A DNA stretch of 64,000 nucleotides from a virus (Duplodnaviria; Heunggongvirae; Uroviricota; Caudoviricetes), in IMG/VR virus record IMGVR_UViG_3300025319_000008, positions 42,433-106,432 of that record; one strand, 5' to 3'. The notes beneath the pieces are model-generated. The model ran no database searches, had not been told where the DNA came from, and saw only the letters and a list, made by a program, of their open reading frames with translations. Positions 1 through 64,000 of this stretch are shown one piece after another. The translations under genes and the position numbers were made by a program. Positions within the stretch are counted from its first letter, which is position 1. Every line of letters begins with the position of its first letter.

Positions 1-28
1 TGAAATTCCAAACAAAAAAGAAGATATA

Positions 29-580
29 ATGAAATTCATTGAAGAAATTAATAAAAAACCAGAAAATCCAGAACAAAACATTGAAAATGAACCTTCCGGA
101 AAGCCAAGTGTTTATTTGGACTCTAAAGATAATATTAATTCAATAACGGAAGCGAGAAAAGTTGTAAGGAATATATTACTTGAATTTGAAAAGAATAAAA
201 CTCTTAAAAGTATTCTTGATTCTGATGAGGCTTATCTTATATTAGATTCTTCTAAAGCTACAGGAACAATGTGGACTCAGGGAGGATGTGCTATATTGGC
301 TTTTGCTTTGAGTAAGGTTTACGGTTATCCGGTATATGTCATTTATGATAACGGGTTTAATCAAGCTGACCACTTTGTTGTTAAAACTCCAAGAAATACT
401 TTTGTTGATTATAGGGGAGAAACAAAAGATATAATAAATAAATTCAAGGAAGACGAAATGCTATGGAAAAAAGATTTCAGTCTTGTTCCTTATAAAACAG
501 GAATGAATATGTCTGATATTGTAATTGATGAAAAAGCTTCTGATAAGCTCGCTGAATTAATAAAAAATAAAATGAAATGA
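29..580 (+). CDS. hypothetical protein
   Basis: 183-aa intact ORF; its stop overlaps the next start as ATGA (577-580); no recognisable motif. Confidence 0.45.
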   Translation: MKFIEEINKKPENPEQNIENEPSGKPSVYLDSKDNINSITEARKVVRNILLEFEKNKTLKSILDSDEAYLILDSSKATGTMWTQGGCAILAFALSKVYGYPVYVIYDNGFNQADHFVVKTPRNTFVDYRGETKDIINKFKEDEMLWKKDFSLVPYKTGMNMSDIVIDEKASDKLAELIKNKMK

Positions 581-1578
581 GCATTAGAAAATTAATAAGG
601 AAAATCCTAAACGAAGAAATTAATCTCGTTGATTATAAAAAATGGAAACGAAAGAATGTTACCATTCGTGGGATATCAACTTCGCCTGGTGAATTTAATG
701 GAGCCGGAGCTTCTCTTGGAGATGGATTGTACACTGCTTCTCTTTCTAATAAAGAAATGGCAAAAAAATATGGTGGCGTTTATTTTGTTGTTAACGCGAG
801 GCCTAAAAACCCTAAAGTATTCAATGATTTAAACAGAGCTGAAATCTGGCTCCAACAAAATATTTATTTTAAAAATCATAAAAATGTTAGAGAATTTTTT
901 AAAGATACCACAATAGAAAATGAAGTTCAAAAATTAGGTTATGACGGAATAGAAGTAGTTGGACGTGAAATCGTAAACTATAAACCTGAAAACGTTAAAT
1001 ACTTCAAGACTGAAAATGAATTGATTAATTATTATGAAAATTTTGTGAAACTGACAGAATCAACATTACCAACAGAAGATACTTGGGCTTCCTTTCAAGG
1101 AAAACAACCTTATCAACAAAGGAAAGAAGAATTTTTTAATTCTATTACTTCCTTTAATGATATTACTGACGAAAAAATACCTCAAATTATTGATTATTTA
1201 GGTTCACAAGGGTTTAATAGTGATGAAGATGCGATTGAGGATTTGACTGAAAAAATAAATGAATATAAAAAATTCCCTAATCCAGTTATTCTTTATAGGG
1301 TCATAGCAGTTAAAAATAAAAAATTAATTAATACGAAAGATTTGGGAGAGCATTTTACACCATATGAATGGGGAATTGATGATGATATGTTACTTTCTGT
1401 TGGAAGTGAAAATTGGGAATCATCGTGGAAACCATATATTATGAAAGTTTCTGTTCCGTTATCAGAAATCGATGTTCTTCGTACAATTATTCAAAATTTA
1501 AGTTTTCCAAGGGAAATGGAGATTAATCTGAAAAACAAAGGAAAAGGAGCTAAATTTATTAAAGCTACTAAATACTAA
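577..1578 (+). CDS. hypothetical protein, paralog of 1581..2744; possible ADP-ribosyltransferase-fold protein
   Basis: Shares the N-terminal RKxIRKIL motif, a G-x-G-x-x-G-x-G-[LY]-Y segment (GDGLYTAS, cf. PARP GKGIYFA) and LGYDG[IV] with the next ORF. Confidence 0.45.
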   Translation: MSIRKLIRKILNEEINLVDYKKWKRKNVTIRGISTSPGEFNGAGASLGDGLYTASLSNKEMAKKYGGVYFVVNARPKNPKVFNDLNRAEIWLQQNIYFKNHKNVREFFKDTTIENEVQKLGYDGIEVVGREIVNYKPENVKYFKTENELINYYENFVKLTESTLPTEDTWASFQGKQPYQQRKEEFFNSITSFNDITDEKIPQIIDYLGSQGFNSDEDAIEDLTEKINEYKKFPNPVILYRVIAVKNKKLINTKDLGEHFTPYEWGIDDDMLLSVGSENWESSWKPYIMKVSVPLSEIDVLRTIIQNLSFPREMEINLKNKGKGAKFIKATKY

Positions 1579-1580
1579 TA

Positions 1581-2744
1581 ATGGAACAATTAAGAAAATA
1601 TATAAGAAAAATCCTATTTGAATCTCACTTAGAAAGTAATTTAAATGATAATTTCCAGAAATGGTTTTTCGGTAGCAAGGTTGTTGACGCAAATGGAGAA
1701 CCCCTTGTTGTTTATCATGGAACTGGTAAAAAATTCAGCAAATTTAATTTAAAGAATGCACCACAACCTATAATTTGGTTTACTTCTGATAAATCTACTT
1801 TTAATAATGATGAATCGGGAGCTTCCGGAGCTGTAGGAAAAGGATATATTATGGAATTGTATGCCAATATAAAAAATCCTGCATCTTGGAAAGAGTATGA
1901 AAAATATGGGTTAGGGCAATTAAAAGGTTTGGGATATGATGGAGTTATTTTGCCAGAAGGTAATACATTTGATGGTTTTGTTTTTGAACCAAATCAATTA
2001 AAGTCTGTAAAGAATAAAGGAGAGTGGGATTCTAACAATAAAAACATTTTTAAAGAAGAGGAAAGTGGAAGACAATTAGGAAAAAGTCTTGCTTCGCAGA
2101 TAAAAACTCCATTTGTTACAGTTTATAGAGCTGCGCCAATGTCATCAAACGAATTTTTTGATAGAGATTTTGTTACGCTTAGTAAGAGGTTTGCTATTGA
2201 ACATGCCGAATCTAACCATGTGTATCACGAAGAACCACAACATGTAATTCAAGCATTAATTTCAACAAATAATATATATGATGCTCCAAATCCAGGAGAA
2301 TATTTTTATTCTGGTCCAAATAAAAAAGCAAAAGAGATTTATATATCAAAAGGACAGGACGAATATGAAGGGTTGGACGAGAGTTTGCAAAATGACAAGA
2401 AAGAATTAAATCATTACGTTTATCACACATCGAATATAATCAACAGAAACAGAATAGAAAAAAATGGAATAATTCCTTATAGAGGAGCTCAGTGGATGGA
2501 AGATACTGAAATTAAAGGAAATGCGGTTTTTGCAACTAATTCAGACAATAAAGAAGATTGGTTTGATTCTACGTTTGATGATGACATTTGGCAAATAGAT
2601 ATTACAAAAATTCCAAACATAAAATGGAGTGATGATCCAAATTTTAGTTGGGATAAAAATAATAAACACATCTACACAAAGCAACCAATTCCAAAAAATG
2701 CAATTAAATTAGTAAAAATAGGAACTGGCAAAGATTTGCTTTAA
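1581..2744 (+). CDS. hypothetical protein, paralog of 577..1578; H-G-T motif (VVYHGTG) resembling H-Y-E class ADP-ribosyltransferases
   Basis: 387-aa ORF; VYHGTGKKF, then GASGAVGKGYIMELYA, then LGYDGV; homologous to the preceding ORF. Confidence 0.45.
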   Translation: MEQLRKYIRKILFESHLESNLNDNFQKWFFGSKVVDANGEPLVVYHGTGKKFSKFNLKNAPQPIIWFTSDKSTFNNDESGASGAVGKGYIMELYANIKNPASWKEYEKYGLGQLKGLGYDGVILPEGNTFDGFVFEPNQLKSVKNKGEWDSNNKNIFKEEESGRQLGKSLASQIKTPFVTVYRAAPMSSNEFFDRDFVTLSKRFAIEHAESNHVYHEEPQHVIQALISTNNIYDAPNPGEYFYSGPNKKAKEIYISKGQDEYEGLDESLQNDKKELNHYVYHTSNIINRNRIEKNGIIPYRGAQWMEDTEIKGNAVFATNSDNKEDWFDSTFDDDIWQIDITKIPNIKWSDDPNFSWDKNNKHIYTKQPIPKNAIKLVKIGTGKDLL

Positions 2745-2756
2745 AAAACAAACTAA

Positions 2757-3302
2757 ATGCGAGAAATACAAATTCGAAATATATTTGTTGATATTTTCTT
2801 AACTTATTATCTAAAATTCGGATATAATATAAGTTTCGCAGCGATGCATATGTCCGGTAATAATACATTTACTGATGAGCAATCATTGAGCAAAATTTTT
2901 AATTCTATTAACAGTAAAATCCGAGCCGTTAATAAACATAACAGCAAAAATTGTTCTTTCCTTAATTTATCCGGAGTATTAAATTTACCGATTAAAGAAA
3001 TATATCCGGTTTCATTTCAATTAAAACCAGAGGAGCAATTTTGGTTTGAGTTCATCATTAATATGGAAGCCGGAAAATTCCTTGAACTTTGTGATGAAAC
3101 AAAGAATATAAGAGAACTCAGGAGATTGTATTCAATTCCAGAATCTTTCAAAGAAGAATTTTTAAGTATATTCAATAATAAAAATGCAATAGATTTAGTG
3201 AGAGCAAGATTTATCATGGGAGAAAGAATTGGAAATGAACCATCGAGAACTGGATTTTTTATTAATTATACTACCGGAGTGGCACATAGAATACATTCTT
3301 AA
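2757..3302 (+). CDS. hypothetical protein (true start may be the internal Met near 2850)
   Basis: 181-aa ORF with no motif. Confidence 0.3.
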   Translation: MREIQIRNIFVDIFLTYYLKFGYNISFAAMHMSGNNTFTDEQSLSKIFNSINSKIRAVNKHNSKNCSFLNLSGVLNLPIKEIYPVSFQLKPEEQFWFEFIINMEAGKFLELCDETKNIRELRRLYSIPESFKEEFLSIFNNKNAIDLVRARFIMGERIGNEPSRTGFFINYTTGVAHRIHS

Positions 3303-3341
3303 TTATTTTTTGTTTATCTTTGTTTTTTAATAACAATAAAG

Positions 3342-4076
3342 ATGAAAAACAAATCAGAAGCAAGACTTCGTCAATTTGATGTAGCATACATGGATATTGC
3401 AAAAAGGTGGGCTCTATTGTCTTATGCTGTAAAAAAACAAGTAGGAGCTATCATAGTTAAAGACCGGATGATAATCTCTGATGGCTTCAATGGAACGCCC
3501 AAAAATTTTGACAATAAGGCAGAAGATATGGACGGTAAGACGCACTGGTACACATTGCATGCGGAATCTAACGCCATCCTCAAATTATCAACTTCAACCC
3601 AAAGCTCAATAGGAGCTACTTTATATGTTACTTGTTGTCCATGCAGGAATTGTGCAAAATTAATTTTGCAATCCAAAATAGCAAGGGTCGTGTACGACGA
3701 AGATTATAAAACAACTGATGGCGTTGATTTCTTAAAAAAAGCCGGCATACAAGTTCAAAAAATGAGTGAGATTAAAAATAACTATACTAATATTATAGAT
3801 GCCTTTGAACTGGATATGAAAGATAATAAATGCACTCATACACATAGTGCTATTTGGAAATCTCTTACAGAAAAAGATTTAGAGTCTGTTGATAGTGCTG
3901 CTAATTTCATATTAGAAAACCACACAGAGAATCTTTCTTTGATCAGAGCATACTTAATGGAAACGAATGCATATAAGATAAATCTAAAGAATCGAAACAA
4001 AGTATATGTTAAAGCAATTCAAATTTGTGATAATTCTGGTTTAAATACTGCAGATTTCTTGTCAAATCTTAAATAA
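3342..4076 (+). CDS. dCMP / deoxycytidylate deaminase (CMP/dCMP zinc-binding fold) with a ~90-aa C-terminal extension
   Basis: HAESNAI (H-A-E) and CCPCRNCA (PCxxC) zinc ligand motifs; N-terminal FMDIAKRWALLS is typical of dCMP deaminases. Confidence 0.85.
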   Translation: MKNKSEARLRQFDVAYMDIAKRWALLSYAVKKQVGAIIVKDRMIISDGFNGTPKNFDNKAEDMDGKTHWYTLHAESNAILKLSTSTQSSIGATLYVTCCPCRNCAKLILQSKIARVVYDEDYKTTDGVDFLKKAGIQVQKMSEIKNNYTNIIDAFELDMKDNKCTHTHSAIWKSLTEKDLESVDSAANFILENHTENLSLIRAYLMETNAYKINLKNRNKVYVKAIQICDNSGLNTADFLSNLK

Positions 4077-4077
4077 T

Positions 4078-4413
4078 ATGGAATGTATTCCAGAAAATAA
4101 AATCATAGAGTATCCTATTAAAAAATTTGATAATCTTAATAGGGTAATTTATATAGATTGGAATGGAGTTGAGCGTTGCATTAATGTTTTTTGGGGTGAC
4201 ACAAATAAAATTAAAATAAAATATAGACTTTGGCATAGCGAAACAGAAGTTGAAGCTTATGACGAAAAAGGAAACGTTATTTTTCAAAGCTCTGCCGGAG
4301 TTATAGTTATAAAATTTCCAAGATTAAAAATTAAAGATGGAAAATTACTTTATACTGTTGAAAGAAAAAAAATAAAAGAATGGTTGAAAAAACTTGATTG
4401 TAATAAAAATTAA
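4078..4413 (+). CDS. hypothetical protein
   Basis: 111-aa ORF starting 2 nt after the previous stop. Confidence 0.4.
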   Translation: MECIPENKIIEYPIKKFDNLNRVIYIDWNGVERCINVFWGDTNKIKIKYRLWHSETEVEAYDEKGNVIFQSSAGVIVIKFPRLKIKDGKLLYTVERKKIKEWLKKLDCNKN

Positions 4414-4498
4414 TAATAAATTTGTAGAATAATTAAATTCATACGGAACTATAGATTTTATAATTTTTCATACTATTTATCTTCAAAAGATAAAAATT

Positions 4499-5857
4499 AT
4501 GAAAAAAAGCAAAAAAACAGAAGTCTGTTGTGCAGTGTGTAAAAAAGTAGAATTTGTATACTTAAGTAGGGCAAAAAAATATAACACTTGTTCTGTTGAA
4601 TGTATGGGTGAATATAATAAATCACCTAATAATGTAAAATGTTTTTCTTGTGGAAAAGAATTTCACTTACAACCAAAAAGAACAAAAAGACTTACTGATG
4701 AAAAACATATAACTTGCTCAATGAAATGTGCTGGTGAATTAAAAAAAATTATTTACCTCGGTAGGAATAATCCAAATACAAAATATATGATTGATGATAA
4801 TTTTTTTAAAAAAGTAGATACGGAACAAAAAGCGTATTTGCTTGGATGGATAGCTAGTGATGGAAATTTAGCTCCAAATGGTACAATAAATATTTCTATT
4901 CATAAAAAAGACAGGAAGTGCTTAGAGGAATTAAGAGATATAATTTGTAAAGATATTCCAATTTCTAATGGAAAAAAAAGTATGATAACGCTTAGAATTT
5001 GTTCAACTACAATGAATAATGATATTTGCTCACTTTTAAAAATAAAACCTGAAAAAAAATCAGACATAGTTGATTTTCCAAATTTAGAAAATGACGATTT
5101 AAAATGGGCATTTATAAGAGGTTTTTTTGACGGAGATGGGTGTGTATCTTTATTTACTGAAACACACGCTGCTCCTAGTTGTAATATAGCTACTAATTCA
5201 AAATTAATGCGTAAAGGAATTATTGAATTTGTTAATATACCAAATTGGACTAACGATGTAGACAAAATAGAATGGTATGGAAATAATGCTCTTGATTTTT
5301 TATCTAAAATATATGACAATAGCTCTATTAAATTACAAAGAAAGTATGAAAGATATTTAGACATTTCTGCTTGGGTTCCATCTATATCTTATAGCAGACA
5401 TTTTAAAACTGAACATTTTAAATTCTCAAAATCTATAAAAGAAGCTGTATCACCATCTAAAACAAGAGCTTCAGATTCTGGATATGATTTGGTTATACTT
5501 AAAAAGATTAAAACCATTGGAGAAGTTGAATTTTATGACACCGGAATAAAAGTTAAACCTACATTTGGATATTATTTTAATTTAGTACCAAGAAGTTCAA
5601 TAACAAAGACTGGATATATGTTAGCAAATTCAATTGGCGTTATTGATAGAACATATCACGGTAGTATAATAGTCCCTTTAATAAAAATTGATAAAAATGC
5701 ACCTGACATTCAATTGCCAGCAAAAATAGTTCAAATCATACCAACTTCCATAATTCATGTAGAGTTTAAGGAAGTTGAAGAACTTGAAGAAACACAGCGT
5801 GCAGAAGGGGGATTTGGAAGTACAGATTTGAAAAAAAATAAAAATAGTTCAATATAA
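4499..5857 (+). CDS. dut: fusion protein: N-terminal C4 zinc ribbons, a double-motif LAGLIDADG homing endonuclease module, then a complete C-terminal dUTPase
   Basis: CxxC pairs at the N-terminus; LLGWIASDGNL and FIRGFFDGDGCV (LAGLIDADG motifs ~100 aa apart); dUTPase motifs I-V in the last ~150 aa (SDSGYDL, VPRSS, GVIDRTYHGSI, AKIVQI, RAEGGFGSTD). Confidence 0.75.
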   Translation: MKKSKKTEVCCAVCKKVEFVYLSRAKKYNTCSVECMGEYNKSPNNVKCFSCGKEFHLQPKRTKRLTDEKHITCSMKCAGELKKIIYLGRNNPNTKYMIDDNFFKKVDTEQKAYLLGWIASDGNLAPNGTINISIHKKDRKCLEELRDIICKDIPISNGKKSMITLRICSTTMNNDICSLLKIKPEKKSDIVDFPNLENDDLKWAFIRGFFDGDGCVSLFTETHAAPSCNIATNSKLMRKGIIEFVNIPNWTNDVDKIEWYGNNALDFLSKIYDNSSIKLQRKYERYLDISAWVPSISYSRHFKTEHFKFSKSIKEAVSPSKTRASDSGYDLVILKKIKTIGEVEFYDTGIKVKPTFGYYFNLVPRSSITKTGYMLANSIGVIDRTYHGSIIVPLIKIDKNAPDIQLPAKIVQIIPTSIIHVEFKEVEELEETQRAEGGFGSTDLKKNKNSSI

Positions 5858-5964
5858 CTTTGAAAATAGTTTTGAAATTATTATTTCTGAATAAAAACAA
5901 AATATCCGCAACAATTACACAACAAATACGTTTATAATAAAAAATAACATTTAAATTTTATAAT

Positions 5965-7995
5965 ATGCAAGACGAATTAAATAATGATGAAAATCAAGGT
6001 CCGGTAAATCCGAATGAAACATCAACTCGAAAAAAAGACAAGTCAAAAACTCCTATGTTGGATAATTTTGGCAAGGATTTGACCAAAATGGCATTAGAAG
6101 GAAAACTTGAGCCTGTAATCGGAAGAGAAAAAGAAATCGACCGGGTGATTCAGATTTTGAGTAGGAAAAAGAAGAATAACCCCGTCCTTATTGGGTTTCC
6201 CGGTGTTGGAAAAACTTGTATTGCTGAAGGTTTGGCAATGAAAATAGCTCACAAAAATGTTAGTAGGATTTTGCATGGAAAGAGAATTATTTCTCTTGAT
6301 CTTTCTTTGATTGTTGCAGGTACTAAATATCGCGGACAATTTGAAGAAAGAATGAAAACTCTCATTGAAGAAATTGAACAAAATGAAGATGTAATTGTCT
6401 TTATGGATGAATTACATACAATCATTGGAGCGGGTAATGCTGCCGGAAGTTTAGATGCTTCTAATATGATTAAGCCAGCTCTTGCTAGAGGACAAATGCA
6501 ACTCATAGGTGCCACAACAATAGACGAGTATAAAAAATCTATAGAAAAAGATGGTGCTATGGAACGTCGTTTTCAAAAAGTTATGGTTGATGAACCATCA
6601 GTAGACCAAACAAAAGAAATTATCAATCAATCTAAAGGGATGTATGAAGAATTCCATGGAGTTGTATTTGAAAATGCTGCTATTAATGCGGTTGTTGATT
6701 TGGCTGATAGATATATTACTGGACGATATTTTCCAGATAAGGCATTTGATGTGCTGGATGAAGCTGGTTCAAGAATACATATTGACAATTTAAATACTCC
6801 TCCAGAAATTATTCAAATTGAACTTGAAATCGAGGAAACAAAAACACAAAAAGATATTTTTGTTAAAACTCAACAATACGAACAAGCTGCAAAAATTAGA
6901 GATAAAGAAAAAGAATTAAGCAGAAATCTTGAGTTAAGGAAAGCGGAATGGGAAAAAACTGAAAAAAACAATCGTATTCCAGTTACAGAAGCTGATGTAG
7001 CTAAAGTTATTTCAAAAATGATTGGAGTACCAGTAACAAAATTAACTGAAGATGAAGGAGTAAAGCTTATTAATATGCCGGAAGAACTTAAAAAACGTGT
7101 TGTTGGTCAAGATAATGCGGTTGTTAAAGTAGCAGAGGCTATTCAGCGAAACAGAGCTGGACTTAATAATCCAAATAAACCAATTGCATCATTTATATTT
7201 TTAGGCTCCACCGGTGTAGGTAAAACGGAATTAGCAAAAGCTTTAGCTCAATATCTTTTTAATGATGAAGATGCTATGATTAAAATTGATATGAGTGAAT
7301 ATACAGAGCCTCATAATATAAGTAGATTGACTGGAAGTCCTCCAGGATATGTGGATAGCTCCGAAGGTGGTCAGCTCACAGAGAAGGTTCGCAACAAACC
7401 ATATTCAGTTATTTTGTTTGATGAAATCGAAAAAGCTCATCCACTTGTACATAATATTTTCCTTCAAATACTTGATGAGGGTAAACTTACAAGTGGACTC
7501 GGAATAACTGTGAACTTTAAAAATACTATAATTATTATGACTTCCAATGTTGGAACTAAAGAAATGTCTGAATATAAATCTGTTGGATTTGGTCTTGGAG
7601 AACGTAAGAGTGTTGATATTGAAGAAATTGTTAAAAAAGCTCTTAAGGGAAAATTTAAACCAGAATTTTTAAATCGCCTCGATGAGCAAGTTATTTTTAA
7701 TCTTTTAACAAAAGAAAACATAAATGAAATAACCGGTATTCATATTAATAATTTTTCAAAATTAGTAGAGAAACAAGGTTATAAACTTGAAGTTAGTAAA
7801 TCTATGAGAGAAATCATTGCAAAAGACGGTTTTAGTGAAGAATTTGGCGCAAGGCCAATTTTGAGGATGATAACAAAATATATACAGACACCGATTTCTA
7901 AGGATTTACTTTTAAAAAAATTCACAGCAGGCGACACAATATATGTTGACTGGGACAAAAAAAAAGAAGAAGTAAAAGTTACTTCTAAAAAGTAA
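5965..7995 (+). CDS. Clp/Hsp100 family ATPase with two AAA+ modules (ClpC/ClpA-like, short N-domain)
   Basis: Walker A GFPGVGKT and GSTGVGKTE; sensor and arginine-finger regions; overall ClpA/ClpC architecture; 676 aa. Confidence 0.9.
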   Translation: MQDELNNDENQGPVNPNETSTRKKDKSKTPMLDNFGKDLTKMALEGKLEPVIGREKEIDRVIQILSRKKKNNPVLIGFPGVGKTCIAEGLAMKIAHKNVSRILHGKRIISLDLSLIVAGTKYRGQFEERMKTLIEEIEQNEDVIVFMDELHTIIGAGNAAGSLDASNMIKPALARGQMQLIGATTIDEYKKSIEKDGAMERRFQKVMVDEPSVDQTKEIINQSKGMYEEFHGVVFENAAINAVVDLADRYITGRYFPDKAFDVLDEAGSRIHIDNLNTPPEIIQIELEIEETKTQKDIFVKTQQYEQAAKIRDKEKELSRNLELRKAEWEKTEKNNRIPVTEADVAKVISKMIGVPVTKLTEDEGVKLINMPEELKKRVVGQDNAVVKVAEAIQRNRAGLNNPNKPIASFIFLGSTGVGKTELAKALAQYLFNDEDAMIKIDMSEYTEPHNISRLTGSPPGYVDSSEGGQLTEKVRNKPYSVILFDEIEKAHPLVHNIFLQILDEGKLTSGLGITVNFKNTIIIMTSNVGTKEMSEYKSVGFGLGERKSVDIEEIVKKALKGKFKPEFLNRLDEQVIFNLLTKENINEITGIHINNFSKLVEKQGYKLEVSKSMREIIAKDGFSEEFGARPILRMITKYIQTPISKDLLLKKFTAGDTIYVDWDKKKEEVKVTSKK

Positions 7996-8001
7996 AAAAG
8001 A

Positions 8002-8027
8002 AAGCCTGAAATTATTCAGGCTTTTTT
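8002..8027. terminator. bidirectional intrinsic terminator between convergent genes
   Basis: aagcctgaa / ttcaggctt 9-bp stem with a 4-nt loop, followed by a T-run; lies between the Clp ATPase stop (7995) and the minus-strand gene end (8026). Confidence 0.5.
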
Positions 8028-8967
8028 ATGCAAAAAAACTTTTACTTCCATTCCAATATTCTGAATAAGTTCTTTCTATGTGATATGGTAAAAAATTTGG
8101 TAAATTATTTTTTTCCTTTTCTTCTATATATTTAGAACGATTAGATATGTCTGGCCTATTGTCTTTTAACCATTTTTTTGCTTCATAAAAATTTAAAAAT
8201 TCTTTTTTTGAATATTTGTTATTATAATTATAAAGAAAATCTTCAATACTTATCCATGTATTTTTTGTTTTATATGTTCTTTCAGGATTGTATGGTAAAA
8301 AATATATTTTTTCACTTTGAATATATAATCTATAGTCTTGTAGTGTTTCTAAATTAGGATTATTATTCTTAAGAAAAATTTTTGCATCATTATAATTTAA
8401 CATTGTTTTCTTGACAGAGTTAGAGTTATAGCCTTTTGATAATTTATTTAAAAAATCTTCCCACCCAATCCATCCTTTATTTTTAAAAACATCTTTTGGG
8501 CATTTCGGTATATGAGTTGGTAATTTATATTTTATTTTTTTGAAATCACTTTCAAATATTAAATCTGGATATTTTTCGTTAATCCATTTTTTACATTCTT
8601 CATAAGTTATGAAATATTTAATTTTACCTCCGCCACGAGGTCCAAATTGTCCACCAATTTGTAGATTGGTTAGTTTGCAACCTTTTTCTTTGTAAAAATT
8701 TATCCAAAATCTTTCTCTTTCTTCCCAGTTATGTTCGTTAACTATTTCAATTATTTTAATATCTATTTTTCCGCCTTTAACTATTATAGACTGCATCCAC
8801 TTATCTTTATAGGTTTTTTTAAACTTTGAAATATATTTATGTTCACTTAATCGTCCTTTTATTGTTCTTTCTGTTTTTCCTATATATTTTATTTCCTCTG
8901 GTGTATTAGCTTCGAATAATCCATATATTATAATTTTTTTCATTTTACTGATTTTAGCCTCGTTCAT
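8026..8967 (-). CDS. freestanding GIY-YIG homing endonuclease with C-terminal repeat region
   Basis: N-terminal IIIYGLFEANTPEEIKYIGKTERTIKGRLSEH (GIY...YIG...R...E); sits on the opposite strand between the Clp ATPase and clpP. Confidence 0.7.
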   Translation of the reverse strand: MNEAKISKMKKIIIYGLFEANTPEEIKYIGKTERTIKGRLSEHKYISKFKKTYKDKWMQSIIVKGGKIDIKIIEIVNEHNWEERERFWINFYKEKGCKLTNLQIGGQFGPRGGGKIKYFITYEECKKWINEKYPDLIFESDFKKIKYKLPTHIPKCPKDVFKNKGWIGWEDFLNKLSKGYNSNSVKKTMLNYNDAKIFLKNNNPNLETLQDYRLYIQSEKIYFLPYNPERTYKTKNTWISIEDFLYNYNNKYSKKEFLNFYEAKKWLKDNRPDISNRSKYIEEKEKNNLPNFLPYHIERTYSEYWNGSKSFFA

Positions 8968-9102
8968 ACTTTTGAGGTAATATTATGTAAATATGATAAT
9001 TATTTAAGAAAATGAAATAGTTATTATTTTATTAAGATTTATTTTATTTTACAATAAAAAATATTACATTTGTCAACACATAAACAAACTAAAAAATATA
9101 AT

Positions 9103-9792
9103 ATGCAAAACATTATTGAAAAATTTGAAATAGCAGGAAAAAGCGCCAACATAAATAAAAAGCTAATCTCCAGTTCGACCAACAAATTAATTGACCATTC
9201 TATTAAAAATCTATCTCCAAGTGTAATAGAAGAATCAAGTTCTGGACAATTAATATCATATGATGTGTATTCTCGTCTTTTAAAAGATAGAATAATCTAT
9301 TTTTGCCATCCGGTAACTACTGAAACTTCTAATATTGCAATAGCACAAATATTGTTTTTAGAAATGACTGAAGGTAAAAAAGATATTACATTTTATATCA
9401 TGAGTCCGGGCGGGGAAATTGACTCAGGAAGCGCAATTTTAGACACATTCGAGCTTGTTTCGTGTGATATTAAAACGGTTGGAATGGGAGTTGTTGCAAG
9501 TATGGGTACAATGCTTTTATCAAGTGGGACGAAAGGTAAAAGATATGCATTACCAAGTTCAAGAATAATGATGCACGAATTAGCATCTGGATTTGAAGGA
9601 AAAATGAAAGATTTAAAAGTAAGTTATGAACAATGTCAAATAATGGAAAAAAGATTGTATGAAAAACTTTCTAAAAATACAGGACAGGATTATGAAACAA
9701 TATTCAATAAATGTCAAAAAGATTATTGGGTTTCAGCAGAGCAAGCAGTTGGAGAAGGATTAATTGACGAAGTTCTAATAAAAAGAAAATAA
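9103..9792 (+). CDS. clpP: ATP-dependent Clp protease proteolytic subunit
   Basis: YSRLLKDRIIYF; catalytic Ser in GVVASMGT and His in IMMHELASG; ATG at 9103 preferred over the TTG ORF start at 9070. Confidence 0.9.
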   Translation: MQNIIEKFEIAGKSANINKKLISSSTNKLIDHSIKNLSPSVIEESSSGQLISYDVYSRLLKDRIIYFCHPVTTETSNIAIAQILFLEMTEGKKDITFYIMSPGGEIDSGSAILDTFELVSCDIKTVGMGVVASMGTMLLSSGTKGKRYALPSSRIMMHELASGFEGKMKDLKVSYEQCQIMEKRLYEKLSKNTGQDYETIFNKCQKDYWVSAEQAVGEGLIDEVLIKRK

Positions 9793-9828
9793 GAGGTAGG
9801 GAGCAAAAATAACCAAATCTCAAGTAAG

Positions 9829-9860
9829 CGGAGTGTTGTATAATACAACATTCCGTTTTA
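9829..9860 (+). terminator. intrinsic terminator after clpP
   Basis: 12-bp stem (cggagtgttgta / tacaacattccg, one G-T wobble) followed by tttt. Confidence 0.5.
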
Positions 9861-9958
9861 CCTTTTTAAAAAATTAATATTTTTAAGTACAAATTTAAAT
9901 AATTAGATAAAGCGTAATAGATTTATTTTTTTTTCATATTTATTATTAAATATAAAAA

Positions 9959-10885
9959 ATGAGAAAGAAATGGACAGAAAAAGAAATTGATTTTTTAATA
10001 GAAAATGTAAAAAAAATCACATTAAATGAAATAGCAGAAAAATTAGAAAAAAAAATAAGTGTAGTTAAATCTAAATTATATAAATTAGGTATATGCACTA
10101 TTAAATGGTCAAAAGATGAGGATGATTTATTACGTGAAAATTTTCCACTTAAACCAACAAGATTATTAATTGAATTATTTAAAAACAGAACTAGGAGTTC
10201 TCTTCTAAATAGAGCAACATTTTTAGGATTGAAGAGAAATAATGAAGCTAGATTTGTTTATAAAAAATATAAATACAATGTTAATCATAATTTTTTTGAT
10301 GATTTTTCACTTGAAAATTGTTATTGGGCTGGTTTTATATCAGCTGATGGATGTGTAAAACCTATTAATTCTTTATTAAGTATAAAATTAAGTAGTAAAG
10401 ATGTTGAGCATTTAGAAGTTTTTAAAAAAACAATAAATTCTAATGCTCCAATATTCATTAGAGATAACAACTCTTTTGGTACTGAACATAAATCAGCAAC
10501 TATAGACATATATTCAAAAAATATAATAAATAAATTAAAAATAAATTTTTTAATTACTAATAAAAAAACATTTACAGCAGTGCCTCCAACAATAAAAAAT
10601 TCAAATCAAAAAATAGCATTTATAATTGGGTTATTAGATGGGGATGGTTCAATATATAAAATTAATAATAATTTAAGAATAACATTTTTAGGCACATTAA
10701 AAATGCTTGAATGGATTAAAGAAACATTAAAAACAACATTATTTGTTGATGTGAATCAAAAAATACATCAAAAAGGTAAAATATATTCTTTTGCTATATC
10801 TAACAAACCAGTATTAAGTTTAATAGAGTGGGTTAAAAAAAATGAAATATATTATTTAAATAGAAAAATTGGAAAATATGTCTGA
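9959..10885 (+). CDS. freestanding LAGLIDADG homing endonuclease with an N-terminal HTH-like DNA-binding region
   Basis: YWAGFISADGCV and IGLLDGDGSI motifs ~100 aa apart; inserted between clpP and dnaJ, overlapping the dnaJ start. Confidence 0.75.
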   Translation: MRKKWTEKEIDFLIENVKKITLNEIAEKLEKKISVVKSKLYKLGICTIKWSKDEDDLLRENFPLKPTRLLIELFKNRTRSSLLNRATFLGLKRNNEARFVYKKYKYNVNHNFFDDFSLENCYWAGFISADGCVKPINSLLSIKLSSKDVEHLEVFKKTINSNAPIFIRDNNSFGTEHKSATIDIYSKNIINKLKINFLITNKKTFTAVPPTIKNSNQKIAFIIGLLDGDGSIYKINNNLRITFLGTLKMLEWIKETLKTTLFVDVNQKIHQKGKIYSFAISNKPVLSLIEWVKKNEIYYLNRKIGKYV

Positions 10886-12011
10886 AAAAGAAAGTCTCTA
10901 TAATATTCTTGAAGTAGACAAAACAGCATCTCAAGAAGAAATAAAACAATCTTATAGAAAATTAGTAAAAAAACATCACCCAGATAAGGGTGGGGATGAA
11001 AATACTTTTAAAAAAATTTCTAACGCATATGATATTTTATCCAACCCAGAAAAGAAAGCTAAATATGAAAACGATGGCATGTTTAATGATGGTGGTTTTG
11101 GATTTAATCCTCACAGTATGGCGGATGAATTATTTAGAAGGCATGCTGAATCATTTGGGTTTAGAGGTGGTAGTAGTAGACATGCTCAACAAACAAAAAC
11201 TAGAAGAGGTGGAGATTTAAAAATAAGAATTTCATTAACTATTCATGAATTAATTACAGGTGCACATAAAAAAGTAAAATTACAAAGAGAAATAAATTGT
11301 CCAGACTGTTCTGGAACTGGTGCTAAAAATAAAGAATCGATAGTAAAATGCAGTGTATGTGATGGTACTGGTATTGTTACAATAAGACAGAATACGCAAA
11401 TGGGAATGATGATTCAACAATACACTTGTCAGCATTGTGGTGGAGAAGGAAAAGAAATTAAAGAAAAATGCAATTCCTGTAAAGGACAAGGGATGATTTC
11501 GAATAGTGATGAAGTAGAATTTGATATTCCAGCCGGTGCAGTAGAAGGAATAAATTTAAACATTAATAACGTTGGAAACGAAGCAAGAGGCGGAGGGAAT
11601 AACGGAAGTCTTATTATTGAAATAACAGAGATTGAACATCCTATTTTTAAAAGAGAAGGCAATAATATTTTAACTGATGTTTTTATTAGTTATTATGATG
11701 CTGTGATTGGGAATGATTCTTTAGAAATAAATACTGTTGATGGAAACGTTAAAGTCAAAATAGAGCCAGGAACAGAGTCTGGCAAAATCCTACGTTTAAA
11801 AGGTAAAGGAATTCCTAATATAAATAATCCTTCTCAAAGAGGCGATCAAATGGTTTATGTAAATATTTTTGTTCCAAAGACATTAACAGAAGAAGAAAGG
11901 AAATCTATTACAGAACTTAAGAATGTTAAATCAGCTGAGCCGGATAGTGAAAAAACACAACATTTAAAAGGTGTTTATTCTCGCATTAGAGAATATGATG
12001 AATTGCATTAA
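10878..12011 (+). CDS. dnaJ: chaperone DnaJ (J domain plus four CxxCxGxG zinc-finger repeats plus C-terminal domain)
   Basis: YNILEV...HHPDKGG (HPD motif); CPDCSGTG, CSVCDGTG, CQHCGGEG, CNSCKGQG; ATG at 10878 (the ORF track start at 10869 is TTG). Confidence 0.9.
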   Translation: MSEKESLYNILEVDKTASQEEIKQSYRKLVKKHHPDKGGDENTFKKISNAYDILSNPEKKAKYENDGMFNDGGFGFNPHSMADELFRRHAESFGFRGGSSRHAQQTKTRRGGDLKIRISLTIHELITGAHKKVKLQREINCPDCSGTGAKNKESIVKCSVCDGTGIVTIRQNTQMGMMIQQYTCQHCGGEGKEIKEKCNSCKGQGMISNSDEVEFDIPAGAVEGINLNINNVGNEARGGGNNGSLIIEITEIEHPIFKREGNNILTDVFISYYDAVIGNDSLEINTVDGNVKVKIEPGTESGKILRLKGKGIPNINNPSQRGDQMVYVNIFVPKTLTEEERKSITELKNVKSAEPDSEKTQHLKGVYSRIREYDELH

Positions 12012-12014
12012 AAA

Positions 12015-12689
12015 ATGAAAATCTTAACAGAAATACAGGAAAAATTATTATTAGAACAAGCCTTAATAAAAGAAGCTTTGGACAGATTTAGAGATCTAAA
12101 AATTCCTATTGAGCGCTCTGTCATTGTAGAAAAGTGGCGAAAGCCAAATGTATCTGTCCCAGAAGGTACATTATATTATACTATTAATTACATCGAAATG
12201 TGTTGGTATAATTCAAACGGAAACCTTCATAGTTTTAATGATATGCCATCTAAAATTTCTTTTAATTCAAGCGTTTGGATAAATGTGGAATGGCATAATA
12301 ATGGAGAGCCATATCGTAAAAATTTTAAGTTTAATAAAGTTATAGTTCAATCTCATTTTTTAACTAATATTATGGGAATAGAATTTCATTGGTTAAACAA
12401 AAGAGGAGAATTACACAGTTTTAATGATATGCCGGGTCTTATTAGTTCAGATGGTATTGTTTGGTATAATAAAGGACGAGCATATAGAAGAACTTATTGT
12501 TTAAATACAGAATTACCATGTAGTATAAGTAAAAATGGAGATATGGTTTTTCAAAAAAACAAAGATGATTCACCTGAATACATAAAATACCCATTTTCAA
12601 AGAAAAATTATGCCCACGCTATATTAATTGGATTAAGAAATTATGAGAAATATGTTGACTGGCCAATTAGGGCAATGTTGACATTATAA
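12015..12689 (+). CDS. hypothetical repeat protein (MORN-variant-like repeats)
   Basis: Repeated NGNLHSFNDMPSKISF...W / RGELHSFNDMPGLISSDGIVWYNKG units; the same ELHSFN[DG].P unit occurs in 48972..49298. Confidence 0.45.
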   Translation: MKILTEIQEKLLLEQALIKEALDRFRDLKIPIERSVIVEKWRKPNVSVPEGTLYYTINYIEMCWYNSNGNLHSFNDMPSKISFNSSVWINVEWHNNGEPYRKNFKFNKVIVQSHFLTNIMGIEFHWLNKRGELHSFNDMPGLISSDGIVWYNKGRAYRRTYCLNTELPCSISKNGDMVFQKNKDDSPEYIKYPFSKKNYAHAILIGLRNYEKYVDWPIRAMLTL

Positions 12690-12713
12690 ACTTTTATTGA
12701 TATATTTACAATT

Positions 12714-13061
12714 ATGAAAAAACTATTAGATTTTTTAAACAAATATGGTATTTTAATGCTTCTATCCTTTGGATTTATGACATTCTTAAATACTTGCGGG
12801 ACGAAATCAGTCAACGAAAGAAATGGACGAAGAATTGATAAACTGGAGAAAGCAATAATAATGACTGATTCAATTCTGTCATTAAAAATTTCTTCTGAGA
12901 AGATGGATATTCTTTTAAAGATTAATGCAATAGAAATAGCCAGAGAGGTAGTTTACACTAATAACGCCATAGTTAGGACATCTGAACGTCCGGATGATGT
13001 GATAAACAAATACAACATTCAAATAAAAGAACTTCAAGAAAAACTAAAAAATGTCAGATAA
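12714..13061 (+). CDS. putative lipoprotein
   Basis: Signal peptide with a lipobox-like LNTC (MLLSFGFMTFLNTCGTKS). Confidence 0.4.
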   Translation: MKKLLDFLNKYGILMLLSFGFMTFLNTCGTKSVNERNGRRIDKLEKAIIMTDSILSLKISSEKMDILLKINAIEIAREVVYTNNAIVRTSERPDDVINKYNIQIKELQEKLKNVR

Positions 13062-14007
13062 TAAACAAAAAGCTTCATGGTGGATAGTAATCGCTTTCAT
13101 GATTGTACCATTTAGTGTTAGTTTGGTAAGTGCACTCCATGTTGTTAGTTTTTTTGAGCTTAGTAATTACAAAGCAATTTCCATAGTTCTTGCTGTTGTT
13201 TTTGAGCTTGGGGCACTTTCCTCATTGGCTGGGATAGTTGCCATGGATAAAATAAATAAAGGTACAGTTTGGGCTATTTTTATCCTTTTAACAACGTTTC
13301 AAATGATGGGGAATACTTATTATTCCTACGATACCACTACAACAAAAATGATTACTGATTCTAATTTAATTAAGAATTTTACTGAATTGTTTGGGTTTAG
13401 CGTATATGATGCAAGTGATATAATATTTGTGAAAAGGATAATTGCAATATTGTCCGGAGCTATATTGCCGATTATATCTTTGTGTTTTCTTGATTTGCTT
13501 ATGAAATATATTACAAGTTCAAATAAGGAAGAAAAATTAGAAAACAAAATCGAAGAACCAGCAAAATCTATTAAAACAGAAGAGGAACCTGTAAAACCAA
13601 TCGAAGAACCGGTAAAATTCATTAAAACAGAAGAGATACCTGTAAAATCAATAAAAGAGCCTTCAGAACCAATAAAACCAATAGAAAACACACAAGAAGA
13701 TGGTTTTAATGAATATGTTAAAACCAAAAAAGAAAAACTTGAAAAAGATTGGATAAATTACTCTGAATTATTAAAAGTTCTCTATAAGGAAGGAACGGCT
13801 CAAAATGGTGAAGAACTTCCTTCTTATAAGGATTTTGTTACTATGGTTGATGAAAAAAGATTTGATGATAGTGTTGTGAAAATATTTTTGACGATTTGTA
13901 ATTACTTATCAATTACCAAAGTAAGCGGTGAACAAAAAATAGCATTAATGTCTTATGAAGATGCCAAAACTAAGTTGGAAGGTTATTTGGCGTTTGGAAA
14001 TATTTAA
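13051..14007 (+). CDS. membrane protein with a Pro/Glu/Lys-rich repeat segment
   Basis: At least four hydrophobic helices at the N-terminus; EEPAKSIKTEEEPVKPIEEPVKFIKTEEIPVKSIKEP repeats. Confidence 0.5.
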   Translation: MSDNKQKASWWIVIAFMIVPFSVSLVSALHVVSFFELSNYKAISIVLAVVFELGALSSLAGIVAMDKINKGTVWAIFILLTTFQMMGNTYYSYDTTTTKMITDSNLIKNFTELFGFSVYDASDIIFVKRIIAILSGAILPIISLCFLDLLMKYITSSNKEEKLENKIEEPAKSIKTEEEPVKPIEEPVKFIKTEEIPVKSIKEPSEPIKPIENTQEDGFNEYVKTKKEKLEKDWINYSELLKVLYKEGTAQNGEELPSYKDFVTMVDEKRFDDSVVKIFLTICNYLSITKVSGEQKIALMSYEDAKTKLEGYLAFGNI

Positions 14008-14008
14008 T

Positions 14009-14293
14009 CATATGAAAGATTACAAAGGATTAAGGTTAGAAGATTATATTGAAATTACTGGAGATTCTATTATCAATACAATCAATTCCTTTAATCTTGA
14101 TTTTGACATAAATTCTTTGCAAATAAAAGAATTAATAAAAGAAAAAGCAGAAGAAGTTTTTAGAGAAAAAAAATTAATATCTGATTTATACGATTCTATT
14201 AAAAAAAGACCAGCCTTTAAAGAAGATATTATTGATTTTTTGTATAGAGATGCAGTTAGAAAAGTTTTGGTAGAAAAATATAATCATGGATAG
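14009..14293 (+). CDS. hypothetical protein
   Basis: ORF track 13955..14293; an internal Met at 14009 removes the overlap with the previous gene. Confidence 0.35.
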   Translation, partial: HMKDYKGLRLEDYIEITGDSIINTINSFNLDFDINSLQIKELIKEKAEEVFREKKLISDLYDSIKKRPAFKEDIIDFLYRDAVRKVLVEKYNHG

Positions 14294-14693
14294 TTTACAT
14301 ATTTATCTCGATGATTTCCGGCATCCATATGACGCTTTTAATATTTTAAAAGATACTGACTATCTTAAATTGAAATGGGTTGTAGTTCGCTCTCATGATG
14401 AATTTGTTAAAACTATAACAAATTTTTTTTCAGAAGGAAAATGGCCAGCAATTATATCTTTTGATCATGATCTCGATGATGAACACTATACTATCGGAGA
14501 AAAGACTGGGTATAAAGAATTTGACTACTCCTTAACAACTATTCCTACAGGATTTCATTCAGCTCAGTGGATAATAGAATTTTGTAAAACAAACAATCTT
14601 AATCTCCCGGCATTTAAAGTGCATTCTCAAAGTACTGCAGGAAGAAAAAATATCACTGCTATTTTAGAAGAATTTTCCAATTCTAAAAAATAA
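14286..14693 (+). CDS. hypothetical protein
   Basis: 135-aa ORF with an 8-nt overlap with the previous gene. Confidence 0.4.
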   Translation: MDSLHIYLDDFRHPYDAFNILKDTDYLKLKWVVVRSHDEFVKTITNFFSEGKWPAIISFDHDLDDEHYTIGEKTGYKEFDYSLTTIPTGFHSAQWIIEFCKTNNLNLPAFKVHSQSTAGRKNITAILEEFSNSKK

Positions 14694-14781
14694 TCTTAAT
14701 TGTTAATAAATATATTTTTTAATATTGAAAAATTTATTATTTTTGTCGGGAATTAATTTATTAACCTAAAACCTAAAAAAT

Positions 14782-15831
14782 ATGTCACACTACACCGTAT
14801 TAGTCTTGAATGATAACCCAGAAGAGCAATTAAAACCATTCGATGAAAGTTTAAAAATAGATTTTCAAGATTGTACCGAAGAAGTAAATAAAAGCTGGGA
14901 AAAAGATACTATTAGTGAATGGTATGCCGATGTAGATGCAACAATTACAAAAGAAGATTTTGAAATTCTTGAAAAAGAAGGAAAGTTAGAATTGAAGGAT
15001 TTTCCTCCTGACCCATGTCATAGTTACAAATTTATAACCGGAAATAGAGTAAGAGTGAATTATGAATTTCCAGAAGAAATCTGGAGAAATACAGAACATG
15101 CAAGATTTTCAGAAGATATATATGTGAAATTAATCAATGTAATAAAAGATGAAGAATCCAGACCTATTAAAATAATTTTTGCTTCACTTGAAAAAATTGA
15201 TTCTCCTAAACAAATTTCTATGAAAGAAAAATATGGTTCATTTGAAAAATTTTTGGATGAATATCATGGATACAAAAAAGAAGAAGATGGACGTATGGGT
15301 TATTGGAATAATGAAAAAGCAACTTGGGATTGGTATACACTTGGTGGACGTTGGACCGGAATGTTAAAATTAAAAGAAGGAGCTACCGGTAAAACTGGTA
15401 AACCAGGATTGCAAACAGAAAAAGCTGATGCTGGATGTGTAGATTCTGCAAGAAAGTGTGATATTGATTTTGTAGAAATGTCAAAGAAAGGCTTAGAAGA
15501 AAGTGCTATAACTTATGATAAATTTCTTGAGAAATATGAAAACGATAAGGAATGTAAATCATATCATCCATATTTTGAATATGGAGTAAAAGGAGAAATG
15601 GAAGATAAAGTTTTTATTCCGGAAACAAAAGAATCTTATATAAAAAGACATGCAAGTTTTGTGACATTTGCTGTTTTAAAAAATGGAGAATGGTTTGAAC
15701 GTGGAAGAATGGGCTGGTGGGGAATCGCATCTGATGAAAAATCTAATGAAGTTTGGGATAATGAATTCAACAAATTAATCAGTGAGTTACCGGAAGAAAC
15801 TTTATTATCAGTGTATGATTGCCATATCTAA
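14782..15831 (+). CDS. hypothetical acidic protein
   Basis: 349-aa ORF; contains LGGRWTG, a heptapeptide also present in 58919..59875. Confidence 0.5.
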   Translation: MSHYTVLVLNDNPEEQLKPFDESLKIDFQDCTEEVNKSWEKDTISEWYADVDATITKEDFEILEKEGKLELKDFPPDPCHSYKFITGNRVRVNYEFPEEIWRNTEHARFSEDIYVKLINVIKDEESRPIKIIFASLEKIDSPKQISMKEKYGSFEKFLDEYHGYKKEEDGRMGYWNNEKATWDWYTLGGRWTGMLKLKEGATGKTGKPGLQTEKADAGCVDSARKCDIDFVEMSKKGLEESAITYDKFLEKYENDKECKSYHPYFEYGVKGEMEDKVFIPETKESYIKRHASFVTFAVLKNGEWFERGRMGWWGIASDEKSNEVWDNEFNKLISELPEETLLSVYDCHI

Positions 15832-15834
15832 ACA

Positions 15835-16404
15835 ATGATAACTCTACATTTTCCATATAAACTTGAGAGAAAAGTACTGTTTGAAAAAACAGGAATTAAT
15901 ACTGAAGATGATATTAAACATAATTTCGAAAAAATGAACTCAAAAAATAAAATTGCTATTTTTATATCTTCTATTATAAGTATGTTTTTTGCATACATAA
16001 CTACAGCATTTTTTGCTTTAAATTATAATTTAATATTTTGGAGCACGCCTTCCAGATTTATGTTTCTTATAATTTCTCTTATAGGAACCGCTCTTACTTA
16101 TTTTTACTGCAGTTATCAAGTTTCTATGCGGTATGATACTGAAAATAAACGTTATAATGAAATTGAAATAAAATCTTTAACTATAAACTGGTTTAAAAAG
16201 TTATTATCCATTTTTGTATTTTATTTTTTTACAGTATTCGGTTTTAGTTTAATTATTATATTTTGTACAATGAGTATAGATATAACAAAGATGAGTGATG
16301 GAGAAAGAGCAATAATGGGATTGTTTTTTTATATAGGAACAATAATATTTTGTTTGTTAGCTTATAATAATAATTTGAAATTCATTTTAAAAATAGAACA
16401 ATGA
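15835..16404 (+). CDS. membrane protein carrying an N-terminal KLERKVLFEK motif
   Basis: Four predicted TM helices; the motif is at residues 9-18. Confidence 0.45.
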   Translation: MITLHFPYKLERKVLFEKTGINTEDDIKHNFEKMNSKNKIAIFISSIISMFFAYITTAFFALNYNLIFWSTPSRFMFLIISLIGTALTYFYCSYQVSMRYDTENKRYNEIEIKSLTINWFKKLLSIFVFYFFTVFGFSLIIIFCTMSIDITKMSDGERAIMGLFFYIGTIIFCLLAYNNNLKFILKIEQ

Positions 16405-16619
16405 AAAAAGGTAAATCCTATCTATTCGAAGTTCCAGATGGTAAAAAGCTGGTAGCTCAGTTTGTTAAAACTGAAAATGGTTGTCATGTTTTAAAATTTA
16501 GTAAGTGCGATTGGAAGTTTTATTCCAACCGAACAAAGAAAATATCCACATCAAGATTTGAATCTGGTGTTGCTTGTTTTGAAGGGACTGACCATTTGAT
16601 ATTGAAAGAAATAAAATGA
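16401..16619 (+). CDS. hypothetical protein
   Basis: 72-aa ORF with ATGA overlaps on both sides. Confidence 0.35.
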   Translation: MKKGKSYLFEVPDGKKLVAQFVKTENGCHVLKFSKCDWKFYSNRTKKISTSRFESGVACFEGTDHLILKEIK

Positions 16620-17398
16620 TAGAAGATGTAAAATATAATTCCGAAGGGAAGTTATCTGTTAATCAAACTCTATTTGGAGACTGCCTTGAGGTTATGAAAT
16701 TAATTCAGGACAAATCCATAGATTTTATTTTTGCAGACCTTCCCTTCGGTTGAGAAACTACTCAATGTCCATGGGATTCCATAATTGACATTCCTAAATT
16801 ATGGGAACAATATGAACGTATTATTAAAGATAATGGTTGTATTGCTTTATTTGCTCAGACACCATTTGATAAAGTTCTTGGTGCCAGCAACCTGCCTTTA
16901 TTGAGATATGAATGGATTTGGGAAAAAACACATGCAACTGGGCATTATAATGCAAAGAAGATGTGTATGAAATCGCATGAAAACATTTTGATATACTATA
17001 AGAATCTTCCTACATATAATCCACAAAAAACAACCGGGCATAAACCTGTAAATTCATTTACCAAGAAAATTGATATTGGAAACAAGACAAGAGTTTATGG
17101 TAAAGGAAATAAAGAAATTGTTGGTGGAGGAAACACCGACAGATATCCAAGAAGTGTATTGAAATTTTCTTCTGATAAACAAAAAAATAAAAACACAGAA
17201 TTTATTCATGATACCCAAAAACCATTGGAGTTGTGTAAGTATTTCATTAAGACATATACCAATGAAGGTGATTTAGTTTTGGACAATTGTTCCGGCAGTG
17301 GCACAACCGGTTTAGCAAGCAAAGAGCTAAAAAGGAATTGGATAATGATTGAAAATGATGAGAAATTTTATGAAATGAGCAAAAGGAGGACTATCTAA
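16616..17398 (+). pseudogene. N-4/N-6 DNA methyltransferase (ParB-associated type) interrupted by one in-frame TGA at 16751-16753
   Basis: N-terminal part MIEDVKY...SIDFIFADLPFG (motif IV, DPPY-like) runs into TGA; the same frame continues as ETTQCPWDSII...EWIWEKT...TQKPLEL...VLDNCSGSGTT (C-terminal N4/N6 MTase motifs). Confidence 0.7.
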
Positions 17399-17625
17399 TG
17401 TCTGAATTATTAGAACAATTAAAAAAGGAACATAATTCAATGTTTGCATCGTTTTTTAAAGAATTTCATTCCGAGCCTTATTGTAGGAAACATCCAAATG
17501 TTTTAAAAGTTTCCACAATTGAAAGTGTTGATTATGGTGTTTCTGGAAATGTAACATTTTGTAAACGATGTCCTATTTGTTTAAACACATTTGAAAGAGT
17601 AGTTTTAATTGAGAAATATAAGTAA
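17398..17625 (+). CDS. hypothetical protein ending in ERVVLIEKYK
   Basis: 75-aa ORF with a TAATG overlap; CKRCPICLN zinc-ribbon-like. Confidence 0.4.
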   Translation: MSELLEQLKKEHNSMFASFFKEFHSEPYCRKHPNVLKVSTIESVDYGVSGNVTFCKRCPICLNTFERVVLIEKYK

Positions 17626-17639
17626 AATTATTGAAAATG

Positions 17640-18002
17640 TCATTCTGATGCTTTACGTTTTTTTAAGCACTCGTTTATCTTATCAAATTTTGAATTTATT
17701 AAATTCATTGTATCTGTAAGTTTGTTCATTTTTAATGTTCTAATTTTATTTTTTGAAGCACGTTTGTAATTTTCTTTAAGCTTCGAATAATCTGTAGTAT
17801 CTGAAAAGCTAATTTTAAATATTTTAACAGAATCTATTTTTATTGAATCTAAAATTGATAACAAAGCTGAGTCTACCATTTCAAAAGAATGAATTGAGTC
17901 TGATTGAAATTTTTGACCACATTTTCTATCGCTTTGTTGAGCGCATGAAAAAATAATAAATAAAATAGATAAGTAAAAAAGGTATTTAATTTTATGCAAC
18001 AT
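17640..18002 (-). CDS. putative lipoprotein
   Basis: Signal peptide with LFIIFSC lipobox. Confidence 0.4.
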   Translation of the reverse strand: MLHKIKYLFYLSILFIIFSCAQQSDRKCGQKFQSDSIHSFEMVDSALLSILDSIKIDSVKIFKISFSDTTDYSKLKENYKRASKNKIRTLKMNKLTDTMNLINSKFDKINECLKKRKASE

Positions 18003-18262
18003 TATTTAGCAGTTATTATGTCGTATATTTTATCGGCTTTTTCATTTAACTTAGAAACCTCCTTCGTTAATTCATTTAAACGATAATCCATAACTTCCGG
18101 ATTGTATTTACTTAACTTATTTTCAAGTTCTATAACCTTAGCTTGATTATCATCTACTTTGAATTTCATTGTATAGTATATTCCCACCAATGAAGATATA
18201 TAAATAACTACCATAACAACTGTTTTTAAAGGTACGTTAAGTTTTTCTAAATCGATTGCCAT
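18002..18262 (-). CDS. small membrane protein
   Basis: ORF track 18002..18355; the internal Met at 18262 is the likely start; one TM helix. Confidence 0.3.
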   Translation of the reverse strand: MAIDLEKLNVPLKTVVMVVIYISSLVGIYYTMKFKVDDNQAKVIELENKLSKYNPEVMDYRLNELTKEVSKLNEKADKIYDIITAK

Positions 18263-18331
18263 GGTGGTTAATTTATAATAAATATTGCGTTTTTTATTTT
18301 TTCTTATATATTTACTTAAAAACTTACAGAT

Positions 18332-18490
18332 ATGAAAGAGAAAAAAGAAGAACAAAATGAAGTAAGATTAAACTTCATGGTTTCAAAAGAATTAAGAAAA
18401 AACTATAAAAAACATTGTATTAATAATGACATTGACATGTCAAAGAGAATACGAGAGCTTATGGAAATGGATTTAGAAGGGAAGATTTAA
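18332..18490 (+). CDS. small ribbon-helix-helix (CopG/Arc-like) DNA-binding protein
   Basis: 52-aa ORF not in the ORF track; beta strand VRLNFMVSKEL then two helices; ends 2 nt before the nuclease gene. Confidence 0.45.
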   Translation: MKEKKEEQNEVRLNFMVSKELRKNYKKHCINNDIDMSKRIRELMEMDLEGKI

Positions 18491-18491
18491 G

Positions 18492-19646
18492 ATGTCAAAA
18501 AAATTAACAACAGAAGAGTTTATTGAAAGAGCTAAAATTATACATGTAAACAGAATAACTAATGAATCAAAATATGATTACAGTTTAGTTGAATATAAAA
18601 ATAGCAAAACTAAGATTAAAATAATTTGTAAAGAACATGGTGTTTTTGAGCAAACGCCAAATGATCATTTATCTGGTTGTGGATGTGTTGAATGTTCTGG
18701 ACTCAAAAAATTAACAACCGAAGAATTTATTGAAAAGTCTAACAAAGTTCATAGTAATATATATGATTATTCATTAGTAGAATATTTTAACAATAATACA
18801 AAAGTTAAAATAATATGTAATAATCATGGAGTTTTTGAACAAATTCCAGCAAGTCATTTGGGTGGGCATGGATGTGGTAAGTGTGGCGGAACCGCATTAA
18901 GAAACACGATAGAGTTTATTGAAAAATCTATAATTATTTATGGATATACATATAATTATGAGTTAGTTGAATATGTTAATTCTATAATTAAAGTTAAGAT
19001 AATTTGTAAGAAACATGGTGTTTTTGAGCAATCACCAGATAAACATTTAGCTGGACACCAATGTCCTTTTTGCGGATTTGAAGAAAGTTCCTTAAAAAGA
19101 GCTAATACTTCTGAATATTTTATTGAAAAATCGAAAATTATACACATAAATGAAAAAACATGTGAACCAAAATACGATTATTCAAAAGTTAACTACGTTC
19201 AAAACAAAACTAAGGTAATAGTAATTTGTCCATTACATGGAGATTTTCAAATAACTCCAAGCTCACATTTGAATGGATATGGATGTAAAAAATGTAATTT
19301 TTCAAAAATATCAAAGGGAGAAAAAGGTATAATTGAATTTTTAAAAAAGAATAACATCGAATTTATACATCAACATAAATTTAATGATTGCATAGGAATA
19401 TCAAATAAATTACCATTTGATTTTTATTTACCAAAATACAATACTTGTATAGAATTTGATGGGAGACAGCATTTTGAATCAGTCAAAAAATTTGGAGGAG
19501 AAAAAAATTTTTTGGATATACAAAGAACTGATAACATAAAAAATAAATATTGTTTAAATAACAATATAAAACTTATTAGAATTTCATATTTAAATTTGAA
19601 AAATATAAATGAAATTTTAGAGAAAGAATTCAACTGTATTGAGTAA
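18492..19646 (+). CDS. zinc-ribbon repeat protein with a C-terminal PD-(D/E)XK (Vsr/DUF559-like) endonuclease domain
   Basis: Five ~60-aa repeats of KYDYSLVEY...K.KIICK.HGVFEQ.P..HL.G.GC..C; C-terminal LPFDFYLPKYNTCIEFDGRQHF; paralog at 34194..35321. Confidence 0.65.
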   Translation: MSKKLTTEEFIERAKIIHVNRITNESKYDYSLVEYKNSKTKIKIICKEHGVFEQTPNDHLSGCGCVECSGLKKLTTEEFIEKSNKVHSNIYDYSLVEYFNNNTKVKIICNNHGVFEQIPASHLGGHGCGKCGGTALRNTIEFIEKSIIIYGYTYNYELVEYVNSIIKVKIICKKHGVFEQSPDKHLAGHQCPFCGFEESSLKRANTSEYFIEKSKIIHINEKTCEPKYDYSKVNYVQNKTKVIVICPLHGDFQITPSSHLNGYGCKKCNFSKISKGEKGIIEFLKKNNIEFIHQHKFNDCIGISNKLPFDFYLPKYNTCIEFDGRQHFESVKKFGGEKNFLDIQRTDNIKNKYCLNNNIKLIRISYLNLKNINEILEKEFNCIE

Positions 19647-19649
19647 TGT

Positions 19650-20093
19650 TTAGTTTTTAGTTCCTGGTTCTACGCTTAAATGCGAAAGAGTTATTATATT
19701 ATTTCTCTTTTTAATAAATTCTAATTTATTTAACATCCATTCTAAGGATTTTAAATGAGTGTTTTCTGTTGGTTTTAATAATGCTCTGTGTTGTTCTGTT
19801 GATTCCATAATTTCGCCGTCAAAGGTATATTCCTCATTATTTTCATACCAAATTTTTTCTTTTGAGTCATATAAAAATAAAGGGAACTGTTGGCCATAAC
19901 TTACTGTGATGTAGCTTTTGTCTGGAAAAGATTCACCCCAGCAATGGCTACCTATAAAATTCTCTTTATTGCGAACTTTTTCTAACCCATCCTCATTAGT
20001 AAGTCTTTCTTCGTCAATCATCATTTCATCCATTATACCACATTCAAACAAATGTTTTCTTATGGCCTTTCTTATTTTATTTTCGTTAATCAT
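19650..20093 (-). CDS. hypothetical protein
   Basis: 147-aa ORF. Confidence 0.4.
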   Translation of the reverse strand: MINENKIRKAIRKHLFECGIMDEMMIDEERLTNEDGLEKVRNKENFIGSHCWGESFPDKSYITVSYGQQFPLFLYDSKEKIWYENNEEYTFDGEIMESTEQHRALLKPTENTHLKSLEWMLNKLEFIKKRNNIITLSHLSVEPGTKN

Positions 20094-21787
20094 TTTTTTA
20101 ATTCTTTTAATATTCGTATGTTAACACGTTTCATTATTTCATTTACAATAAAAGATTCAGTAAGTGATTGGTCATCCGGACCTAAATCTTCTATATTTTC
20201 AGGTTCTTCTTCTTTTTCTTCTGGTTCTACTTTGAAAAGATATTTATCAGAAGGTATTGATACTTCTTTGCCGGCATTATCAATTATAATAAAATTATCT
20301 AATCCTTGAGGTTCAAAAAATTCTTTCGGCTCTATTCTTTGTATTGTATATTCTTTTTTGCTTGAAAGATTTTTATATTCTTCTGGATTTATTTTCATGA
20401 GTACAGGAAGATTGGATATTTTAACTTTTTCTCCAACTTGTATTCTTTTTGGAAATGCAATATCTCCTAATGTATCCGAATCAACTCCTTCTTCTTTCTC
20501 TGTTTCTAATGGAACCCATTCCCCTTTTGGATCTCCTGTTGCTATGTCAATTCCTGTTTGCTTAAAATATTCTAAAGGATTTTCTTTTTCTCCTTCTTCT
20601 CCAACTCCTTGTACTGAAAAAGCGTATTTATTATTGGTGAAATTTACTTTTATTCCTGTTTTGTCTTTAATGTATTTTTGAAAAGAGCCATTTTGAACGT
20701 AAAATGTTATAACTTCTTCCATTCTTTTTTTTATTTGTCTCACTGTTCCGGCTGGTTTTCCTAAAATATCAGATATTTCAGATAAAATATGTCCTTGAAA
20801 TAATAATTTTGCTACTTCTAAAAATGAAGGATTTATACCACCGTGTTTTATATTTGATTGTAAACGACTTATAATAAAATTTTGCATTACATCTGATAAT
20901 TCTTTTGCAGCTTCTTTTTGAGAAGTGCTTTTTTGTCCTTCTTCTCCAGTGATTCTATCACTTTTTGTTTGGTCAACATCTTCATCTGAATCTCCAAGTG
21001 GCTCATCTAATGAGCTTCCTTTTAATCCTCCACTTGATTGACCTAATGCTGTTTTTGCATACTTAGATTGAACTTGTGATTTCGCTCTTGAAGTAGCATT
21101 AAATATTATATTAGAAGGAAGTTGTCCTCCTCTACTTGGATTAAAGTTTTCTAAAGAATAATCAAAAGCATCTTCAATAGCACTTGAAACTATTGCTCGT
21201 AAATTCTCACCATCAATTGTCTTTCTGCCGGTTTTTTCAACAAAATTATAAATACCAGCATTTTTAGCAACAATTCTTGAAATTAATGAAGGTCTATTTC
21301 CTCCACTACCTTTTTCAAAAGAAGTAAATTCATCTGGTTGAACCATTGCTATAAATAATACATCTCTAATATTTTTCTTTTCATTTTCAAGAGTGCTATC
21401 ATCTTTATATAATGAAGCTAATACTGTTGTAATGAAATTAAACTGTTTAATCTTATGTCCTTCAGACATTTTGTTATAATTGAAATTATTTCCAAGTCTT
21501 CCAGTTGTTTTTGCTTTTTCTATTAATTCATATAAATCAACTAATTCATCTTCACTAAAATTTTTTGATAATTCATTAATTTTTGCACTTATATTAGAGA
21601 AATCCAAATCCAAATTAGACTCTTCTGGGTTCATCGTATCTACTTGGCCAACGTCTTCTTTGCTGTCTAATTCAGAACTGTCATCAAATTCTTCATCATT
21701 AGCAATTTCTTCTTCTTTCAAGATTTTAAAAGTTCTACTTATGATGAACTTTTTTAAACTTTCAAATGTTAATTTTTTGTTTTCCAT
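20090..21787 (-). CDS. large sigma-70-like protein with a region 4 HTH and a C-terminal extension
   Basis: INPSFLEVAKLLFQGHILSEISDILGKPAGTVRQIKKRMEEV matches sigma-70 region 4.2 (TLEEIG..LGVTRERVRQIE-like); its C-terminal module is paralogous to the upstream gene. Confidence 0.55.
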   Translation of the reverse strand: MENKKLTFESLKKFIISRTFKILKEEEIANDEEFDDSSELDSKEDVGQVDTMNPEESNLDLDFSNISAKINELSKNFSEDELVDLYELIEKAKTTGRLGNNFNYNKMSEGHKIKQFNFITTVLASLYKDDSTLENEKKNIRDVLFIAMVQPDEFTSFEKGSGGNRPSLISRIVAKNAGIYNFVEKTGRKTIDGENLRAIVSSAIEDAFDYSLENFNPSRGGQLPSNIIFNATSRAKSQVQSKYAKTALGQSSGGLKGSSLDEPLGDSDEDVDQTKSDRITGEEGQKSTSQKEAAKELSDVMQNFIISRLQSNIKHGGINPSFLEVAKLLFQGHILSEISDILGKPAGTVRQIKKRMEEVITFYVQNGSFQKYIKDKTGIKVNFTNNKYAFSVQGVGEEGEKENPLEYFKQTGIDIATGDPKGEWVPLETEKEEGVDSDTLGDIAFPKRIQVGEKVKISNLPVLMKINPEEYKNLSSKKEYTIQRIEPKEFFEPQGLDNFIIIDNAGKEVSIPSDKYLFKVEPEEKEEEPENIEDLGPDDQSLTESFIVNEIMKRVNIRILKELKK

Positions 21788-21788
21788 T

Positions 21789-24197
21789 TTATTTATTTGT
21801 TTTTTTAAATCTTTCTACCATAAGCTCTCTTACAACTTTTCTTATATGATTTTCTGATAATTGTGATGACATTTCATAATTTTTAAGTAAATCATTTAAT
21901 AAATCTCTATCTTTCTTTATTGCTGGATTCTCTAACCCTTCAAATCCGAAAAACTTTCTTAATCCCAATCTTAAAGAATTTATAAATTCTAATGTTTTGT
22001 CTGTTAATGATTTTTTTTCTTCTGCAGACTCTGCTGTTTTATATAGAGCTTGTTTTGTTTCTGGATTAAATAAATTTTGAGGCAATTCTATATTTTTTGC
22101 AAAAGCAACTTTAGAAAGTTGATCAATAATTTTTTCTGTATTTCCAACTAATTTCCCACCTGTATCCCATACATAACTAAACGGTACCTCTCTTATTTTT
22201 TGATACTTATTTATAAGTCCACTATCCTTGTATGGGAGAGCAATTTTCCCATTTTCTTTTTCTACTTTTCCACCTTTGTGAGTATAAGGATTATAAGCGT
22301 TTACTATTTTTGGTGTACCATCTACATTTCTAAAATAAACTGTTCTTGTGTATTTTGGAACCATTCTACCATATTGCAACATAAGTCTTAGTGCTTCGAT
22401 TAAAGCATCTTTGTATTTCGTACCTAATTCTTGTGGTAGTGCCGATGTTTTTGAAGTTGATTTAACATATCTATTAGAAAGATTTATTTCTTTTCCAGCA
22501 TCATCAAGTATAGTGTATATATAAACCGTATTCCCGTTTTTATCGTTTTTGCCTGTTGCTTCTTTTTTTGTTACTGTGTATTCTTTTTTCGAATTAAGAT
22601 TTTGAAATATTTCTGGACTTTTTGTTTTCTCCGGGTCTAATAATTCATTAACCCTTTCTAATCTAACTTTCTCTCCAATTTTTAAATCAGTACTTAACAT
22701 TTCAATAGAAATTTCATCAAGAATGTTATCAATTTCAGTTTTTGCTAAACGCATTGCTTCGCTAACAGGAACTCCTTCATACATGGCTTTTTCAGCTATG
22801 GAGCCTTCTCCTGGTTCGTATATTGCTTTAGTTAAATCCTCCGGCTTGTCCTTTGAAACGCTTTTATAAAATTCATTTGGATTTTTCAGAAATCTAGCAC
22901 TTAGAGGAGAAATTTTTCCATCTTCTTCTTTTGCTCCAAAAAGCCCTATAGCATCCATTGCATCCTTAAATGTATATCTGAAAAAGGGTTTTTTTACTAT
23001 TTCACCATCTTTAGTTTTAACTTTAAATGTGAATGGACTAATTGTAACTTCATAATTTCCTTCAATAGCTTTTTCAGGATTTAATTTAGAATCAACAACA
23101 AGAGGAGCAGTTTCTGCAACAAGTCTTCGTTCAACCTCTGTTCTATCCAATACGTAGTCACTTATGCTTCTTAATTGGTCAATTACTTTATGTTTAACAA
23201 CTTGAATAAACCAAGCTCCATAATTATTATATTTTTCCTGAGAATATTGTTTTTCTTTTGTTTGGTCTATAGCATGGTTTATACCATTTTCTGCAAATAC
23301 AATGAATTGACTATCCTTTGGATTTTTTTTCCTTTTAAGTGTTTGTGCAAGTATTGGTATTACAGCTTTTCCATAAAAATCTCTAATAATATGTTCAGCA
23401 TTAGCTATTACTAAATTTTTATATGGCCAGTTACCTAATAAAATCTCTTCTATATCAATATTTTCATCACCATTTGCTGGTAATGGCCTACCTGATAACA
23501 TTCTTTGTAAAAATTCAAGTTGTTGTTTTCCTAAATCTGAAATCCCAACTAATTTTTTGCCATTTTCTTCAAATGTATGATAGCTAATTATGTTTTTATC
23601 TTTTATTTTTGGTTGCCATTTTGCTGATTGTACATTACCACCTTCTTGTCCAAATGTAACGGCGCTTCTTTTTGTTTTTTTATCTTTTTCTATAATTGCA
23701 TCAATTTCTTCTTGGCTCATTCCAGCTTTTTTAAGACGACTAATTTCAGCTGGACTAATAATTGGAGTTACTAATCTTCCATATTCTCTTGAAGCTCCTG
23801 GTAGTTTTTGTATAGGCTTCTTTTCGATAACAGTTCCTTCTACACCACCTTCTTCTTCTGGCCTTGCACCAAGTGTTTTTGGTTTGTATTCTCCTGAAAG
23901 TTTTAAATTCGCAGCTTCATATTGATTTATATTATTCAATACCATGGATGCTTTCATGTCTTTCGTCAGTACTCCTTCGGATTTCCCTTTTATTTCTAAA
24001 GCTCTTCCTTCATCACCCATTAAATCTCCAATATCTCCAAAAATATCATCATCATCTTCTTTTAAAAGTTTTTTTGGCTCTGTTTTTTTTGAGTTTATAA
24101 TGGTAGAATCGCTTTCATTAATGGTGTTTTGTGAAACTCCAGCTAATTTTGACATTCTTTGCAACTCATGAAGAAGATTTTCGTTTAATAAGGTCAT
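21789..24197 (-). CDS. large sigma-70-like protein with region 2 signature, acidic N-terminus and long C-terminus
   Basis: ENGINHAIDQTKEKQYSQEKYNNYGAWFIQVVKHKVIDQLRS aligns with sigma-70 region 2.2-2.4 (EGNIGLMKAVDKF...YATWWIRQAITRSIADQAR); shares the KEYT..DDAGKE[IV] module with 20090..21787. Confidence 0.5.
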   Translation of the reverse strand: MTLLNENLLHELQRMSKLAGVSQNTINESDSTIINSKKTEPKKLLKEDDDDIFGDIGDLMGDEGRALEIKGKSEGVLTKDMKASMVLNNINQYEAANLKLSGEYKPKTLGARPEEEGGVEGTVIEKKPIQKLPGASREYGRLVTPIISPAEISRLKKAGMSQEEIDAIIEKDKKTKRSAVTFGQEGGNVQSAKWQPKIKDKNIISYHTFEENGKKLVGISDLGKQQLEFLQRMLSGRPLPANGDENIDIEEILLGNWPYKNLVIANAEHIIRDFYGKAVIPILAQTLKRKKNPKDSQFIVFAENGINHAIDQTKEKQYSQEKYNNYGAWFIQVVKHKVIDQLRSISDYVLDRTEVERRLVAETAPLVVDSKLNPEKAIEGNYEVTISPFTFKVKTKDGEIVKKPFFRYTFKDAMDAIGLFGAKEEDGKISPLSARFLKNPNEFYKSVSKDKPEDLTKAIYEPGEGSIAEKAMYEGVPVSEAMRLAKTEIDNILDEISIEMLSTDLKIGEKVRLERVNELLDPEKTKSPEIFQNLNSKKEYTVTKKEATGKNDKNGNTVYIYTILDDAGKEINLSNRYVKSTSKTSALPQELGTKYKDALIEALRLMLQYGRMVPKYTRTVYFRNVDGTPKIVNAYNPYTHKGGKVEKENGKIALPYKDSGLINKYQKIREVPFSYVWDTGGKLVGNTEKIIDQLSKVAFAKNIELPQNLFNPETKQALYKTAESAEEKKSLTDKTLEFINSLRLGLRKFFGFEGLENPAIKKDRDLLNDLLKNYEMSSQLSENHIRKVVRELMVERFKKTNK

Positions 24198-24320
24198 AGC
24201 ATTAGTTTTACAACTAAATAGATAGAAAAAGATAAAAAACTTGATAAAATTTTTTGGAATTAATAAAAAAATTTATAGATTTGCAGTGATTAAAAACAAA
24301 CAAAAAAATAAAATTAAAAC

Positions 24321-26378
24321 ATGGTAATGAAACAACATTCATTTTTGGTAGATATCGGCAAAACTATGGTCGATACAAATAAAATAAGCTCAGAAGGAAA
24401 AGACAGTCAAAGAATGTACTGCCATTGCGGTAATAAAAAAGAGCTAAAAAGTAAAGCGAGAAGATTGCTTGTAAAAAAACACGACACTACTGTTGAAGAC
24501 AAGCATAGTATTGAAACAATTAAATGTGATAAGTGCGGAAGCGTTTATGACAGTAAAAATCGTTTATTTCTTATTATTCCAGATGAAGATGAAATTTATA
24601 AAGTTTCATTTTTAGTAGAAGAAAAAGGAAAAACAATAACTCTTTTAAGACAAAAAACATTTGTTAGATACGATTCTTCTACTGATAAATTAAATGATAA
24701 TATTGTCAGAACCGATTCAATTAAATTTGATAGAAGCAAAAACAAAACTGAAATTTTCTTAGAAAAGCCATTACTTGATAAAATATCAGTAAATAATAAG
24801 CAGAATGATGTGAATAACATTACGGAAGAAGTAGGTCTTTCAAAAATAGGAAGATTAGAACATTTTTTCCAATTTTATGATTTTGCTTCTTATGGTGGTC
24901 TTATAAATATATTCAATTTTTTTAACAAAATTGATGTTGTAGTAACTGACCTTGACGATATTAAGAAATTGATTCCTCAAATAAGTTATGCTTATAATAA
25001 TCATGATGTTTTTGAAAAAACAGATGAAATAACCGGAGAGTCAATAACTTATAATAAAGTTGATAGCGGTTTTGGAGACGGAAAAAAAGAAGAGAAAAAA
25101 TTAAATATAGGTGGGTATTTATCCAGATATGTTGAATTGTCTAAAATTTTTCTTTGTGTATCTGACTTCCAGAGTATTTCAACAATATTACTTACTAAAG
25201 GACAAGTGTTTTTTAAAGAATTTATCCACAGTAAAAACATTTTATCTTCTCAAGTTTATGAATTGTTTGAAGCAACATCTCCTACTAAAATATTGGAAAT
25301 TTCTATGAATTGCGATATTAACGGTATGTTAAAAGGAAGTGGAGATAATGATACTAAGGAAGTTGCTAAAAAAGTCGTTAAAATATCAAAAACCATAGAA
25401 GATAGTCCTAACTATTTAAAGGTTAGTCCTTTGATTTATAAACACATAAGCACTCCACAGGATATGGAAATTTTGCTTAGTATATATCGTAAAAAATATA
25501 TTTCCAAAACTGATATTGAAACTTTGTTTCAAAGTTATGATACTGAGCGTATTTATAAATTCTACAGAAATTTAGAAAAACAAAGAATTCAAGATAATGC
25601 CAGTTTTACAATCAAAAACATTAAACACATCTTAGATAGAAATATAGATGATGTTGTAAAAGGTGGCAATTCTGATTATTTGCATTTGTATACAGATACT
25701 ATTAACTCAATGAGGCTGTTGGAGCTTTCTGATAATTATATTTATCGTATTAAAAGTAATGTCGAGTTAAAAACTATACATGATGACCTTGCAGCGAGAT
25801 ATGGAGCTATTAAAGATGCTAAAAAAGCAGAATTTTATAAAAAAGCAGCTAAGGAATTGTCAAACATAAATACAATTGTTGGCGATGTTGAATTGACAGT
25901 TATTCCAACTCTTGAGGACTTAAATAAAGAAGGTATGCTTATGAATCATTGTATTTATACATACCTTGATCGAATTGTTAATAGAGATTATATGGCTGTC
26001 CATGTACAACATATAATTTCAAATGAAAGAGCAACTTTGGGTTTATATCGTAAAAATGGAGGCCTTGAATTTGATCAGTTAAAAGGTTATCGTAACTCAA
26101 GAGCCTCAAGAGAGTTAATTGAAGGAGTACTGGAGTTTATACAAATTAACAAAATACAATCTTCTTCCAGAAACAGTGATTTAACACCTTCTGCCGGAAG
26201 CATAACCAGAATGCATGATTATTTAAGTGACGAAGAAGTCATGAAAATAAGAAAAGAAAGAGAAAAAAAGGAAAATATTGAGATGGAAAAAGCAAAATCA
26301 GAAGGAAAAGAGTATGTTCCTAAGTATTCAAAGTCACATCAAAAAAATAAAAAAGGATTTTTTGGATTATTTGCTTAA
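24321..26378 (+). CDS. large protein with N-terminal zinc ribbons and a C-terminal domain resembling PcfJ-like proteins
   Basis: CHCG...CDKCGS; C-terminal EGMLMNHCIYTYLDRIVNRDYMAVHV...LGLYRKNGGLEF; the PcfJ assignment is from memory of the family and is low confidence. Confidence 0.4.
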   Translation: MVMKQHSFLVDIGKTMVDTNKISSEGKDSQRMYCHCGNKKELKSKARRLLVKKHDTTVEDKHSIETIKCDKCGSVYDSKNRLFLIIPDEDEIYKVSFLVEEKGKTITLLRQKTFVRYDSSTDKLNDNIVRTDSIKFDRSKNKTEIFLEKPLLDKISVNNKQNDVNNITEEVGLSKIGRLEHFFQFYDFASYGGLINIFNFFNKIDVVVTDLDDIKKLIPQISYAYNNHDVFEKTDEITGESITYNKVDSGFGDGKKEEKKLNIGGYLSRYVELSKIFLCVSDFQSISTILLTKGQVFFKEFIHSKNILSSQVYELFEATSPTKILEISMNCDINGMLKGSGDNDTKEVAKKVVKISKTIEDSPNYLKVSPLIYKHISTPQDMEILLSIYRKKYISKTDIETLFQSYDTERIYKFYRNLEKQRIQDNASFTIKNIKHILDRNIDDVVKGGNSDYLHLYTDTINSMRLLELSDNYIYRIKSNVELKTIHDDLAARYGAIKDAKKAEFYKKAAKELSNINTIVGDVELTVIPTLEDLNKEGMLMNHCIYTYLDRIVNRDYMAVHVQHIISNERATLGLYRKNGGLEFDQLKGYRNSRASRELIEGVLEFIQINKIQSSSRNSDLTPSAGSITRMHDYLSDEEVMKIRKEREKKENIEMEKAKSEGKEYVPKYSKSHQKNKKGFFGLFA

Positions 26379-26390
26379 AATTATATAAAA

Positions 26391-26594
26391 ATGGAAAAAC
26401 AAGAAGTAATAGAGTTGATGAAATCAAGTAAAAATTCCAAAGAATGGAATGAAAACTGCGATAAAGTTAAAAAAGATAATAATAATGATTATCCATCTTG
26501 GTGGTATTTTGAAATTATCTTATCTGGATTATGTGATAACACATTGGGATCGGGCTCGTCTAAAATGAAAATATCATCTATAGGCGAATCTTAA
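26391..26594 (+). CDS. hypothetical protein
   Basis: 67-aa ORF. Confidence 0.3.
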   Translation: MEKQEVIELMKSSKNSKEWNENCDKVKKDNNNDYPSWWYFEIILSGLCDNTLGSGSSKMKISSIGES

Positions 26595-26679
26595 AAAGAA
26601 TTTTGAAAAATAATTTTGGAAGTTAATTTTATTTATTATATTTGTACAACTATTCATAAACAATTTAAAAACCAAAAAA

Positions 26680-27156
26680 ATGGCATCAGTAAACAAAGTA
26701 ATTTTAGTAGGAAGAGTTGGAGCTAATCCGGAACTCAAAAACTTCGAAGGAGGAAGTAAAGTGGTAAATTTTGCTATAGCAACGTCTGAAAATTTCAAAG
26801 ACAAAGCTGGAGTAAAACAACAAAAAACAGAATGGCACAATATTGTTGCCTGGGCTGAAAAAGCTGAATTAATTTCTAAATATGTATCAAAAGGAAGTTT
26901 GGTTTATATTGAAGGAAAACTGCAGACCCGTAGTTGGGATGATAAAGATGGTGTTAAAAGATATACCACAGAAGTTAATGCATTCACTATTGAATTTCTT
27001 GACTCTAAAAAATCTGAAGATGGAGAAACTTCTACAAAAACAGAGGCTCCGACAAAAACAGTAACACCTGTAAATGTAAAAACAGCTGGAAAAACAACAG
27101 CAACAGCAGCCACCGTAACAACTGGAAGTGATTCAGACGACGATCTTCCTTTCTAA
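26680..27156 (+). CDS. ssb: single-stranded DNA-binding protein (bacterial/phage OB-fold type)
   Basis: VNKVILVGRVGANPE...TEWHNIVAW...YIEGKLQTRSW; acidic tail DDDLPF. Confidence 0.9.
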   Translation: MASVNKVILVGRVGANPELKNFEGGSKVVNFAIATSENFKDKAGVKQQKTEWHNIVAWAEKAELISKYVSKGSLVYIEGKLQTRSWDDKDGVKRYTTEVNAFTIEFLDSKKSEDGETSTKTEAPTKTVTPVNVKTAGKTTATAATVTTGSDSDDDLPF

Positions 27157-27180
27157 CTTTTTGATTTTCAATTAATTAAG

Positions 27181-27208
27181 AGGGAGCAATTATTTAGCTC
27201 CCTTTTTT
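27181..27208 (+). terminator. intrinsic terminator after ssb
   Basis: agggagc / gctccct stem followed by tttttt. Confidence 0.5.
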
Positions 27209-27228
27209 AATTTTACATAATTATTGAT

Positions 27229-27987
27229 ATGAACAAAGAACATTTTCAAATACTTTTGGAAGATTTATATGAAAAATATAATCACACCAAAAAATCAGAT
27301 GTACCAAATTTGGTCGAAAAATATAACGGTCAAGAATTTGATGCTATAAAAACATTTTATTTTAAGTATAACTTTAAGTCGAACGCTAACTATGATCAAA
27401 AGGCCGGAACTGACGAATATATAAAAAATTTAATAGTAAATTATTCAAATGGTAAAAGACCAATAAAAGATAATTTAAATCCTCCAAATCCAGAAGAAGA
27501 AAGTTTATCTGCTATTAAAAAAGGAACAGAACAAGCCAATGTTGAAATAAATAATGTTTCTGAAACAAAAAAAGAGGAACTATTAAAGCTGGCCGACGAA
27601 AAGATAAAATCATTAGTAATCATAATTCAAGACAAGGAAAAGAAATTGGAAGACATGATTCAACGAATGGATGCTATGATTCAGGAAAAGGCACAAAAGA
27701 TAGAAGATAAGATAAAAAGAATAAGTGAAGAGTCTTTAGAATTGTTGACTTTAAATAAAAATTCAAAAGTTGAAGATGAAGAGCATGTTGAAATAAGAAT
27801 AAACTTAGATTACGCCGAAACAGATATTGAACTACCGAAAGAAGTTAGAACAATGGCTACCGGAACCAGGTTTCTAATGCTTGACCAAAATAAAAAAATG
27901 CTGGCTTTTGAAATAAAAGATATTTTTTGCGACTATGTTTCAATTACTGGTAAATTCATAAAAGAAATAAACATTCAAAGAATCTAA
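27229..27987 (+). CDS. hypothetical coiled-coil protein
   Basis: 252-aa ORF; the central region is Lys/Glu-rich heptad-like. Confidence 0.45.
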   Translation: MNKEHFQILLEDLYEKYNHTKKSDVPNLVEKYNGQEFDAIKTFYFKYNFKSNANYDQKAGTDEYIKNLIVNYSNGKRPIKDNLNPPNPEEESLSAIKKGTEQANVEINNVSETKKEELLKLADEKIKSLVIIIQDKEKKLEDMIQRMDAMIQEKAQKIEDKIKRISEESLELLTLNKNSKVEDEEHVEIRINLDYAETDIELPKEVRTMATGTRFLMLDQNKKMLAFEIKDIFCDYVSITGKFIKEINIQRI

Positions 27988-27988
27988 A

Positions 27989-28387
27989 ATGAAACCCTAT
28001 AAGTCGATTTCAAAATGTGATAGATATGAGGGAGCGTCATCAGAATTCAATAATATTCATATAAATGAAGAATCTATTTTTGGAATTGTTAAAATCAATG
28101 AAAGCTTTATTTCAACAATTATACAAGATAATGACTGTAATGTAATTGTTTCCGAAACACAAATTGATAGTTTTCTATGTGTTTTTTTTAAAAATAGGAT
28201 TGTTTTAACTGAAAAGATAAGAAGTAATAATAGATTTGTCACATTAATTGAGAAAAAGTATTGGGTAAGAACAGAGCTTGATGAAATGGAAGGAATTTAT
28301 TTTTTTATTTTTCGACATGTTGAATTTGACTTCGTGACAATGAGCAACTCAACAGAAATATTAATTCCATTTTTTGAAAGGGGTTAA
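27989..28387 (+). CDS. hypothetical protein (contains the NRIVLTEK motif variant)
   Basis: 132-aa ORF starting 1 nt after the previous stop. Confidence 0.4.
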   Translation: MKPYKSISKCDRYEGASSEFNNIHINEESIFGIVKINESFISTIIQDNDCNVIVSETQIDSFLCVFFKNRIVLTEKIRSNNRFVTLIEKKYWVRTELDEMEGIYFFIFRHVEFDFVTMSNSTEILIPFFERG

Positions 28388-28572
28388 TACTTTTTCAATT
28401 TTAGTTTAAATAGTATTGTCTTCTCAGAAACATCAACTTTATCTACTTCATAAAGGTTTTCTGTAAACTCTTTCCTTATATCATCCCAAATAGCATCAAA
28501 TCCTCTTTGTTTAAGCTCTATGTTAGTAATTTCAACAATTGCTGCTTTATTACTTCTATCAATAATCTTCAT
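28384..28572 (-). CDS. hypothetical protein
   Basis: 62-aa ORF convergent with the previous gene. Confidence 0.3.
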   Translation of the reverse strand: MKIIDRSNKAAIVEITNIELKQRGFDAIWDDIRKEFTENLYEVDKVDVSEKTILFKLKLKKY

Positions 28573-28691
28573 AACATTAATTTATTATAAATAGCTACAA
28601 ACATATTGAAATGAAATATTTTAATTGCATAATTCACACATTGCAACATTTAAGCTCTTAATCCGTTTAATATTAAAAAGAGCAAACAAAT

Positions 28692-29603
28692 ATGGAAACT
28701 GTAATTAAAAGTCAAAAAGTTAAAGAGGTAAAATTGAGTAATGAACCTACTTTAAAAACTGGTAATGAAAAATTTGATAACTGGTTATCAAATAAAGGTG
28801 GATTAGTAAAAGGTAGTTCTATTCTTTTGAGTGGAACATCAGGAGCTGGCAAGACTAGTTTAATGCTCAACCTAATGAGTGTAATGTCAAATACTGTTAT
28901 TTCTATGTATGAAAGGGAGGTGAGCTTAAATTCAGTTTGTGAGCAAACATCAAATGTGAAACCGAAACATAGTAATGCTTATATTGCTGACAAAAAAACT
29001 CATCCTCATTTTAATGATTATATCAAAGAATTAAATACTTTAAAACCAGAAATAGTTATTCTTGATTCAATTCAGGCAGTAGCTATGGAGGATTTTACTG
29101 AATTATCTGAAGAAGATGCGTTAAATCATATTAGTAAAATTTTAAGAACATGGGCAGAGGAAAATAATGCTGTTGTTTTTATTATTTCGCATAATACTAA
29201 AGCTGGTGACTACAAAGGAGCGGCTTGTCTTAAACAGCTTATTGATATTCATATGATTATGAATTTTGATAAAAAAACAAATGAAAGAACAATTACCTTC
29301 TCAAAAAACAGAAAAGGAGCCGTTGACTCTATGTTTTATATTTTCACAAATTCTGGTATAGAATTCTTTACCACAGAAGAATGGGAATTAAGAACAGAAA
29401 AAAGAGATTTTAGAGAAAGTTTTATTAACTTTGCTAATAAATATGTTTCTAACATTAATTCTAATACTAAAGCCGGAGATAAATTCTTAGAAGAATATAA
29501 TAAAGAAGTTAAGAAAATTAACAAATCCAATGACGGTAATGAAATCTGTCTTAATTTATTGAATTTATTAATGGAGCTTTCGGATAAACATGAGAATATT
29601 TAA
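28692..29603 (+). CDS. RecA-superfamily ATPase (RadA / DnaB C-terminal / Sak4-like)
   Basis: Walker A LLSGTSGAGKTSL; Walker B IVILDSIQAV; RITFSKNRKGAVDSMFYIFTNSGIE resembles the RadA/KaiC C-terminal strand. Confidence 0.55.
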   Translation: METVIKSQKVKEVKLSNEPTLKTGNEKFDNWLSNKGGLVKGSSILLSGTSGAGKTSLMLNLMSVMSNTVISMYEREVSLNSVCEQTSNVKPKHSNAYIADKKTHPHFNDYIKELNTLKPEIVILDSIQAVAMEDFTELSEEDALNHISKILRTWAEENNAVVFIISHNTKAGDYKGAACLKQLIDIHMIMNFDKKTNERTITFSKNRKGAVDSMFYIFTNSGIEFFTTEEWELRTEKRDFRESFINFANKYVSNINSNTKAGDKFLEEYNKEVKKINKSNDGNEICLNLLNLLMELSDKHENI

Positions 29604-29633
29604 GGGTGTAGTTTTTAATTTTAATAACTATAT

Positions 29634-30263
29634 TTGCTACAATATAACAAAATTATGAACATTCACGCACTAATTGAAACTTCACACATTCTTGGTCGAG
29701 ACCACGGGTTCTGGGAAAAAGAAAAAGACTTAAGAGAAGAAATGTTATACATATTTTCTAATTTAGGAGATATTGCTAAAGCATTTAAAAAAGGACGAAG
29801 AGCTGATTGGAATTCTTATGAAAAGGATTTACTTAGTTTAGAAAGTTATCCAGACGTTCAAAATATAAATCTTGAAAAAAGAGCAATATATAAAGAATGT
29901 ATTAAAGATACTTTTGAAGACGAAATAGCTAATGTCATCCTTAGAATAACCGATTTGATTGGTGGCAAAAAAATTGATATAATTTCTGCACATCCTTGGA
30001 TTGAGCCATTTGAAAACTCTGAATTAAATCATTTTTTTGTTAATGTAAGACCCAGAGAGGAATTCAATAAAAATGTTGCTCACTGGTTAAATGAAGCTTT
30101 GTCGATGTGTTTATTTTCTTCTGACAAAGATGAAGATTATGGGCTTTCTCATATTTTATTTCATTTAGGCTCACTTATTGAGTTTTACAATATTGACATA
30201 GAAAGACATTTAGCTAAAAAAATAGAATACAACCGGTTGAGACCCTCCCTTTATAAATCTTAA
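29634..30263 (+). CDS. possible MazG-like all-alpha NTP pyrophosphohydrolase
   Basis: EEMLYIFSNLGDIAKA and EDEIANVILRITDLIG resemble the paired E-x-x-E/D helices of MazG/HisE; weak. Confidence 0.35.
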   Translation: MLQYNKIMNIHALIETSHILGRDHGFWEKEKDLREEMLYIFSNLGDIAKAFKKGRRADWNSYEKDLLSLESYPDVQNINLEKRAIYKECIKDTFEDEIANVILRITDLIGGKKIDIISAHPWIEPFENSELNHFFVNVRPREEFNKNVAHWLNEALSMCLFSSDKDEDYGLSHILFHLGSLIEFYNIDIERHLAKKIEYNRLRPSLYKS

Positions 30264-30265
30264 AT

Positions 30266-30712
30266 ATGTCAAATGCTATTTTGAAAGAAAAGCAAGAAAA
30301 AGTTAAGGATACACCATGGACAAACCTTGGGATAAAGGTGGACTTGTGTTCATTTTTGACGAGAAAAGTGTTGTTTGAGAAATACATTTCTCAAAAAGCC
30401 AAGGAAACAGAAATGAAAGAATTTTTTATTTCGAAAATTGATGGGTGTGAATTATATACAAACTCAGAGTACAAAGATTACATATTTTACATTAAAAATA
30501 TCAATGGAAATAATGAGATTTTAATGGAAAAATATGAAAAAAACAAGACGTTTTATATAAAATATACCAACTTTTGGTCAGTTTTTGAGAGCTTGTACCT
30601 ACTTGAATACTCTGAGATTCAATCATTTACACAGATTACCCTTGAAGATGGTCTAAAATCTAACGGTTATAAAACTTCCATTGTTGCCGAAGAGTTTGGT
30701 TACCAGCCTTGA
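30266..30712 (+). CDS. hypothetical protein; its 3' end runs into the first CRISPR-like repeat
   Basis: 148-aa ORF; the last ~24 codons are repeat plus spacer sequence. Confidence 0.4.
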   Translation: MSNAILKEKQEKVKDTPWTNLGIKVDLCSFLTRKVLFEKYISQKAKETEMKEFFISKIDGCELYTNSEYKDYIFYIKNINGNNEILMEKYEKNKTFYIKYTNFWSVFESLYLLEYSEIQSFTQITLEDGLKSNGYKTSIVAEEFGYQP

Positions 30713-30875
30713 AGATGGTCTAAAATCTAACGGTTATAAAACAATACCAGGGAAATATACCACTGCCAACTTCCTTGAAGATGGTCTAAAATCTAACGGT
30801 TATAAAACATGGAGCAATGGCGAAACAAACCAAATTATACCTTGAAGATGGTCTAAAATCTAACGGTTATAAAAC
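30640..30875 (-). CRISPR. orphan CRISPR-like mini-array: four identical 36-nt repeats and three unique 30-31 nt spacers
   Basis: CCTTGAAGATGGTCTAAAATCTAACGGTTATAAAAC at 30640, 30707, 30773 and 30840; spacers at 30676-30706, 30743-30772 and 30809-30839 share no similarity; the AT-rich leader-like 200 nt at 30876-31070 suggests minus-strand transcription, giving the repeat as GTTTTATAACCGTTAGATTTTAGACCATCTTCAAGG. Confidence 0.6.
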
Positions 30876-31072
30876 TATTATAACATTTCCTGTAAAAGAC
30901 GTTTGTATGTTATTTTTTGTTAAAAAATATTGCAATTAATATTATAACAGGAATCCATTTCCAAAAAATATATGATTCTGTTTTAATTTCTATTATTCTG
31001 CAACAAAAAACACTTCCTAAATAAGAAGCAATAAGATAAGTTAAAATAATATTCTCATTCATCGTTTTAGAT

Positions 31073-31534
31073 TTAGAAATTGAATTCCACCGGTACACCT
31101 GGAAATTTGCTTAATTGTAAAAGAAGCGTTGCAGCTTTGTTTCTTAATCCTAAATCGGTTTTACGACATTCTATTTTGACACACCACTCTGTTAGTGTTA
31201 CTGAAATTTCTCCACCACCATATATTTCAGTATAACCTTTTTCTGTTTTAGATTTTCTTTTTTTCAGTTTATCTAAATAGAAAAAAGCTTCTTTTAGTTG
31301 AATTTTTTGGTCTTTATATTTTTGACTTCCATCATCAATTATTTGTAAAAGTTTTTTATTAGTAGGATTTTCCATTCTTCCAGATTTATCATATGTACTA
31401 TAGTCGATACCGGCTATTTTTGTTTTAGTATCTTCGTGTTTAAAAATACTAATATCAACAGAATGTGGCTCCGGAAGAAGTTTTAATATCTTCTCAATAA
31501 TTTCTTTTCTGATTTTTGGGACAGTTTTCACCAT
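31073..31534 (-). CDS. hypothetical protein
   Basis: ORF track 31073..31627 overlaps the topA end; the internal Met at 31534 (MVKTVP) is the likely start. Confidence 0.4.
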   Translation of the reverse strand: MVKTVPKIRKEIIEKILKLLPEPHSVDISIFKHEDTKTKIAGIDYSTYDKSGRMENPTNKKLLQIIDDGSQKYKDQKIQLKEAFFYLDKLKKRKSKTEKGYTEIYGGGEISVTLTEWCVKIECRKTDLGLRNKAATLLLQLSKFPGVPVEFNF

Positions 31535-31553
31535 AATGTTATAATTTAAATAT

Positions 31554-33959
31554 TTATTCTTTCTTTTTGAATTTAGTGAATTTTTTCTTCTTCGGTGAAT
31601 TTTTAGATTCTTTAATAATTTCTTCACAATCTTTTAAAGTTAAAGTATCAGCTTCTTTTCCTAGAGGAATTTTATGGTTGCCTGTCTTAGATTTTATGTA
31701 CGCTCCGAATTTACCATTAAGTACGCTTATGCCTTCTTTTTTAAATTCTTTAATGGTATTACTACTCTTTGCTGCACTTTTCTCTTCAAAGATTTCTATT
31801 GCACGTTTTAAAGATATTGTGGAAGGGTCTTCTTCTTTAGAAATTGAACTGTAGATTTGACCGACTTTGACGTATGGGCCGAAGCGTCCTATTGCAATTG
31901 AAACGTCTTCACCTTTATGTTTACCCATATTTCTTGGCCATATAAGAAGTTCTAATGCCTCTTCTATAGTGATGTTTTCTATTGTTTGTCCTTCTTTTAA
32001 TTTGGCGAATTTTGGCTTTTCTTCATCACTTTTTTTGTCAACACTCTCTCCCATTTGTATCATTGGTCCGAATTTACCTAAACGAGCGTAGATTATTTTG
32101 CCTGTTTTTGGGTCTTTGCCAATTTCTCTTATTCCGGCTTTTCCTTCTTCGCCTGCAGCTTCTTTTAATGTCTTGCTGAATGGTTCATAAAACTCTCCAA
32201 TCATCTGTTGCCACTCTTTATTTCCTTCTGCTATCTCATCAAGTTTTTCTTCAGTCTCTGCAGTAAATTTATAATCCATGATGTCCGGGAAATGTTTTTT
32301 TAGATAGTCAACTACCACTCCGGCAACTTCTGTTGGAACTAATTTTCCTTTTTCTCCTCCAAATTTATCTATTACTTCACTTTCTTCTATTTTATTGTTT
32401 GTTGATGATAGAGTTAATGTTTGGATTTTACGTTCCTTTGGTTCAATATCTTTTTTTTCAACGTATCCACGGTCTTGGATTGTTTGGATTATCGTAGCGT
32501 AGGTTGATGGCCTGCCAATTTGAAGCTCCTCCATGGATTTAACAAGTCCAGGTTCATTAAATCTTGGTACTGGTTTTGAAAATGATTGTGATGAAACTAA
32601 TTCTTTATAATAAAGTTTATCACCTTTTTCTAAAGGTGGAAGGATTTTAGAATCACTATCTTCATTTTCATTATCTTCTTTATTATCATCTGTGTCGTTG
32701 TATACTTTTAAAAACCCATCAAATTTTATAATTGTCCCTTTAGTTACAAATTGTTCTTTTATGTTTTGTGTGCCAATAGTAATTTTTGTAAGTTCTGTAA
32801 CTGCATCACTCATTTGTGAAGCCAAAGCTCTTTTATATATTAAATCATAAAGTCTAACTTCATCAGAAGAGCCAGATATTGTTTCTTGTTCGAAATGAGA
32901 ACAACGGATTCCTTCATGAGCTTCCTGACTTCCTTTGTTTTTGTTCTTATATTGCTTGTTGCATAAATATTTATCTCCGTATTTTGATTTTATTTGTGTG
33001 GAAATCTCTTTAATAGAATCTTCTGAAAGCATTACAGAATCAGTTCTGTGATAAGAAATAAACCCCTTGGAAAAAAGCGATTGAGCAGTATCCATACATC
33101 TTTTAACGCTAAATCCTAATTTATTTCCAGCAGTTTGTTGTAATGTACTTGTTGTAAATGGTGCTGAAGCTGTACGTTTTCCAATTTTTGTTTCTTTATT
33201 GTTAACTATAAATTCTTTTCCAATACATTCATTTAAAAATTTATGTGCAGTTTGCTTATCTTTAAATCTTTTATCTAAAATAGATTTTATTGAAACTCTT
33301 TTTTTTGTTTCAAAAGCTCCAGTAGTTTTAAAATCTACATCCGATTCAAAAGATTTTATTTCCCTTTCTTTTTCAACTATCAGTCTAACGGAGCTACTTT
33401 GCACCCTTCCAGCACTTAAATTAGGGGCTACTTTTTTCCAGAGCAACCCACTTAAATCAAACCCTACAATTCTATCCAAAACACGTCTTGCTTGTTGAGA
33501 ATTAGTTAAATTTTTATCAATTATTCCAGGATTATCTATTGCGTTTTTTACTGCTGTTTTTGTTATCTCATTAAATACAGCACGTTTAGTTGTTTCTAAT
33601 GGAAGGTCTAAAGTTATAGCCACTGAATGAGCTATAAATGAGCCTTCTCGGTCTAAGTCAGAAGCAAGAATAAATTCGTATCCATTTTTCTTAAATTCTT
33701 TTAATGTTTTAACAACATCTTTCTTGCTTTCAGATACAATGTAATGTGGTTCAAAATTATTTTTTTTATCCACTCCTTTTGCACCTTTATCTAATTCCAA
33801 GATATGTCCCACCGAAGCTATACAATCATAATTATGATATCCTATTTCTTTTAATATCTCTTTTATCTTTTTTATTTTTGATGGAGACTCTACCACCATA
33901 ACGTATTTCTGATTATCGGAACCTATTTTTTTCTTTGCCATTTTACAAATGTAATACAT
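31554..33959 (-). CDS. topA: DNA topoisomerase I (type IA)
   Basis: N-terminal TOPRIM VMVVESPSKIKKI; the catalytic region has the family-typical Tyr segment; 801 aa; alternative start at 33941 (MAKKK). Confidence 0.9.
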   Translation of the reverse strand: MYYICKMAKKKIGSDNQKYVMVVESPSKIKKIKEILKEIGYHNYDCIASVGHILELDKGAKGVDKKNNFEPHYIVSESKKDVVKTLKEFKKNGYEFILASDLDREGSFIAHSVAITLDLPLETTKRAVFNEITKTAVKNAIDNPGIIDKNLTNSQQARRVLDRIVGFDLSGLLWKKVAPNLSAGRVQSSSVRLIVEKEREIKSFESDVDFKTTGAFETKKRVSIKSILDKRFKDKQTAHKFLNECIGKEFIVNNKETKIGKRTASAPFTTSTLQQTAGNKLGFSVKRCMDTAQSLFSKGFISYHRTDSVMLSEDSIKEISTQIKSKYGDKYLCNKQYKNKNKGSQEAHEGIRCSHFEQETISGSSDEVRLYDLIYKRALASQMSDAVTELTKITIGTQNIKEQFVTKGTIIKFDGFLKVYNDTDDNKEDNENEDSDSKILPPLEKGDKLYYKELVSSQSFSKPVPRFNEPGLVKSMEELQIGRPSTYATIIQTIQDRGYVEKKDIEPKERKIQTLTLSSTNNKIEESEVIDKFGGEKGKLVPTEVAGVVVDYLKKHFPDIMDYKFTAETEEKLDEIAEGNKEWQQMIGEFYEPFSKTLKEAAGEEGKAGIREIGKDPKTGKIIYARLGKFGPMIQMGESVDKKSDEEKPKFAKLKEGQTIENITIEEALELLIWPRNMGKHKGEDVSIAIGRFGPYVKVGQIYSSISKEEDPSTISLKRAIEIFEEKSAAKSSNTIKEFKKEGISVLNGKFGAYIKSKTGNHKIPLGKEADTLTLKDCEEIIKESKNSPKKKKFTKFKKKE

Positions 33960-34053
33960 TTTATTAGAATGTAAAATTTTTTATACTATTTATAATTATA
34001 AGTAATACTTTACAATATAATAATAATGTTTTATAATTACCAAAACACTAAAA

Positions 34054-34197
34054 ATGGCTACGAAAACTAAAACATTCACATTACCAGAAGAAATTTTGGA
34101 AAAACTTGCTTCATATAGCGAGGAAAGCTTAATTCCTCAATCGGCATTAATTGCAAAGTTATTAAAAGAATTTTTTGAAAAAGAAAATAAAAAATGA
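34054..34197 (+). CDS. small ribbon-helix-helix DNA-binding protein
   Basis: 47-aa ORF not in the ORF track; KTFTLPEEILEKLASY...SALIAKLLKEFF; its stop overlaps the nuclease start (ATGA). Confidence 0.45.
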   Translation: MATKTKTFTLPEEILEKLASYSEESLIPQSALIAKLLKEFFEKENKK

Positions 34198-35321
34198 GTG
34201 GGAAAGCTATAAGTATTGAAAAATTTATTTTTAATGCAAAACAAATTCATGGAGAAAGGTACGATTATTCAAAATTTGAATATGTTAATTCCTCAGTAAA
34301 ATCCACAATTATATGTGAGAAACATGGCGAATTTTTACAATCTCCAAGAAATCACATGAAAGGATATAATTGTAAGAAATGTATGTACGAAGGAGAAAGA
34401 ACATTACCAAGTAAACATACTTTAGAATCATTTATTATTAAATCAAATGAAGTTCATGATAATAAATACGATTATTCAAAAGTGGTATATAAAAATAATA
34501 AACAACCAATTATTATAATTTGTCCAGAGCATGGAGAATTTAATCAAAGACCTGATAGTCATTTAAGTGGAAGGGGTTGTATTTATTGTTCAGGAACGTA
34601 TCAATATGCAAAAGAAGATTTTATAAAAAAATCTAATGAAAAACATAATAATAAATACGATTATTCTGAAGTTTTATACACAAAAAATGATAATAAAGTA
34701 ACAATAATTTGTAATAAACATGGAAAGTTCAGTCAATTAGCCAAAGACCATTTAAGAGGACGCGGATGTGACATATGTAGTGGTGGATATGTTGGAACTA
34801 AAGAAATATTTTTGGCAAAATCTTTTGAAGTTCATGGAAATACTTATAATTATGATAATGTAAAATATGTAAATAACCAAACAAAAGTAGATATAATTTG
34901 TAATAAACATGGTATTTTCAAACAAAGGCCAGCAATGCATTTATTTGGAAATGGTTGTCCAAAGTGTTCAAATTTTTCAAAAGGAGAAATTAAAATTACT
35001 AAAATTTTAGAAGAAAAAAATATAATATTTACATATCAAAAAACTTTTGATGATTGTAAAAATGTTTTTAAATTACCTTTCGATTTTTATTTACCAGATT
35101 ATAATACTTGTGTAGAATTTGATGGAGCTCAACATTTTAAAGCTTTTAAATACTTTGGTGGTGAAAAAACATTTAAAGCAAGGCAACTAAACGACCAAAT
35201 AAAAAACGAATACTGCAAAAACAATAACATTCCATTATTAAGAATTCCTTACTGGGACTTTAAGAACATTGAGACTATATTGACTGATTATTTAAAGTCA
35301 ATCCTTATCAACTCTAATTAA
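34194..35321 (+). CDS. zinc-ribbon repeat protein with a C-terminal PD-(D/E)XK (Vsr/DUF559-like) endonuclease domain; paralog of 18492..19646
   Basis: Five repeats (C..HG.F.Q.P..H..G.GC..C) plus LPFDFYLPDYNTCVEFDGAQHF. Confidence 0.65.
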   Translation: MSGKAISIEKFIFNAKQIHGERYDYSKFEYVNSSVKSTIICEKHGEFLQSPRNHMKGYNCKKCMYEGERTLPSKHTLESFIIKSNEVHDNKYDYSKVVYKNNKQPIIIICPEHGEFNQRPDSHLSGRGCIYCSGTYQYAKEDFIKKSNEKHNNKYDYSEVLYTKNDNKVTIICNKHGKFSQLAKDHLRGRGCDICSGGYVGTKEIFLAKSFEVHGNTYNYDNVKYVNNQTKVDIICNKHGIFKQRPAMHLFGNGCPKCSNFSKGEIKITKILEEKNIIFTYQKTFDDCKNVFKLPFDFYLPDYNTCVEFDGAQHFKAFKYFGGEKTFKARQLNDQIKNEYCKNNNIPLLRIPYWDFKNIETILTDYLKSILINSN

Positions 35322-35573
35322 ATTAAAAGAATCCCATAATGACGGTAATCCTACTCTATCATTTGTAGTAAACCATAATATTGTTACTTCGTTCCATTCT
35401 TTATCACAGGAAAATACAGTCCCTAAACTTTCTTTAAATTCACGCCAATAATAATAAGGCTCTATAATTTTAGTATTTATTCTAACGGTATCACCTTTTT
35501 TAAAATAATAACTTTTTTCTATAAGTACTATACGTTTTAGTACTGAAATTTCATCGTGATTAATTTTTTTCAT
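35298..35573 (-). CDS. hypothetical protein with an LKRIVLIEK motif
   Basis: 91-aa ORF convergent with the previous gene. Confidence 0.4.
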   Translation of the reverse strand: MKKINHDEISVLKRIVLIEKSYYFKKGDTVRINTKIIEPYYYWREFKESLGTVFSCDKEWNEVTILWFTTNDRVGLPSLWDSFNLIRVDKD

Positions 35574-36241
35574 TATTTTTTAACAACCGAATCACCAACA
35601 ACCGGTTTTGAATATATTTCATAACTATTCCCGGTTAGCCCTTTTATTTTTTTAAAATATTCTTTTTCAATGCTTTTAACTCTATCTGAATATCCTACTG
35701 TTTCTGAATAATTTTTTTCGATATAATCATAATATTGTTCTTTTGTTTTTAAATCTCTCAGGTAACAACAAGAAAATAAAACATAATCAACAACAGATTG
35801 TCTCCAGGAATTATAAACACCGTAACCGTTTTGCGTTTTTATCTGTAGTGTAGCTCGTGAACTTACTGTCCTCATTCCAAAAATGTTGTTATTTTCAAAA
35901 AACAATTTACTGCTGAAGTTTCCACTTTCTAATCTTGCTTGAGAATAAATTATCTCTGGAAATGGCACATTAAGCTCATTAAGAAAAAGTATTAATTTTT
36001 CTTCACTAAATTTATCTCCATTTTTTATTATCAACATTTTTTCTTTATCACTATATTTATTCATCATTTCAAGCTCCGTTTCTTTTGTAATAATACCCCC
36101 AGATACGAATGCTATAATTAAGCAAAATAAAACAATCATAGTAAAAAATCCATGTGTTCTTTTAAATTGAAGTTCATTTTCATCAAAATAAAATAGTTTT
36201 GATTTGCTAATAAATGATAATAAAAAGTTCTTGTTTTTCAT
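35573..36241 (-). CDS. membrane-anchored cell-wall hydrolase (mannosyl-glycoprotein endo-beta-N-acetylglucosaminidase / FlgJ-like, GH73)
   Basis: N-terminal TM helix; PEIIYSQARLESGNFSSKLFFENNNIFGMRT...YNSWRQSVVDY matches the glucosaminidase signature. Confidence 0.65.
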   Translation of the reverse strand: MKNKNFLLSFISKSKLFYFDENELQFKRTHGFFTMIVLFCLIIAFVSGGIITKETELEMMNKYSDKEKMLIIKNGDKFSEEKLILFLNELNVPFPEIIYSQARLESGNFSSKLFFENNNIFGMRTVSSRATLQIKTQNGYGVYNSWRQSVVDYVLFSCCYLRDLKTKEQYYDYIEKNYSETVGYSDRVKSIEKEYFKKIKGLTGNSYEIYSKPVVGDSVVKK

Positions 36242-36244
36242 ATG

Positions 36245-36475
36245 TTATTTTTTAAAAAAAGTTAAAATACTAATTGTTATAACTATTAACGCTATTATCA
36301 CATTAAACAATCGTTGTTTTCTAAAGGTTTTATAACCTTGCGGACCACCACCTATTATTATCGTTCTTGGATAATGCCACTCGTACCAGAAATCGTTCCA
36401 AATGCGTTTAAAACGAGAATTTTTCATATTTTTTGGTTTAATTAATAATCGCCTATCCATCCACAACAAGAGCAA
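36245..36475 (-). CDS. small membrane protein (holin/spanin-like position next to the hydrolase)
   Basis: C-terminal TM helix NVIIALIVITISILTFF. Confidence 0.3.
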   Translation of the reverse strand: MLLLWMDRRLLIKPKNMKNSRFKRIWNDFWYEWHYPRTIIIGGGPQGYKTFRKQRLFNVIIALIVITISILTFFKK

Positions 36476-36645
36476 GATTCAACGATAAAACTCATTTTTA
36501 CATTACATTGGCCTCTACACTCTTCTGGATGTTCACCGTTTTTCCAAGTATTTTTTACTTCTTCTAATTTTGAATAATGAAAAGGATTATCACGCTTTTC
36601 AATTAACACCACTCTTGTTCTAATATCAAAACCACCGTCTTCCAT
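36442..36645 (-). CDS. hypothetical protein with a TRVVLIEK motif
   Basis: 67-aa ORF; CxxC pair. Confidence 0.35.
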   Translation of the reverse strand: MEDGGFDIRTRVVLIEKRDNPFHYSKLEEVKNTWKNGEHPEECRGQCNVKMSFIVESCSCCGWIGDY

Positions 36646-36652
36646 ATTTAAT

Positions 36653-36898
36653 CTAAATGTCTAACATCTTTTTATCTCTAATTATCTTATTCCTAATAGA
36701 ATTTATTCTTTCTTTAACTTCAATTACTTTCTCCATCATAACAGTTCTTGTATTTTCAGCCATATAAGCACATTTATAACAAGCATCTTTGGTTTCTATC
36801 GGTGTTCTGAAAATAAAAACACTACGATTATTTAATGTTTCAGAAAACCACATAACACTTTTCTCACAATAAACACATTTAAAATTTGCTATTCCCAT
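36653..36898 (-). CDS. hypothetical zinc-ribbon protein
   Basis: CVYC...CYKC. Confidence 0.35.
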   Translation of the reverse strand: MGIANFKCVYCEKSVMWFSETLNNRSVFIFRTPIETKDACYKCAYMAENTRTVMMEKVIEVKERINSIRNKIIRDKKMLDI

Positions 36899-36900
36899 TT

Positions 36901-37341
36901 TTAATCTAAATGTCTTTTGTCTTTATGCGAAGCTTTTTTATGATTATTATGAGTCCATAGTCGCGCAAAAGGGCTTGAAAAGTAGTTATTATATCTCATT
37001 GTGTCATCAATACATAAATCTATTTTATGCTCAGCACAATAATCACCTTTAGTTCTATCCCATAGAATTTCATCTTGTTGCTTATCGCCAGTATCAATCC
37101 ATGGGTCATCAGGTGTGCTATAACGCATTGGAGTACCAATAGAAAGATGATAATCAGTAATACTAAAATGATGAGTATATTTTATACCATATTTTTCAAG
37201 CTGGTCTTCTACTTTTTTGCTCCATTTTGATCCGGTAAGAATGTGAATTTCATGTTTGTTTTCTACTAACAATTTAGAAATAACAGAAAATAATTCCGGT
37301 AAACTATCAACCACGCCATGTATATCAAAAGCTAATTTCAT
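36901..37341 (-). CDS. hypothetical protein (possibly a degenerate HAD-like N-terminus)
   Basis: MKLAFDIHGVVD resembles the nucleotidase MKIAVDMDGVL start, but the catalytic Asp pair is not conserved. Confidence 0.35.
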   Translation of the reverse strand: MKLAFDIHGVVDSLPELFSVISKLLVENKHEIHILTGSKWSKKVEDQLEKYGIKYTHHFSITDYHLSIGTPMRYSTPDDPWIDTGDKQQDEILWDRTKGDYCAEHKIDLCIDDTMRYNNYFSSPFARLWTHNNHKKASHKDKRHLD

Positions 37342-37353
37342 GTTTTTGCTATT

Positions 37354-37581
37354 TTAAAATTTTCTTCTCCATTTATCAATTGATTCTCCAACATAACTTC
37401 CATTACCTGTTTTTTCTCCATCTTCGTCATGATAAATATTACCTCCACCAAACGTATAATGATTACCGCTATCTTTAAATTTTTTTGTTTTAGTTTTTAT
37501 TCCAAAAAACTTTTCTAAGAAATTTGGCTCAAAAGTTACTAAGTATACCCATTTTTCTCTCTCGATTTTTGTTATTTTCAT
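37354..37581 (-). CDS. hypothetical protein
   Basis: 75-aa ORF. Confidence 0.3.
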   Translation of the reverse strand: MKITKIEREKWVYLVTFEPNFLEKFFGIKTKTKKFKDSGNHYTFGGGNIYHDEDGEKTGNGSYVGESIDKWRRKF

Positions 37582-37586
37582 TGTGT

Positions 37587-38072
37587 TTAAATTTTTGGTA
37601 ACAGTTTAAAAATTGTTTCACCTTTGTATTCGCGTTTCATTTCTAAGATACAGGTTTGAACTCTACTTCCTTTGAATGTACTTCTTGGCAAGTGAGTAAT
37701 TGATTTCAATCCAAAATTCATGATGTCTTGTGTTCTCTTTTCTCCATTTATAATAGCTAAATAAGGCATCAAAGCTATGATATTATTAGTCATTTCCATG
37801 CATTTATAAAGTATTTTATAACCTTCAGACATTGGAGTAAATGGAGGGTTCATTACGATGTAGTCGAATTTATTTAATATCAAAGTGTTGAAGTTATCCG
37901 GAGCTATTACATTGCCAAAAGGTTGTAATGCTCTTACTAAATTTCCTTTTCCTGGAGTTGGTTCCAAAATAGAACCGGCATTCTCTGGAAGAAATGATGT
38001 CATGTATTTACAAATGTTTTCAGGTGTTTGAAAATGGTTTTCCCAGTCTTTAAACGGCTTTTCTTGTTCCAT
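37587..38072 (-). CDS. small N6-adenine DNA methyltransferase (gamma-class motif order)
   Basis: FQTPENI (motif X), ILEPTPGKGN (motif I), DYIVMNPPF (motif IV); at only 161 aa there is little room for a target-recognition domain. Confidence 0.6.
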   Translation of the reverse strand: MEQEKPFKDWENHFQTPENICKYMTSFLPENAGSILEPTPGKGNLVRALQPFGNVIAPDNFNTLILNKFDYIVMNPPFTPMSEGYKILYKCMEMTNNIIALMPYLAIINGEKRTQDIMNFGLKSITHLPRSTFKGSRVQTCILEMKREYKGETIFKLLPKI

Positions 38073-38074
38073 AG

Positions 38075-38311
38075 TTATTTTTTATTTTCCATGAATTTAA
38101 CAAAACCTTCCATATCATCACAACTTTGTTCAATTGCTATTTCTTGTTCTTGTTTATATTGGATTTTGCGTTTTAAACATTTTTTACAATCAACTAAATC
38201 CCAATCATCTTCTAAATTTTCAGATTCTATTCCACATATAGCATCGCTCCAGTATGTAGTGTTGTCACTTTCATTGGCATGACTTTCTATTTCTGCAAAA
38301 TGAATTTTCAT
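38075..38311 (-). CDS. hypothetical zinc-ribbon protein
   Basis: C...C...CKKC. Confidence 0.3.
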   Translation of the reverse strand: MKIHFAEIESHANESDNTTYWSDAICGIESENLEDDWDLVDCKKCLKRKIQYKQEQEIAIEQSCDDMEGFVKFMENKK

Positions 38312-38313
38312 AT

Positions 38314-39108
38314 TTAAAATTTCTTTTTAAGAATTAACTTAATGTGCGTATTTTCTTTTAATGTAATCCCAAACTCCTTTTTAATAGACTTAGCTATAAA
38401 CGGCAAAATATAATGCTCATAAAAATCAAAAGAATAATCGTTTGTTGGTATCCGGCTTAGCATATCCTCTAATGTGATTGGCATGTAGTTTTCTCGTAAT
38501 TCCCGGAACCAGTTTTTATTATAACGATATTTTAAAAGATAATGCAATAAGTTTTTGTGATTAGAAATGGAGCCCCAAACAGATTCAAATTCAGCTATGT
38601 GCTGGTCGTTAGTATTGTATACTTTTTCAACATCCTTTAATGAGGATTCATGATTTACGTTTTTACTAACAAGCATATCTCTGATTATAATATAATCAAA
38701 GCCAGTATTAAAAATATTATCCCAAAATTCCTTAACGCTTTCTTCATTTCCATAGGAATATACTTCATGAATAACAGATGAAAGAGTTATGGCGGTTTCT
38801 ATTCCTTTTTTTTGACAATCTTCTACTATGGATTTTATTCTATTCCAATGACAAGTAAATATTGGTCTACTTTTGCCTTCCCAAATATCGCTATTATCAG
38901 CTATGTCTATCATTTCTTGTGATACGTCATAACCTACAAGTTTTATATCCGGACGTAAGTTTTTAATGAATTTTAGCATGGTACCATCAGCGCACCCGAA
39001 ATCAACTATTAATTTAGCGTCAATTCGTTCTATAAAGAAAAGCTTATCCACCATGGATTTTGCCATTTCTTTCCTGTAAATTGAAATATCTGTTATTGTG
39101 TGTTCCAT
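38314..39108 (-). CDS. class I SAM-dependent methyltransferase
   Basis: IVDFGCADGTMLKFI (motif I) and acidic motif II; substrate unknown. Confidence 0.55.
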   Translation of the reverse strand: MEHTITDISIYRKEMAKSMVDKLFFIERIDAKLIVDFGCADGTMLKFIKNLRPDIKLVGYDVSQEMIDIADNSDIWEGKSRPIFTCHWNRIKSIVEDCQKKGIETAITLSSVIHEVYSYGNEESVKEFWDNIFNTGFDYIIIRDMLVSKNVNHESSLKDVEKVYNTNDQHIAEFESVWGSISNHKNLLHYLLKYRYNKNWFRELRENYMPITLEDMLSRIPTNDYSFDFYEHYILPFIAKSIKKEFGITLKENTHIKLILKKKF

Positions 39109-39110
39109 AA

Positions 39111-39632
39111 TTAACCGAAAGTAATAATTCCTTGTGGATGATTGGTGAAAAATGTTTTAATTCCATTCATAACCATTTCTTTTCTATCTTCATCTAAGTG
39201 AAAATCAAAATGTTTTCCCTCTTTGTCGGTATAACCAGTTTTCATAAATTCAACCATTTCATCATAAGAATGGATTATATCATCTGGATAACCGCCTATT
39301 CTTGGCTCATCTGAATAAGATTCTAACACGTTATTTTTATCAAAAAACGTATCATATTTGTAATAGCTCGTTCCGTTTTCTTTATTATATTTTTCAACAG
39401 AAAAATTTCTAATATCCTTGTATAGAATCCAGTTTTCGTTTCTATTACATTCTGTTTCAAATGTTGCTAATTCACAAACCGGCTCTTCTAATTCGTTATC
39501 AATTGCCCATTGATACATTTTTCTGTGTCCAGCTGAAATATACTCTGTTTTATTTAGCCATTCCTGAGCTAAGTTAATTATTTTTTTCTTATCAGTTTCA
39601 TAAGGAGCTGAAAACCAAGTATGACATCCCAT
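39111..39632 (-). CDS. hypothetical protein
   Basis: 173-aa ORF. Confidence 0.4.
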   Translation of the reverse strand: MGCHTWFSAPYETDKKKIINLAQEWLNKTEYISAGHRKMYQWAIDNELEEPVCELATFETECNRNENWILYKDIRNFSVEKYNKENGTSYYKYDTFFDKNNVLESYSDEPRIGGYPDDIIHSYDEMVEFMKTGYTDKEGKHFDFHLDEDRKEMVMNGIKTFFTNHPQGIITFG

Positions 39633-39740
39633 AATATTAATGTTTTATAAATTAAACGAAAAAGTTTATTGTTTGTTATATTTATAATTTTAACAAATGT
39701 AGGGAGGAAAATTTGAATTAAAAACACCTCCCTACAATGA

Positions 39741-41165
39741 TTATCCTACTTTAGGTTTAAATTTGTCTAAAATAGACAGAATGCTTTTTCCTTCATCTGT
39801 TTGCTTTAATCCCTCAATCATTCCATTTAGTTGAGAAGCTCCTTTAGCGGTAAATAAGTCTGACAATTTACCTATACCAGAATGTACATCACCGCTATTG
39901 ATTAAAAGTTTTAAATCAGCTTTCGATAAAGCAGTTGCTATTGATTCGTATTGAGTAACACCAATTACTTGGCTAACTTCAACCTCTTTAATCTTTATCA
40001 AATATTCTTGATAAGGTTTGTTTTCACCAATCTCTTTCGCCAGTGTTGTTTGAGCTGTTACACCTGCTAATTCCATTGCTTTCTTAGATTCTGCCATAGA
40101 AATACCTTTAGCTTGAATAACAAAAGCTTCAGCCTCACCGAAAGTTTTTTCACCCTCTGCCAATTTCTTTTTGGCTTCCAGTTGAGCAGAAGCATCAGTT
40201 TCTACTCTAAATTTATTGGCTTCTGCTGAAATTTCCATTTTTCTCTTATCTTGTTCAGCTAAGATAATGGCATTCTCCTTATTGATTTCAGCTTGTTTGA
40301 TTTGATTTACTTTAATAACTTCCATCTGTTGCTCGGCTGTCAATCTTTCTGATTTTGCAATCTCTGAAACTGCTTGTTGATTAGCAATACCTGATTGTTT
40401 GTCTGATTCTGCTTGTGCTATACCAATTGCTTGTTTGGATTTAGCTTGTGCCTCTCCGGACATCTTTTCTGTATCAGCTTTTGTTATATCAATTTCTTTT
40501 TGTGCTTCAAGTTCCGCTTGTTGAGCAAACTTTCTATTTTTAGCAACTTCTGTTCTTGATTCCATATCAATTGCAGAAATTCTTTTTGCCATTATCTGAT
40601 GAATAACATTTGAGCCATCAGCATCTCTCACATCCATCAACTCGATATTTTTTATTGGCTCAACGCCCCAATTTTGCAAATCGGTTTTTACATTTTCAGT
40701 AAACTTATCTCCAAAAATAGAACGCTCTTCCATTATTTCTTCCAATTTTGATTTTGCCAATATAGAACGGACAGCACCTTGAACAACATTTTCTAATTGC
40801 TTTCTCATTTCATCAAATGATTCTACTTTCTCTGCGGCTTTATTAGTATCTGCTATATGAAAGAACGCTTTAACATCAACCACAAAAGGTACTCGGTCTT
40901 TATCATAAGCAGAATACTTTAATAAATCAATATCAAAATTTGATACAGGCAATTCTCGCTTAATAACACCTATTTTTGGTAGCCATCCAGGAAATTCATA
41001 ATAGACATTAGATTCTTTTCCCACTCCGTATGAAACTGTTTTATTTCCCCTTTGAACAATATGAACTACATTTGTAGGAACAATTCTTCGTAGAGAGAAA
41101 ACATAAATAGAAATAGCAATCAATATTATTGAAGGAATACCATAGATTAAAATTATTTGTTGCAT
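39741..41165 (-). CDS. SPFH/Band-7 (flotillin/YqiK-like) membrane protein with a long coiled-coil
   Basis: N-terminal TM helix; SPFH core; a ~200-aa Ala/Glu/Lys/Gln-rich coiled-coil typical of flotillins. Confidence 0.7.
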   Translation of the reverse strand: MQQIILIYGIPSIILIAISIYVFSLRRIVPTNVVHIVQRGNKTVSYGVGKESNVYYEFPGWLPKIGVIKRELPVSNFDIDLLKYSAYDKDRVPFVVDVKAFFHIADTNKAAEKVESFDEMRKQLENVVQGAVRSILAKSKLEEIMEERSIFGDKFTENVKTDLQNWGVEPIKNIELMDVRDADGSNVIHQIMAKRISAIDMESRTEVAKNRKFAQQAELEAQKEIDITKADTEKMSGEAQAKSKQAIGIAQAESDKQSGIANQQAVSEIAKSERLTAEQQMEVIKVNQIKQAEINKENAIILAEQDKRKMEISAEANKFRVETDASAQLEAKKKLAEGEKTFGEAEAFVIQAKGISMAESKKAMELAGVTAQTTLAKEIGENKPYQEYLIKIKEVEVSQVIGVTQYESIATALSKADLKLLINSGDVHSGIGKLSDLFTAKGASQLNGMIEGLKQTDEGKSILSILDKFKPKVG

Positions 41166-41370
41166 TTTGTTTGTTTTTAATTGTTTAATTAATAAATTAT
41201 TTATTTTTCCACGCTATTTTTTCAATTTAAATCTTCTTTCGTGTTTTGTGGTAAACTTGATGCATGAAAATAAACTGCCACTAACATTAGATAAATAAAA
41301 ACTGGTGGTGGTCTAATTTGTGTAAATATTTGTTGTGTTTTGAAAGTCATATCTTCATCAAGTTTTGTGG

Positions 41371-42312
41371 TTAATCACTCTTTTTACTAACAAGTTCTAA
41401 ATCGTTTTCATGGTGCCATACTTGGCAATTTCTTTTATCTGACTTCTCTCCATAAACCAAGTACCCTTCGCCTTGCTTCCAATATTCCACTTTGTTTACT
41501 ATATAAGTTTCCTTACCAACATTCTTCGCTCCGTCTTTATTGTGTTCTGTTTCAGAAAATGCATCATTTATTGAAATCACTGTATCTCCAACACTAAAAC
41601 GGCATGAAACATTACTTTTTAACTCATCAATTTGTCTTTTTAATTCTCTAATAACCTGTGCAACAGCATAATCGTTAACCCATTTTGGGTCTTCTATGAA
41701 TGTTAATATAACAGACTCGCATCTATTTAAATCATACAACATGCCTCCGGCTGGTTGTTTAACAAATTCTTTTAATGGCATTGCTTGAATACCATCAAAT
41801 GTTGCTGTTACTATGTTTCCATTTTTGTATTCTGATAATACTAAATCTTTAATGTTCTCAGCCGGAACACGTCCGTCAAAAACAACTATCATACTATCTT
41901 TTGTCCCACTTTGTGTTTTTCCTTTTGAATTTAATGGTAAATAGAATTTTCCAGTTTCATCTATTTTGCCGAACTTAATTCTTCCTTTTATAAATTCAAT
42001 TTTGGTTGCATTTGGTTTAATGTATTCTTGGAATAATTTCGTTGAAGTTGAAACAGGGAGCAGGAAAACACAAACTTTGCCTTTTTTCATTTCTTCGATT
42101 CCTTTTTTAATAAATTTCTCTTTTAATTTTTGACTATAAGGAGGATTAATGAAGTTTGAATTACCCCATTCAATTTTTAATCCATCAACTGTAATTTCGT
42201 TTTCACTGTAAGGACATGGATCAAAATCAAAATTAAATCTACTGTTTAACTCTTCGTAAAACTCTGGTGGAGTAGCATAATTATCATCATTGTTTATGTG
42301 TATCTTTTTCAT
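41371..42312 (-). CDS. phage-type DNA N6-adenine methyltransferase (Dam-like) with a C-terminal extension
   Basis: YATPPEFYEELNSRFNFDFDPCP and NFINPPYSQ are signatures of the phage Dam family. Confidence 0.75.
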   Translation of the reverse strand: MKKIHINNDDNYATPPEFYEELNSRFNFDFDPCPYSENEITVDGLKIEWGNSNFINPPYSQKLKEKFIKKGIEEMKKGKVCVFLLPVSTSTKLFQEYIKPNATKIEFIKGRIKFGKIDETGKFYLPLNSKGKTQSGTKDSMIVVFDGRVPAENIKDLVLSEYKNGNIVTATFDGIQAMPLKEFVKQPAGGMLYDLNRCESVILTFIEDPKWVNDYAVAQVIRELKRQIDELKSNVSCRFSVGDTVISINDAFSETEHNKDGAKNVGKETYIVNKVEYWKQGEGYLVYGEKSDKRNCQVWHHENDLELVSKKSD

Positions 42313-42337
42313 TTTTTGATATCAATTATTAGAAACG

Positions 42338-42691
42338 TTAATTTACCCCAAACAAACTAGCCAAATCAAACATGCTGTATTTTTTACTTCTTTGTTGGAA
42401 CACGAATTTCACAATTCTTTTTTGTGAATTAGTTAAGTCTGAAAATTTGCTTCCACCTTTATCATTTTCTAAATCCTGGCATCTCCATTTATAGTTTGCT
42501 GACATTTTCTTAAAATGAATAGCAACATTTCCAACTTCTACTTTTTGATGGAAATCTAAACTATTCCACCAAATATCCACTTTACGTTTTTTAGTCTTAA
42601 GTGCTGGATATTGGTCATAATTTTTACCTTTACCCTTATTTAGTTTGTGCAAAGCTAATATTGCTGCTGGAAGCACTGATATATTTGTCAT
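42338..42691 (-). CDS. hypothetical protein
   Basis: 117-aa ORF. Confidence 0.4.
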   Translation of the reverse strand: MTNISVLPAAILALHKLNKGKGKNYDQYPALKTKKRKVDIWWNSLDFHQKVEVGNVAIHFKKMSANYKWRCQDLENDKGGSKFSDLTNSQKRIVKFVFQQRSKKYSMFDLASLFGVN

Positions 42692-42700
42692 TATTATAAA

Positions 42701-43261
42701 TTAATAACCGTAATAAAACATTATATTATTTTTCCAATCAAAACTTTTATAAATTCTAACAAGCTCAAAAATTGAATATTCGTATTTCCAGCTTGTTGTA
42801 ATCTCATCTCCTTCATCCAAATTATAAGGAGTTAAATGTGTCCACTCTATTGCATTTCCTCTTACCCAGTTAAATAATTCTTCAGCTTTTTTCTGAGGTA
42901 TGTTGCTGATGTTTTCATCTGTGATTCCGGAAATTAATTCCGTATATAAGAATTTCATTTTTTCATTATTGTGCTCAATTATATGTTTTAGGAAATCTTT
43001 ACCAACAATATAAAAATCTTGTTCGGCTGTGAAATTCTCTTGTAAATCTTTATTCATAAAGAATGGTTTATAAAACTTTTCATCACCAAATTCACAATAT
43101 TTTCCAAATCCATATAACTCCTTTTCAGCCATATCACAAACTCCAACACAACCATCTTCTATGTCTTCGTTTTTATATTCATAAAGCTCTTTCTTTGTGA
43201 AGTCTTTAATTTTGTCATACTCTTCCTTTGTGATAGAAGCAATGTAGTTTCGATAGCCCAT
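42701..43261 (-). CDS. hypothetical protein
   Basis: 186-aa ORF. Confidence 0.4.
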   Translation of the reverse strand: MGYRNYIASITKEEYDKIKDFTKKELYEYKNEDIEDGCVGVCDMAEKELYGFGKYCEFGDEKFYKPFFMNKDLQENFTAEQDFYIVGKDFLKHIIEHNNEKMKFLYTELISGITDENISNIPQKKAEELFNWVRGNAIEWTHLTPYNLDEGDEITTSWKYEYSIFELVRIYKSFDWKNNIMFYYGY

Positions 43262-43262
43262 T

Positions 43263-43691
43263 TTATTTATTTTCTATTTCTGAAATTTGTAGATTTATGT
43301 ATTTTAATTTGTCTTCCAAAATGCTTTTGTTCTTACGTAAATAATCGATATAATCAGTATCATCTTTTTTGTATATTAAAAAAAATTCATCATTTATTTT
43401 ATGAAACAAGGAAGCATAAATTTTATCTGAATAAATTAAATCTTCATGTTTTTTTAATTGAACACAAACGTTTGCATGATTCCTGTTGACTGCCTTTCCT
43501 AATGTTTCTACCTTTGAATTTGGAAAATTCATTTTTAAAATTTTCACAACGACCCTTCTTGTGTTGGCGAGTTCCCTGGTTTTAATGTTTGATAGAAAGT
43601 ATTCCAAAGGAATATCTAATTTTTCGTCCACAATTCTATAAAGTAACTCTTTACATTGTTCGAAATCTAATTGATCTTTTTTTGTCATCAT
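43263..43691 (-). CDS. hypothetical protein with a DnaA C-terminal-like helix-turn-helix
   Basis: LANTRRVVVKILKMNFPNSKVETLGKAVNRNHANV resembles the DnaA domain IV segment (..IG..FGGRDHSTV). Confidence 0.35.
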   Translation of the reverse strand: MMTKKDQLDFEQCKELLYRIVDEKLDIPLEYFLSNIKTRELANTRRVVVKILKMNFPNSKVETLGKAVNRNHANVCVQLKKHEDLIYSDKIYASLFHKINDEFFLIYKKDDTDYIDYLRKNKSILEDKLKYINLQISEIENK

Positions 43692-43706
43692 ATTATTGTT
43701 GTTATA

Positions 43707-44225
43707 TTATATCATGTCCCATCCACAAATTTTCCCATCTGGACCACAATAAACTAATTCCAACTGCGGAGGGATATGTTTACCAGTATAAGCATTTGTT
43801 GTTGAATATTTATAAATATCTTCGCTTGTTATTTCTGTAAGAATTGTATTTTCCCCTTTACTTTCAACTTTAAATCCCCACATTTCTCTTATCATTTTTT
43901 TATCATCTATTTTCTGATTCATATTACATACAAGTATGACAATGACAGAATTTGAAGTAGTTAAATAATTTAATATTGTTGTTTTAAAGTTTAAAGATAA
44001 TCTTAAAAATTCAGATACTTCATCATATGGAATAAATTTATATCTTCCATTTTTTTGTTTTTTTACAAGCCACCTTCCATTAATTTGTTCTCCATTACTA
44101 TTGTAAGCTGAATAAACAATACTTGATAAATATTTTGTTCTTTTACGAATATTTTTCATTAATAAATTAACTCCTGTACGGTCGATATTTTTGTTTATTT
44201 TATAATTGCTAAAAATTTTATCCAT
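43707..44225 (-). CDS. hypothetical protein
   Basis: ORF track start 44375; the internal Met at 44225 avoids an out-of-frame overlap. Confidence 0.35.
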   Translation of the reverse strand: MDKIFSNYKINKNIDRTGVNLLMKNIRKRTKYLSSIVYSAYNSNGEQINGRWLVKKQKNGRYKFIPYDEVSEFLRLSLNFKTTILNYLTTSNSVIVILVCNMNQKIDDKKMIREMWGFKVESKGENTILTEITSEDIYKYSTTNAYTGKHIPPQLELVYCGPDGKICGWDMI

Positions 44226-44490
44226 GATTGAGAATGTTAATATTTTCGTTTTCAATAAATGATATTGCCGGAGCTGTTTCTTCTTCCTCTTTGAATTTCC
44301 AAACGTACCAATAAGACTTTTTCTGAGCCCCTTTACAACATCTAAGAATTGCGCTCTTATCAAATCCAAGCTCATTATTTATTTGAGAAGCAGAATCCCA
44401 TTCTTTAATTAATTCACCAGAATCATCATATTGACAGATTTTTTTTCTATCGTATTTTCCTATAGTAATTCTATTATAGACTTTTGGCAT
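44218..44490 (-). CDS. small DNA-binding protein resembling the NUMOD1-type module of phage homing endonucleases
   Basis: CQYDDSGELIKEWDSASQINNELGFDKSAILRCCKGAQKKSYWYVWKF (V.qYd..G.li..w.S...a...lg.....I..cc.G..k...G..W.y pattern). Confidence 0.35.
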   Translation of the reverse strand: MPKVYNRITIGKYDRKKICQYDDSGELIKEWDSASQINNELGFDKSAILRCCKGAQKKSYWYVWKFKEEEETAPAISFIENENINILNHG

Positions 44491-44496
44491 TATTTT

Positions 44497-44685
44497 CTAC
44501 TTTTTTAAAATCTCATAACCAAATCTCCAGAATACAACAATTAATGCAAATATAGGAAATAAAAGTATAAAACAATATTGTGATATTGTTAATATGCTGG
44601 TTACAACAAAAAATAATAACAAAAAGCGTATTGGCTCTAATAAATTATTATACCACTCATTTGATTTTATTATCCAGTTTTTCAT
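44497..44685 (-). CDS. small membrane protein
   Basis: Two hydrophobic helices. Confidence 0.3.
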   Translation of the reverse strand: MKNWIIKSNEWYNNLLEPIRFLLLFFVVTSILTISQYCFILLFPIFALIVVFWRFGYEILKK

Positions 44686-44690
44686 GAGAT

Positions 44691-45380
44691 TTATTTTTTA
44701 GGACTACTAACAAATACTAAACCATTCCGGGACATCATTCTTCTTAAAATTATAGCCTGTGCTTTCCAATCTTCTAATTGTGGCACATCTTTCATGGTTA
44801 TCCAATCTACAGAGGCTCCTAATTCAACTGGGTTTTTTGTTGTTTTTTCTCCTTGTAAAAGTTTATCAACCTCTACTGAAAATAAATGGCAAAATTGATT
44901 ACTTTGTGTTGATACCATTACTTTCCCATGATAATCTATGGATTCAATTTTCACATCAAATCCGGACTCTTCTATGGTTTCGTCTTTCACTAATGTTCTT
45001 AAGTCGGCATGATATTTTTCATCATCTATTGAGCCTCCAAAAGCACTGGTTAAATGTCTTCCTAAAGGGTCTTTGTACTCGTGAATTAATCCTATTCGTC
45101 GTTCATCAGAAGCGTTTATAGCAATTAATATAAAAGCAACAGAATCTACTCCTTTTCGTTCTGAATAAATGAATCCACCGGCTCTTTTCACCTTCAAAAA
45201 AGGATTATCAAATAATAACTCATGTTGATGTTCTATTTCCGGAGCGTGTTTTATTGAGTTGATGTCTATTACTATATCTTCTGATTCTATTTTCTCTTGT
45301 GGTTTTTCTCCGCCAAATGTTAAATTATCAGAGCCCCAAGTTGAGGATGATTTATCTTTTACTTCGTCTAAATTTTCCAT
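44691..45380 (-). CDS. NUDIX hydrolase (ADP-ribose pyrophosphatase-like), with a divergent Nudix box
   Basis: GGSIDDEKYHADLRTLVKDETIEESGF approximates Gx5Ex7REUxEExGU, with an insertion. Confidence 0.5.
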   Translation of the reverse strand: MENLDEVKDKSSSTWGSDNLTFGGEKPQEKIESEDIVIDINSIKHAPEIEHQHELLFDNPFLKVKRAGGFIYSERKGVDSVAFILIAINASDERRIGLIHEYKDPLGRHLTSAFGGSIDDEKYHADLRTLVKDETIEESGFDVKIESIDYHGKVMVSTQSNQFCHLFSVEVDKLLQGEKTTKNPVELGASVDWITMKDVPQLEDWKAQAIILRRMMSRNGLVFVSSPKK

Positions 45381-45397
45381 GTTGCAAATATAATAAA

Positions 45398-45937
45398 TTA
45401 TTTTTTAGTTTTTGATTTTTTTACGATTTTGATTTTTTTCTCAAATAAAACTTCTCTTGTTATGATTGGAGTTATTTTGTACATTTCACCTAAAAGAGTT
45501 TTTATTACTTTCACTTCCTCTTGAGATTGATATGCTTTATTAGTAAGCTCTCTTGAAAGATAAAATAAAAAAGCATTTTCATATACAACACCGTCAAACA
45601 TTTTATTAAAATCTTCAAAAAGAACAACTTCATTAATTAGCTCTACTGTGCCAGCTAATCCAAAGTTTAAATTTTCACAAATAGATATTTGTCCATCTGA
45701 CCTTATATTGAATATTAAAATTTGAATATTGTTCCCTTTATCATCTTTTATTGTTTGTAAATTTTGAAATGGAAATTCCAAGCTTAAATGATTAAAAAAA
45801 CAAAGTGATTGCTGTGGATTTATATGAATATGTGAATATAGCATTCCCATCTCTTGTAAGCTTGACATTATGCTTGGTATGACGTTCTCTCTTAATACCA
45901 TGAACATTTCTTGGAATAACGTTATTTTCTTGCTCAT
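45398..45937 (-). CDS. hypothetical protein ending in ITREVLFEK
   Basis: 179-aa ORF. Confidence 0.45.
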   Translation of the reverse strand: MSKKITLFQEMFMVLRENVIPSIMSSLQEMGMLYSHIHINPQQSLCFFNHLSLEFPFQNLQTIKDDKGNNIQILIFNIRSDGQISICENLNFGLAGTVELINEVVLFEDFNKMFDGVVYENAFLFYLSRELTNKAYQSQEEVKVIKTLLGEMYKITPIITREVLFEKKIKIVKKSKTKK

Positions 45938-46455
45938 TATTTTATTTTTTCTAATAATACTTTTCTTGTTTCTATATTATTTAAATCCATATTTGGACTA
46001 AGACCTAAAATTTTCTTTATAGCTCCAACGCTACAATTTTCTGGTACTTCATGATTTTCAATCTCCTGTAAAGCACACATTCCAAGTTTTAAAACATAAG
46101 AATTATTAAGTATTCTACAAAGCTCATTTATTGCTGTATTTTTGTTGTCAAAATTAAAATCTAATGTTTCTGGTTCTACTCTTTGTAAATGTTCTAACAT
46201 TATGTGACCAAGGGACGCCCTTACTCTTATTTTGGAAACAGTACAACGTTCAAAAAATCCATCCTTATTTATTGCAACATAAAAATAAATTTCATATCCA
46301 TCGGTATTCAAACGTATATTTTCTTTAAGAAGAAAAAAATTTGGATTCCATTGATCTTTTTCAGGTGATAAAAGTCTATAATAACCAATTAATTTAGGAA
46401 TAAATTCATTAAACAATTTTTCTAAAATTAATCTTTTTACAGTTTCTGAATCCAT
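45937..46455 (-). CDS. hypothetical protein
   Basis: 172-aa ORF. Confidence 0.45.
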   Translation of the reverse strand: MDSETVKRLILEKLFNEFIPKLIGYYRLLSPEKDQWNPNFFLLKENIRLNTDGYEIYFYVAINKDGFFERCTVSKIRVRASLGHIMLEHLQRVEPETLDFNFDNKNTAINELCRILNNSYVLKLGMCALQEIENHEVPENCSVGAIKKILGLSPNMDLNNIETRKVLLEKIK

Positions 46456-46457
46456 TT

Positions 46458-46736
46458 TTAATAAAATTTGAATTTTTCAACTAAAACTTCTCTTGTTATT
46501 ATTGGATTCCTTGAAGTTTCCTTAAAGGTTTCTAATGACCATTCACCAGAAATTCCAATAATTTTTAGTCCTGTTATTTCTTCGGGATAATATACGCCGG
46601 ACATTTTCCCCCAAAATGCTTCTTTTTTAATAACTTCGCTTATTTGTACTTTTGTTCCTTTATGAAAAATTATTCTTCCAGATTCACTGAATATTTCATC
46701 TTTAATAGTAACTACATCACCGCATGCTATGTCCAT
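46458..46736 (-). CDS. hypothetical protein ending in ITREVLVEKFKFY
   Basis: 92-aa ORF. Confidence 0.4.
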   Translation of the reverse strand: MDIACGDVVTIKDEIFSESGRIIFHKGTKVQISEVIKKEAFWGKMSGVYYPEEITGLKIIGISGEWSLETFKETSRNPIITREVLVEKFKFY

Positions 46737-46943
46737 TTAAATGTTTTTTATGACGTAAAATAAGCTTATAATAATTCCTAACGCTTCAAATAAAACAAAT
46801 AAAAAATTAAATAAAAAACTGCTTATATTAATAGTTTCTAGCGTTATGCTGTTTGCCATGCCAACGTAGCCTGAAACAAGTCCAAGTGAACAACAAATTA
46901 TTCCTATTATCCCAAGTGTAAATTGTCTAGTTTCTTTATTCAT
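46737..46943 (-). CDS. small membrane protein
   Basis: Two TM helices. Confidence 0.3.
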   Translation of the reverse strand: MNKETRQFTLGIIGIICCSLGLVSGYVGMANSITLETINISSFLFNFLFVLFEALGIIISLFYVIKNI

Positions 46944-46951
46944 ATTTTTAT

Positions 46952-47227
46952 TTATTTTGATATTGTCATTAAAAGTTCTAAAATATTATGGACAGCTTCT
47001 GAATTGCTTTTGCAGTTCTCATCTGTAAACCAGGCATTTTTACCATCATCTTCACCGCGACCTCCAATAGCAGAACTCATAGTTTTTATATGAGAAGAAA
47101 CTAAAAGTCCACCATCTCCTTTGCAATTAACTTCGAAATGACCTAATTTGGATTTTATAATGTAAATTATATCATCATTATCTGATGTTGATTTTAATTC
47201 AATACTAATATTTGATTTAGTTTTCAT
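46952..47227 (-). CDS. hypothetical protein
   Basis: 91-aa ORF. Confidence 0.35.
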   Translation of the reverse strand: MKTKSNISIELKSTSDNDDIIYIIKSKLGHFEVNCKGDGGLLVSSHIKTMSSAIGGRGEDDGKNAWFTDENCKSNSEAVHNILELLMTISK

Positions 47228-47228
47228 A

Positions 47229-47600
47229 TTAATTTTTTTTTATTGGCACATTATATCTTTCCTTAAACCAGCCAATTGGAATATCAACTCCATCTTTTGT
47301 GGCTTTATCTTGTATGTCGTCCCAAATATCTTCTGGCTCTACAATTACAGCATACTTTTTAAAACCTCCTCTATTACAGTGAATTCCTTCCGGCTCTATG
47401 TATACTTCCTCAATCTCAAATTCCACTTCTTTGCCTTCTGGGTTTAGTGTTAAACTATCCATGTCTGTTTCATCTGGATGCAGTGGTAATAGTTCTACTA
47501 TTTCTGAACATGTTCTTCCTGGCATTCCATGGAAACATGGATCTTTTATCCAATGTTTTATTACCCAGACATTTCCTATTTTAGTTAGTGTTCCTTTCAT
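47229..47600 (-). CDS. hypothetical protein
   Basis: 123-aa ORF. Confidence 0.4.
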   Translation of the reverse strand: MKGTLTKIGNVWVIKHWIKDPCFHGMPGRTCSEIVELLPLHPDETDMDSLTLNPEGKEVEFEIEEVYIEPEGIHCNRGGFKKYAVIVEPEDIWDDIQDKATKDGVDIPIGWFKERYNVPIKKN

Positions 47601-48072
47601 GATTGTTATTTTTTAATTGTTCTAAATACCCAGTATCTTCTGTTTGTGGATTTCTTGATGACATAGCAACTGCTAAAACATCACATTTTTCATTTTCCTC
47701 ATGTCCATTATGTCCTTTTACCCATGAAAATTCAATATTTGGAAAACTCCTATACAAATTTAGGAGCCGAATGAAAAGGTCAGCATTAGTCCTTTTATAA
47801 AATCCTTCTCTTTCCCAGTTATATATCCATCCTTTATCAAAAGAATCTATAACATACTTTGAATCCGAATAAATTATAACTTTTTTATCTTTTGTTTTAA
47901 TTGCTTCTAAACCAATTATAACTGCCATAAGCTCCATTCTGTTGTTTGTTGTAAGCTTATATCCGGAACTTAATTCTTTTTTATTTCCTTTATATTCAAG
48001 TATGCAAGCACAGCCTCCATAACCAGGATTTTTTAGGCAACTTCCGTCTGTGTATAAGTTTATTATTTCCAT
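47581..48072 (-). CDS. rnhA: ribonuclease HI
   Basis: YTDGSCLKNPGYGG, DSKYVI, VKGHNGHEENEKCDVLA: the RNase H DEDD signature. Confidence 0.85.
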   Translation of the reverse strand: MEIINLYTDGSCLKNPGYGGCACILEYKGNKKELSSGYKLTTNNRMELMAVIIGLEAIKTKDKKVIIYSDSKYVIDSFDKGWIYNWEREGFYKRTNADLFIRLLNLYRSFPNIEFSWVKGHNGHEENEKCDVLAVAMSSRNPQTEDTGYLEQLKNNNHERNTN

Positions 48073-48171
48073 TGTATTTAATTAAACGAAGATAATAAAA
48101 TTTTGTTATTAATTGTTTGAAATGTAAGAAAAATATGTTTTATTTACAGAATCAATAAATTAATAGTGTAA

Positions 48172-48915
48172 ATGAAAAAAACCAAAATTGTATTAATGAG
48201 TGATAGTCACTCAAAGCACAATGGAATATATATACTTAAACAAGGAGAGAAATTTGATGATGAATATGTAAAAGAATACATTATCTCTGGAGTTTATTTA
48301 CCTGCAGAAGCCGACGTAATTATATGTTCAGGAGATATTTCTATGAGTGGAAGCGAAAATGAGATTGATAATTTTTTAGCATGGTATTCAAAACTTCCAT
48401 ATACTCATAAGATTTTAGTTCCAGGAAATCATGACCGACTTTTTGAACAAAAAAGAAGCATAGCTCAAGAATTATTAAAAAAATATCCAAATATTATTTA
48501 TCTTGAAAGTCAAGGCGTTACTATTGATGGAATTAAATTTTACGGAGAACCAGTTCAACCTACTTTTGGATATAATTGGGCGTTTAATGTTGATAGAGGA
48601 GAAAAGATAAAAAGATATTGGGATGCTATACCTGATGACGTTGAATTCTTAATACTTCATGGACCACCTTATTCTATTTTAGATTCTACTATTAGAGGAG
48701 AACAGGTTGGATGTAAAGATTTACTAAAAAGGATATATGAATTGAAAAATTTGAAGCTTGTAAGTTTTGGACACATTCACGAGCATGCCGGATATAAATT
48801 CATAGATGGAGTTCATTTTGTGAATGCATCTGTTTTAAATCTTAGATATGAAATTCAAAATAAACCTATGATTTTTGAAATTGATGAAAATAAAAATATA
48901 ACAAGAATTGAATAA
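48172..48915 (+). CDS. calcineurin-like metallophosphoesterase
   Basis: GDISMSG and GNHD motifs plus a downstream GH..HE region. Confidence 0.7.
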   Translation: MKKTKIVLMSDSHSKHNGIYILKQGEKFDDEYVKEYIISGVYLPAEADVIICSGDISMSGSENEIDNFLAWYSKLPYTHKILVPGNHDRLFEQKRSIAQELLKKYPNIIYLESQGVTIDGIKFYGEPVQPTFGYNWAFNVDRGEKIKRYWDAIPDDVEFLILHGPPYSILDSTIRGEQVGCKDLLKRIYELKNLKLVSFGHIHEHAGYKFIDGVHFVNASVLNLRYEIQNKPMIFEIDENKNITRIE

Positions 48916-48971
48916 TGCAAAAATTTTCTATTATAAACACCAAAACAGCATTAAAGTACAAAAATTTTCTA

Positions 48972-49298
48972 TTATAACTCTCTTTTTTTGGCTCTTTCTT
49001 GAAAATCTCGAGCTTTAATTTTTTCTGCTATTATTTCTGATCTTGGTATAATTTGTACGGTTAATGATTTTATTTCCTTACCATGTTTGTGCCATCTTAA
49101 ATAACATACTCTATTAAATATTGATCTTTCTATACAAGAAGGGAAGCCGTTAAAACTATGTAATTCATCATTCCTATCATTCCAACGAATTGCCCAATAA
49201 CTAACAACTGGCTCTTTGAATTTTTCAATTAAGACTCCATGTAAAGTTGGTATATCAATATTTAAATTGGTGTATAAATTTTCGCTATTCTTATTCAT
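48972..49298 (-). CDS. hypothetical protein with an ELHSFNGFPS repeat unit and an HGVLIEK motif
   Basis: 108-aa ORF. Confidence 0.4.
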   Translation of the reverse strand: MNKNSENLYTNLNIDIPTLHGVLIEKFKEPVVSYWAIRWNDRNDELHSFNGFPSCIERSIFNRVCYLRWHKHGKEIKSLTVQIIPRSEIIAEKIKARDFQERAKKREL

Positions 49299-49797
49299 TT
49301 GCTAATAGTTCTAACTTTTTGAATTCTGAACTTAAAAAACGTTTGATAATATCAAAATCTTTTTCGAAATTTTTAGAATTTCCACTATTATATTTTTTCA
49401 TTAAAATTTTCACTTCACCTACTGATTTTAAACAAATAGATAAAACTGAAAGGTACCAATGTATAAACTCAGGAATTTTTAAATTTTTTGATTTTTCTGA
49501 ATAATTACAGTCAAATATTGATGCTACATTAAGTGCGTCACTGTTGTTTTTTTCTCCAAAGTTATGAAATACAAACGAGGAATTAGATTCATCTTTTGGG
49601 GAAATTATAAAAAAAATTATTTTTTTACTTGTTTCGTTTATTGCAATCATCATATAATAGTCCATATAAATAACATCTGTCCATCCTGCGTCATTTACTA
49701 TATCTAAAAACAATTCAGCGCTTTTGTTTCTCTTTTCGAAAAGGACAAATCTATGATAAGGTTGATTAATTACATATTGATTTAAATGCTCGGTCAT
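49291..49797 (-). CDS. hypothetical protein with an HRFVLFEK motif
   Basis: 168-aa ORF. Confidence 0.4.
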   Translation of the reverse strand: MTEHLNQYVINQPYHRFVLFEKRNKSAELFLDIVNDAGWTDVIYMDYYMMIAINETSKKIIFFIISPKDESNSSFVFHNFGEKNNSDALNVASIFDCNYSEKSKNLKIPEFIHWYLSVLSICLKSVGEVKILMKKYNSGNSKNFEKDFDIIKRFLSSEFKKLELLANE

Positions 49798-49798
49798 T

Positions 49799-50077
49799 TT
49801 AAAAACCTAATAGTTCACCCATTTGAAATTCTATAATATCAAAGAACCCTTTTGGCTGTTTACTGATTCTTCCATATTCAAGTATATCAATTCTTTCGCC
49901 ATTAAATATACTATGATAGCCCTCAATATAATTATTTTTGAGTTGAATTAAAAAATCATTAAACTCATATTCGTTTACGGTTCCAATTTTTTCTCCATCA
50001 GGATTGTATAAATCAACTGTTGGAGGAGTTATTCTATTTATTTTCATAATCTTTTTCTTTGAAATTAAATGGTTCAT
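49799..50077 (-). CDS. hypothetical protein
   Basis: 92-aa ORF. Confidence 0.35.
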   Translation of the reverse strand: MNHLISKKKIMKINRITPPTVDLYNPDGEKIGTVNEYEFNDFLIQLKNNYIEGYHSIFNGERIDILEYGRISKQPKGFFDIIEFQMGELLGF

Positions 50078-50342
50078 TTATTTTTTCAATAATAACAAAA
50101 CGTTTATTTGCCGGATTTGGACTAAAATAATCTTGTATGCGATACATTCCGGCTTGTTTATAGTATTGTTTGGTAAATCGGAGTTGTGGTTTTTCAAAAC
50201 CAAAAAACCGTCCTTGATTATCTAAGATGTGTATAAAATCATGATTTTTGTCTGACCTGATTTCATATAATTTATTTCTCGTAAAAGCATTTCCTTTATA
50301 CGTTGATTTGTAAAGAGTTTTTATACATCTTAATTTAATCAT
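50034..50342 (-). CDS. small protein, tandem paralog 1 of 3 (ends NPANKRFVIIEK...)
   Basis: MIKLRCIK start; homologous to the next two genes. Confidence 0.45.
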   Translation of the reverse strand: MIKLRCIKTLYKSTYKGNAFTRNKLYEIRSDKNHDFIHILDNQGRFFGFEKPQLRFTKQYYKQAGMYRIQDYFSPNPANKRFVIIEKINEPFNFKEKDYENK

Positions 50343-50604
50343 TTAGTTGCTTTAATTTAAAATTAAATGGTTCACTTGTTTTTTCGAAAATAACAAATCT
50401 TTTATTAGCTGGATTCGGATTAAAATATTTAAATACATAATGAAAATAAGAGCCGGAAATTTTGCTAAAACTTATTTCTCTTCCTCTATTATCTAAAAGT
50501 TCAATAAAATGTCCATCTTGATATGTGATTTTATAATTTTTACCCAATGTAAAAGATTTATAATCTACTTCATAAAGCCGTTTTATACACTCTAATTTAA
50601 TCAT
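50335..50604 (-). CDS. small protein, tandem paralog 2 of 3
   Basis: MIKLECIK start; ...NPANKRFVIFEK. Confidence 0.45.
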   Translation of the reverse strand: MIKLECIKRLYEVDYKSFTLGKNYKITYQDGHFIELLDNRGREISFSKISGSYFHYVFKYFNPNPANKRFVIFEKTSEPFNFKLKQLND

Positions 50605-50887
50605 TTAAATCGAATAATTTTATAAACTTTTTTAAATTAGATGTTCTACATTTCTTCTCAAAAATAACGAAGCGTTTATTTGATTCAAAGAAGTCATCTA
50701 CCCAACAACAAAAACCTTCTGGATCATATTCTAATGCGAAAATATAAGGTTGACCGTTATTATTTAATATAGAAATAGTATATTCTTCAATTGAATGTAT
50801 TGTATAGCTTGTACCTATTTCAAAAGCTGTTTTTGAAAAACCTGTTCCGCATGTGATATAGTTTTTTATACATCTTAATTTAAGCAT
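50597..50887 (-). CDS. small protein, tandem paralog 3 of 3
   Basis: MLKLRCIK start; ...NKRFVIFEK. Confidence 0.45.
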   Translation of the reverse strand: MLKLRCIKNYITCGTGFSKTAFEIGTSYTIHSIEEYTISILNNNGQPYIFALEYDPEGFCCWVDDFFESNKRFVIFEKKCRTSNLKKFIKLFDLND

Positions 50888-50900
50888 TCTTATCGTATGA

Positions 50901-51218
50901 TTAAGAATTTAGATTAATAAAATCCCAAATTCCACTTTCGTTATTTCTGCCGTAAACACATTGTATCGCTTCTTCAAAAATATAATGTTCGCCATCTTTC
51001 AGTCGCTTATTTTCGGGGTCTTGTTTGCTGTCCAAATATTGCTCACATAATTTTATCAACGAGCTAAAATCAGGATTAGCACTTAGCTTCGGTCTTGTGC
51101 CTCTAATTTCTTTGTAAGTTTCGGGTGCATCAGAATAAATTGTTTTTAGCAATCCCGATTTTTCCAATGTGTCGAACTCTTTTTCTGTTAGTTCTCTAAG
51201 TGATTTTACTTTTTCCAT
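50901..51218 (-). CDS. hypothetical protein
   Basis: 105-aa ORF. Confidence 0.4.
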   Translation of the reverse strand: MEKVKSLRELTEKEFDTLEKSGLLKTIYSDAPETYKEIRGTRPKLSANPDFSSLIKLCEQYLDSKQDPENKRLKDGEHYIFEEAIQCVYGRNNESGIWDFINLNS

Positions 51219-51293
51219 TTGTTTGATTCTTAATTTATGAATTTTTTAATTATCCCTTAAATTGTCGGACGCGACAAGTAATAGAAACAAACG

Positions 51294-51569
51294 CTATACA
51301 CCTGTTTCAATTCCACATTCTCTTACATTTCTAATGTCAACGTTTTTTTCTCCATCATTTAAAATTAACTGTGAATATTTCACACCAAATATAATCCCAT
51401 ATCTCACAAAATATGTTCCTCTGTGTGGTTCTACATAATCAACATAACATATTTTTTTGCCAATATTCGCTTTTATATTTTCTTTTGTTAGCTGAAATGG
51501 TTCATAGCCCTTTTCACATTTTTCGTTTTCAAAATCAAGTAATTTTCCCATAACTATGTTTGTTTTCAT
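51294..51569 (-). CDS. hypothetical protein
   Basis: 91-aa ORF. Confidence 0.35.
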   Translation of the reverse strand: MKTNIVMGKLLDFENEKCEKGYEPFQLTKENIKANIGKKICYVDYVEPHRGTYFVRYGIIFGVKYSQLILNDGEKNVDIRNVRECGIETGV

Positions 51570-51692
51570 TATTTAAACGAAAAACATGTTAAAATGTTTA
51601 AATCTTCTCGATTAATACAATTCTCTCAATCTTAGTAAATTCAAAAAACTGATTTCTGAATTTTTCTTGAGCTTTTTCAAATTCTTCTCTTG

Positions 51693-52025
51693 TTATTTCT
51701 TTTTTAAAAAAACATAGAGTGCATTATCTAAGAATTCTTTATGATCTTTATAAAATTTTGATGCACATTTTGTATTATCTATTTTAAAATAATCAATAAT
51801 GCCATAATTGCAATAATCATCAAACGCATCTTCTTCAATTCCGGATTTTTTGCAGTACGAATAGGTTATTGCGTTAACGTTGTCATTTTTCCAAAATTTA
51901 CCAACAAACATTTTATCAAAATTATCTCTTACGAATTTGTTTTTTTTATTTTGTAATTCTGAACGCTTAGTTTCAAGTTCAAAAATTTCATTTTTTAAAC
52001 TGTCATATGTTTTTTTTATATCCAT
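51693..52025 (-). CDS. hypothetical protein
   Basis: ORF track start 52073; the internal Met at 52025 removes the overlap. Confidence 0.35.
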   Translation of the reverse strand: MDIKKTYDSLKNEIFELETKRSELQNKKNKFVRDNFDKMFVGKFWKNDNVNAITYSYCKKSGIEEDAFDDYCNYGIIDYFKIDNTKCASKFYKDHKEFLDNALYVFLKKK

Positions 52026-52030
52026 AATTG

Positions 52031-52264
52031 CTATTCCTCGTTTATTGTGCAGACAATGAAAGCATGCTTCCATTTATTTTTACAAAAATCGCTGTCTCTG
52101 TAATTTTTTGCTTTTTCGTATGTGTTTAATCCTTGTGTTATTTGCTCCCAGTTATCTTCGTTATTTCTTGCAACTACGAAAAATAAACAAGGCATAACAA
52201 CACGCCAAGAAGTAGAGCCTTCTGCTTCATTAGAAATATTTGTGGCTGTATTATCTTTTATCAT
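52031..52264 (-). CDS. hypothetical protein
   Basis: 77-aa ORF. Confidence 0.3.
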   Translation of the reverse strand: MIKDNTATNISNEAEGSTSWRVVMPCLFFVVARNNEDNWEQITQGLNTYEKAKNYRDSDFCKNKWKHAFIVCTINEE

Positions 52265-52446
52265 AATATAATTGGTCGCTTTTTTGGATAAAACTTCTTA
52301 GCCTCTTTCATGTATGCATCTATGATTTCTTGTTCAATAACACTGTCTTTAACGTTAAACAAATACAATAACTGTTCAGTAGCTTGTGATACTGTTATTT
52401 TCATGTCATTTAGTTCTGTGCAAATATTTCTTATTTTTTCTTCCAT
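52261..52446 (-). CDS. hypothetical protein
   Basis: 61-aa ORF. Confidence 0.3.
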   Translation of the reverse strand: MEEKIRNICTELNDMKITVSQATEQLLYLFNVKDSVIEQEIIDAYMKEAKKFYPKKRPIIL

Positions 52447-52460
52447 ATCGATACTTGTTT

Positions 52461-52937
52461 TTAATTACCATTTTTTTCTATTAAAACTTCTCTTGTTGGT
52501 GAAAACTCAGGTCTATCTCTACATTCTGCACACAATACATAAACCCAACCATTATCTATATACTCAACATTATTATTGCTTCCACAATCCATACAAGTGT
52601 TAGCACATTCTTTTACTGCTTCTGTAATTATATCATCAATTTCTTTACCAAAGTATCCATAAATTCTTAATGAGCCATATTTTTCTTTAATATCTTGTAT
52701 TATTTGACTGCCTGTGAGTTTGTTTCTTAGGTTGTATGCCCACCAAAATTTAATACGGACAACGGAGCCTCCGGTGGCCAAAAAATGGATGGCTCTCATA
52801 ATAAATCGCGGCATCCACCACTGTTTCCACATTACTTTTTCTATTCTTACCAAGTGTTTCTCTACTACTGGTTTCCAATGTCTGGGCACACCTGCGTAAC
52901 TATTTCCTATGTGACGATATTTTTTGCTAAATTCCAT
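52461..52937 (-). CDS. hypothetical zinc-ribbon protein ending in PTREVLIEKNGN
   Basis: CMDC...CAEC; 158 aa. Confidence 0.45.
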   Translation of the reverse strand: MEFSKKYRHIGNSYAGVPRHWKPVVEKHLVRIEKVMWKQWWMPRFIMRAIHFLATGGSVVRIKFWWAYNLRNKLTGSQIIQDIKEKYGSLRIYGYFGKEIDDIITEAVKECANTCMDCGSNNNVEYIDNGWVYVLCAECRDRPEFSPTREVLIEKNGN

Positions 52938-53008
52938 GACGCAAATAAAACAAAAAACCCCCTAAAAAGCAAATTTTAGGAGGAGAAATATAATTATATT
53001 AAAATAAG

Positions 53009-53215
53009 TTATCTACAAATTTTGTGGCCAGTTCCATTATTAAGTGAATATGGAATGTTTTTACAACTATGACTATCATTGCAAACTAATTTACCTAAAA
53101 ATTCGGTACCAGATTTAGTAACAATAACTTTATAGCCCCATTCGCTTTTTAACTTTTGACCAACAAAAATTGGTTTTCCATTATCATCCTTGTAACCGGT
53201 AAATTCTTTTTTCAT
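53009..53215 (-). CDS. hypothetical protein
   Basis: 68-aa ORF. Confidence 0.3.
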   Translation of the reverse strand: MKKEFTGYKDDNGKPIFVGQKLKSEWGYKVIVTKSGTEFLGKLVCNDSHSCKNIPYSLNNGTGHKICR

Positions 53216-53391
53216 TTTTTCATAGTTTTAATAAATTCAGCAATATCCATAACAATCATGCAACATAATGTTATTACTAAAAAGTGAATTACATTTTTAT
53301 CTGTTAGCCAGTCTTTTCTTGTAGCATCAGCTATTGCTGTTAATCCTAAAAATATTGCTGTTCTCATTTTGTATTTTAATAAAATAAACTT

Positions 53392-53889
53392 TTATATTAC
53401 GTCAATATAAACTACAGTTTTTGCGATGTGATATTCTTGATCAAGTAAAGAAGTGTTGACATCATCGCTTATCATTTTGTTTGTGAAATACAATTTTCTT
53501 CCTGACAGTTTTTTCTCATCAAAAAGTTCAGCCGGTAATTGAGCCAAAACTTCTTCGATGCTTGGTTTATAAAATCCATAATATCCAAAATTATGAAGAG
53601 TTATGAACATACCAACTTTATCAGCTACTTTTTTACAATACCAACCTCCATTTTCTGCAGGTCTATCTCTTTTAGAAAGTCCATCATGACTTATTAAACC
53701 AACGTTTTTACCTTTTTTAGCATCCCATGAAAAAGAATAATTTATTGGGTTGCCTATATTTTTTATTAAAAAAATTTCATTTTCTTCCACCACACAAGGA
53801 AAAATAAGTGTCATTCTCTTGGATAGTTCTAATTTATCGATTTTAGGAATTCTTTCTTTGCTATAGTCGAATTTATGTAATTTTGTCAT
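53392..53889 (-). CDS. hypothetical protein
   Basis: 165-aa ORF. Confidence 0.4.
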   Translation of the reverse strand: MTKLHKFDYSKERIPKIDKLELSKRMTLIFPCVVEENEIFLIKNIGNPINYSFSWDAKKGKNVGLISHDGLSKRDRPAENGGWYCKKVADKVGMFITLHNFGYYGFYKPSIEEVLAQLPAELFDEKKLSGRKLYFTNKMISDDVNTSLLDQEYHIAKTVVYIDVI

Positions 53890-53906
53890 GATAATGTATT
53901 TTTGGT

Positions 53907-54287
53907 TTAACTAAATTCAATATTTTCATCTAATGAATATGCGAGCAAGCATCCTTCTCTGAATTGTTTTGCTTTATTGTAATTGCTAAAAGAATATTCA
54001 TTTTCTGGATGTTCAATTTCTTCTTTGCTCATATTTTTCAATACTTCTTCAATGCCTTCTGCTATTTGTTTACATTCATCCGGAGTTAAAATTCCTTCAC
54101 AATCTGAGTGATTAAACAATGGCATTAGTTTATGGTCAATAGAAGTTAGCTTTTTGGTGGCACTTTCATTTCTATATCCGATATAATCATTAAGATTTAT
54201 TTCGATTTTCTCAGCGAGCCATCGTCTAAAATTATTAAAGCTGCTGTATGGTCCGTGCCATGCGTTGTGTGATGTATCCAATCCCAT
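53907..54287 (-). CDS. hypothetical protein
   Basis: ORF track start 54371; the internal Met at 54287 avoids an overlap with the NADAR gene. Confidence 0.4.
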   Translation of the reverse strand: MGLDTSHNAWHGPYSSFNNFRRWLAEKIEINLNDYIGYRNESATKKLTSIDHKLMPLFNHSDCEGILTPDECKQIAEGIEEVLKNMSKEEIEHPENEYSFSNYNKAKQFREGCLLAYSLDENIEFS

Positions 54288-54292
54288 TTGTT

Positions 54293-54787
54293 TTACTTTT
54301 TTAAACTTTGTTCTTTTAGATTTTCTCTGAGCGTAGTTAAAATTTCTCCTAACCAATTTGTCCCGTTCCATTTTTCTTCAGGAATATTTTTTGCATCAGT
54401 TTCAGAAAGCCCAATTCCCCAAATTTTATCAAACGGACTTGCTTCAGTTAATTTTGTGTTGCCGGTAGCCATTAAAGCTTTCAATAAAGTCGGATTTTGA
54501 GTGAATTTTGCGTAATTCCCATCATAAACAAATTGTTTACAATTTTCTTCCCAAATGTTCTTATCAAATCCTTTTACTTTTCTACCAAAATCTTTGCAAT
54601 CTCTTGGGTGTTTTGCTTTTAAAATATCTTCTGCTGTGTCTGCATCTCCAAATAACATAGCTTTCTTCCACATCATATGCATTTCTGTGTTCTTAAATTT
54701 AACTCCGTCAATTGTGAATTCGGCGTGGTGCCAGTTAGAAAACGGTGATTCGGTTTTCCAGAAAAAAGTGTATTTTTTGTCTTCCAT
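54293..54787 (-). CDS. NADAR / YbiA-like (DUF1768) ADP-ribose-processing hydrolase
   Basis: FFWKTESPFSNWHHAEFTIDGVKFKNTEMHMMWKKA...KFTQNPTLLKALMATGNTKLTEASPFDKIWGIGL...NWLGEIL matches the YbiA/NADAR pattern. Confidence 0.8.
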   Translation of the reverse strand: MEDKKYTFFWKTESPFSNWHHAEFTIDGVKFKNTEMHMMWKKAMLFGDADTAEDILKAKHPRDCKDFGRKVKGFDKNIWEENCKQFVYDGNYAKFTQNPTLLKALMATGNTKLTEASPFDKIWGIGLSETDAKNIPEEKWNGTNWLGEILTTLRENLKEQSLKK

Positions 54788-54830
54788 ATTATATTAAACG
54801 ATAAGATTGTTTGAATGTTGCTAAAATTAA

Positions 54831-55916
54831 TTATTTTTTACGAGATTTCCAACCAAATTCTGTATAAATTTTTTCTTTCCATTCTAAATTAGAACGTAAA
54901 ATTTCATAGTCTCTTTTGTTCTTTGTCCTGAATTCAAAAAGAGTTTTATGATTTTTTGCAATATTGTAAATTTTTTCAAAAGTCCAAATTTCTTTCAGTA
55001 ATTTCATATGAGAACAAATTTCTTCAAGCCATTTATTTTTACAAGCATAATCATGTGCTCGTGGATATTTTTGAATAAATTCTGTTCTGCTTTCACATTG
55101 AAGAGCTACATTTATACAATTTTCTTTAATATTCCAATAGCCATTTGGTTTTTTACGTCTAACCATGTGTTTACAACAATCATCTCCCCAGTTATTTCTT
55201 ATGACGGCACTATATGCAGAATTATTTTTTATTTTAAATTCAGAACGAGATTCGTATTTTTTAGCTTCTTCTGTACATTTTTCTTTTGTCCATTTTCTTG
55301 GAGCACTTCCAAGGGAACCAGTTTTTGCTATATTTAAAATAACATATCCTTCTTTTTCATATTTTTCTTTAAAAACACCTTCCTGTATTGAGGCATTTTC
55401 GTTATCCAAATAATCTGTTAATTTTATAAATTTTGGTTTTAACTCTGTTCTATTAATGTGTTTATAAACAATGCATCTATTATCAGTTAAATGTTCATCA
55501 AATCTTTTATTTGGATTTCCAGTTAAACCAACATAAATATGATTATCTGCAAAAACAGCTACATAAATAAGTCTTTTATATAAATCTCCAAGAATTTCCA
55601 TATGTGAACAACATTCTTCAACCCATTTATTTCTATAAACAGAATCATATGCTCCACTGGATTTTTTCGCAAAATCTGTTTTTGTTCTATATTTTAATGC
55701 CTCTTCTAAACATTTTTCTTTTGTCCAATATCCGTTTGGTTTCTTTTTAGTAATCATATGTTTACAAATATCATTTAACCAATTGTTTTTTAAAGATTTA
55801 TCATAAGCTCCATTTGAACCTCTTTCAAAATTGCTTCTTGAGCTGTATTTTAATGCTTCTTTCTCACAATTTTCTTTTGTCCAATAACCCATTGGTTTTC
55901 TTTCTTTATTTTTCAT
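54831..55916 (-). CDS. GIY-YIG nuclease flanked by four ~48-aa Trp/Cys repeats
   Basis: Central LIYVAVFADNHIYVGLTGNPNKRFDEH; repeats of KPNGYWTKEKC.EEALKY..R..F....GAY....N.W....C.HM; ATG at 55916 (the ORF track start at 55925 is TTG). Confidence 0.6.
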   Translation of the reverse strand: MKNKERKPMGYWTKENCEKEALKYSSRSNFERGSNGAYDKSLKNNWLNDICKHMITKKKPNGYWTKEKCLEEALKYRTKTDFAKKSSGAYDSVYRNKWVEECCSHMEILGDLYKRLIYVAVFADNHIYVGLTGNPNKRFDEHLTDNRCIVYKHINRTELKPKFIKLTDYLDNENASIQEGVFKEKYEKEGYVILNIAKTGSLGSAPRKWTKEKCTEEAKKYESRSEFKIKNNSAYSAVIRNNWGDDCCKHMVRRKKPNGYWNIKENCINVALQCESRTEFIQKYPRAHDYACKNKWLEEICSHMKLLKEIWTFEKIYNIAKNHKTLFEFRTKNKRDYEILRSNLEWKEKIYTEFGWKSRKK

Positions 55917-56055
55917 TTTTTCCAATGTATTGCAATATTAACCATTCTATTAATTGTGATTTATTAATAGCTCTTTCTTCACAAAAATTATCAAACTCCT
56001 TTCTAAGTTCACTAGATAATGTTAGTGGAAATTGTACTCTTTTATCTGTTTTCAT
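55906..56055 (-). CDS. small ribbon-helix-helix DNA-binding protein
   Basis: 49-aa ORF not in the ORF track: MKTDKRVQFPLTLSSELRKEFDNFCEERAINKSQLIEWLILQYIGKNEK; overlaps the GIY-YIG start. Confidence 0.45.
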   Translation of the reverse strand: MKTDKRVQFPLTLSSELRKEFDNFCEERAINKSQLIEWLILQYIGKNEK

Positions 56056-56099
56056 ATTATTTGTTATTTAATACTAAATAGGTACTAAAAAAGTAAAAC

Positions 56100-56252
56100 T
56101 CACATATTGTTAGAAATATGTTCTTTAATAAGTTTTTCTATTAATTTAGATTTGTTAATATTATTATCCTCACAAAATTGATTAAATTTATCAATTGTAC
56201 TTTCTTTAATTGTTGTATTAACTCTTTCGCGTCTTTGTTTTTTTGTTTTCAT
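56100..56252 (-). CDS. small ribbon-helix-helix DNA-binding protein, paralog of 55906..56055
   Basis: 50-aa ORF: MKTKKQRRERVNTTIKESTIDKFNQFCEDNNINKSKLIEKLIKEHISNNM. Confidence 0.45.
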   Translation of the reverse strand: MKTKKQRRERVNTTIKESTIDKFNQFCEDNNINKSKLIEKLIKEHISNNM

Positions 56253-56302
56253 AATTTAAAATTAACCTATTTGTTTATAAAAAGCAACCCTATTTATTTA
56301 AG

Positions 56303-57289
56303 ATGAAAAAAGATAAAAATATATCTCTCTTAATAAAAGAAATTAGAAGCATTTTATTAACTGAGGCTAAAAATACCGATATTATAGTAAATAAAATAGG
56401 TCTTCCTTCTGAAATTTCTGAATGGCTCACAAATGATTACAACGAGAAGTTTCAGCTGTGGATAGCAAACAACTTCAAAAAAGAGGCTGTCAAAAGAATT
56501 TCTGGAGGCAAAGAAATAGTTGCAAATATTATGATTAAAATGCTAAAAGGAGATAAAACACAATCTTCTTTAAAAATACAACTCAATAGACAAAAATTAT
56601 ATTTTCAAGGAGTTTTTCAATTAGTTGTTACGTGGCTTCAAAATAGAAGAGAAATTTCACCAGAAACTGATGAGATTAATTTAAATACTCTCACATTTGA
56701 ACTGGCAGTACAAAGAGCAGATATCTGGCACGAAAAAGTACAGAGATTAAAAGCAGAACAAATTACAGATGAAAGTGGGAAAATAATTAAAACATATCCA
56801 GACGGATTTTATTGGCTTGATTTACAAACAGGAAATTGTAGAGCTGAAGCTAATGCGATGGGACATTGCGGACAAGCTGGAGCAAGTGGAACATTGTATT
56901 CATTTAGAAAAAATCGTCAACCATATCTAACAGGAGAAGTAAATAAAATTAATGGAGTTTTAGTTCAACTAAGAGGAAGGGCAAATACAAAACCAAAAGT
57001 AGAATATCACGATAGGATAATGGACTTTTTACTCGAGCCTAAAGTTGGTGTTATTTCTTTTTCGCCAAGTACTTATAGACCTGACGCTAACTTTGAACTT
57101 AAGGACTTAAATTTAAATCAAATAATTCAATTATATTCCCAAAAACCAACCCTTTTTTCAGAAAATGAATTATATAAAGTTTTATTGAAATATCCAGATT
57201 TCGCTACTCAGGTTAATTTTAGGGTTACTCCATTGCACGAAGACCAAAAAGAAAATTTTAAAAGAAGATATCCAAATATTCAGATTTAA
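56303..57289 (+). CDS. hypothetical protein
   Basis: 328-aa ORF. Confidence 0.5.
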   Translation: MKKDKNISLLIKEIRSILLTEAKNTDIIVNKIGLPSEISEWLTNDYNEKFQLWIANNFKKEAVKRISGGKEIVANIMIKMLKGDKTQSSLKIQLNRQKLYFQGVFQLVVTWLQNRREISPETDEINLNTLTFELAVQRADIWHEKVQRLKAEQITDESGKIIKTYPDGFYWLDLQTGNCRAEANAMGHCGQAGASGTLYSFRKNRQPYLTGEVNKINGVLVQLRGRANTKPKVEYHDRIMDFLLEPKVGVISFSPSTYRPDANFELKDLNLNQIIQLYSQKPTLFSENELYKVLLKYPDFATQVNFRVTPLHEDQKENFKRRYPNIQI

Positions 57290-57601
57290 TCAATGTTCTA
57301 AATTGTTATCATTTACATCTTCTTGGGTTATATTAAGTGCTCTTAATATATAATGTGAGCTAAAAAGTGAATCATTGTTGATTGTGTTTCTTAAATGTTC
57401 ATTCAAAAATTGCCACACCCCTATATTGAGTTTGCTTGTTTTTTCAATTAATACTTTTCTTGTAAGCGCCTCCGGTTTTTCTTCTTCTACTTTTTCATAT
57501 TTAGATAAATCATCGAGTAAATTTTTTGAATATAAATCAAATGTTGAAGTGTTAATCCAATCATTTAAAAACTTATCTATTATTTTTTTATTGTGTGGCA
57601 T
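57290..57601 (-). CDS. hypothetical protein with a TRKVLIEK motif
   Basis: 103-aa ORF. Confidence 0.4.
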   Translation of the reverse strand: MPHNKKIIDKFLNDWINTSTFDLYSKNLLDDLSKYEKVEEEKPEALTRKVLIEKTSKLNIGVWQFLNEHLRNTINNDSLFSSHYILRALNITQEDVNDNNLEH

Positions 57602-57604
57602 TAG

Positions 57605-57805
57605 CTATTTTTTAAGTAGAATTTTTTGTATTTCAACAAACCAATAATTGATAACTGGGCGTATTATTATAAAATACGCTATTGTGTAAGAAATAAACAT
57701 CTTAATATCGTACCAGCAAAAATCTATGATTAAAAAATATTGCCAAGAAATCAATCCAACAATTAATAAAATTAAAGAAATTATATATATAATTATGTAC
57801 TTCAT
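57605..57805 (-). CDS. small membrane protein
   Basis: Two TM helices. Confidence 0.3.
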   Translation of the reverse strand: MKYIIIYIISLILLIVGLISWQYFLIIDFCWYDIKMFISYTIAYFIIIRPVINYWFVEIQKILLKK

Positions 57806-58041
57806 TTTTTTTCGTTTAAAAAATTCAAATTAGGTGTTAGTACATAACCTTTTTTATCGTTTATTTCTGGCGGTATAATCATTTTAGGAGCCGGAAGTGG
57901 TTCTTTTTTCTTTTTTTCCTTAAGAAGATAAGGTGCTTTTTCTTTCGCCCACTCAATATATGAAGGATTAGTTTGTTTTACTATCTTATATGTAATCCCT
58001 GCGTATTTCCCGATTTTAAACACAAAGTCGTCGCTTATCAT
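57802..58041 (-). CDS. hypothetical protein
   Basis: 79-aa ORF. Confidence 0.35.
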   Translation of the reverse strand: MISDDFVFKIGKYAGITYKIVKQTNPSYIEWAKEKAPYLLKEKKKKEPLPAPKMIIPPEINDKKGYVLTPNLNFLNEKK

Positions 58042-58916
58042 ATTTTATTGTATTTTAAATAATAATCAGATAAGAATTCTCCACATGAAGATGAAACATC
58101 TTTTCCTGGAGGCTTGTAGTATTCTGTTTTAATTTCATTATTTTCAAGAAGGGTTCTAAAATGACCTATTCGTGATAATTCAGCCTTTCTGCTTTCACTT
58201 GTTTCTTTCTCGTTAAATCTAAGAAATTTAACAGGTATATCTCTATTTGTTAACATAACAAGAAGAGTACTCAAATCATTATTCGTATCATTTTCATCTT
58301 TAATTAGTGTATAATGAATTTCTACTGAATTGCCGGTAACTTGTTTATAAAATTCAAGAGCTGCAATGCTGGCTTTAATATTTAAAGCATTCGGCATTGA
58401 TTTATTCCTTTGATCATCTTTTGTATAGTGAAGAGAAAGATGCACTTTGAGTGGAATTTTATGAAAATTAACATAACTTGCAAGGGTGAAAATGTTTTTC
58501 CATTGACCTTTAGGTAGACTGGTTGCTAAGCCAAATCTAACATTTTCATAATGTCCTTTAAGTAACCTCATACTTTCGGTTACATTATCAATATTAAGAA
58601 GAGGCTCGCCAATTCCCATATAAGAAATCAAAAGAGCTCTGTTGTTATCTTTTAATTTTAAATCATCATAAATATAATCAACCGGTTCTGTCATTTCCCA
58701 ATTACTAAGGTTTCTCAATTTTAGTTTACCTATATAATCTGTTAAGTGACAAAAAGTGCAACCCATAGCGCAAAGCGTTTGACAACTTATACAAATAATA
58801 TCTTTGCCGGTATTATTATCGATATAAGTTGCTTCTGAAATTAAACCGTCTTTTAATTTAAAAACATACTTAATTGTTTTATCCTGTGTTGATTTAACTT
58901 TTTCTAATAATTTCAT
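58038..58916 (-). CDS. radical SAM enzyme, RlmN/Cfr-like
   Basis: CISCQTLCAMGCTFCHLTD: the Cx3Cx2C cluster sits in an RlmN-like context (cf. CVSSQVGCALECKFCST). Confidence 0.55.
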   Translation of the reverse strand: MKLLEKVKSTQDKTIKYVFKLKDGLISEATYIDNNTGKDIICISCQTLCAMGCTFCHLTDYIGKLKLRNLSNWEMTEPVDYIYDDLKLKDNNRALLISYMGIGEPLLNIDNVTESMRLLKGHYENVRFGLATSLPKGQWKNIFTLASYVNFHKIPLKVHLSLHYTKDDQRNKSMPNALNIKASIAALEFYKQVTGNSVEIHYTLIKDENDTNNDLSTLLVMLTNRDIPVKFLRFNEKETSESRKAELSRIGHFRTLLENNEIKTEYYKPPGKDVSSSCGEFLSDYYLKYNKI

Positions 58917-58918
58917 AT

Positions 58919-59875
58919 TTAATTCGTTTTGTTTTTATAAATTTCTCTCACTAAATCAACATCAAGCACATTTGCACTTAACAATTGTTCATGATTTCCA
59001 TATCTTGCACCATCAATTATATGTAAATCTCTATCATTTATTTGAGGATTTAAAATTCCGTCCCATCTACCTCCAAGCATTGGTTTATAAGAATAAACTT
59101 GCTCCTTAGTGACTTTGGAATCATCCAATAATAATTTTACAACATAGTTGTGTTTATTAGCAATTTTTAGGAGTAACCATTTTAAAATAGTTTTTGATAT
59201 TGAATTTTTTGAATAATGTATTTTCCAAGCTATCTGAGTCATTGTATAAGATGGGAACAATGCATTACCAACAATTTTTTGCCATTTAGTTTTAACTGGT
59301 TTAGGTGTGGAACAAAATTCTTCTTGGCTCAATTCCGGAGAAAACGGCGCTATTAAATAACAAAATTTTTGCCATAATACATTTATGCTCATTAAAGATA
59401 TTTCAACAATTGGTGACAAAATTTTCGCCCACCATATGCCGGAAACAGCTCTTGACCACAACCATAAATCTAATGTTTGATTATACTTCTCACTGAGTTT
59501 CCAATTAACATGAGTAACAAATTCTTTAACTTCACCTTCGGTATGATTAGATGCAATGAGCGTTAAAATTGTATTCAAATAATGGTCTCTTGATAGAGTT
59601 TTATCATCATGTGAAGGAAATCTATAGCCTTGGTAATAATAACCATGTTCACTTTCTAGATCTATTTCAACCCAACAACTTTTAATAGCATCCACAAAAC
59701 GTTTATCTCGATATGTGTAATATGCCTCAAATGTTCTTCCTATTGAATCTCCTTTACCTAAATCACCGGTTGAATCCCACAATTGGTTAATTTGTAGCAT
59801 CATGTGGTATTCTGGGTCAACAAAATAACAAGTTCCTACGGCATCGAAATTGAAATTATTTGTATTATTACTCAT
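58919..59875 (-). CDS. hypothetical protein
   Basis: 318-aa ORF; contains LGGRWDG, as does 14782..15831. Confidence 0.5.
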   Translation of the reverse strand: MSNNTNNFNFDAVGTCYFVDPEYHMMLQINQLWDSTGDLGKGDSIGRTFEAYYTYRDKRFVDAIKSCWVEIDLESEHGYYYQGYRFPSHDDKTLSRDHYLNTILTLIASNHTEGEVKEFVTHVNWKLSEKYNQTLDLWLWSRAVSGIWWAKILSPIVEISLMSINVLWQKFCYLIAPFSPELSQEEFCSTPKPVKTKWQKIVGNALFPSYTMTQIAWKIHYSKNSISKTILKWLLLKIANKHNYVVKLLLDDSKVTKEQVYSYKPMLGGRWDGILNPQINDRDLHIIDGARYGNHEQLLSANVLDVDLVREIYKNKTN

Positions 59876-60144
59876 ATGATGAATTTTTCTAATAATATGT
59901 TAATGTTATCTGTTATGAATTCTTTATCATGAATACTAATTTCAGTATCATCCACAACTTCTTTAATGCAATTTTTAAGAACAATCTTTGGATTAAATAA
60001 TGAATAAGTGTGTTCTGTTTTTGAAAATACTGAGAAATCCTCAGTTATCAAATCTCTCACACAAATTTCGCTTTCATTCACACCAAGAATTTCAAATGCG
60101 TTTCTTTCATTTGTTGTTATTATATTTCCTTTTTTAAATATCAT
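59872..60144 (-). CDS. hypothetical protein
   Basis: 90-aa ORF. Confidence 0.35.
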   Translation of the reverse strand: MIFKKGNIITTNERNAFEILGVNESEICVRDLITEDFSVFSKTEHTYSLFNPKIVLKNCIKEVVDDTEISIHDKEFITDNINILLEKFII

Positions 60145-60145
60145 T

Positions 60146-60628
60146 TTAATTATTTTTTTCTATTAATACTTCTCGAGTTGGTGAAAATATTGGAAGTTCT
60201 TCTATTTTGCTTCTTAATTCTTCGTATTTTTTTTCTTCATCCAACAATTCTTGCATTGTGCATTTAATTTGTTCAAACCATTCAGAGTAAATTTCTGGTC
60301 TTGAATTTATGAATTTAATTTCTCCGCATATAAAATATATAAATGGGTCTTCTAATTGTTCTAGAGATATGTTATTTAAAGGTACATAACCAATATTTTT
60401 AATGAGAATATTTTTTTCTGTGATTGTATAAAATTGAATTTTTTCACTTTCACTTTCATTTATAAGTAATTTAAAATTACCAAATTTTTCGTGCTTTATT
60501 ATTATTTCTAATTTATTTACCGATAACATCAATTCTGATAGTTTTCTATAAATCATATCGCACATATCGTATTGTGTATCAAATAAAACTCTTTTTGTTT
60601 TTAAGGATGATTTCTTTTGCTTGCTCAT
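60146..60628 (-). CDS. hypothetical protein ending in SPTREVLIEKNN
   Basis: 160-aa ORF. Confidence 0.45.
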   Translation of the reverse strand: MSKQKKSSLKTKRVLFDTQYDMCDMIYRKLSELMLSVNKLEIIIKHEKFGNFKLLINESESEKIQFYTITEKNILIKNIGYVPLNNISLEQLEDPFIYFICGEIKFINSRPEIYSEWFEQIKCTMQELLDEEKKYEELRSKIEELPIFSPTREVLIEKNN

Positions 60629-60655
60629 GTGAAAACAAAGATAAATAATTTTTTG

Positions 60656-61420
60656 TTAAGAGCGAATAAAATCTCTAAGTTTTTCAGAGCCTTCAAAATT
60701 TGTTGCGAATACATATTCTAATGCAGAATATATATTATTTTCTGCACTCCTTGGTCCGGAAGAAAATTCCAATTCCTCAACGGAAGATTCTAATGCTGGT
60801 TTTTTACTTGTAACATATCCAGCAACGCATCTAAAAGGAAGAGGAAAAACTCTCTTTGCATATCCTATTCCGATTATGCGGTCATAAAACTTTGCATCAT
60901 CGAATGGGTCTGATGTTCTTGTGTCAATATTGCCGTAATATCGTAACCAAGATGCTTCTTGGTCGGCGTACTTATTTAATTCTTCTTTTGTCATTTTTCT
61001 GTTTTCTGTAATGAAATTTAAATATGGCCGAACACCTTCAAGTATAAATTTTGTTCTTGTTTTTTCTATAAGTACTTTTCTTTCAGCAAGTCCTTCTGGT
61101 TGACCAGGTATTGAATACCATATAACTTCGTTGTCTCTAACTATTGCCATTCCGTTTTGTTCTTTAATATTAACATGATTAACAAGTCCATATTCATGAC
61201 AAAAATTTACCCAATATAATTTATAATAAAATATATCTCCGGTTATAACGAAATTACAGCCAGTCTTTTTTCTTATGCTTCTTGCTTGAGCTTTATTAAT
61301 GATTGGTTTTCTAAAATCGGGATGAAATTTAGCGTGTGAATGGGATTCATCATGATGAATAGAAAGAGTATTATTAAATTCATTTAGTGCTGGATATCGG
61401 TATAATCTACTGTTGTTCAT
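60656..61420 (-). CDS. hypothetical protein with an internal ERKVLIEK motif
   Basis: 254-aa ORF; its first 12 codons are tandemly duplicated upstream. Confidence 0.5.
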   Translation of the reverse strand: MNNSRLYRYPALNEFNNTLSIHHDESHSHAKFHPDFRKPIINKAQARSIRKKTGCNFVITGDIFYYKLYWVNFCHEYGLVNHVNIKEQNGMAIVRDNEVIWYSIPGQPEGLAERKVLIEKTRTKFILEGVRPYLNFITENRKMTKEELNKYADQEASWLRYYGNIDTRTSDPFDDAKFYDRIIGIGYAKRVFPLPFRCVAGYVTSKKPALESSVEELEFSSGPRSAENNIYSALEYVFATNFEGSEKLRDFIRS

Positions 61421-61456
61421 TGAATAGTGCTGGATATTGGTATAATCTACTGTTGT

Positions 61457-61876
61457 TCATCGAAGTAATAATCTAAGATTATTAAAGCTAAATGTTTCCA
61501 TCCAATCAATTTCTTCAATTAATTTAAATTTTTCTATTAAAACTTTTCTTTCTAAAGATAAAATAGAGTTCCTTTTTAATTCTACTTTTAATATTGATTT
61601 TGGAAGTCCATGTATTATTCCCGAACATTCTACAAAACCAATAGCAGTTCCGGAACGTCTTTGTTCTGAAAAATCATAAATTCCTAAACCGTATTTATCT
61701 GTAAATTTCCTATTTGTGCATGACATAACACCAATAAATTCATCTTTAAAAAACACATCAACAGATATAGAACCTTCTTTATTTTGTGTGGCATTTTTAA
61801 ATGAAAAATCTCCACATTGCTTTGACCATTTTTTCTTTGGTTTGCTATTTTTGGTTCTTTTCATTTTACTGCTCAA
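61457..61876 (-). CDS. hypothetical protein (ERKVLIEK), paralog of 61873..62310
   Basis: Shares the WxxxxGDFxFKxAT...FIG core with the next gene. Confidence 0.4.
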   Translation of the reverse strand: MSSKMKRTKNSKPKKKWSKQCGDFSFKNATQNKEGSISVDVFFKDEFIGVMSCTNRKFTDKYGLGIYDFSEQRRSGTAIGFVECSGIIHGLPKSILKVELKRNSILSLERKVLIEKFKLIEEIDWMETFSFNNLRLLLR

Positions 61877-62310
61877 AATAATTCGCCATGGTTTAACTCT
61901 CTCAAAATAACATCAAGAGTAACAAATTTAAGCTTTTCTGGATATTTTTCAAATAATATTTTTCTAATTGAAACCATGTCTGATTTATCAGCAAATAATT
62001 CTGCTTTAATTATTGTGGTTGGGAAATTGCTTCTTAATCCAATGCAAAACACATTACCAATTGGTTGTTTTCCTCCATTAGCAAAATCATATGCACTATA
62101 TTTAGTTCCTGAATCTTCTTTTGAGAAAATTTCCAACTTTTGAATGTTATTTTTTGATCTATAAAATGGCACTATACAATCCCCTATAAAATCGTTTTTA
62201 TACCACACTTCAAATGATTTTTTGCCGGCAGGATGATAAGTAGCTTTTTTAAATTCAAAATCTCCTAAAGTGAAATGCCATTTATTTTTTACTCTTTTTC
62301 TTCTTGTCAT
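61873..62310 (-). CDS. hypothetical protein (IRKILFEK), paralog of 61457..61876
   Basis: 145-aa ORF. Confidence 0.4.
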   Translation of the reverse strand: MTRRKRVKNKWHFTLGDFEFKKATYHPAGKKSFEVWYKNDFIGDCIVPFYRSKNNIQKLEIFSKEDSGTKYSAYDFANGGKQPIGNVFCIGLRSNFPTTIIKAELFADKSDMVSIRKILFEKYPEKLKFVTLDVILRELNHGELF

Positions 62311-62650
62311 CCGACTTTATTTCTTTTTTAATATCATCAAACATCTCTTTGAGATATTTTTTATTTTCAGCGCTTATTCTTTTATTGTCAGCAATAAGCT
62401 CTTCGATTTCTTTATTGCTCATTCCAAGGAGTCCAATCACTGACTCAGCAAGTTTTATATGACCAGTGCAATATCCAGAAGTATAACTAAGTCCAGTTTG
62501 AATTTCAATGTGATACGCTTTATGAATTTCTTTATTGATTCCATTTTTGCGAATGTCGCTCAGCTGTTCTTCTTGATTTTTAAGAGTTTTTTTAATTCCT
62601 TTTAAATCTTCTGTAAGAATTCCAATTATTAATTTTTCTTTTTTTTCCAT
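62282..62650 (-). CDS. hypothetical protein
   Basis: 122-aa ORF. Confidence 0.4.
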   Translation of the reverse strand: MEKKEKLIIGILTEDLKGIKKTLKNQEEQLSDIRKNGINKEIHKAYHIEIQTGLSYTSGYCTGHIKLAESVIGLLGMSNKEIEELIADNKRISAENKKYLKEMFDDIKKEIKSDDKKKKSKK

Positions 62651-62654
62651 GGTA

Positions 62655-62981
62655 TTATTTATTGAGAACTTTGTTTATGATTAATCTTAAATTATCTTTT
62701 TCAAATAAGACTTTTCTTTCCTGGCAAAGATACTCTTTTTTAAATTGATTATAACTCATTTCGTTCCTAAATTCACCTTCTGAAATTCCATCTTCTGCGA
62801 ATTCAGAACATGAATGAAAATAAGCGTCACATAAATCACACCAATAAGTAGTTCCGAATACTCCATCTTCAACTCCTACCACATATGTCATAATTCTTCC
62901 AATTGGCACAATATCCAAACAACCAAAACATTTTCTCGGCTTTCTTATTTTTACTTCTTTGTTTTTTAGTATGTTATACAT
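62655..62981 (-). CDS. hypothetical Cys-rich protein with a QERKVLFEK motif
   Basis: CFGC...CDLCDAYFHSC. Confidence 0.4.
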   Translation of the reverse strand: MYNILKNKEVKIRKPRKCFGCLDIVPIGRIMTYVVGVEDGVFGTTYWCDLCDAYFHSCSEFAEDGISEGEFRNEMSYNQFKKEYLCQERKVLFEKDNLRLIINKVLNK

Positions 62982-63494
62982 TTACCAATTATTACATTTT
63001 TCGAACAATACCTTTCTTGTGCTTTCTGCAATTAATATTTTTTGTTTAAAGTCTTTTGTTCTTTGTGCGGACAAACTTCTGTGAAAAGAACAATCTTCAT
63101 TGTGATTGATAAATCCAACACTTGTTTTTTTGATTATTTTATGAGGGAATTTTATTTTCGGTTTAATCCATTCAATAATTTCAGTATGACGTATTGGAAT
63201 AAAAAAAGTATAATACCCATCCGAAAGCAAAAACCTATAAATTCCATGAGTTTCTTGTATTTCTTCTATCATACAATCGTATGGCTCAAATAAGTATTCT
63301 GAAAACCAATATTCCTGTTTTTTGCCAGTAATTTTTTTCACTAAAGCCAATAAAAAATTACAGCTCGCAACAGCTCTATCACAATGTTGTTTTGGGACTC
63401 CTCCACCATCTCTATGCCATTTATCCAATATCCTTTTATCAGCATAAAATCTGAACTTGAAAATAAAATAATCTTTACACTTAAGGTAGTTCAT
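62982..63494 (-). CDS. hypothetical protein ending in STRKVLFEKCNNW
   Basis: 170-aa ORF. Confidence 0.45.
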   Translation of the reverse strand: MNYLKCKDYFIFKFRFYADKRILDKWHRDGGGVPKQHCDRAVASCNFLLALVKKITGKKQEYWFSEYLFEPYDCMIEEIQETHGIYRFLLSDGYYTFFIPIRHTEIIEWIKPKIKFPHKIIKKTSVGFINHNEDCSFHRSLSAQRTKDFKQKILIAESTRKVLFEKCNNW

Positions 63495-64000
63495 GATTTA
63501 GCTAAAAATTTTTGAAATTTTTGGAGTTCTTTTATTCTTGTTTTTTTTCCTGCTTGTTTTTCAATACTCATATTTCCTCTAAATAAATTTTCTTGTATTT
63601 TCTTTATTAGTAATGGAATATATTTTTTTAATGAAATTAAAACATCTTCTTCTGAAGAACATATAAGTTTATCACCAGACGAATGACCTCCATATAAATG
63701 AAAAGTATTTAATGTATTATTTGTATCTAAAAAAACATGCATCATTGTATGAATTTCACGAAATTTCCCTTTTTTATCGAAAAAAAATATTTTACTCCCA
63801 TTTTCTAATATTTCTGGGACTAAAGAAATTATATATCTTTCTATAACAAGACTATTAGCGTCTATCACCCATACGTATTCACCGGGAGCTACTATCGAAT
63901 TGCGGTAATTTTCTAAAACTTTTTTTAAAGGATATTCTTTATAAATAAATTTTTCAACAAGCACTCTTCTTTTCTGTGGAAAGTTAATTAAATTAGGAGG
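63491..64000 (-). CDS. hypothetical protein, 5' end beyond the window (KRRVLVEKF motif near the N-terminus)
   Basis: The reading frame stays open upstream of the GTG at 63964 to the window edge. Confidence 0.4.
   Translation of the reverse strand, partial: PPNLINFPQKRRVLVEKFIYKEYPLKKVLENYRNSIVAPGEYVWVIDANSLVIERYIISLVPEILENGSKIFFFDKKGKFREIHTMMHVFLDTNNTLNTFHLYGGHSSGDKLICSSEEDVLISLKKYIPLLIKKIQENLFRGNMSIEKQAGKKTRIKELQKFQKFLAKS

Follow-up and report, generated by a model that had tools for sequence, protein, structure and literature searches.

RESULTS

An endonuclease module and a complete dUTPase in one reading frame

The DNA analyzed here, referred to below as the window, is a stretch of 64,000 nucleotides. 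An open reading frame (ORF) on its + strand (positions 4499 to 5857, stop codon included) starts with ATG, runs uninterrupted, and encodes a protein of 452 amino acids (aa) in which two zinc ribbons, a LAGLIDADG endonuclease module, and a dUTPase follow one another; all the features described below lie on this strand. A and T predominate around the fused gene, where homopolymer A runs are numerous, and a gene for dCMP deaminase is found two genes upstream. Scans for promoters and terminators around the gene gave counts no better than those obtained with shuffled sequence, and neither a tRNA nor an Rfam match was detected in the window.

The exact protein carries the NCBI label "uncultured archaeon." We rejected an archaeal origin because the genes of the window include those for a peptidoglycan glucosaminidase, a phage-type Dam, ART-PolyVal, PcfJ, ClpP, a ClpB-like protein, and DnaJ and because the ClpB-like gene resembles those in "uncultured phage" records of 634 to 642 kb. 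No capsid or terminase gene was found in the window, and a huge bacteriophage appears to be a better reading of these genes than an archaeon.

The first zinc ribbon (C11, C14... C31, C35; positions 4529 to 4603) was recognized in the sequence and forms a beta-hairpin plus a helix in the AlphaFold2 (AF2) model, with a pLDDT of 74 to 82. Its cysteines are kept in 54 to 55 of 120 homologues, those having the unit, which is missing from the remainder. The cysteines of the second (C48, C51... C73, C77; positions 4640 to 4729) are kept in 104 to 106 of the 120, and this ribbon is also found in the free-standing relatives L085, L086, L163, L164, and L165. A Pfam scan of both Cys4 zinc ribbons matched no family. 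Ahead of the LAGLIDADG core stands a GRNNPN motif (positions 4760 to 4777), conserved at 90% or more, which disappears along with the catalytic residues in degenerate members of the family.

The endonuclease module itself (aa 86 to 295, positions 4754 to 5383) is of the double-motif, monomeric type. It matched Pfam LAGLIDADG_3 (PF14528; 31.6 bits, cutoff 22.5) and the PHROG "endonuclease" family phrog_4645 (aa 91 to 289, E value 3e-32, profile positions 89 to 303 of 308), and the matches to PF00961 and PF05204 were below their cutoffs. Motif 1, YLLGWIASDG (positions 4835 to 4864), supplies the catalytic Asp121, found in 115 of the 120 homologues, and motif 2, FIRGFFDGDG (positions 5111 to 5140), supplies Asp213, found in 116; K187, R281, and K282 are kept in 38 to 40 of 40 intact-type representatives. 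The AF2 model, with a pLDDT above 90 over aa 100 to 295, has the two-lobed alpha-beta-beta-alpha-beta-beta-alpha fold with its DNA-binding saddle. A Foldseek search with it returned I-Tsp061I (2dch, TM score 0.66 over 210 columns), the endonuclease domain of the TliVMA intein, and I-AniI. Since both aspartates are present, the window protein does not have a dead, WhiA-like domain. Judged by its residues, the nuclease apparatus of the window gene is intact, and the endonuclease is probably still active.

A complete dUTPase domain of the trimeric type follows (aa 305 to 445, positions 5411 to 5833). It matched PF00692 (aa 316 to 442, E value 1e-14, 54.8 bits, cutoff 22) but did not reach the NCBIfam naming cutoffs (TIGR00576, 86.6 versus 102.55; NF001862, 74.7 versus 103). 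In a phmmer search of the PDB, aa 307 to 443 aligned to residues 11 to 147 of the 149-aa shrimp dUTPase, and the monomer fold matched PDB dUTPases in Foldseek with TM scores of 0.7 to 0.8. All five motifs were located: ASDSGYDL (aa 324 to 331, positions 5468 to 5491), VPRSS (aa 363 to 367, positions 5585 to 5599), GVIDRTYHG (aa 380 to 388, positions 5636 to 5662), KIVQII (aa 409 to 414, positions 5723 to 5740), and RAEGGFGSTD (aa 434 to 443, positions 5798 to 5827). D330, R365, D383, Q412, and R434 vary little or not at all among the homologues, and the catalytic residues are unchanged in all 151 aligned sequences. The arm bearing motif 5 is disordered in the AF2 model, a monomer model, as is usual. 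The complete conservation of the motifs lets us infer that this half hydrolyzes dUTP.

In the AF2 model the two halves are well-folded domains separated by a low-confidence linker (aa 296 to 304, positions 5384 to 5410; pLDDT below 50 at aa 297 to 301), which is preceded by a conserved, gap-free WVPS junction in the homologue alignment. No in-frame start codon was found in the linker, and no in-frame ATG, GTG, or TTG occurs between codons 238 and 330; the endonuclease and the dUTPase do not have a start and a stop of their own but form a single ORF. The Pfam, PHROG, PDB, and fold matches of both halves are far beyond chance. The two structural statements of the original prediction, namely, that zinc ribbons and a double LAGLIDADG module make up the first ~295 residues and that a full five-motif dUTPase comes after them, are therefore borne out by motifs, profiles, and models alike.

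Reality and spread of the fusion

Identical DNA, flanks included, was present in five assemblies from separate samples, with zero differences, and the exact protein was found on at least 22 contigs. The best 120 of more than 120 homologues all contain both domains, at 45 to 63% identity and without gaps at the junction. The window gene is hereby confirmed as encoding a genuine single polypeptide in which the endonuclease is joined to a complete dUTPase. A stop codon or frameshift separating the two genes, named at the outset as the finding that would undo the fusion, is effectively answered by the five independent assemblies, identical at every base, and by the gap-free diverged homologues. 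Of the two alternatives first proposed, a fusion through the loss of a stop and a functional chimera, both are supported, as successive stages: the module most likely started out as a free-standing gene beside dut whose stop was lost, and the present gene is a chimera of long standing, conserved and not a recent accident.

Fused homologues occur in huge phages (contigs of 500 to 770 kb) and in bacterial chromosomes, so that the fusion reaches beyond phages, and giant viruses probably carry them as well. Clustered at 50% identity (E value of ≤1e-30), the family makes up 495 clusters or more. Homologue pairs are on average 49% identical in the endonuclease and 61% identical in the dUTPase, and among the closest homologues the endonuclease has a mean identity of 52%; both halves are under purifying selection. 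From pair to pair, the identity of one domain correlates with that of the other (r = 0.71), which indicates co-inheritance of both halves. A tblastn search of 50,697 deposited phage genome records found no fused homologue, returning only distant free-standing LAGLIDADG genes, and a full-text literature search found no description of a LAGLIDADG-dUTPase fusion; this large family is apparently undescribed. Its fused genes go by the plain annotation "dUTPase," which hides the nuclease.

Free-standing relatives adjoin dut

The free-standing genes most similar to the endonuclease, at 39 to 49% identity, adjoin a separate dut gene lying upstream, downstream, or divergently. Among the 15 loci whose endonuclease scored at least 120 bits against the window module, 7 show the fusion to a dUTPase and in another 7 a separate dUTPase lies at most 83 bp away, L166 being the sole exception, and almost none of the ~150 more distant LAGLIDADG loci have a dUTPase nearby. 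The endonuclease has its own start and stop in L163, L164, L165, L085, and L086. It precedes dut in L163, follows it in L164, L085, L086, and L087, and is divergent from it in L165. In three loci where dut is split by a distant LAGLIDADG ORF, no group I intron was detected, at either the Rfam gathering threshold or an E value of ≤1.

Two of these loci bear on the origin of the fusion. L163, from a phage related to this one (the ClpB-like genes of L163 and the window are 62% identical, and both lie downstream), has an endonuclease gene 49% identical to the module and a separate dut in the same order and frame, 42 nucleotides apart. It had been proposed that a free-standing endonuclease gene lost its stop and fused to dut, and that related phages be searched for the separate genes; that pair is present in L163, which agrees with such an origin. 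In L164, the endonuclease ORF ends in a second dUTPase motif 4-5 tail (QVLL...LDETGRGNGGFGSTGSR), and the dut gene directly before it ends in ...QMLIL...LTQTARGANGFGSTGI; the duplicated tail looks like the footprint of an insertion. Because the relatives adjoin dut and L164 bears this footprint, the most likely ancestor of the module is a homing endonuclease gene that targeted dut and whose stop codon was lost.

Different sequences flank the fused gene in L081, L161, and the window, and the ClpB-like neighbor is common only to L163 and the window. Since the flanks are unconserved between the huge phages examined, comparing them yielded no pair of empty and occupied sites for the fused form. 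A neighbor-joining tree of the endonuclease modules, crude and star-like and too weak for counting fusion events, placed the free-standing forms mostly near the base, with one group within the fused diversity.

A series of decay

We then surveyed the 150 nearest dUTPase cluster representatives, every one of which has an N-terminal extension. In 39 (26%), both acidic residues, the zinc ribbons, and the NPN motif are present, and the extension has a median length of 271 aa. In the other 111 (74%), the nuclease features have been lost together and the extension is shorter (median of 173 aa, range of 46 to 285 aa); L083, whose motifs read WVAGGGE and FDNCGE, is a member of this type. The N-domains of this class show 21% identity, versus 54% for their dUTPases, and still conserve the lobe 2 scaffold residues R207, G208, and D266. 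Plain dUTPases of the same subfamily are 139 to 165 aa long and 50 to 60% identical. A nearest-neighbor state analysis based on dUTPase similarity found members with an intact, a degenerate, and no endonuclease mixed among one another; like the neighbor-joining tree, this analysis is crude, and truncated contigs or differences in gene calling may have influenced both. Most family members carry a shrunken, catalytically dead remnant of the endonuclease, and the family appears to display the gain, decay, and loss of a parasite while it is welded to a useful enzyme.

DISCUSSION

We consider it probable, if by no means certain, that the window gene combines a normal dUTPase with a dut-specialized endonuclease that is likely still homing, the two having been fused after the loss of a stop codon. 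Beyond the observed architecture, conservation, association with dut, and decay series, we infer nuclease activity, a target site, and homing. The dUTPase half would act as a normal enzyme converting dUTP to dUMP, keeping uracil out of phage DNA and feeding thymidylate synthesis. The N-terminal half would be a homing endonuclease from a clade specialized on dut genes, with a monomeric two-lobed LAGLIDADG core containing both catalytic aspartates and flanking basic residues, and with DNA binding that is probably extended by the two zinc ribbons and the GRNNPN motif. A free-standing endonuclease gene directly upstream of dut would have lost its stop codon and become an N-terminal domain, which the dUTPase would tolerate because its first beta-strand comes after a flexible linker. 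Most likely, the endonuclease is still able to cut the dut alleles of co-infecting relatives that lack it, whereupon recombinational repair of the cut dut would copy the endonuclease-plus-dut unit. In-frame fusion would guarantee expression of the selfish module and would also shield it from decay by frameshift or nonsense mutations, because these destroy the dUTPase too. Later in-frame decay and shrinkage of the endonuclease across the family may have followed the classical life cycle of homing endonucleases.

A different reading, which we regard as possible but clearly less probable, is that the LAGLIDADG and zinc-ribbon module has been domesticated and serves the dUTPase or the phage in DNA binding, be it general or specific for a sequence, in targeting, or in regulation, without homing; it might tether the dUTPase to replicating DNA or be a weapon against the dut of a competitor or host, without copying itself. 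The fusion is kept in very distant genomes, from huge phages of 27 to 30% GC to bacterial chromosomes of 62 to 73% GC, and the N-terminal extension is missing from none of the 150 nearest representatives, 74% of which keep a dead N-domain with conserved lobe 2 scaffold residues instead of deleting it. These remnants, held in three-quarters of the family, hint at a role other than that of a nuclease, and perhaps at a real function here too. The covariation of the domain pair identities (r = 0.71) fits long vertical co-inheritance, possibly domestication, at least as well as it fits active mobility. However, the intact class, the window gene included, keeps the aspartates, the basic pocket residues, the NPN motif, and the zinc ribbons, and the joint loss of these features elsewhere is as expected if DNA cleavage is the selected function. 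The N-domains of the dead class, moreover, evolve much faster than their dUTPases and dwindle to as little as 46 aa, which looks like decay and not like constraint by a new function; the plain dUTPases of this subfamily do their work with no such domain; and the free-standing relatives with an insertion footprint show the clade to be mobile. With the same reserve, we can tentatively envisage the fusion family as more than a parasite caught in place, namely, as a widespread, undescribed class of two-function enzymes in phages, bacteria, and giant viruses, in which the dead scaffold was exapted and the intact nuclease is a weapon against rival dut alleles and not simply a means of homing; dead lobe 2, with R207, G208, and D266, would then be a DNA-tethering or regulatory domain of the dUTPase.

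It is unlikely that the endonuclease is an inert passenger, dead or target-less in this phage and kept since in-frame deletion is rare. Such is the state of most family members, and no allele that the enzyme of this phage might target was found, but none of the conserved catalytic and DNA-binding features is missing from the window copy, which also has both zinc ribbons, and the 52% mean identity of the endonuclease in the closest homologues is unlike neutral decay.

Removal of the endonuclease after translation, in the manner of an intein or by other self-processing that releases a free dUTPase, is very improbable. Endonuclease domains of the PF14528 and PF05204 families are common in inteins, and that of TliVMA was among the Foldseek matches. 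Nevertheless, the Pfam scan found no Hint or intein-splicing family at E values up to 1, the N-extein would be only a few residues long, and the module stands ahead of the entire dUTPase and is not placed within a conserved motif. The residues of an intein junction (Cys/Ser... His-Asn-Cys/Ser/Thr) are absent; the C-terminal junction, with the sequence ...SRHFKTEHFKF and reading ...AWVPSISYSRHFKTEHFKF, has no His-Asn followed by a nucleophile. The original prediction that this is not a canonical intein agrees with both the missing Hint domain and the missing splice residues. Finally, a missed stop, a frameshift, or a chimeric assembly joining two genes, conceivable given the free-standing endonuclease-plus-dut pairs of the relatives and the homopolymer A runs of this AT-rich region, is effectively refuted by the identical independent assemblies, the recurrence of the exact protein, the uninterrupted junction common to the diverged homologues, the abundance of stops in both other frames at that junction, and the fact that a separate dUTPase would have no start codon.

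Homing endonucleases generally come in the form of an intron, an intein, or a free-standing gene. Some free-standing ones lie next to nucleotide metabolism genes of phages, as T4 mobE does between nrdA and nrdB, and include the seg genes. The likeness to mobE and seg is that of a selfish phage endonuclease tied to one nucleotide metabolism gene, with relatives that adjoin the target in variable orientation; those enzymes, however, are GIY-YIG or HNH proteins encoded by separate genes, whereas here a LAGLIDADG enzyme is fused to the product of its target gene, and the target is dut. In fungal mitochondria, LAGLIDADG and GIY-YIG endonucleases form in-frame fusions, such as rps3-LAGLIDADG and those in which an endonuclease gene is joined 3' to atp6, cox, or nad and the end of the host gene is duplicated. 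There, too, the endonuclease ORF is expressed within a host protein, and L164 shows the footprint of a duplicated 3' end, but those fusions are organellar and mostly C-terminal or internal, while the present one is N-terminal and spread over phages and bacteria in hundreds of clusters. The LAGLIDADG inteins PI-SceI and TliVMA are likewise translated in frame with a host enzyme and have a similar fold (7qsu); in contrast to them, the module described here is without a Hint domain or splice junctions, lies outside the host protein, and stays attached. I-Tsp061I, I-DmoI, and I-AniI share its double-motif pseudo-dimeric fold (TM score of 0.66 to 2dch) and both catalytic acids, but they are intron encoded, and the window enzyme has no intron, carries N-terminal Cys4 zinc ribbons, is fused to an enzyme, and is only ~20% identical to them.

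The betaretroviruses MPMV and MMTV make a nucleocapsid-dUTPase transframe fusion through ribosomal frameshifting. As in the window protein, the same polypeptide holds a trimeric dUTPase and, before it, a module that binds zinc and nucleic acid, but the module of these viruses, a CCHC zinc-knuckle nucleocapsid, has no nuclease function. Two proteins from giant viruses of eukaryotes, both known from automatic annotation alone, can also be compared: a 386-aa "dUTP diphosphatase" of Clandestinovirus (A0A8F8KKJ2), which aligned structurally over 398 columns at 23% identity and may share the fused architecture, and N267L of chlorovirus FR483 (A7J6X1), a 282-aa free-standing relative of the endonuclease with 37% identity.

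In the family described here, a LAGLIDADG enzyme is welded, without splicing machinery, to the N terminus of a dUTPase, the product of the gene that its free-standing relatives seem to target. Its stages are found side by side, from the free-standing gene beside dut and the insertion footprint through the intact fusion and the dead, shrinking remnants to the plain dUTPase, and they therefore offer a natural data set for the cycle of gain, decay, and loss of a selfish endonuclease. The intact members are candidates for new rare-cutting enzymes with zinc-ribbon extensions, and the family as a whole can show in what way the cycle changes when the endonuclease is joined to a useful gene and whether a dead endonuclease can take on a new role.

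Domain composition of the fused protein

The endonuclease-dUTPase fusion is encoded by a single ORF of 452 aa with an ATG start (4499..5857, plus strand). Its C-terminal third is a complete dUTPase of the trimeric type (Pfam PF00692, aa 316-442, E 1e-14, 54.8 bits vs a cut-off of 22) with all five motifs (ASDSGYDL, VPRSS, GVIDRTYHG, KIVQII, and RAEGGFGSTD). Residues 11-147 of the shrimp dUTPase (149 aa) aligned with the protein, as did dozens of further solved dUTPases, and the NCBIfam dUTPase models matched it below their naming cut-offs (TIGR00576, 86.6 vs 102.55). The N-terminal two thirds comprise two Cys4 units (C11/C14/C31/C35 and C48/C51/C73/C77), a GRNNPN motif, and a double-motif LAGLIDADG module, which was recognized by Pfam PF14528 above its cut-off and by the PHROG "endonuclease" profile phrog_4645 (E 3e-32, aa 91-289), nearly the whole profile being covered.

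An AlphaFold2 model built from 40 homologues had a mean pLDDT of 83, exceeding 90 over aa 100-295, with a low-confidence linker at aa 297-301 and a disordered motif-5 arm, as is usual among dUTPases. Foldseek comparison with the PDB returned dUTPases for the C-terminal domain (TM 0.7-0.8) and I-Tsp061I (TM 0.66, 210 columns), the endonuclease domain of the TliVMA intein, and I-AniI for the N-terminal one. The original prediction of zinc ribbons, a double LAGLIDADG module, and a complete five-motif dUTPase in one ORF is borne out in full.

Among 120 intact homologues, endonuclease domains shared a mean pairwise identity of 49% and dUTPase domains one of 61%, and the pair identities of the two domains were correlated (r = 0.71). 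The catalytic aspartates D121 and D213 were conserved in 115 and 116 of the 120, respectively, and the cysteines of zinc ribbon 2 in 104 to 106; the window protein has all of these plus the optional first zinc ribbon.

The fusion is a single gene and not an intein

The exact fusion protein is encoded on at least 22 contigs, and at five loci from five different samples or assemblies the gene was base-for-base identical to that of the window, with the identity extending through 400 nt of upstream and 800 nt of downstream flank. In-frame ATG, GTG, or TTG triplets occur at codons 1, 13, 36, 75, 97, 114, 162, 172, 237, 331, and 374, with none between codons 238 and 330, which leaves no start for separate translation of a dUTPase that retains both its first strand and motif 1; the remaining two frames are closed at the domain junction. 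Of 1068 relatives found among 5.8 billion protein clusters, the best 120 (45-63% identity, 354-458 aa) all contained both domains, and the junction motif L.RK...Y.D...WVPS was gap-free across homologues. The identical assemblies, the gap-free junction, and the lack of a start for a separate dUTPase effectively exclude a hidden stop or frameshift: the endonuclease-dUTPase is a real, conserved single polypeptide. An intein, already discounted when the gene was first read, is ruled out, since the Pfam scan detected no Hint or splicing domain, there is neither an N-extein nor a C-junction His-Asn plus nucleophile, and the LAGLIDADG module stands ahead of the entire dUTPase and interrupts no motif.

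Free-standing relatives are tied to dut

With the endonuclease part alone as the query, mostly fused proteins were returned, plus free-standing ones at 42-60% identity; those that could be placed adjoin a dUTPase gene, with one exception. At locus L163, the endonuclease is followed after 42 nt by dut, in the order and frame of the fusion but as separate genes, and a ClpB-like gene downstream, 62% identical to the window's, marks L163 as a related phage. Across this junction (2853-2897) the two genes share a reading frame, and three in-frame TAA codons stand in the 42-nt spacer. The arrangement could represent either the state before the fusion or a later fission of it. Four loci (L164, L085, L086, and L087) have dut followed by the endonuclease, and L165 has a divergent endonuclease/dut pair adjoining ClpP.

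Among 165 loci with a LAGLIDADG match, 14 of the 15 scoring at least 120 bits against the fusion module had a dUTPase (7 fused, 7 within 83 bp), and essentially none of the approximately 150 weaker loci had a fused or nearby dUTPase; this endonuclease clade is specifically associated with dut. The exception, L166 (3001-4323), encodes a 440-aa relative of the endonuclease (47% identity over aa 87-297) whose N terminus is extended by a long stretch that is acidic and rich in Thr; the protein lacks a dUTPase domain, and dut does not adjoin its gene.

At L164 (2550-3993), the endonuclease ORF directly after dut ends in a duplicated dUTPase motif 4-5 tail (QVLL...LDETGRGNGGFGSTGSR), and the upstream dut retains its own tail. 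A duplicated gene end is the classic footprint, in mitochondrial cases, of endonuclease insertion into a coding region with a replacement end; by analogy, L164 suggests that the endonuclease was inserted into the 3' part of dut along with such an end. At least two dUTPase subfamilies are represented among the dut genes beside free-standing endonucleases, so the endonuclease has moved between dut backgrounds.

Three further loci (L146, 5510-7315; L122, 5265-7179; L044, 5236-7181), including one on a Sarcina chromosome, have an insert of about 1.4 kb that separates motif 2 of dut (PRSS...) from motif 3 (IDxxY). The insert carries a LAGLIDADG ORF that is less closely related and has HTH-like repeats at its N terminus. 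No group I intron was detected at these loci with Rfam, and the interruption may be either an intron or a gene split.

Distribution of the fused family

Fused homologues were present on phage-like contigs of 630-770 kb and also in clearly bacterial chromosomal settings, such as L003 (67% GC; neighbors purC, purB, an AraC-family regulator, and PNPase) and L162 (585-kb contig, 73.5% GC, with AspRS, MeaB, a PTR2 transporter, and glycosyltransferases), whose PTR2 neighbor recurs in a Salinibacter MAG (L001). Among viral models, Foldseek aligned a 386-aa "dUTP diphosphatase" of Clandestinovirus with the fusion over 398 columns and found a free-standing relative in N267L of chlorovirus FR483 (37% identity). 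The fusion was absent from every record of the deposited phage genome collection. A 48.7-kb viral contig (L082) carries both a plain dUTPase-like ORF (1189-1581) and a fused gene (4106-5287), along with two tRNA-Thr(TGT) genes (1848-1923 and 3970-4043).

Decay of the endonuclease within the fused family

With only the dUTPase domain as the query, 495 of 1.84 billion cluster representatives (50% identity) were matched at E <= 1e-30. None of the top 150 lacked an N-terminal extension; 39 were intact, keeping both catalytic acidic residues, and 111 were degenerate, having lost one or both. The NPN motif and zinc ribbons were nearly always kept in the former and nearly always lost in the latter, as in the dead form L083 (WVAGGGE, FDNCGE, no zinc ribbons). 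The extension had a median length of 271 aa in intact and 173 aa (range, 46-285) in degenerate members, and N-domain vs dUTPase identity was 38% vs 53% and 21% vs 54%, respectively. Basic residues K187, R281, and K282 were kept in 38-40 of 40 intact proteins (the 39 plus the window protein) and mostly lost in degenerate ones, and conservation of the dUTPase catalytic residues was complete or nearly so in either class.

Against 90%-identity clusters, the same query returned only proteins of at most 275 aa, the candidates there apparently being length-matched to the short query; they included plain dUTPases of 139-165 aa from the fusion's own subfamily (50-60% identity, contigs up to 183 kb). 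By dUTPase similarity, proteins with intact (158), degenerate (180), or no (39) extension were intermixed, the nearest neighbor being intact for 49 degenerate sequences and extended for 12 plain ones, in a crude comparison that truncated contigs and gene-calling differences may affect.

In the 111 dead members, lobe 2 (equivalents of aa 205-295) was much more strongly conserved than lobe 1 (R207 in 80, G208 in 88, and D266 in 96), which may reflect a structural function alongside the dUTPase. The retained scaffold residues and the long co-inheritance of the two domains also fit the main alternative, that the module was domesticated as a putative DNA-binding or targeting domain; it is weakened by the joint loss of nuclease and DNA-binding features, by the fast divergence and shortening of dead domains, and by the occurrence of plain dUTPases in this subfamily. 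We favor a selfish origin, in which an upstream free-standing endonuclease gene would have lost its stop codon and become fused with dut. The related phage has the separate-gene arrangement, and the insertion footprint and the in-frame decay series are both present. The endonuclease of the window phage is predicted to be still active on endonuclease-free dut alleles, and the fusion would shield it from nonsense and frameshift decay.

Genomic setting

The longest contig with the exact protein is 503 kb, and NCBI labels the protein (QBM02752.1) "uncultured archaeon." The window encodes ART-PolyVal (1581-2744), dCMP deaminase (3342-4076), PcfJ (24321-26378), peptidoglycan glucosaminidase (35573-36241), phage-type Dam (41371-42312), and topoisomerase IA; many ORFs had no family match. 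A chaperone/protease cluster (5965-12011; ClpB/ClpC-like ATPase, ClpP at 9070-9792, and DnaJ at 10869-12011) lies immediately 3' of the fusion. Its ClpB-like gene resembles those in 634- to 642-kb "uncultured phage" records and was the only part of a 6-kb DNA query (3000-9000) similar to deposited huge phages (LR745206, LR756502; 67%, 1.5 kb). Archaeal origin was rejected on the glucosaminidase, Dam, ART-PolyVal, and PcfJ genes and the lack of any tRNA gene or Rfam family in the 64 kb. From its gene content, the genome looks like that of a mis-binned huge bacteriophage, a reading that we infer, as no capsid or terminase gene lies within the window.

A second, free-standing double-motif LAGLIDADG gene (9959-10885, plus strand; 308 aa) lies between ClpP and DnaJ; its product is 31% identical to fusion aa 95-216 and has no cysteine zinc ribbons in its N-terminal region. 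One GIY-YIG protein (54831-55925, minus strand) and two proteins of the DUF4379 "treble-clef zinc finger" type (18492-19646 and 34194-35321, plus strand) may represent further selfish nuclease genes.

Relation to known systems

A full-text search of one literature library found no description of a LAGLIDADG-dUTPase fusion, and databases name the fused proteins simply "dUTPase." The fusion is a variant of known phenomena: like free-standing phage endonuclease genes, which adjoin nucleotide-metabolism genes, it is tied to dut; it shares its in-frame character with mitochondrial endonuclease fusions; and it is akin to inteins but without splicing. It differs from them in its combination of LAGLIDADG type, N-terminal position, absence of splicing, dut as the partner, cross-domain distribution, and a visible decay series.

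Follow-up and report, generated by a model that had tools for sequence, protein, structure and literature searches.

The 64,000-nucleotide stretch analysed here (the window) carries a block of proteostasis genes interspersed with homing endonuclease genes. Five of these genes, encoding a ClpC-like ATPase, a GIY-YIG endonuclease, ClpP, a LAGLIDADG endonuclease and DnaJ, had been proposed in a first-pass annotation made from the letters alone, and all five were confirmed at the following coordinates, which are given together with the neighbouring features.

4499–5857, + strand: in-frame LAGLIDADG–dUTPase fusion ORF, 452 aa (Pfam, PHROGs)
5965–7995, + strand: ClpC-type class-I Hsp100/Clp unfoldase, 676 aa (Pfam, PHROGs and PDB matches)
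8001–8024, no strand assigned: GC-rich hairpin, 10-bp stem with flanking T/A runs (terminator scan)
8026–8967, − strand: free-standing GIY-YIG homing endonuclease, 313 aa (family alignment/profile, AlphaFold model, Foldseek)
9103–9792, + strand: ClpP serine protease, 229 aa (Pfam CLP_protease, 192 bits)
9826–9858, + strand: strong intrinsic-terminator-like hairpin after clpP, 15-bp stem plus T run (terminator scan)
9959–10885, + strand: free-standing single-chain LAGLIDADG homing endonuclease, 308 aa (Pfam, PHROGs, family profile)
10878–12011, + strand: class-I (type A) DnaJ co-chaperone (Pfam DnaJ, DnaJ_CXXCXGXG and DnaJ_C; TIGR02349, 339.9 bits)

The ATPase, ClpP and DnaJ genes are co-oriented, as the first-pass annotation had stated, and the catalytic motifs of the block are all intact. 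The ATPase, then described as ClpC/ClpA-like, could be specified as ClpC-like: it contains the Pfam domains AAA, AAA_lid_9, UVR, AAA_2 and ClpB_D2-small, lacks the N-terminal Clp_N domain, and matched phrog_4871 (3e-234) over profile positions 158–758. Its best solved relatives were the ClpC proteins of S. aureus and B. subtilis (residues 152–801, E 4e-213; PDB 6em9 and 3j3t, residues 152–801/808, E about 1e-212). Alignment with these structures located two AAA+ modules, each with its Walker A/B pair, together with the pore-loop Tyr residues, a short M-domain of the UVR-like type and, in a loop, the VGF tripeptide for docking on ClpP. In ClpP, the Ser133-His158-Asp207 triad is intact on alignment. 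DnaJ comprises a J domain with HPD, a G/F region, four CxxCxGxG zinc motifs and the C-terminal domains. The Clp proteins thus do not look catalytically dead, a case that had been named as speaking against the first-pass reading, and ClpC, ClpP and DnaJ all look active on alignment. For two of these genes an upstream start was rejected: the TTG at 9070 in the ORF list gave way to the ATG at 9103 for ClpP, which was backed by homologues and gene callers, and the TTG at 10869 to the real start of DnaJ, the ATG at 10878.

With the Firmicute ClpC–ClpP system (B. subtilis, S. aureus; MecA/McsB adaptors) the window proteins have in common the AAA+ modules, the UVR-like M-domain, the VGF loop and the triad of ClpP, and the window ClpC is ~50% identical to Firmicute ClpC over residues 152–801. 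Unlike the Firmicute proteins, however, the window ClpC has no N-terminal domain, and ClpP has an N-terminal extension of ~35 aa that is specific to this phage clade. MecA, McsB and phospho-arginine bind ClpC at this N-terminal domain. Since the domain is missing, substrate selection and activation of the window ClpC must differ.

That a phage encodes its own unfoldase, protease and J-protein had been considered notable in itself, but genes for ClpP, ClpA/ClpX, ClpS and DnaJ have already been catalogued in jumbo phages, together with the prediction that these Clp and J-domain proteins target proteins of the host or the virion and enlist the Hsp70 of the host (Iyer et al. 2021, PMC7824862). Those were sporadic, separate genes, whereas the genes for ClpC, ClpP and full-length class-I DnaJ lie together here, in a single syntenic block that a clade of ~0.5 Mb genomes has conserved. 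The window sequence was 99.8–100% identical across contigs from several independent samples, which excludes an assembly artefact.

From its PHROG-only families and, as context, its viral-database relatives, we infer that the window is part of a phage-like genome of ~0.5 Mb. It is quite unlikely that this is instead a small cellular genome or giant plasmid-like element whose housekeeping ClpC, ClpP and DnaJ genes were invaded by endonucleases. Such an origin would fit the NCBI names of ClpP and the dUTPase fusion, which are labelled 'uncultured archaeon', the finding of no capsid, portal or terminase gene in the 64-kb window, and the occurrence of PcfJ and ART-PolyVal domains on conjugative elements too. 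Against it, the 64 kb contained no tRNA, the scanned window ORFs included no ribosomal or core-metabolism match, and most of them had no match or matched PHROG families of unknown function only. Furthermore, the closest relative by synteny is an IMG/VR viral contig of 519 kb, the best ClpC matches in the phage collection came from two published huge-phage genomes of 634–642 kb, and both the N-domain-less ClpC and the clade-specific extension of ClpP are unlike cellular orthologues.

The gene on the opposite strand between clpC and clpP, convergent with clpC, had been called a GIY-YIG endonuclease, and this identity was confirmed indirectly, through homologues and a structural model. As a single sequence the protein found no match in Pfam, PHROGs, NCBIfam or PDB (phmmer). 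Its homologues (E 6e-45 to 5e-23) bear PF01541; the family alignment shows no variation at Y15, Y28, G30, R39, E85 and N101; and the family profile matched T4 EndoII (4e-4) and I-TevI (0.02). For the AlphaFold model (pLDDT 81), Foldseek ranked T4 EndoII first, with a probability of 0.98. The catalytic domain (~aa 10–105) is followed by three helical repeats of ~60 aa, which presumably bind DNA; one homologue gave a faint Pfam INT_rpt match.

The terminator scan returned 9 terminator-like sites in the region where 2.0 ± 1.6 were expected, and the endonuclease units are bracketed by such sites. The hairpin at 8001–8024, where clpC and the GIY-YIG gene converge, is probably a bidirectional intrinsic terminator. 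The one at 9826–9858, which has a comparable counterpart after clpP in the related genome L096, is a putative terminator that sets clpP apart from the LAGLIDADG–dnaJ unit.

Related ~0.5 Mb genomes, compared at the protein level at 50–84% identity, keep the ClpC–ClpP–DnaJ backbone while the contents of the junctions vary: these are empty, hold other ORFs, or show the GIY-YIG gene at the opposite flank of clpP. In L094/L095, clpP is followed after 87 nt by dnaJ, an empty site that in L096/L097 holds a LAGLIDADG gene. L091 has a GIY-YIG gene after clpP. The junctions of L007 contain orfM and two further ORFs, one of 152 aa and one HNH-like. L188 has orfM as well as a GIY-YIG gene that converges with clpP and overlaps it by 70 nt. 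This orfM is a conserved gene between clpC and clpP in the closest relatives and is absent from the window. The comparison with related genomes that the first-pass annotation had proposed thus revealed that at both junctions the genes vary in presence and in position, which favours mobility.

The GIY-YIG gene proved to be tightly linked to clpP. It adjoins clpP in 9 of the 12 best full-length IMG/VR loci, in 15 of 17 full-length metagenome loci and in three more that are shorter or contig-truncated; the pair also occurs in L189/L190. Among metagenome relatives matching the N-terminal catalytic domain only, none of 59 adjoins clpP. Most loci have gaps of 0–135 nt or overlaps between the two genes, and L099 has 478 nt. 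Conceivably, nuclease and clpP could form a functional two-gene module, such as a ClpP-controlled nuclease or a defence/counter-defence pair, rather than a selfish association, and the tightness and spread of the adjacency, across ClpPs only 27–44% identical to that of the window, would suit this idea. We regard it as very improbable, however, because operon geometry is not conserved (divergent, convergent and co-oriented arrangements all occur), because the close relatives L007, L092 and L094–L097 have clpP without the nuclease, and because a catalytic domain with modular repeats is the architecture of I-TevI- and Seg-type homing endonucleases.

The LAGLIDADG gene between clpP and dnaJ had been reported to overlap the dnaJ start, and indeed its stop (10883–10885) overlaps the dnaJ ATG by 8 nt (ATGTCTGA). 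The gene scored 31.8 bits for LAGLIDADG_3 (cutoff 22.5) and matched phrog_4645 'endonuclease' (9e-32). At its N-terminus the product carries two Myb/SANT-like repeats; its two LAGLIDADG motifs contain Asp130 and Asp229, both invariant across the family, whose profile matched 2dch (5e-6), 1dq3 (1e-5) and a Myb DNA-binding domain (6e-4). All nine distinct LAGLIDADG loci at ≥39% identity have dnaJ immediately downstream, with an overlap of 8–19 nt at each of the five junctions inspected. Of 74 more distant relatives, none adjoins dnaJ, the L247 locus having it about 2.8 kb off.

The first-pass annotation had counted two endonucleases; both are real, but the count fell short, as a third LAGLIDADG domain is fused to a dUTPase. 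This ORF lies directly upstream of clpC, outside the coordinates first considered, and represents the same phenomenon. It consists of a Cys-rich N-terminal region, a two-motif LAGLIDADG domain (~aa 90–298; LAGLIDADG_3, 31.6 bits; phrog_4645) and a trimeric-type dUTPase (~aa 308–452; 54.8 bits; phrog_135), with neither a stop nor a Met at the junction. In L092 the endonuclease is free-standing, 42 nt upstream of dUTPase, while L352 bears the same fusion (436 aa). At E≤1e-30, 685 cluster representatives matched, most of them in a single stretch across both domains, which places the window ORF in a large LAGLIDADG–dUTPase family.

The genes next to the endonucleases have histories of their own. 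ClpC is 84% identical to that of L188, 77% to L007 and 51% to L091, whereas ClpP is 74% identical to L091 and 73% to L092 versus 48% to L188 and 50% to L007. Because it is closer to distant relatives (74%) than to the closest one (48%), the window clpP is, judged by identity, a foreign allele relative to the closest backbone relatives, and ClpC and ClpP of the window are of different evolutionary origins. The window dUTPase is only 29–33% identical to all backbone relatives, which share 47–66% among themselves, and 66% identical to the dUTPase of the unrelated L352 fusion; it is likewise of a foreign type. Finally, the LAGLIDADG enzyme shares 49–51% identity with the L180 group, where DnaJ shares 29–32%, versus 41% with L096, where DnaJ shares 48%. 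Because the L180 group is closer in the endonuclease and farther in DnaJ, the LAGLIDADG and dnaJ trees are incongruent by these identities.

These data bear on whether the endonucleases are old, vertically inherited and by now immobile or domesticated, for example as DNA-binding regulators of clpP/dnaJ expression, the patchiness reflecting repeated loss. For the window–L096 pair, long vertical co-inheritance with losses may have occurred, since the LAGLIDADG enzyme (41%) has diverged about as far as the flanking genes clpP and dnaJ (47–48%). Within the population no presence/absence was seen, as the three endonucleases are present in every near-identical copy, and these copies come from several samples; the conserved overlap between the LAGLIDADG stop and the dnaJ start points to integrated expression of the two genes; and the size and stability of the LAGLIDADG–dUTPase family suggest a host-beneficial role for some members. 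Nevertheless, we consider this history unlikely, given the invariant catalytic residues (Y15, Y28, R39, E85, N101; D130, D229), a LAGLIDADG enzyme nearer to those beside very distant dnaJs than to that of a nearer relative, GIY-YIG genes on differing sides of clpP and in differing orientations, and the xenologous clpP and dUTPase alleles. Judged from these comparisons, both endonucleases behave as mobile, gene-specific elements.

The first-pass comparison with insertions of the T4 seg/mob kind beside target genes agrees with the finding that each of the two endonuclease subfamilies stays with its neighbour gene in phages of unrelated background. T4-type free-standing homing endonucleases comprise the Seg (GIY-YIG) and Mob (HNH) enzymes, of which SegG adjoins gene 32 and MobE adjoins nrdB (Edgell et al. 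2010, PMC2988022). Like those in the window, they are intergenic, lie by conserved phage genes and combine a catalytic domain with a modular DNA-binding tail; they are patchy among related phages and co-convert flanking markers, yielding mosaic alleles, a pattern that the window matches. In contrast to T4, the genomes here are uncultured and ~0.5 Mb in size, with clpP, dnaJ and dUTPase as the presumed targets, and the GIY-YIG C-terminus consists of three 'integrase repeat'-type units of ~60 aa instead of the NUMOD or helix-turn-helix of I-TevI/Seg. The LAGLIDADG enzyme resembles I-DmoI, I-Tsp061I (2dch) and PI-PfuI (1dq3) in its two motifs, each ending in a conserved Asp, but unlike these it is neither intron- nor intein-encoded, has Myb/SANT-like repeats and is joined to the dnaJ start codon. 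Another parallel is F-CphI, a free-standing endonuclease beside psbA in cyanophage S-PM2, which targets the endonuclease-free allele of an adjacent auxiliary, host-derived phage gene. It differs in nuclease family and target, and it collaborates with an intron, an arrangement not seen in the window.

Our preferred explanation, to which we assign a probability of roughly 0.7, is that three selfish endonucleases colonised a clpC–clpP–dnaJ–dUTPase module, one neighbour gene each. The genome carries a conserved auxiliary module of dCMP deaminase, dUTPase, N-domain-less ClpC, ClpP and DnaJ. ClpC hexamers would dock via their VGF loops on the phage ClpP barrel to form an ATP-dependent protease, and DnaJ would recruit host Hsp70, the scanned window ORFs having yielded no DnaK. 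The GIY-YIG enzyme with its three C-terminal helical repeats would be tied to clpP, the Myb-plus-LAGLIDADG enzyme to the 5′ end of dnaJ, with which it is probably co-transcribed and translationally coupled via the 8-nt overlap, and the remaining LAGLIDADG domain to dUTPase, with which it is fused here. Since their families adjoin clpP or dnaJ in many unrelated phages, the GIY-YIG and LAGLIDADG enzymes probably home to these genes. During co-infection, each would cleave its neighbour gene in the partner genome when the allele there is endonuclease-free, and repair would copy the endonuclease gene together with flanking DNA.

Such intron-less homing, as for the T4 seg and mob genes, would account for the foreign clpP and dUTPase alleles, the loss of orfM from the window, and the empty or differently occupied junctions in relatives. 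Phage Clp/DnaJ genes and free-standing endonucleases are of known kinds; the association of the endonucleases with their presumed target genes appears to be new.

The first-pass annotation had described a block encoding a Clp ATPase, ClpP and DnaJ together with two free-standing homing endonucleases, and the ORF map and domain scans bore out all five genes. Including a third endonuclease domain upstream of the block, the region contained the following features:

4499-5857, + strand: Cys-rich two-motif LAGLIDADG domain fused in frame to a dUTPase, 452 aa (Pfam domains)
5965-7995, + strand: ClpC-like two-AAA+ Hsp100/Clp ATPase, 676 aa (domain scans, structural relatives)
8001-8024: terminator-like hairpin plus T-run, between clpC and the GIY-YIG gene
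8026-8967, - strand: putative free-standing GIY-YIG homing endonuclease (family-level evidence)
9103-9792, + strand: ClpP serine protease (Pfam CLP_protease, homologue alignment)
9826-9858: terminator-like hairpin plus T-run, after clpP
9959-10885, + strand: free-standing single-chain LAGLIDADG homing endonuclease (Pfam, family alignment, profile search)
10878-12011, + strand: complete class-I (type A) DnaJ (three Pfam domains above their cutoffs)

The closest solved structures to the ATPase were the ClpC proteins of S. aureus and B. subtilis (E ~1e-212). Both Walker A/B pairs (GFPGVGKT with FMDELH, and GSTGVGKT with LFDEIEKAH) and the pore-loop tyrosines (KYRG, GYVD) were present, the M-domain was UVR-like (25.4 bits for UVR against a cutoff of 21.5), and a VGF tripeptide (SVGFG) was located at the position of the ClpP-docking loop. 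The NCBIfam equivalog cutoffs for ClpB (802.8 versus 1232) and ClpA (679.7 versus 993) were not reached. Pfam gave no match to Clp_N, and alignments started at ClpC residue 152 and at position 158 of the PHROG profile. Since the alignment spanned ClpC residues 152-801, the N-terminal Clp_N domain, which binds adaptors and phospho-arginine, is missing, and this truncation was common to the ClpC of every relative in the clade (669-693 aa). For ClpP, the homologue alignment favoured ATG 9103 as the start, rather than TTG 9070. The catalytic triad Ser133-His158-Asp207 was intact, with S133 and H158 invariant and D207 nearly so in the alignment. The CLP_protease score of 192 bits was far above those of ClpP-like prohead protease models (60-66 bits), while the clpP equivalog and subfamily cutoffs of NCBIfam were unmet (TIGR00493, 193 versus 308.6; PRK00277, 216 versus 249). 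This ClpP belongs to a divergent clade whose members bear an N-terminal extension of ~35 aa (ClpP residues 1-36; 9103-9210), which was common only to the phage-clade relatives and lacking from cellular ClpPs. The consensus of the extension in the phage clade was ..FE...K.LG...K.IS..TNKLID.S.KN, and it may represent a propeptide, a gate or a docking element. DnaJ comprised a J domain with HPD, a G/F region, four CxxCxGxG motifs and the C-terminal domains, and scored slightly below the cutoff of TIGR02349 (339.9 versus 377.2); the divergence of its J domain exceeded the expected level only marginally. Phage-encoded ClpP, ClpA/X and DnaJ have been catalogued previously (Iyer et al. 2021, PMC7824862). 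Among 79 further ClpC loci in IMG/VR (~50% identity) none was syntenic, 11 had ClpP 2-4 kb away and none had DnaJ, and neither ClpP nor DnaJ was found within 12 kb of the ClpC of LR756502, a published 642-kb huge phage.

Six independent relatives shared the gene backbone of dCMP deaminase, small ORF, dUTPase, ClpC, (orfM), ClpP, DnaJ and a ~230-aa ORF, in which orfM denotes a conserved gene between clpC and clpP. The first-pass annotation had likened the endonuclease insertions to T4 seg/mob genes and had called for a comparison of their presence or absence in related genomes. This comparison favoured mobility, as the junctions proved to be polymorphic for the endonucleases. In particular, the LAGLIDADG gene was missing from the clpP-dnaJ site of L094/L095, where the site was empty, and of L188.

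Table. Content of the two junctions in the window and in its relatives (percentages are identities to the window protein)
Window: clpC-clpP, GIY-YIG gene (minus strand), no orfM; clpP-dnaJ, LAGLIDADG gene
L188 (closest; ClpC 84%, DnaJ 66%): clpC-clpP, orfM; clpP-dnaJ, GIY-YIG gene (58%), convergent, overlapping the clpP 3′ end by 70 nt
L007: clpC-clpP, orfM; clpP-dnaJ, 152-aa ORF and HNH-like 101-aa ORF
L094/L095: clpC-clpP, orfM; clpP-dnaJ, 87 nt only (empty)
L096/L097: clpC-clpP, orfM; clpP-dnaJ, LAGLIDADG gene (41-43%), overlapping dnaJ by 19 nt
L091: clpC-clpP, DUF7487 ORF and other ORFs; directly after clpP, GIY-YIG gene (36%), no dnaJ in the following 5 kb
L092: clpC-clpP, DUF7487 ORF; clpP-dnaJ, small ORFs, then dnaJ

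No endonuclease-free copy of the window genome itself was found: six contigs from different samples, 99.8-100% identical, all carried the three endonucleases. A domesticated, immobile state of these genes might account for such uniformity, and is judged less likely than mobility. Two further kinds of ORF occupied these sites. The 101-aa ORF of L007 (14037-14342), directly upstream of dnaJ, showed an HNH-like Cys/His pattern (CPIC...HHFIPK...CHRKIH), a motif reading unconfirmed by Pfam; if real, it would add a third nuclease family at the clpP-dnaJ junction. The DUF7487 ORFs directly after clpC in L091 (3091-5160, minus strand) and L092 (6621-7913, minus strand), of 430-689 aa and 36% mutual identity, occupied the position of the GIY-YIG gene in the window, and could represent a further mobile gene at this junction.

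The relatives also revealed that the window is an allele mosaic. Its ClpC was 84% identical to that of L188, 77% to that of L007 and 51% to that of L091, whereas its ClpP was closer to those of L091 (74%) and L092 (73%) than to those of L188 (48%) and L007 (50%). The reversed affinities of ClpC and ClpP, together with the loss of orfM, imply that the segment from the end of clpC to the start of dnaJ was replaced. The two endonuclease genes delimit this segment, and the window DnaJ follows the backbone. The orfM genes, which encode 218-244 aa and were 28-39% identical between genomes, were found between clpC and clpP at these positions and were missing from the window, L091 and L092:

L007: 12040-12726
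L188: 3584-4264, - strand
L094: 1251-1907
L096: 9251-9940

Neither orfM nor the L007 inserts had a match in Pfam. The orfM product might serve ClpC as an adaptor or be a substrate of Clp, and the window protease evidently does without it.

Assignment of the minus-strand ORF 8026-8967 relied on its family. In single-sequence searches against Pfam (E ≤ 10, split halves), PHROGs, NCBIfam and the PDB (phmmer) the protein yielded nothing or noise, and the curated GIY-YIG model PF01541 did not match it even at E ≤ 10. PF01541 was, however, found in homologues covering 82-96% of its length (P0004, P0005, P0007 and P0008). Residues Y15, Y28, G30, R39, E85 and N101 were invariant in the family alignment, and their spacing agreed within 1-2 residues with that of the I-TevI residues Y6, Y17, R27, E75 and N90. 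The family profile matched T4 EndoII (4e-4) and I-TevI (0.02). An AF2 model (pLDDT 81) displayed a strand-strand-helix-helix-strand-helix core, for which the best PDB match in Foldseek was again T4 EndoII (2wsh), with a probability of 0.98 but an E-value of only 0.24 and a target-normalised TM of only 0.44. The C-terminal two thirds comprised three ~60-aa helical repeats, and one homologue gave a faint match to the Pfam 'integrase repeat'. We therefore identify the ORF as encoding a GIY-YIG enzyme.

This GIY-YIG subfamily was recurrently linked to clpP. When IMG/VR was searched with the family alignment, clpP directly adjoined the endonuclease gene in 9 of the 12 best full-length loci. In JGI metagenomes the same held for 15 of 17 full-length loci, one of the exceptions being a 1-kb contig without room for a neighbour, and for three further matches that were shorter or truncated by the contig end. 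Conversely, clpP was beside none of the 59 metagenome loci matching only the N-terminal catalytic domain. The pairing recurred in L189/L190, where the gene context is unrelated, and the ClpPs adjoining GIY-YIG genes were only 27-44% identical to that of the window. Recurrent adjacency could also be explained if nuclease and ClpP formed a functional pair. This is less likely, as the geometry varied between divergent, convergent (often overlapping) and co-oriented, a pattern expected of an element that lands beside its target rather than of an operon. No report of the GIY-YIG-clpP linkage was found in the literature, and it appears to be new.

In the LAGLIDADG protein, a two-motif LAGLIDADG core is preceded by two Myb/SANT-like repeats at the N-terminus. 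The protein scored 31.8 bits for LAGLIDADG_3 (cutoff 22.5), the aspartates of its motifs WAGFISADG (D130) and IIGLLDGDG (D229) were invariant in 14 sequences, and a profile search of the PDB with the family matched 2dch and 1dq3. The stop codon of the gene, TGA, and the ATG of dnaJ lie in an 8-nt overlap (ATGTCTGA). Terminator-like sites were enriched in the region (9 versus 2.0 expected), and their placement suggests that dnaJ is transcribed together with the LAGLIDADG gene as a single unit; a promoter scan of the region remained at chance (56 found versus 53.4 expected). An apparent frameshift in the NCBI contig L001 (212 + 101 aa) did not reflect decay of the gene, but a scaffold gap with a run of 20 N.

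Loci were scanned with the 14-sequence alignment. All nine distinct loci with at least 39% identity (the window, L096/L097, three groups represented by P0134, P0136 and P0138, and L192-L196) had dnaJ directly downstream, and in the five junctions examined the endonuclease stop overlapped the dnaJ ATG by 8-19 nt. Upstream of the pair, no clpP was present in the P0134, P0136 and P0138 groups, for which gene calls were available. None of 74 more distant relatives adjoined dnaJ, the gene lying about 2.8 kb away in one of them (L247). The L180 group (L180-L183), an unrelated phage group, shared 49-51% identity with the window in the endonuclease and only 29-32% in DnaJ, whereas the L096 endonuclease was only 41% and its DnaJ 48% identical. 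This reversed order indicates that the histories of endonuclease and dnaJ disagree, and the distribution of the LAGLIDADG gene is thus incongruent with that of dnaJ, as expected of mobility. The linkage of this Myb-LAGLIDADG subfamily to the dnaJ start, of which the literature yielded no report, likewise appears new. Separately, an extra 203-aa LAGLIDADG ORF just upstream of a D12-class methyltransferase gene was present in L182 (7351-7962) and L183 (6143-6754) but not in the near-identical L180 and L181, which is a clean within-lineage endonuclease polymorphism. We also considered a 4-residue deletion after HPD (HPDKGGD-EN) as a marker of target immunity. It occurred in eight of nine dnaJ alleles with the endonuclease versus one of five without, in samples that are non-independent; with L195 and L106 as exceptions it was not diagnostic, and was kept only as a weak lead.

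In the LAGLIDADG-dUTPase fusion, neither a stop nor a Met was present at the junction of the domains. The homologous endonuclease of L092 (49% identical) was free-standing, 42 nt upstream of dUTPase, and that of L353 was located just downstream of dUTPase. The same fusion (436 aa) was encoded by L352 (2986-4296), an unrelated 21-kb viral contig, with a dUTPase domain 66% identical to that of the window. Compared with its backbone relatives, the window dUTPase was an outlier (29-33% identical to them, versus 47-66% among each other) and is of foreign type. An exhaustive search yielded 685 representatives of 50%-identity clusters at E ≤ 1e-30, most of which aligned in one stretch over both domains, and both Pfam domains were detected in seven of eight sampled representatives. 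A collection of 50,697 phages held no record covering at least 80% of the fusion, and none of the top results of a literature search described it. The size of this family appears to be new, and so does the evidence that clpP and dUTPase alleles of ~0.5 Mb genomes have been replaced in association with endonucleases.

The same sequence was found at 99.8-100% identity on contigs from several samples, one being the 503-kb NCBI contig CACVIJ010000001.1 (GCA_902731165.1), which, like its proteins, is labelled 'uncultured archaeon'. A cellular rather than viral origin would agree with this label, and the 64-kb window contained no virion gene; however, it contained no tRNA, and there were no housekeeping genes among the scanned ORFs, most of which had no match or matched only PHROG families of unknown function. 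The nearest syntenic relative was a 519-kb IMG/VR viral contig (L007), and the best ClpC matches in the phage collection were published huge-phage genomes of 634-642 kb. Cellular origin is therefore the less likely explanation. From the bacterial-type ClpC, ClpP and DnaJ, the type IA topoisomerase, the enriched intrinsic terminators and the PHROG-only families, we infer that the window derives from a huge phage or similar giant element; CACVIJ010000001.1 is probably either a huge phage or a giant extrachromosomal element that was mis-binned. Four further genes are typical 'polyvalent', conflict-related cargo of giant mobile genomes:

1581-2744: protein with ART-PolyVal ADP-ribosyltransferase domain
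24321-26378: PcfJ-like protein
31554-33959: full type IA topoisomerase with C-terminal repeats
39741-41165: SPFH/Band-7 protein

In addition, two ORFs with DUF4379 'treble-clef zinc fingers' (18492-19646 and 34194-35321), one with a weak DUF3846 match, may also be nuclease-like or mobile genes.

Free-standing homing endonucleases of phages are textbook knowledge. In the mechanism that we propose, each enzyme would, during co-infection, cut the endonuclease-free allele of its neighbour gene, and repair would then copy the endonuclease gene plus flanking DNA, as in the intron-less homing of the T4 seg and mob genes (Edgell et al., PMC2988022). Translational coupling would link expression of the LAGLIDADG gene to that of dnaJ. 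ClpC hexamers would use their VGF loops to dock onto ClpP, without the adaptors that usually bind the N-domain, and DnaJ would recruit the host Hsp70. At a probability of roughly 0.4, we tentatively propose that dedicated endonuclease lineages are each specialised for one auxiliary phage gene of 'cellular type' (GIY-YIG for clpP, Myb-LAGLIDADG for the 5′ end of dnaJ, and LAGLIDADG for dUTPase) and swap whole alleles between distantly related large phages, the dUTPase case having advanced the most, with a stable fusion that is very widespread. If true, this would explain why ClpC of one lineage is paired with ClpP of another.

While none of these findings overturns current understanding, they would carry intron-less homing beyond T4, its best-known setting, to very large uncultured phages and their auxiliary genes for proteostasis. 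The three candidate endonuclease-target pairs (clpP, dnaJ and dUTPase) are directly testable in vitro, and the families add long-recognition-site nucleases with guessable targets. The N-domain-less ClpC and the extended ClpP offer a minimal, adaptor-independent Clp protease for study. Furthermore, the findings suggest that mosaicism arises in part from allele replacement driven by endonucleases, which would yield 'mismatched' ClpC-ClpP partners and thereby a natural experiment in unfoldase-protease compatibility.

Follow-up and report, generated by a model that had tools for sequence, protein, structure and literature searches.

Short stop-first inserts in phage DNA methyltransferase genes: a candidate family of ribosome hops over an in-frame stop codon

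Natural cases of translational bypassing are few and comprise the phage T4 gene 60 family, a proposed case in the Streptomyces phage phiHau3 and one yeast mitochondrion. The last of these, from Magnusiomyces capitatus, harbors mobile, GC-cluster-like mitochondrial elements of 27-55 nt in many genes. In the +1 programmed frameshift of prfB (RF2), at CUU UGA C, the P-site tRNA re-pairs while the A site is occupied by the stop codon. In T4 gene 60, the coding gap measures 50 nt (20 nt in one clade), and a Gly take-off codon is followed directly by a stop codon and has a matched landing codon (PMC5462505, PMC6551183, 10.1101/2022.08.31.505936). The many short non-coding inserts in the mitochondrial coding sequences of M. 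capitatus are skipped by ribosomes, and their take-off/landing pairs are often imperfect (PMC5009743, PMC10732093). For the terminase of phage phiHau3, bypass of 10-nt inserts was proposed, triggered by UUA, a rare sense codon linked to the host bldA tRNA (PMC10732093). Hopping over stop codons was engineered in E. coli by Weiss, Dunn, Atkins and Gesteland in 1987; these synthetic stop-hops were of low efficiency and needed a slow-to-decode A-site codon (reviewed in PMC5009743). In the 2016 review by Atkins, natural hopping over an in-frame stop was not known, and short hops between matched codons had long been expected (PMC5009743).

The 64-kb stretch of DNA analyzed here (the window) belongs to an apparently very large, phage-like contig of 503 kb. 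It contains a methyltransferase gene that starts with the ATG at 16616, in an ATGA overlap (16616-16619) with the TGA stop codon of a preceding 72-aa gene. Its frame reads MIEDV...DFIFADLPFG, is interrupted by TGA and continues unchanged with ETTQCPWDS...DNCSGSGTT until the TAA at 17396-17398 (Table 1). The joined product of ORF1 and ORF2 matches Pfam PF01555 (N6_N4_Mtase) with an E-value of 7e-27 and can be aligned with CcrM, MboIIA and RsrI. ADLPFG, the N-terminal motif IV, aligns with ADPPY of CcrM, and DNCSGSGTT represents the C-terminal motif I, while the matches to the NCBIfam models CcrM and PRK11524 scored under their cut-offs. Based on the PF01555 match and the order of motifs IV and I, the gene is classified as a beta-class N6-adenine/N4-cytosine DNA methyltransferase. 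The description of a methyltransferase with one in-frame TGA, given in an earlier sequence-only reading of this DNA, was thus confirmed.

Table 1. Features of the interrupted methyltransferase gene; positions are those of the window.
Feature	Coordinates	Strand	Details
ORF1, Met to motif IV Gly (…SIDFIFADLPFG)	16616..16750	+	45 codons
Synonymous signature and putative take-off codon, GAC CTT CCC TTC GGT	16736..16750	+	CCC 16742-16744; take-off GGT 16748-16750
6-nt insert TGA GAA	16751..16756	+	stop 16751-16753; would-be landing triplet GAA 16754-16756
ORF2, conserved Thr-Thr (ACT ACT) via target-recognition region to motif I (DNCSGSGTT)	16757..17398	+	213 codons + TAA

The gene was compared with six annotated phage homologs, 65 IMG/VR homologs and its closest relatives at 82-92% identity. 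All of these read DLP[YF]G-TT..WD, while in the window TGA GAA stands between the Gly of DLPFG and Thr-Thr. Since DLP[YF]G runs straight into TT in the homologs, the window has six extra bases after the motif IV Gly. The TGA had previously been regarded as a nonsense substitution for some residue; in the alignment, no residue is replaced and the TGA heads a 6-nt insert. TGAGAA is not present in any intact homolog, and an alternative alignment, GG[TTGAGA]A, is equally good. The closest relatives, with identities of 92% (P0001), 85% and 82% (P0005), are all intact, with the junction GGA ACN in P0001 and P0005, which suggests that the insert is either young or was lost by the nearest relatives.

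Further interrupted genes were searched in IMG/VR, GTDB genomes and JGI metagenomes with degenerate DNA patterns that fixed the flanks only. In this collection, which is biased towards well-kept genes because the flank-anchored patterns need conserved flanks, 140 distinct contexts of the family carry 1-14 extra nucleotides at the junction, and 127 of them, the window counted, begin with TGA, TAG or TAA, where 5% would be expected by chance. The 126 stop-first contexts besides the window have insert lengths of 4-12 nt, fall in all three frames and use all three stop codons; two thirds of the inserts change the frame, with gaps including 4, 5, 7, 8, 10 and 11 nt. Among the inserts of at least 5 nt, 101 of 112 (window counted) end in GGN and thereby match the preceding Gly codon, GGA being the commonest of these putative landing codons, and the remainder mostly end in AGC or TGC, which match the take-off codon at two of three positions. 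In all 44 insert types (44/44), no other GG precedes the landing GG, and the spacers are nearly free of G (2 G in 123 nt, p = 1.5e-12). Canonical members are GGC TGA GGA (L213), GGT TAGC (L097) and GGC TAACTTAGGT (L138). The interrupted share is roughly 2.5% (2/80) among the best 80 IMG/VR relatives of the window gene.

The P|Y junction had been chosen as a control and proved to be a second insert site; the stop-first loci of IMG/VR comprise 47 after Gly and 10 after Pro. At the control junctions D|L and T|T, no stop-first inserts were found in IMG/VR, and in a scan for longer gaps (15-44 nt) the sole insert was a plain 22-nt tandem duplication. In some homologs, sense inserts of one or two codons (GTA, CAA, AACGGR, GGTGGG) also occur at the junction, which suggests that the motif IV loop tolerates extra residues. 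The split methyltransferases of the cultured phages Salmonella SP4/SEP1 and E. coli phage C1 were considered as class members and rejected; they are broken mid-gene and not at motif IV, and are therefore regarded as ordinary frameshifts.

The downstream ORF was of full length in 95 of the 101 class loci whose contigs permit this check. dN/dS after the stop codon was 0.05-0.26 between interrupted genes separated by a dS of 0.6 to >2, and one insert type is kept across proteins of merely 43-52% identity. At the window junction no re-initiation start codon is present, and the earliest in-frame start codon in ORF2 is the TTG at 16901, 49 codons in. As expected for bypassing, ORF2 is conserved and under purifying selection in the class; in the window it lacks an initiation signal of its own and has evolved no faster than in its intact sister. 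Selection on the TGAGAA insert itself is unmeasurable because all recovered copies, on 24 contigs, are identical.

Interrupted and intact genes also differ upstream of the stop codon. The motif IV Pro codon is CCC in 78% of the interrupted homologs, compared with 15% of the intact matches listed (9% in closely related intact genes), and the Gly codon that precedes the insert is GGY in 91% of the interrupted homologs, compared with 42% of the intact matches listed. Synonymous differences between interrupted and related intact genes are restricted to positions -10, -7 and -1 (CCC, GGY, no TTA). The resulting signature consists of CCC at -9 to -7, with C at -7, and a GGY take-off codon; A is avoided at -10 and GGG is rare as take-off codon. 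The window carries this signature as CCC and GGT, while its closest intact relatives have CCT or CCA and GGA at these positions. Among the Pro codons of the window genes CCC is the rarest (13 of 553, 2.4%), and under the window's own codon usage GAC, CCC and TTC would coincide with a probability of 8.7e-4.

The TGA thus opens a mini-insert of this widespread stop-first class, and with moderate confidence we propose that the site is decoded by a short translational bypass ('stop-hop'). Peptidyl-tRNA-Gly would sit on the take-off codon GGT with the slowly decoded stop in the A site and would release its codon, the ribosome would slide a few bases across the G-poor spacer, and the tRNA would re-pair at the first suitable triplet, normally GGN. 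Translation would then restart at the Thr-Thr codons, resulting in the uninterrupted motif DLP[YF]G-TT; the product of the window gene would read …ADLPFG-TTQCPWDSIIDIPK and would contain no residues from the insert. Ribosomes terminating at the TGA would yield the 45-aa peptide only. The level of the hop product would probably be low or condition-dependent, and its purpose could plausibly be the throttling of the methyltransferase.

The closest precedent for such a hop is T4 gene 60, as in the class the stop also follows directly on a Gly take-off codon, the landing matches the take-off and reading would resume at the next codon. In both cases the interrupted gene belongs to phage DNA metabolism and the element lies in one of its conserved regions, and one polypeptide is made, or here predicted to be made, from two ORFs. 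In contrast to gene 60, the gaps of the class measure 4-12 nt, a conserved take-off stem-loop and a neighboring MobA-type homing endonuclease were not found, and the synonymous CCC/GGY signal upstream has no counterpart in gene 60. The layout of the 6-nt inserts, GGY TGA GGN, and formally also that of the window site, is that of the synthetic stop-hops; unlike these, the class sites are natural and conserved and include out-of-frame gaps. With the phiHau3 terminase the class shares short inserts in a conserved phage gene, a proposed hop and a regulatory rationale, but the trigger is a stop codon instead of UUA and the family is large, whereas phiHau3-type inserts are known from few genes. The elements of M. 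capitatus resemble the window site in its imperfect take-off/landing pair and differ from the class, which is bacterial or phage-borne, has gaps of 4-12 nt and is confined to one or two fixed junctions of a single protein family. Re-pairing of the P-site tRNA at a waiting stop, as proposed here, is also the principle of prfB, and in formal terms the 4-nt sites (GGT TAG C) could be read as +1 shifts. However, an upstream Shine-Dalgarno stimulator of the prfB type was not found at the class sites, and +1 frameshifting does not involve a conserved GGN landing site as far as 12 nt away. For the 3n+1 and 3n+2 inserts, a +1 or -1 frameshift that adds a few residues may be an alternative to hopping; the window gene would not be rescued by a single-base shift, since its insert is in frame.

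Neither a conserved hairpin nor another known stimulator of bypassing was found at the junctions. The junctions of 115 interrupted and 107 intact genes fold alike (mean z -0.68 vs -0.74), with no conserved RNA hairpin, and the hairpin GUUGAG/CUCAAU of the window is not significant (z -0.99). A mini-hairpin of CCC:GGG or Leu-Pro:Gly-stop was considered as the signal but did not fit, since an A at -10 would pair and yet is avoided, and GGG rarely serves as take-off codon. When ORFs located up to 3 kb away from 137 interrupted and 119 intact loci were clustered, no neighbor family was specific to the interrupted genes, be it a MobA-type homing endonuclease or a mobile cassette; many of the contigs are short, which weakens this negative.

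The window site is an atypical member of the stop-first class, as judged from its landing triplet, which is not GGN. Its stop codon directly follows the take-off codon (GGT TGA, 16748-16753), as bypassing requires. Bypassing further calls for a cognate or near-cognate landing codon, and here GAA matches GGT at the first base alone, unlike in T4 gene 60. As landing of GGU on GAA would pair poorly, the window copy may hop inefficiently; it may also be subject to partial UGA readthrough (G-X-E-TT), or it may belong to the class but have lost its function recently.

Recent loss of function in this phage is somewhat unlikely. The methyltransferase would have been killed either by a 6-bp insertion (GG[TTGAGA]A) or by a G-to-A mutation that spoiled the landing codon at what had been a TGAGGA-type site, and ORF2 would be intact for want of time. 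Indeed, GAA is one base away from GGA, the commonest landing codon of the class, and L228 (CAACTTAGGA), a class variant that has lost its stop, shows that decay occurs among class members. The identity of all copies (24/24 contigs) gives no sign of long persistence, and since P0001 and P0005 are in addition intact, a very recent inactivation is conceivable. However, a random insertion would have had to hit the exact junction, start with a stop codon and adjoin both GGT and the rare CCC, which are together absent in the closest relatives; the joint probability is <1e-3. ORF2, which is 92% identical to intact P0001, has no second lesion and no excess of amino acid changes, as five of these fall on the window branch and nine on the P0001 branch. 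An independent second GAN landing, the only similar one among the 127 stop-first contexts, exists in L189 (TGAGAT, landing GAT), and the inserts at the Pro site also land mostly on triplets that are mismatched at the middle base (CTA, CTT). The recent nonsense pseudogene suggested by the sequence-only reading is therefore possible for the window copy, with its atypical landing and intact nearest relatives, though as an insert and not as a simple substitution.

Sense decoding of the UGA, which would add two residues (G-W/C/R-E-TT), is doubtful. It would require near-cognate readthrough, or else that another part of the ~503-kb source contig encodes a suppressor tRNA or a code-4-like reassignment. 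The insert is in frame, the sense inserts of some homologs suggest that the loop may accept such residues, and a conserved gene with an in-frame stop on an apparently very large phage-like contig is reminiscent of the stop reassignment of large phages (code 4/15, suppressor tRNAs). In the window, however, TGA is a working stop codon that terminates 19 of 101 ORFs, many of them in ATGA overlaps, including the one at the start of the methyltransferase gene itself. Genome-wide reassignment of TGA in the window, already thought improbable in the sequence-only reading, was ruled out by the ORF statistics under four codes, the stop usage and the ATGA overlaps. The other genes with in-frame TGA and the suppressor tRNA for which that reading had proposed to look were not found in the window: no further gene had an in-frame stop and ARAGORN identified no tRNA in these 64 kb of the 503-kb contig. 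Nor was there any match to Rfam families in the window. Selenocysteine at the UGA was rejected as well, as the homologs have no residue at this position and neither an Rfam match in the window nor a significant structure was found. For the class as a whole, readthrough cannot be the explanation because two thirds of the inserts shift the frame, which reassignment cannot repair, and all three stop codons are used; the GGN landing and the near-absence of G in the spacers would also be left unexplained. Of the local recoding that had been suggested earlier, the general direction is thus supported by the 126 other stop-first contexts, whereas readthrough or late-gene reassignment is less supported than a short hop.

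A split gene, in which a 45-aa N-terminal peptide and a 213-aa C-terminal part are made by termination and re-initiation and then assemble, is very improbable. In some TAT GGT TAGC members an ATG spans TAT-GGT in the downstream frame, and many inserts contain a Shine-Dalgarno-like AGGA or GAGG; yet a start codon at the junction is missing from the majority of the class (TAC GGY …), the window offers none in frame before the TTG mentioned above, and the cut would fall inside the catalytic loop (DLPYG / TT). A sequencing or assembly artefact, also raised by the sequence-only reading and favored only by the general prior that metagenome assemblies contain errors, can be dismissed, as the 783-nt gene with TGAGAA was recovered with zero differences in four independent assemblies from different samples (NCBI GCA_902731165.1, JGI 3300025159, ENA ERZ27254818 and Logan SRR3972141) and class members come from well over a hundred contigs of unrelated projects as well as from the genome of one cultured isolate (L151).

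A short hop is therefore the reading that we prefer, and it seems fairly probable that hops of this kind form a natural family, widespread and maintained in evolution, in beta-class methyltransferases of phages and prophages, with gaps of 4-12 nt, a Gly (in one clade Pro) take-off, landing on the first GG and an upstream signal of its own (C at -7, GGY), of which TGAGAA in the window would be a member with a degenerate landing codon. In the literature on bypassing and stop hopping, searched mostly outside subscription journals, no bypass in a methyltransferase was found, and no near-identical phage was found in GenBank with positions 1-25000 of the window. If true, this would be the first large set of natural stop-hops, anticipated since 1987. 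The natural variants, over 100 in number, differ in the length of the gap, the stop codon, the take-off/landing pair and the spacer; they would serve as a mutagenesis series from which the rules that govern take-off, scanning and landing could be read, and they point to a candidate upstream signal. In the four public assemblies, the gene callers split the methyltransferase into a separate 45-aa ORF and a part of about 140 aa; as interrupted genes are split in this way or would be flagged as pseudogenes, the methyltransferase repertoires of phages are probably under-counted. A lone in-frame stop codon in a large phage should furthermore not count as evidence for a code change. For the phages themselves, the hop would probably throttle or condition methyltransferase expression: a leaky stop codon in the catalytic motif could keep the amount of a potentially promiscuous enzyme low, or couple it to the translational state of the host.

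The frame opening at ATG 16616 was translated and, as the sequence-only reading had described, reads MIEDVKYNSEGKLSVNQTLFGDCLEVMKLIQDKSIDFIFADLPFG with the methyltransferase motif, meets an in-frame TGA and continues in the same frame as ETTQCPWDS…DNCSGSGTT… to a TAA. Its identification as an N4/N6 DNA methyltransferase was borne out by Pfam for the joined product (PF01555, E 7e-27), which is of the beta class, as are CcrM, MboIIA and RsrI. In the alignment with homologs, ADLPFG corresponds to motif IV (DPPY-like) and DNCSGSGTT to motif I.

The alignment also showed that the TGA does not stand in place of a sense codon, as had been supposed, since the homologs have no residue there. Six annotated phage homologs (54-63% identity, including Tenacibaculum phage Larrie and Cellulophaga phi17:2) all read DLPYG-TT(Q/K/R)(C/N)KWDS, compared with DLPFG-*-E-TTQCPWDS in the window, and 65 IMG/VR homologs likewise lack the two codons. 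The closest relatives in a collection of 5.8 billion proteins, P0001 (92% identical across the 213 C-terminal residues), P0003 (85%) and P0005 (82%), read DLPFGTT(Q/K)C(P/A)WDS. At the DNA level, the window junction is GAC CTT CCC TTC GGT TGA GAA ACT ACT, that of P0001 GAT TTG CCT TTC GGA ACG ACT and that of P0005 GAC CTC CCA TTT GGA ACA ACC; the P0001 contig is syntenic with the window (same upstream 72-aa gene) at 82% DNA identity. Because the relatives lack them in both protein and DNA, the window has six extra bases, which can be written as TGAGAA after GGT or as GG[TTGAGA]A.

The TGA is not a sequencing error: the 783-nt gene, TGAGAA included, shows zero differences in all four places where its DNA is available (NCBI GCA_902731165.1, 503,412-bp contig; JGI 3300025159; ENA ERZ27254818; Logan SRR3972141), in which public gene callers cut it into 45 aa and 136-145 aa. 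The upstream 72-aa protein is recorded in 39 blocks of public assemblies. With the standard code the window is ∼94% coding, and its 101 ORFs end in TAA (76), TGA (19) or TAG (6); many of the TGA stops lie in ATGA overlaps, one of them at the start codon of the methyltransferase itself. This agrees with the earlier view that TGA is a genuine stop elsewhere and genome-wide code 4 unlikely. No second interrupted gene is suggested in the window, where no other long ORF has a long start-less leader, and neither a tRNA (ARAGORN) nor an Rfam match was found there.

Of the 80 best relatives in IMG/VR, two (∼2.5%) are likewise broken directly after the Gly codon, L058 (GGT TAA GGA ACT) and L041 (GGT TGATT GGT ACA, 8 extra nt with a change of frame); the share is apparently much higher in one clade. 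Collections were scanned with D-x4-D-L-P-[YF]-G, 1-14 free nt and T-T-x3-W-D, so that only the flanks were fixed, and these conserved flanks were a requirement of all scans. Matches were obtained at 54 loci in IMG/VR, 10 in GTDB genomes and at least 118 in JGI metagenomes, including TAGT in a cultured Lachnospiraceae isolate genome (L151). Among the matches listed, de-duplication left 154 contexts. True family members account for 140 of them, and in 127 of these 140, the window included, the insert begins with a stop codon (TGA 57, TAG 35, TAA 35); in the other 13 it is mostly a 3- or 6-nt sense insert. Such counts lack phylogenetic independence; distinct insert sequences or matched relatives were used where possible. 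The stop-first inserts measure 4-12 nt among these matches (e.g., TAGC, TAGGA, TGAGGA, TAACGGA, TAACTGGA, TAGTTTGGA, TAACTTAGGT, TGAATAATGGA, TAAAAAAATGGA) and fall in all three frames, so readthrough alone would not rescue most of them.

Several loci show further variation. Contigs L115/L176, L157 and L261 carry two tandem methyltransferase paralogs, both interrupted (e.g., TAACTTAGGC twice, or TAACGGA plus TAACTGGA). L228 has a 10-nt insert without the stop (CAACTTAGGA) and is probably dead, and L130 and L191 have the sense insert AACGGR, like TAACGGR minus T, so that the gap would be translated as two additional residues (N-G); these three loci may represent evolutionary routes out of the interrupted state. 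In a homolog subgroup (L027, L033, L034, L044, L065), ∼40 aa are inserted after WDSxxPLND, and inside this insertion L029 (IMG/VR 3300037343_000433, about 2815-3000) has an in-frame stop (…NKTWN*THQKGLW…).

The post-stop sequence appears to be translated and under selection in the stop-carrying lineages, because downstream ORFs are full-length, dN/dS is low and insert types persist. The downstream ORF (203-247 codons) is full-length in 95 of 101 loci whose contig reaches the gene end. Between interrupted genes, dN/dS after the stop (Nei-Gojobori) was 0.05-0.26 (e.g., L097/L119 0.087, L199/L097 0.053) at dS from 0.6 to >2, dS being saturated in many pairs. One insert type can span proteins only 43-52% identical (TGAGGA, 14 genes, median 52%; TAGC, 9 genes, minimum 43%), and TGAGGA, TGAGGC and TGATTGGG are interleaved in the tree, as if the architecture were retained and the insert length free to drift.

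That architecture points to a hop, in which peptidyl-tRNA-Gly would leave its codon (take-off) before the stop, its anticodon would scan forward and it would re-pair at a matched codon formed by the last three nucleotides of the insert (landing); statements on decoding are throughout inferred from sequence. Among the matches listed, 101 of the 112 stop-first inserts of at least 5 nt end in GGN, the codon family of the take-off Gly, and the others in AGN (six), TGN (three) or GAN (two); among distinct sequences the AGN and TGN endings are AGC and TGC, matching GGC at two of three positions. For the 15 inserts of 4 nt, the ending is AGC or AGT. Across the 56 different inserts, no earlier GG lies between take-off and the landing GG in 44 of 44, and only 2 of the 123 nt in the spacer between stop and landing are G (background 24%; p 1.5e-12). 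When the insert is left out, exactly the consensus DLPYG-TT results. For 3n+1 and 3n+2 inserts, +1 or -1 frameshifting is possible on sequence alone, but leaves the GGN endings and G-free spacers unexplained, and a non-hop account needs three mechanisms where one suffices. Re-initiation is unlikely, a start codon at the junction being absent from the window and from most members.

When the free gap was shifted along motif IV in IMG/VR, 47 stop-first loci were found after Gly (G/T) and 10 after Pro (P/Y), the latter all 6 nt and stop-first, compared with two matches at D/L (one a frameshift of 1 nt, the other a false parse), one sense variant at T/T and, for gaps of 15-44 nt after Gly, one plain 22-nt tandem duplication. 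By these neighboring junctions, ordinary disruptive indels are rare here and stop-first inserts are common, only after the motif IV Gly and Pro codons. Few release-factor substrates are as slow as peptidyl-Gly and peptidyl-Pro, which would fit take-off only after these codons. The Pro-site loci (L270-L279) read GAC CTN CCT, then TGACTA, TAACTA, TAGCTT or TGACCT, then TAY GGA; they land on CTA, CTT or CCT, mostly on CTA and CTT with a middle-base mismatch. Their Asp codon is GAC in 10/10, which places C at -7 relative to the insert, although the ten genes are close relatives of one another.

Three synonymous positions upstream of the site, and none downstream, differ sharply between interrupted and intact genes, GC around the site being 0.41 in both. 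Among the matches listed, the Pro codon (-9 to -7) is CCC in 78% of interrupted vs. 15% of intact genes, the take-off codon is GGY in 91% vs. 42%, and the Leu codon (-12 to -10) is TTA in 2/129 (2%) vs. 38/118 (32%). With phylogenetically close genes only, CCC is found in 42/55 interrupted vs. 4/45 intact genes. No conserved hairpin behind the signature was found in the window fold or between interrupted and intact junctions. The class consensus from -9 to -2 (CCCTACGG) corresponds in reverse complement to positions 1509-1516 of E. coli 16S rRNA (CCGUAGGG, 5' strand of helix 45), the sole complementarity noticed for the CCC/TAC preference; it is probably a coincidence.

The window copy shares with the class the exact junction, an insert that opens with a stop, take-off from GGT and CCC as the Pro codon. 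In window genes CCC makes up 13 of 553 Pro codons (2.4%), GAC 20% and TTC 18% (joint probability 8.7e-4), and its intact relatives have CCT or CCA, with GGA. Its landing triplet GAA matches GGT in the first base alone; among the matches listed, a similar landing occurs in the 127 contexts only in L189 (GGT TGAGAT ACA), from a distant clade, and the commonest landing codon, GGA, is one base from GAA. Imperfect landings do occur, because the Pro-site class lands mostly on mismatched-middle triplets (CTA, CTT). The window site thus looks like an atypical member of the stop-first class, and we regard it as about an even call that this copy makes a productive, probably inefficient, hop. Recent disabling is rather doubtful: all found copies of the element are identical and give no record of insert persistence, but the post-stop part shows no sign of decay, with 5 amino-acid changes on the window branch vs. 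9 on that of intact P0001 (four outgroups). The N-terminal 30 residues are unusually diverged (9 changes). Readthrough of the TGA to give G-X-E-TT is quite improbable, even with 1-2-codon sense inserts at the same spot in some homologs.

Coordinates of the methyltransferase gene and of other features in the window
Feature	Position	Strand	Remarks
DNA methyltransferase ORF	16616-17398		beta class
In-frame TGA	16751-16753		
Insert TGAGAA	16751-16756		
Terminal TAA	17396-17398		
phrog_4645 'endonuclease' paralogous domain	4499-5857	+	
Lon-like protease	5965-7995		
phrog_4645 'endonuclease' paralogous domain	9959-10885	+	
cREC_REC domain protein	14286-14693		
384-aa repeat protein	18492-19646	+	possibly homing-endonuclease-like; 1.1 kb downstream of the methyltransferase
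PcfJ-like protein	24321-26378		
Type IA topoisomerase	31554-33959		
Second DNA methyltransferase	41371-42312	-	phrog_111, uninterrupted

The 384-aa protein has a ∼65-aa unit repeated four times in tandem (…YDYSLVEY…KIIC..HG.F.Q.P..HL.G.GC..C; Pfam DUF4379 treble-clef zinc finger, DUF723 in public annotation) and a C-terminal segment (FDFYLP…IEFDGRQHF) resembling Vsr/DUF559-type nucleases. One of the phrog_4645 paralogs is fused to a dUTPase and the other has a D5-like/HNH-like N-terminus. The source contig is CACVIJ010000001.1 of GCA_902731165.1 (503,412 bp, 28% GC); none of the ORFs tested was recognized as a structural phage gene, and the contig may belong to a huge phage or to some other giant mobile element. 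The intact relative P0005 is located in a phage (L411, Logan SRR33270653) with adjacent terminase and DNA polymerase III alpha genes that carry intein or LAGLIDADG domains; its methyltransferase has a T4-type portal gene on one side and the polymerase on the other, unlike in the window.

The methyltransferase inserts resemble translational bypassing in having a codon for take-off, a slowly decoded codon next to it in the A site and a matched landing codon. The closest mechanism is bypassing in T4 gene 60, and the synthetic 'stop-hops' of Weiss et al. are nearer still. According to the review by Atkins et al. (2016; PMC5009743), natural in-frame stop hopping is not known, and shorter gene 60 counterparts with matched take-off and landing codons have long been presumed. 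Later work describes gene 60 homologs borne by a MobA element and, for the phiHau3 terminase (PMC10732093), a 10-nt bypass proposed to be triggered by UUA. In the full-text literature searched, which mostly excludes subscription journals, no DNA methyltransferase was found described as subject to bypassing, hopping or programmed frameshifting. An earlier description is possible, and the methyltransferase insert class would represent a known mechanism in a new form.
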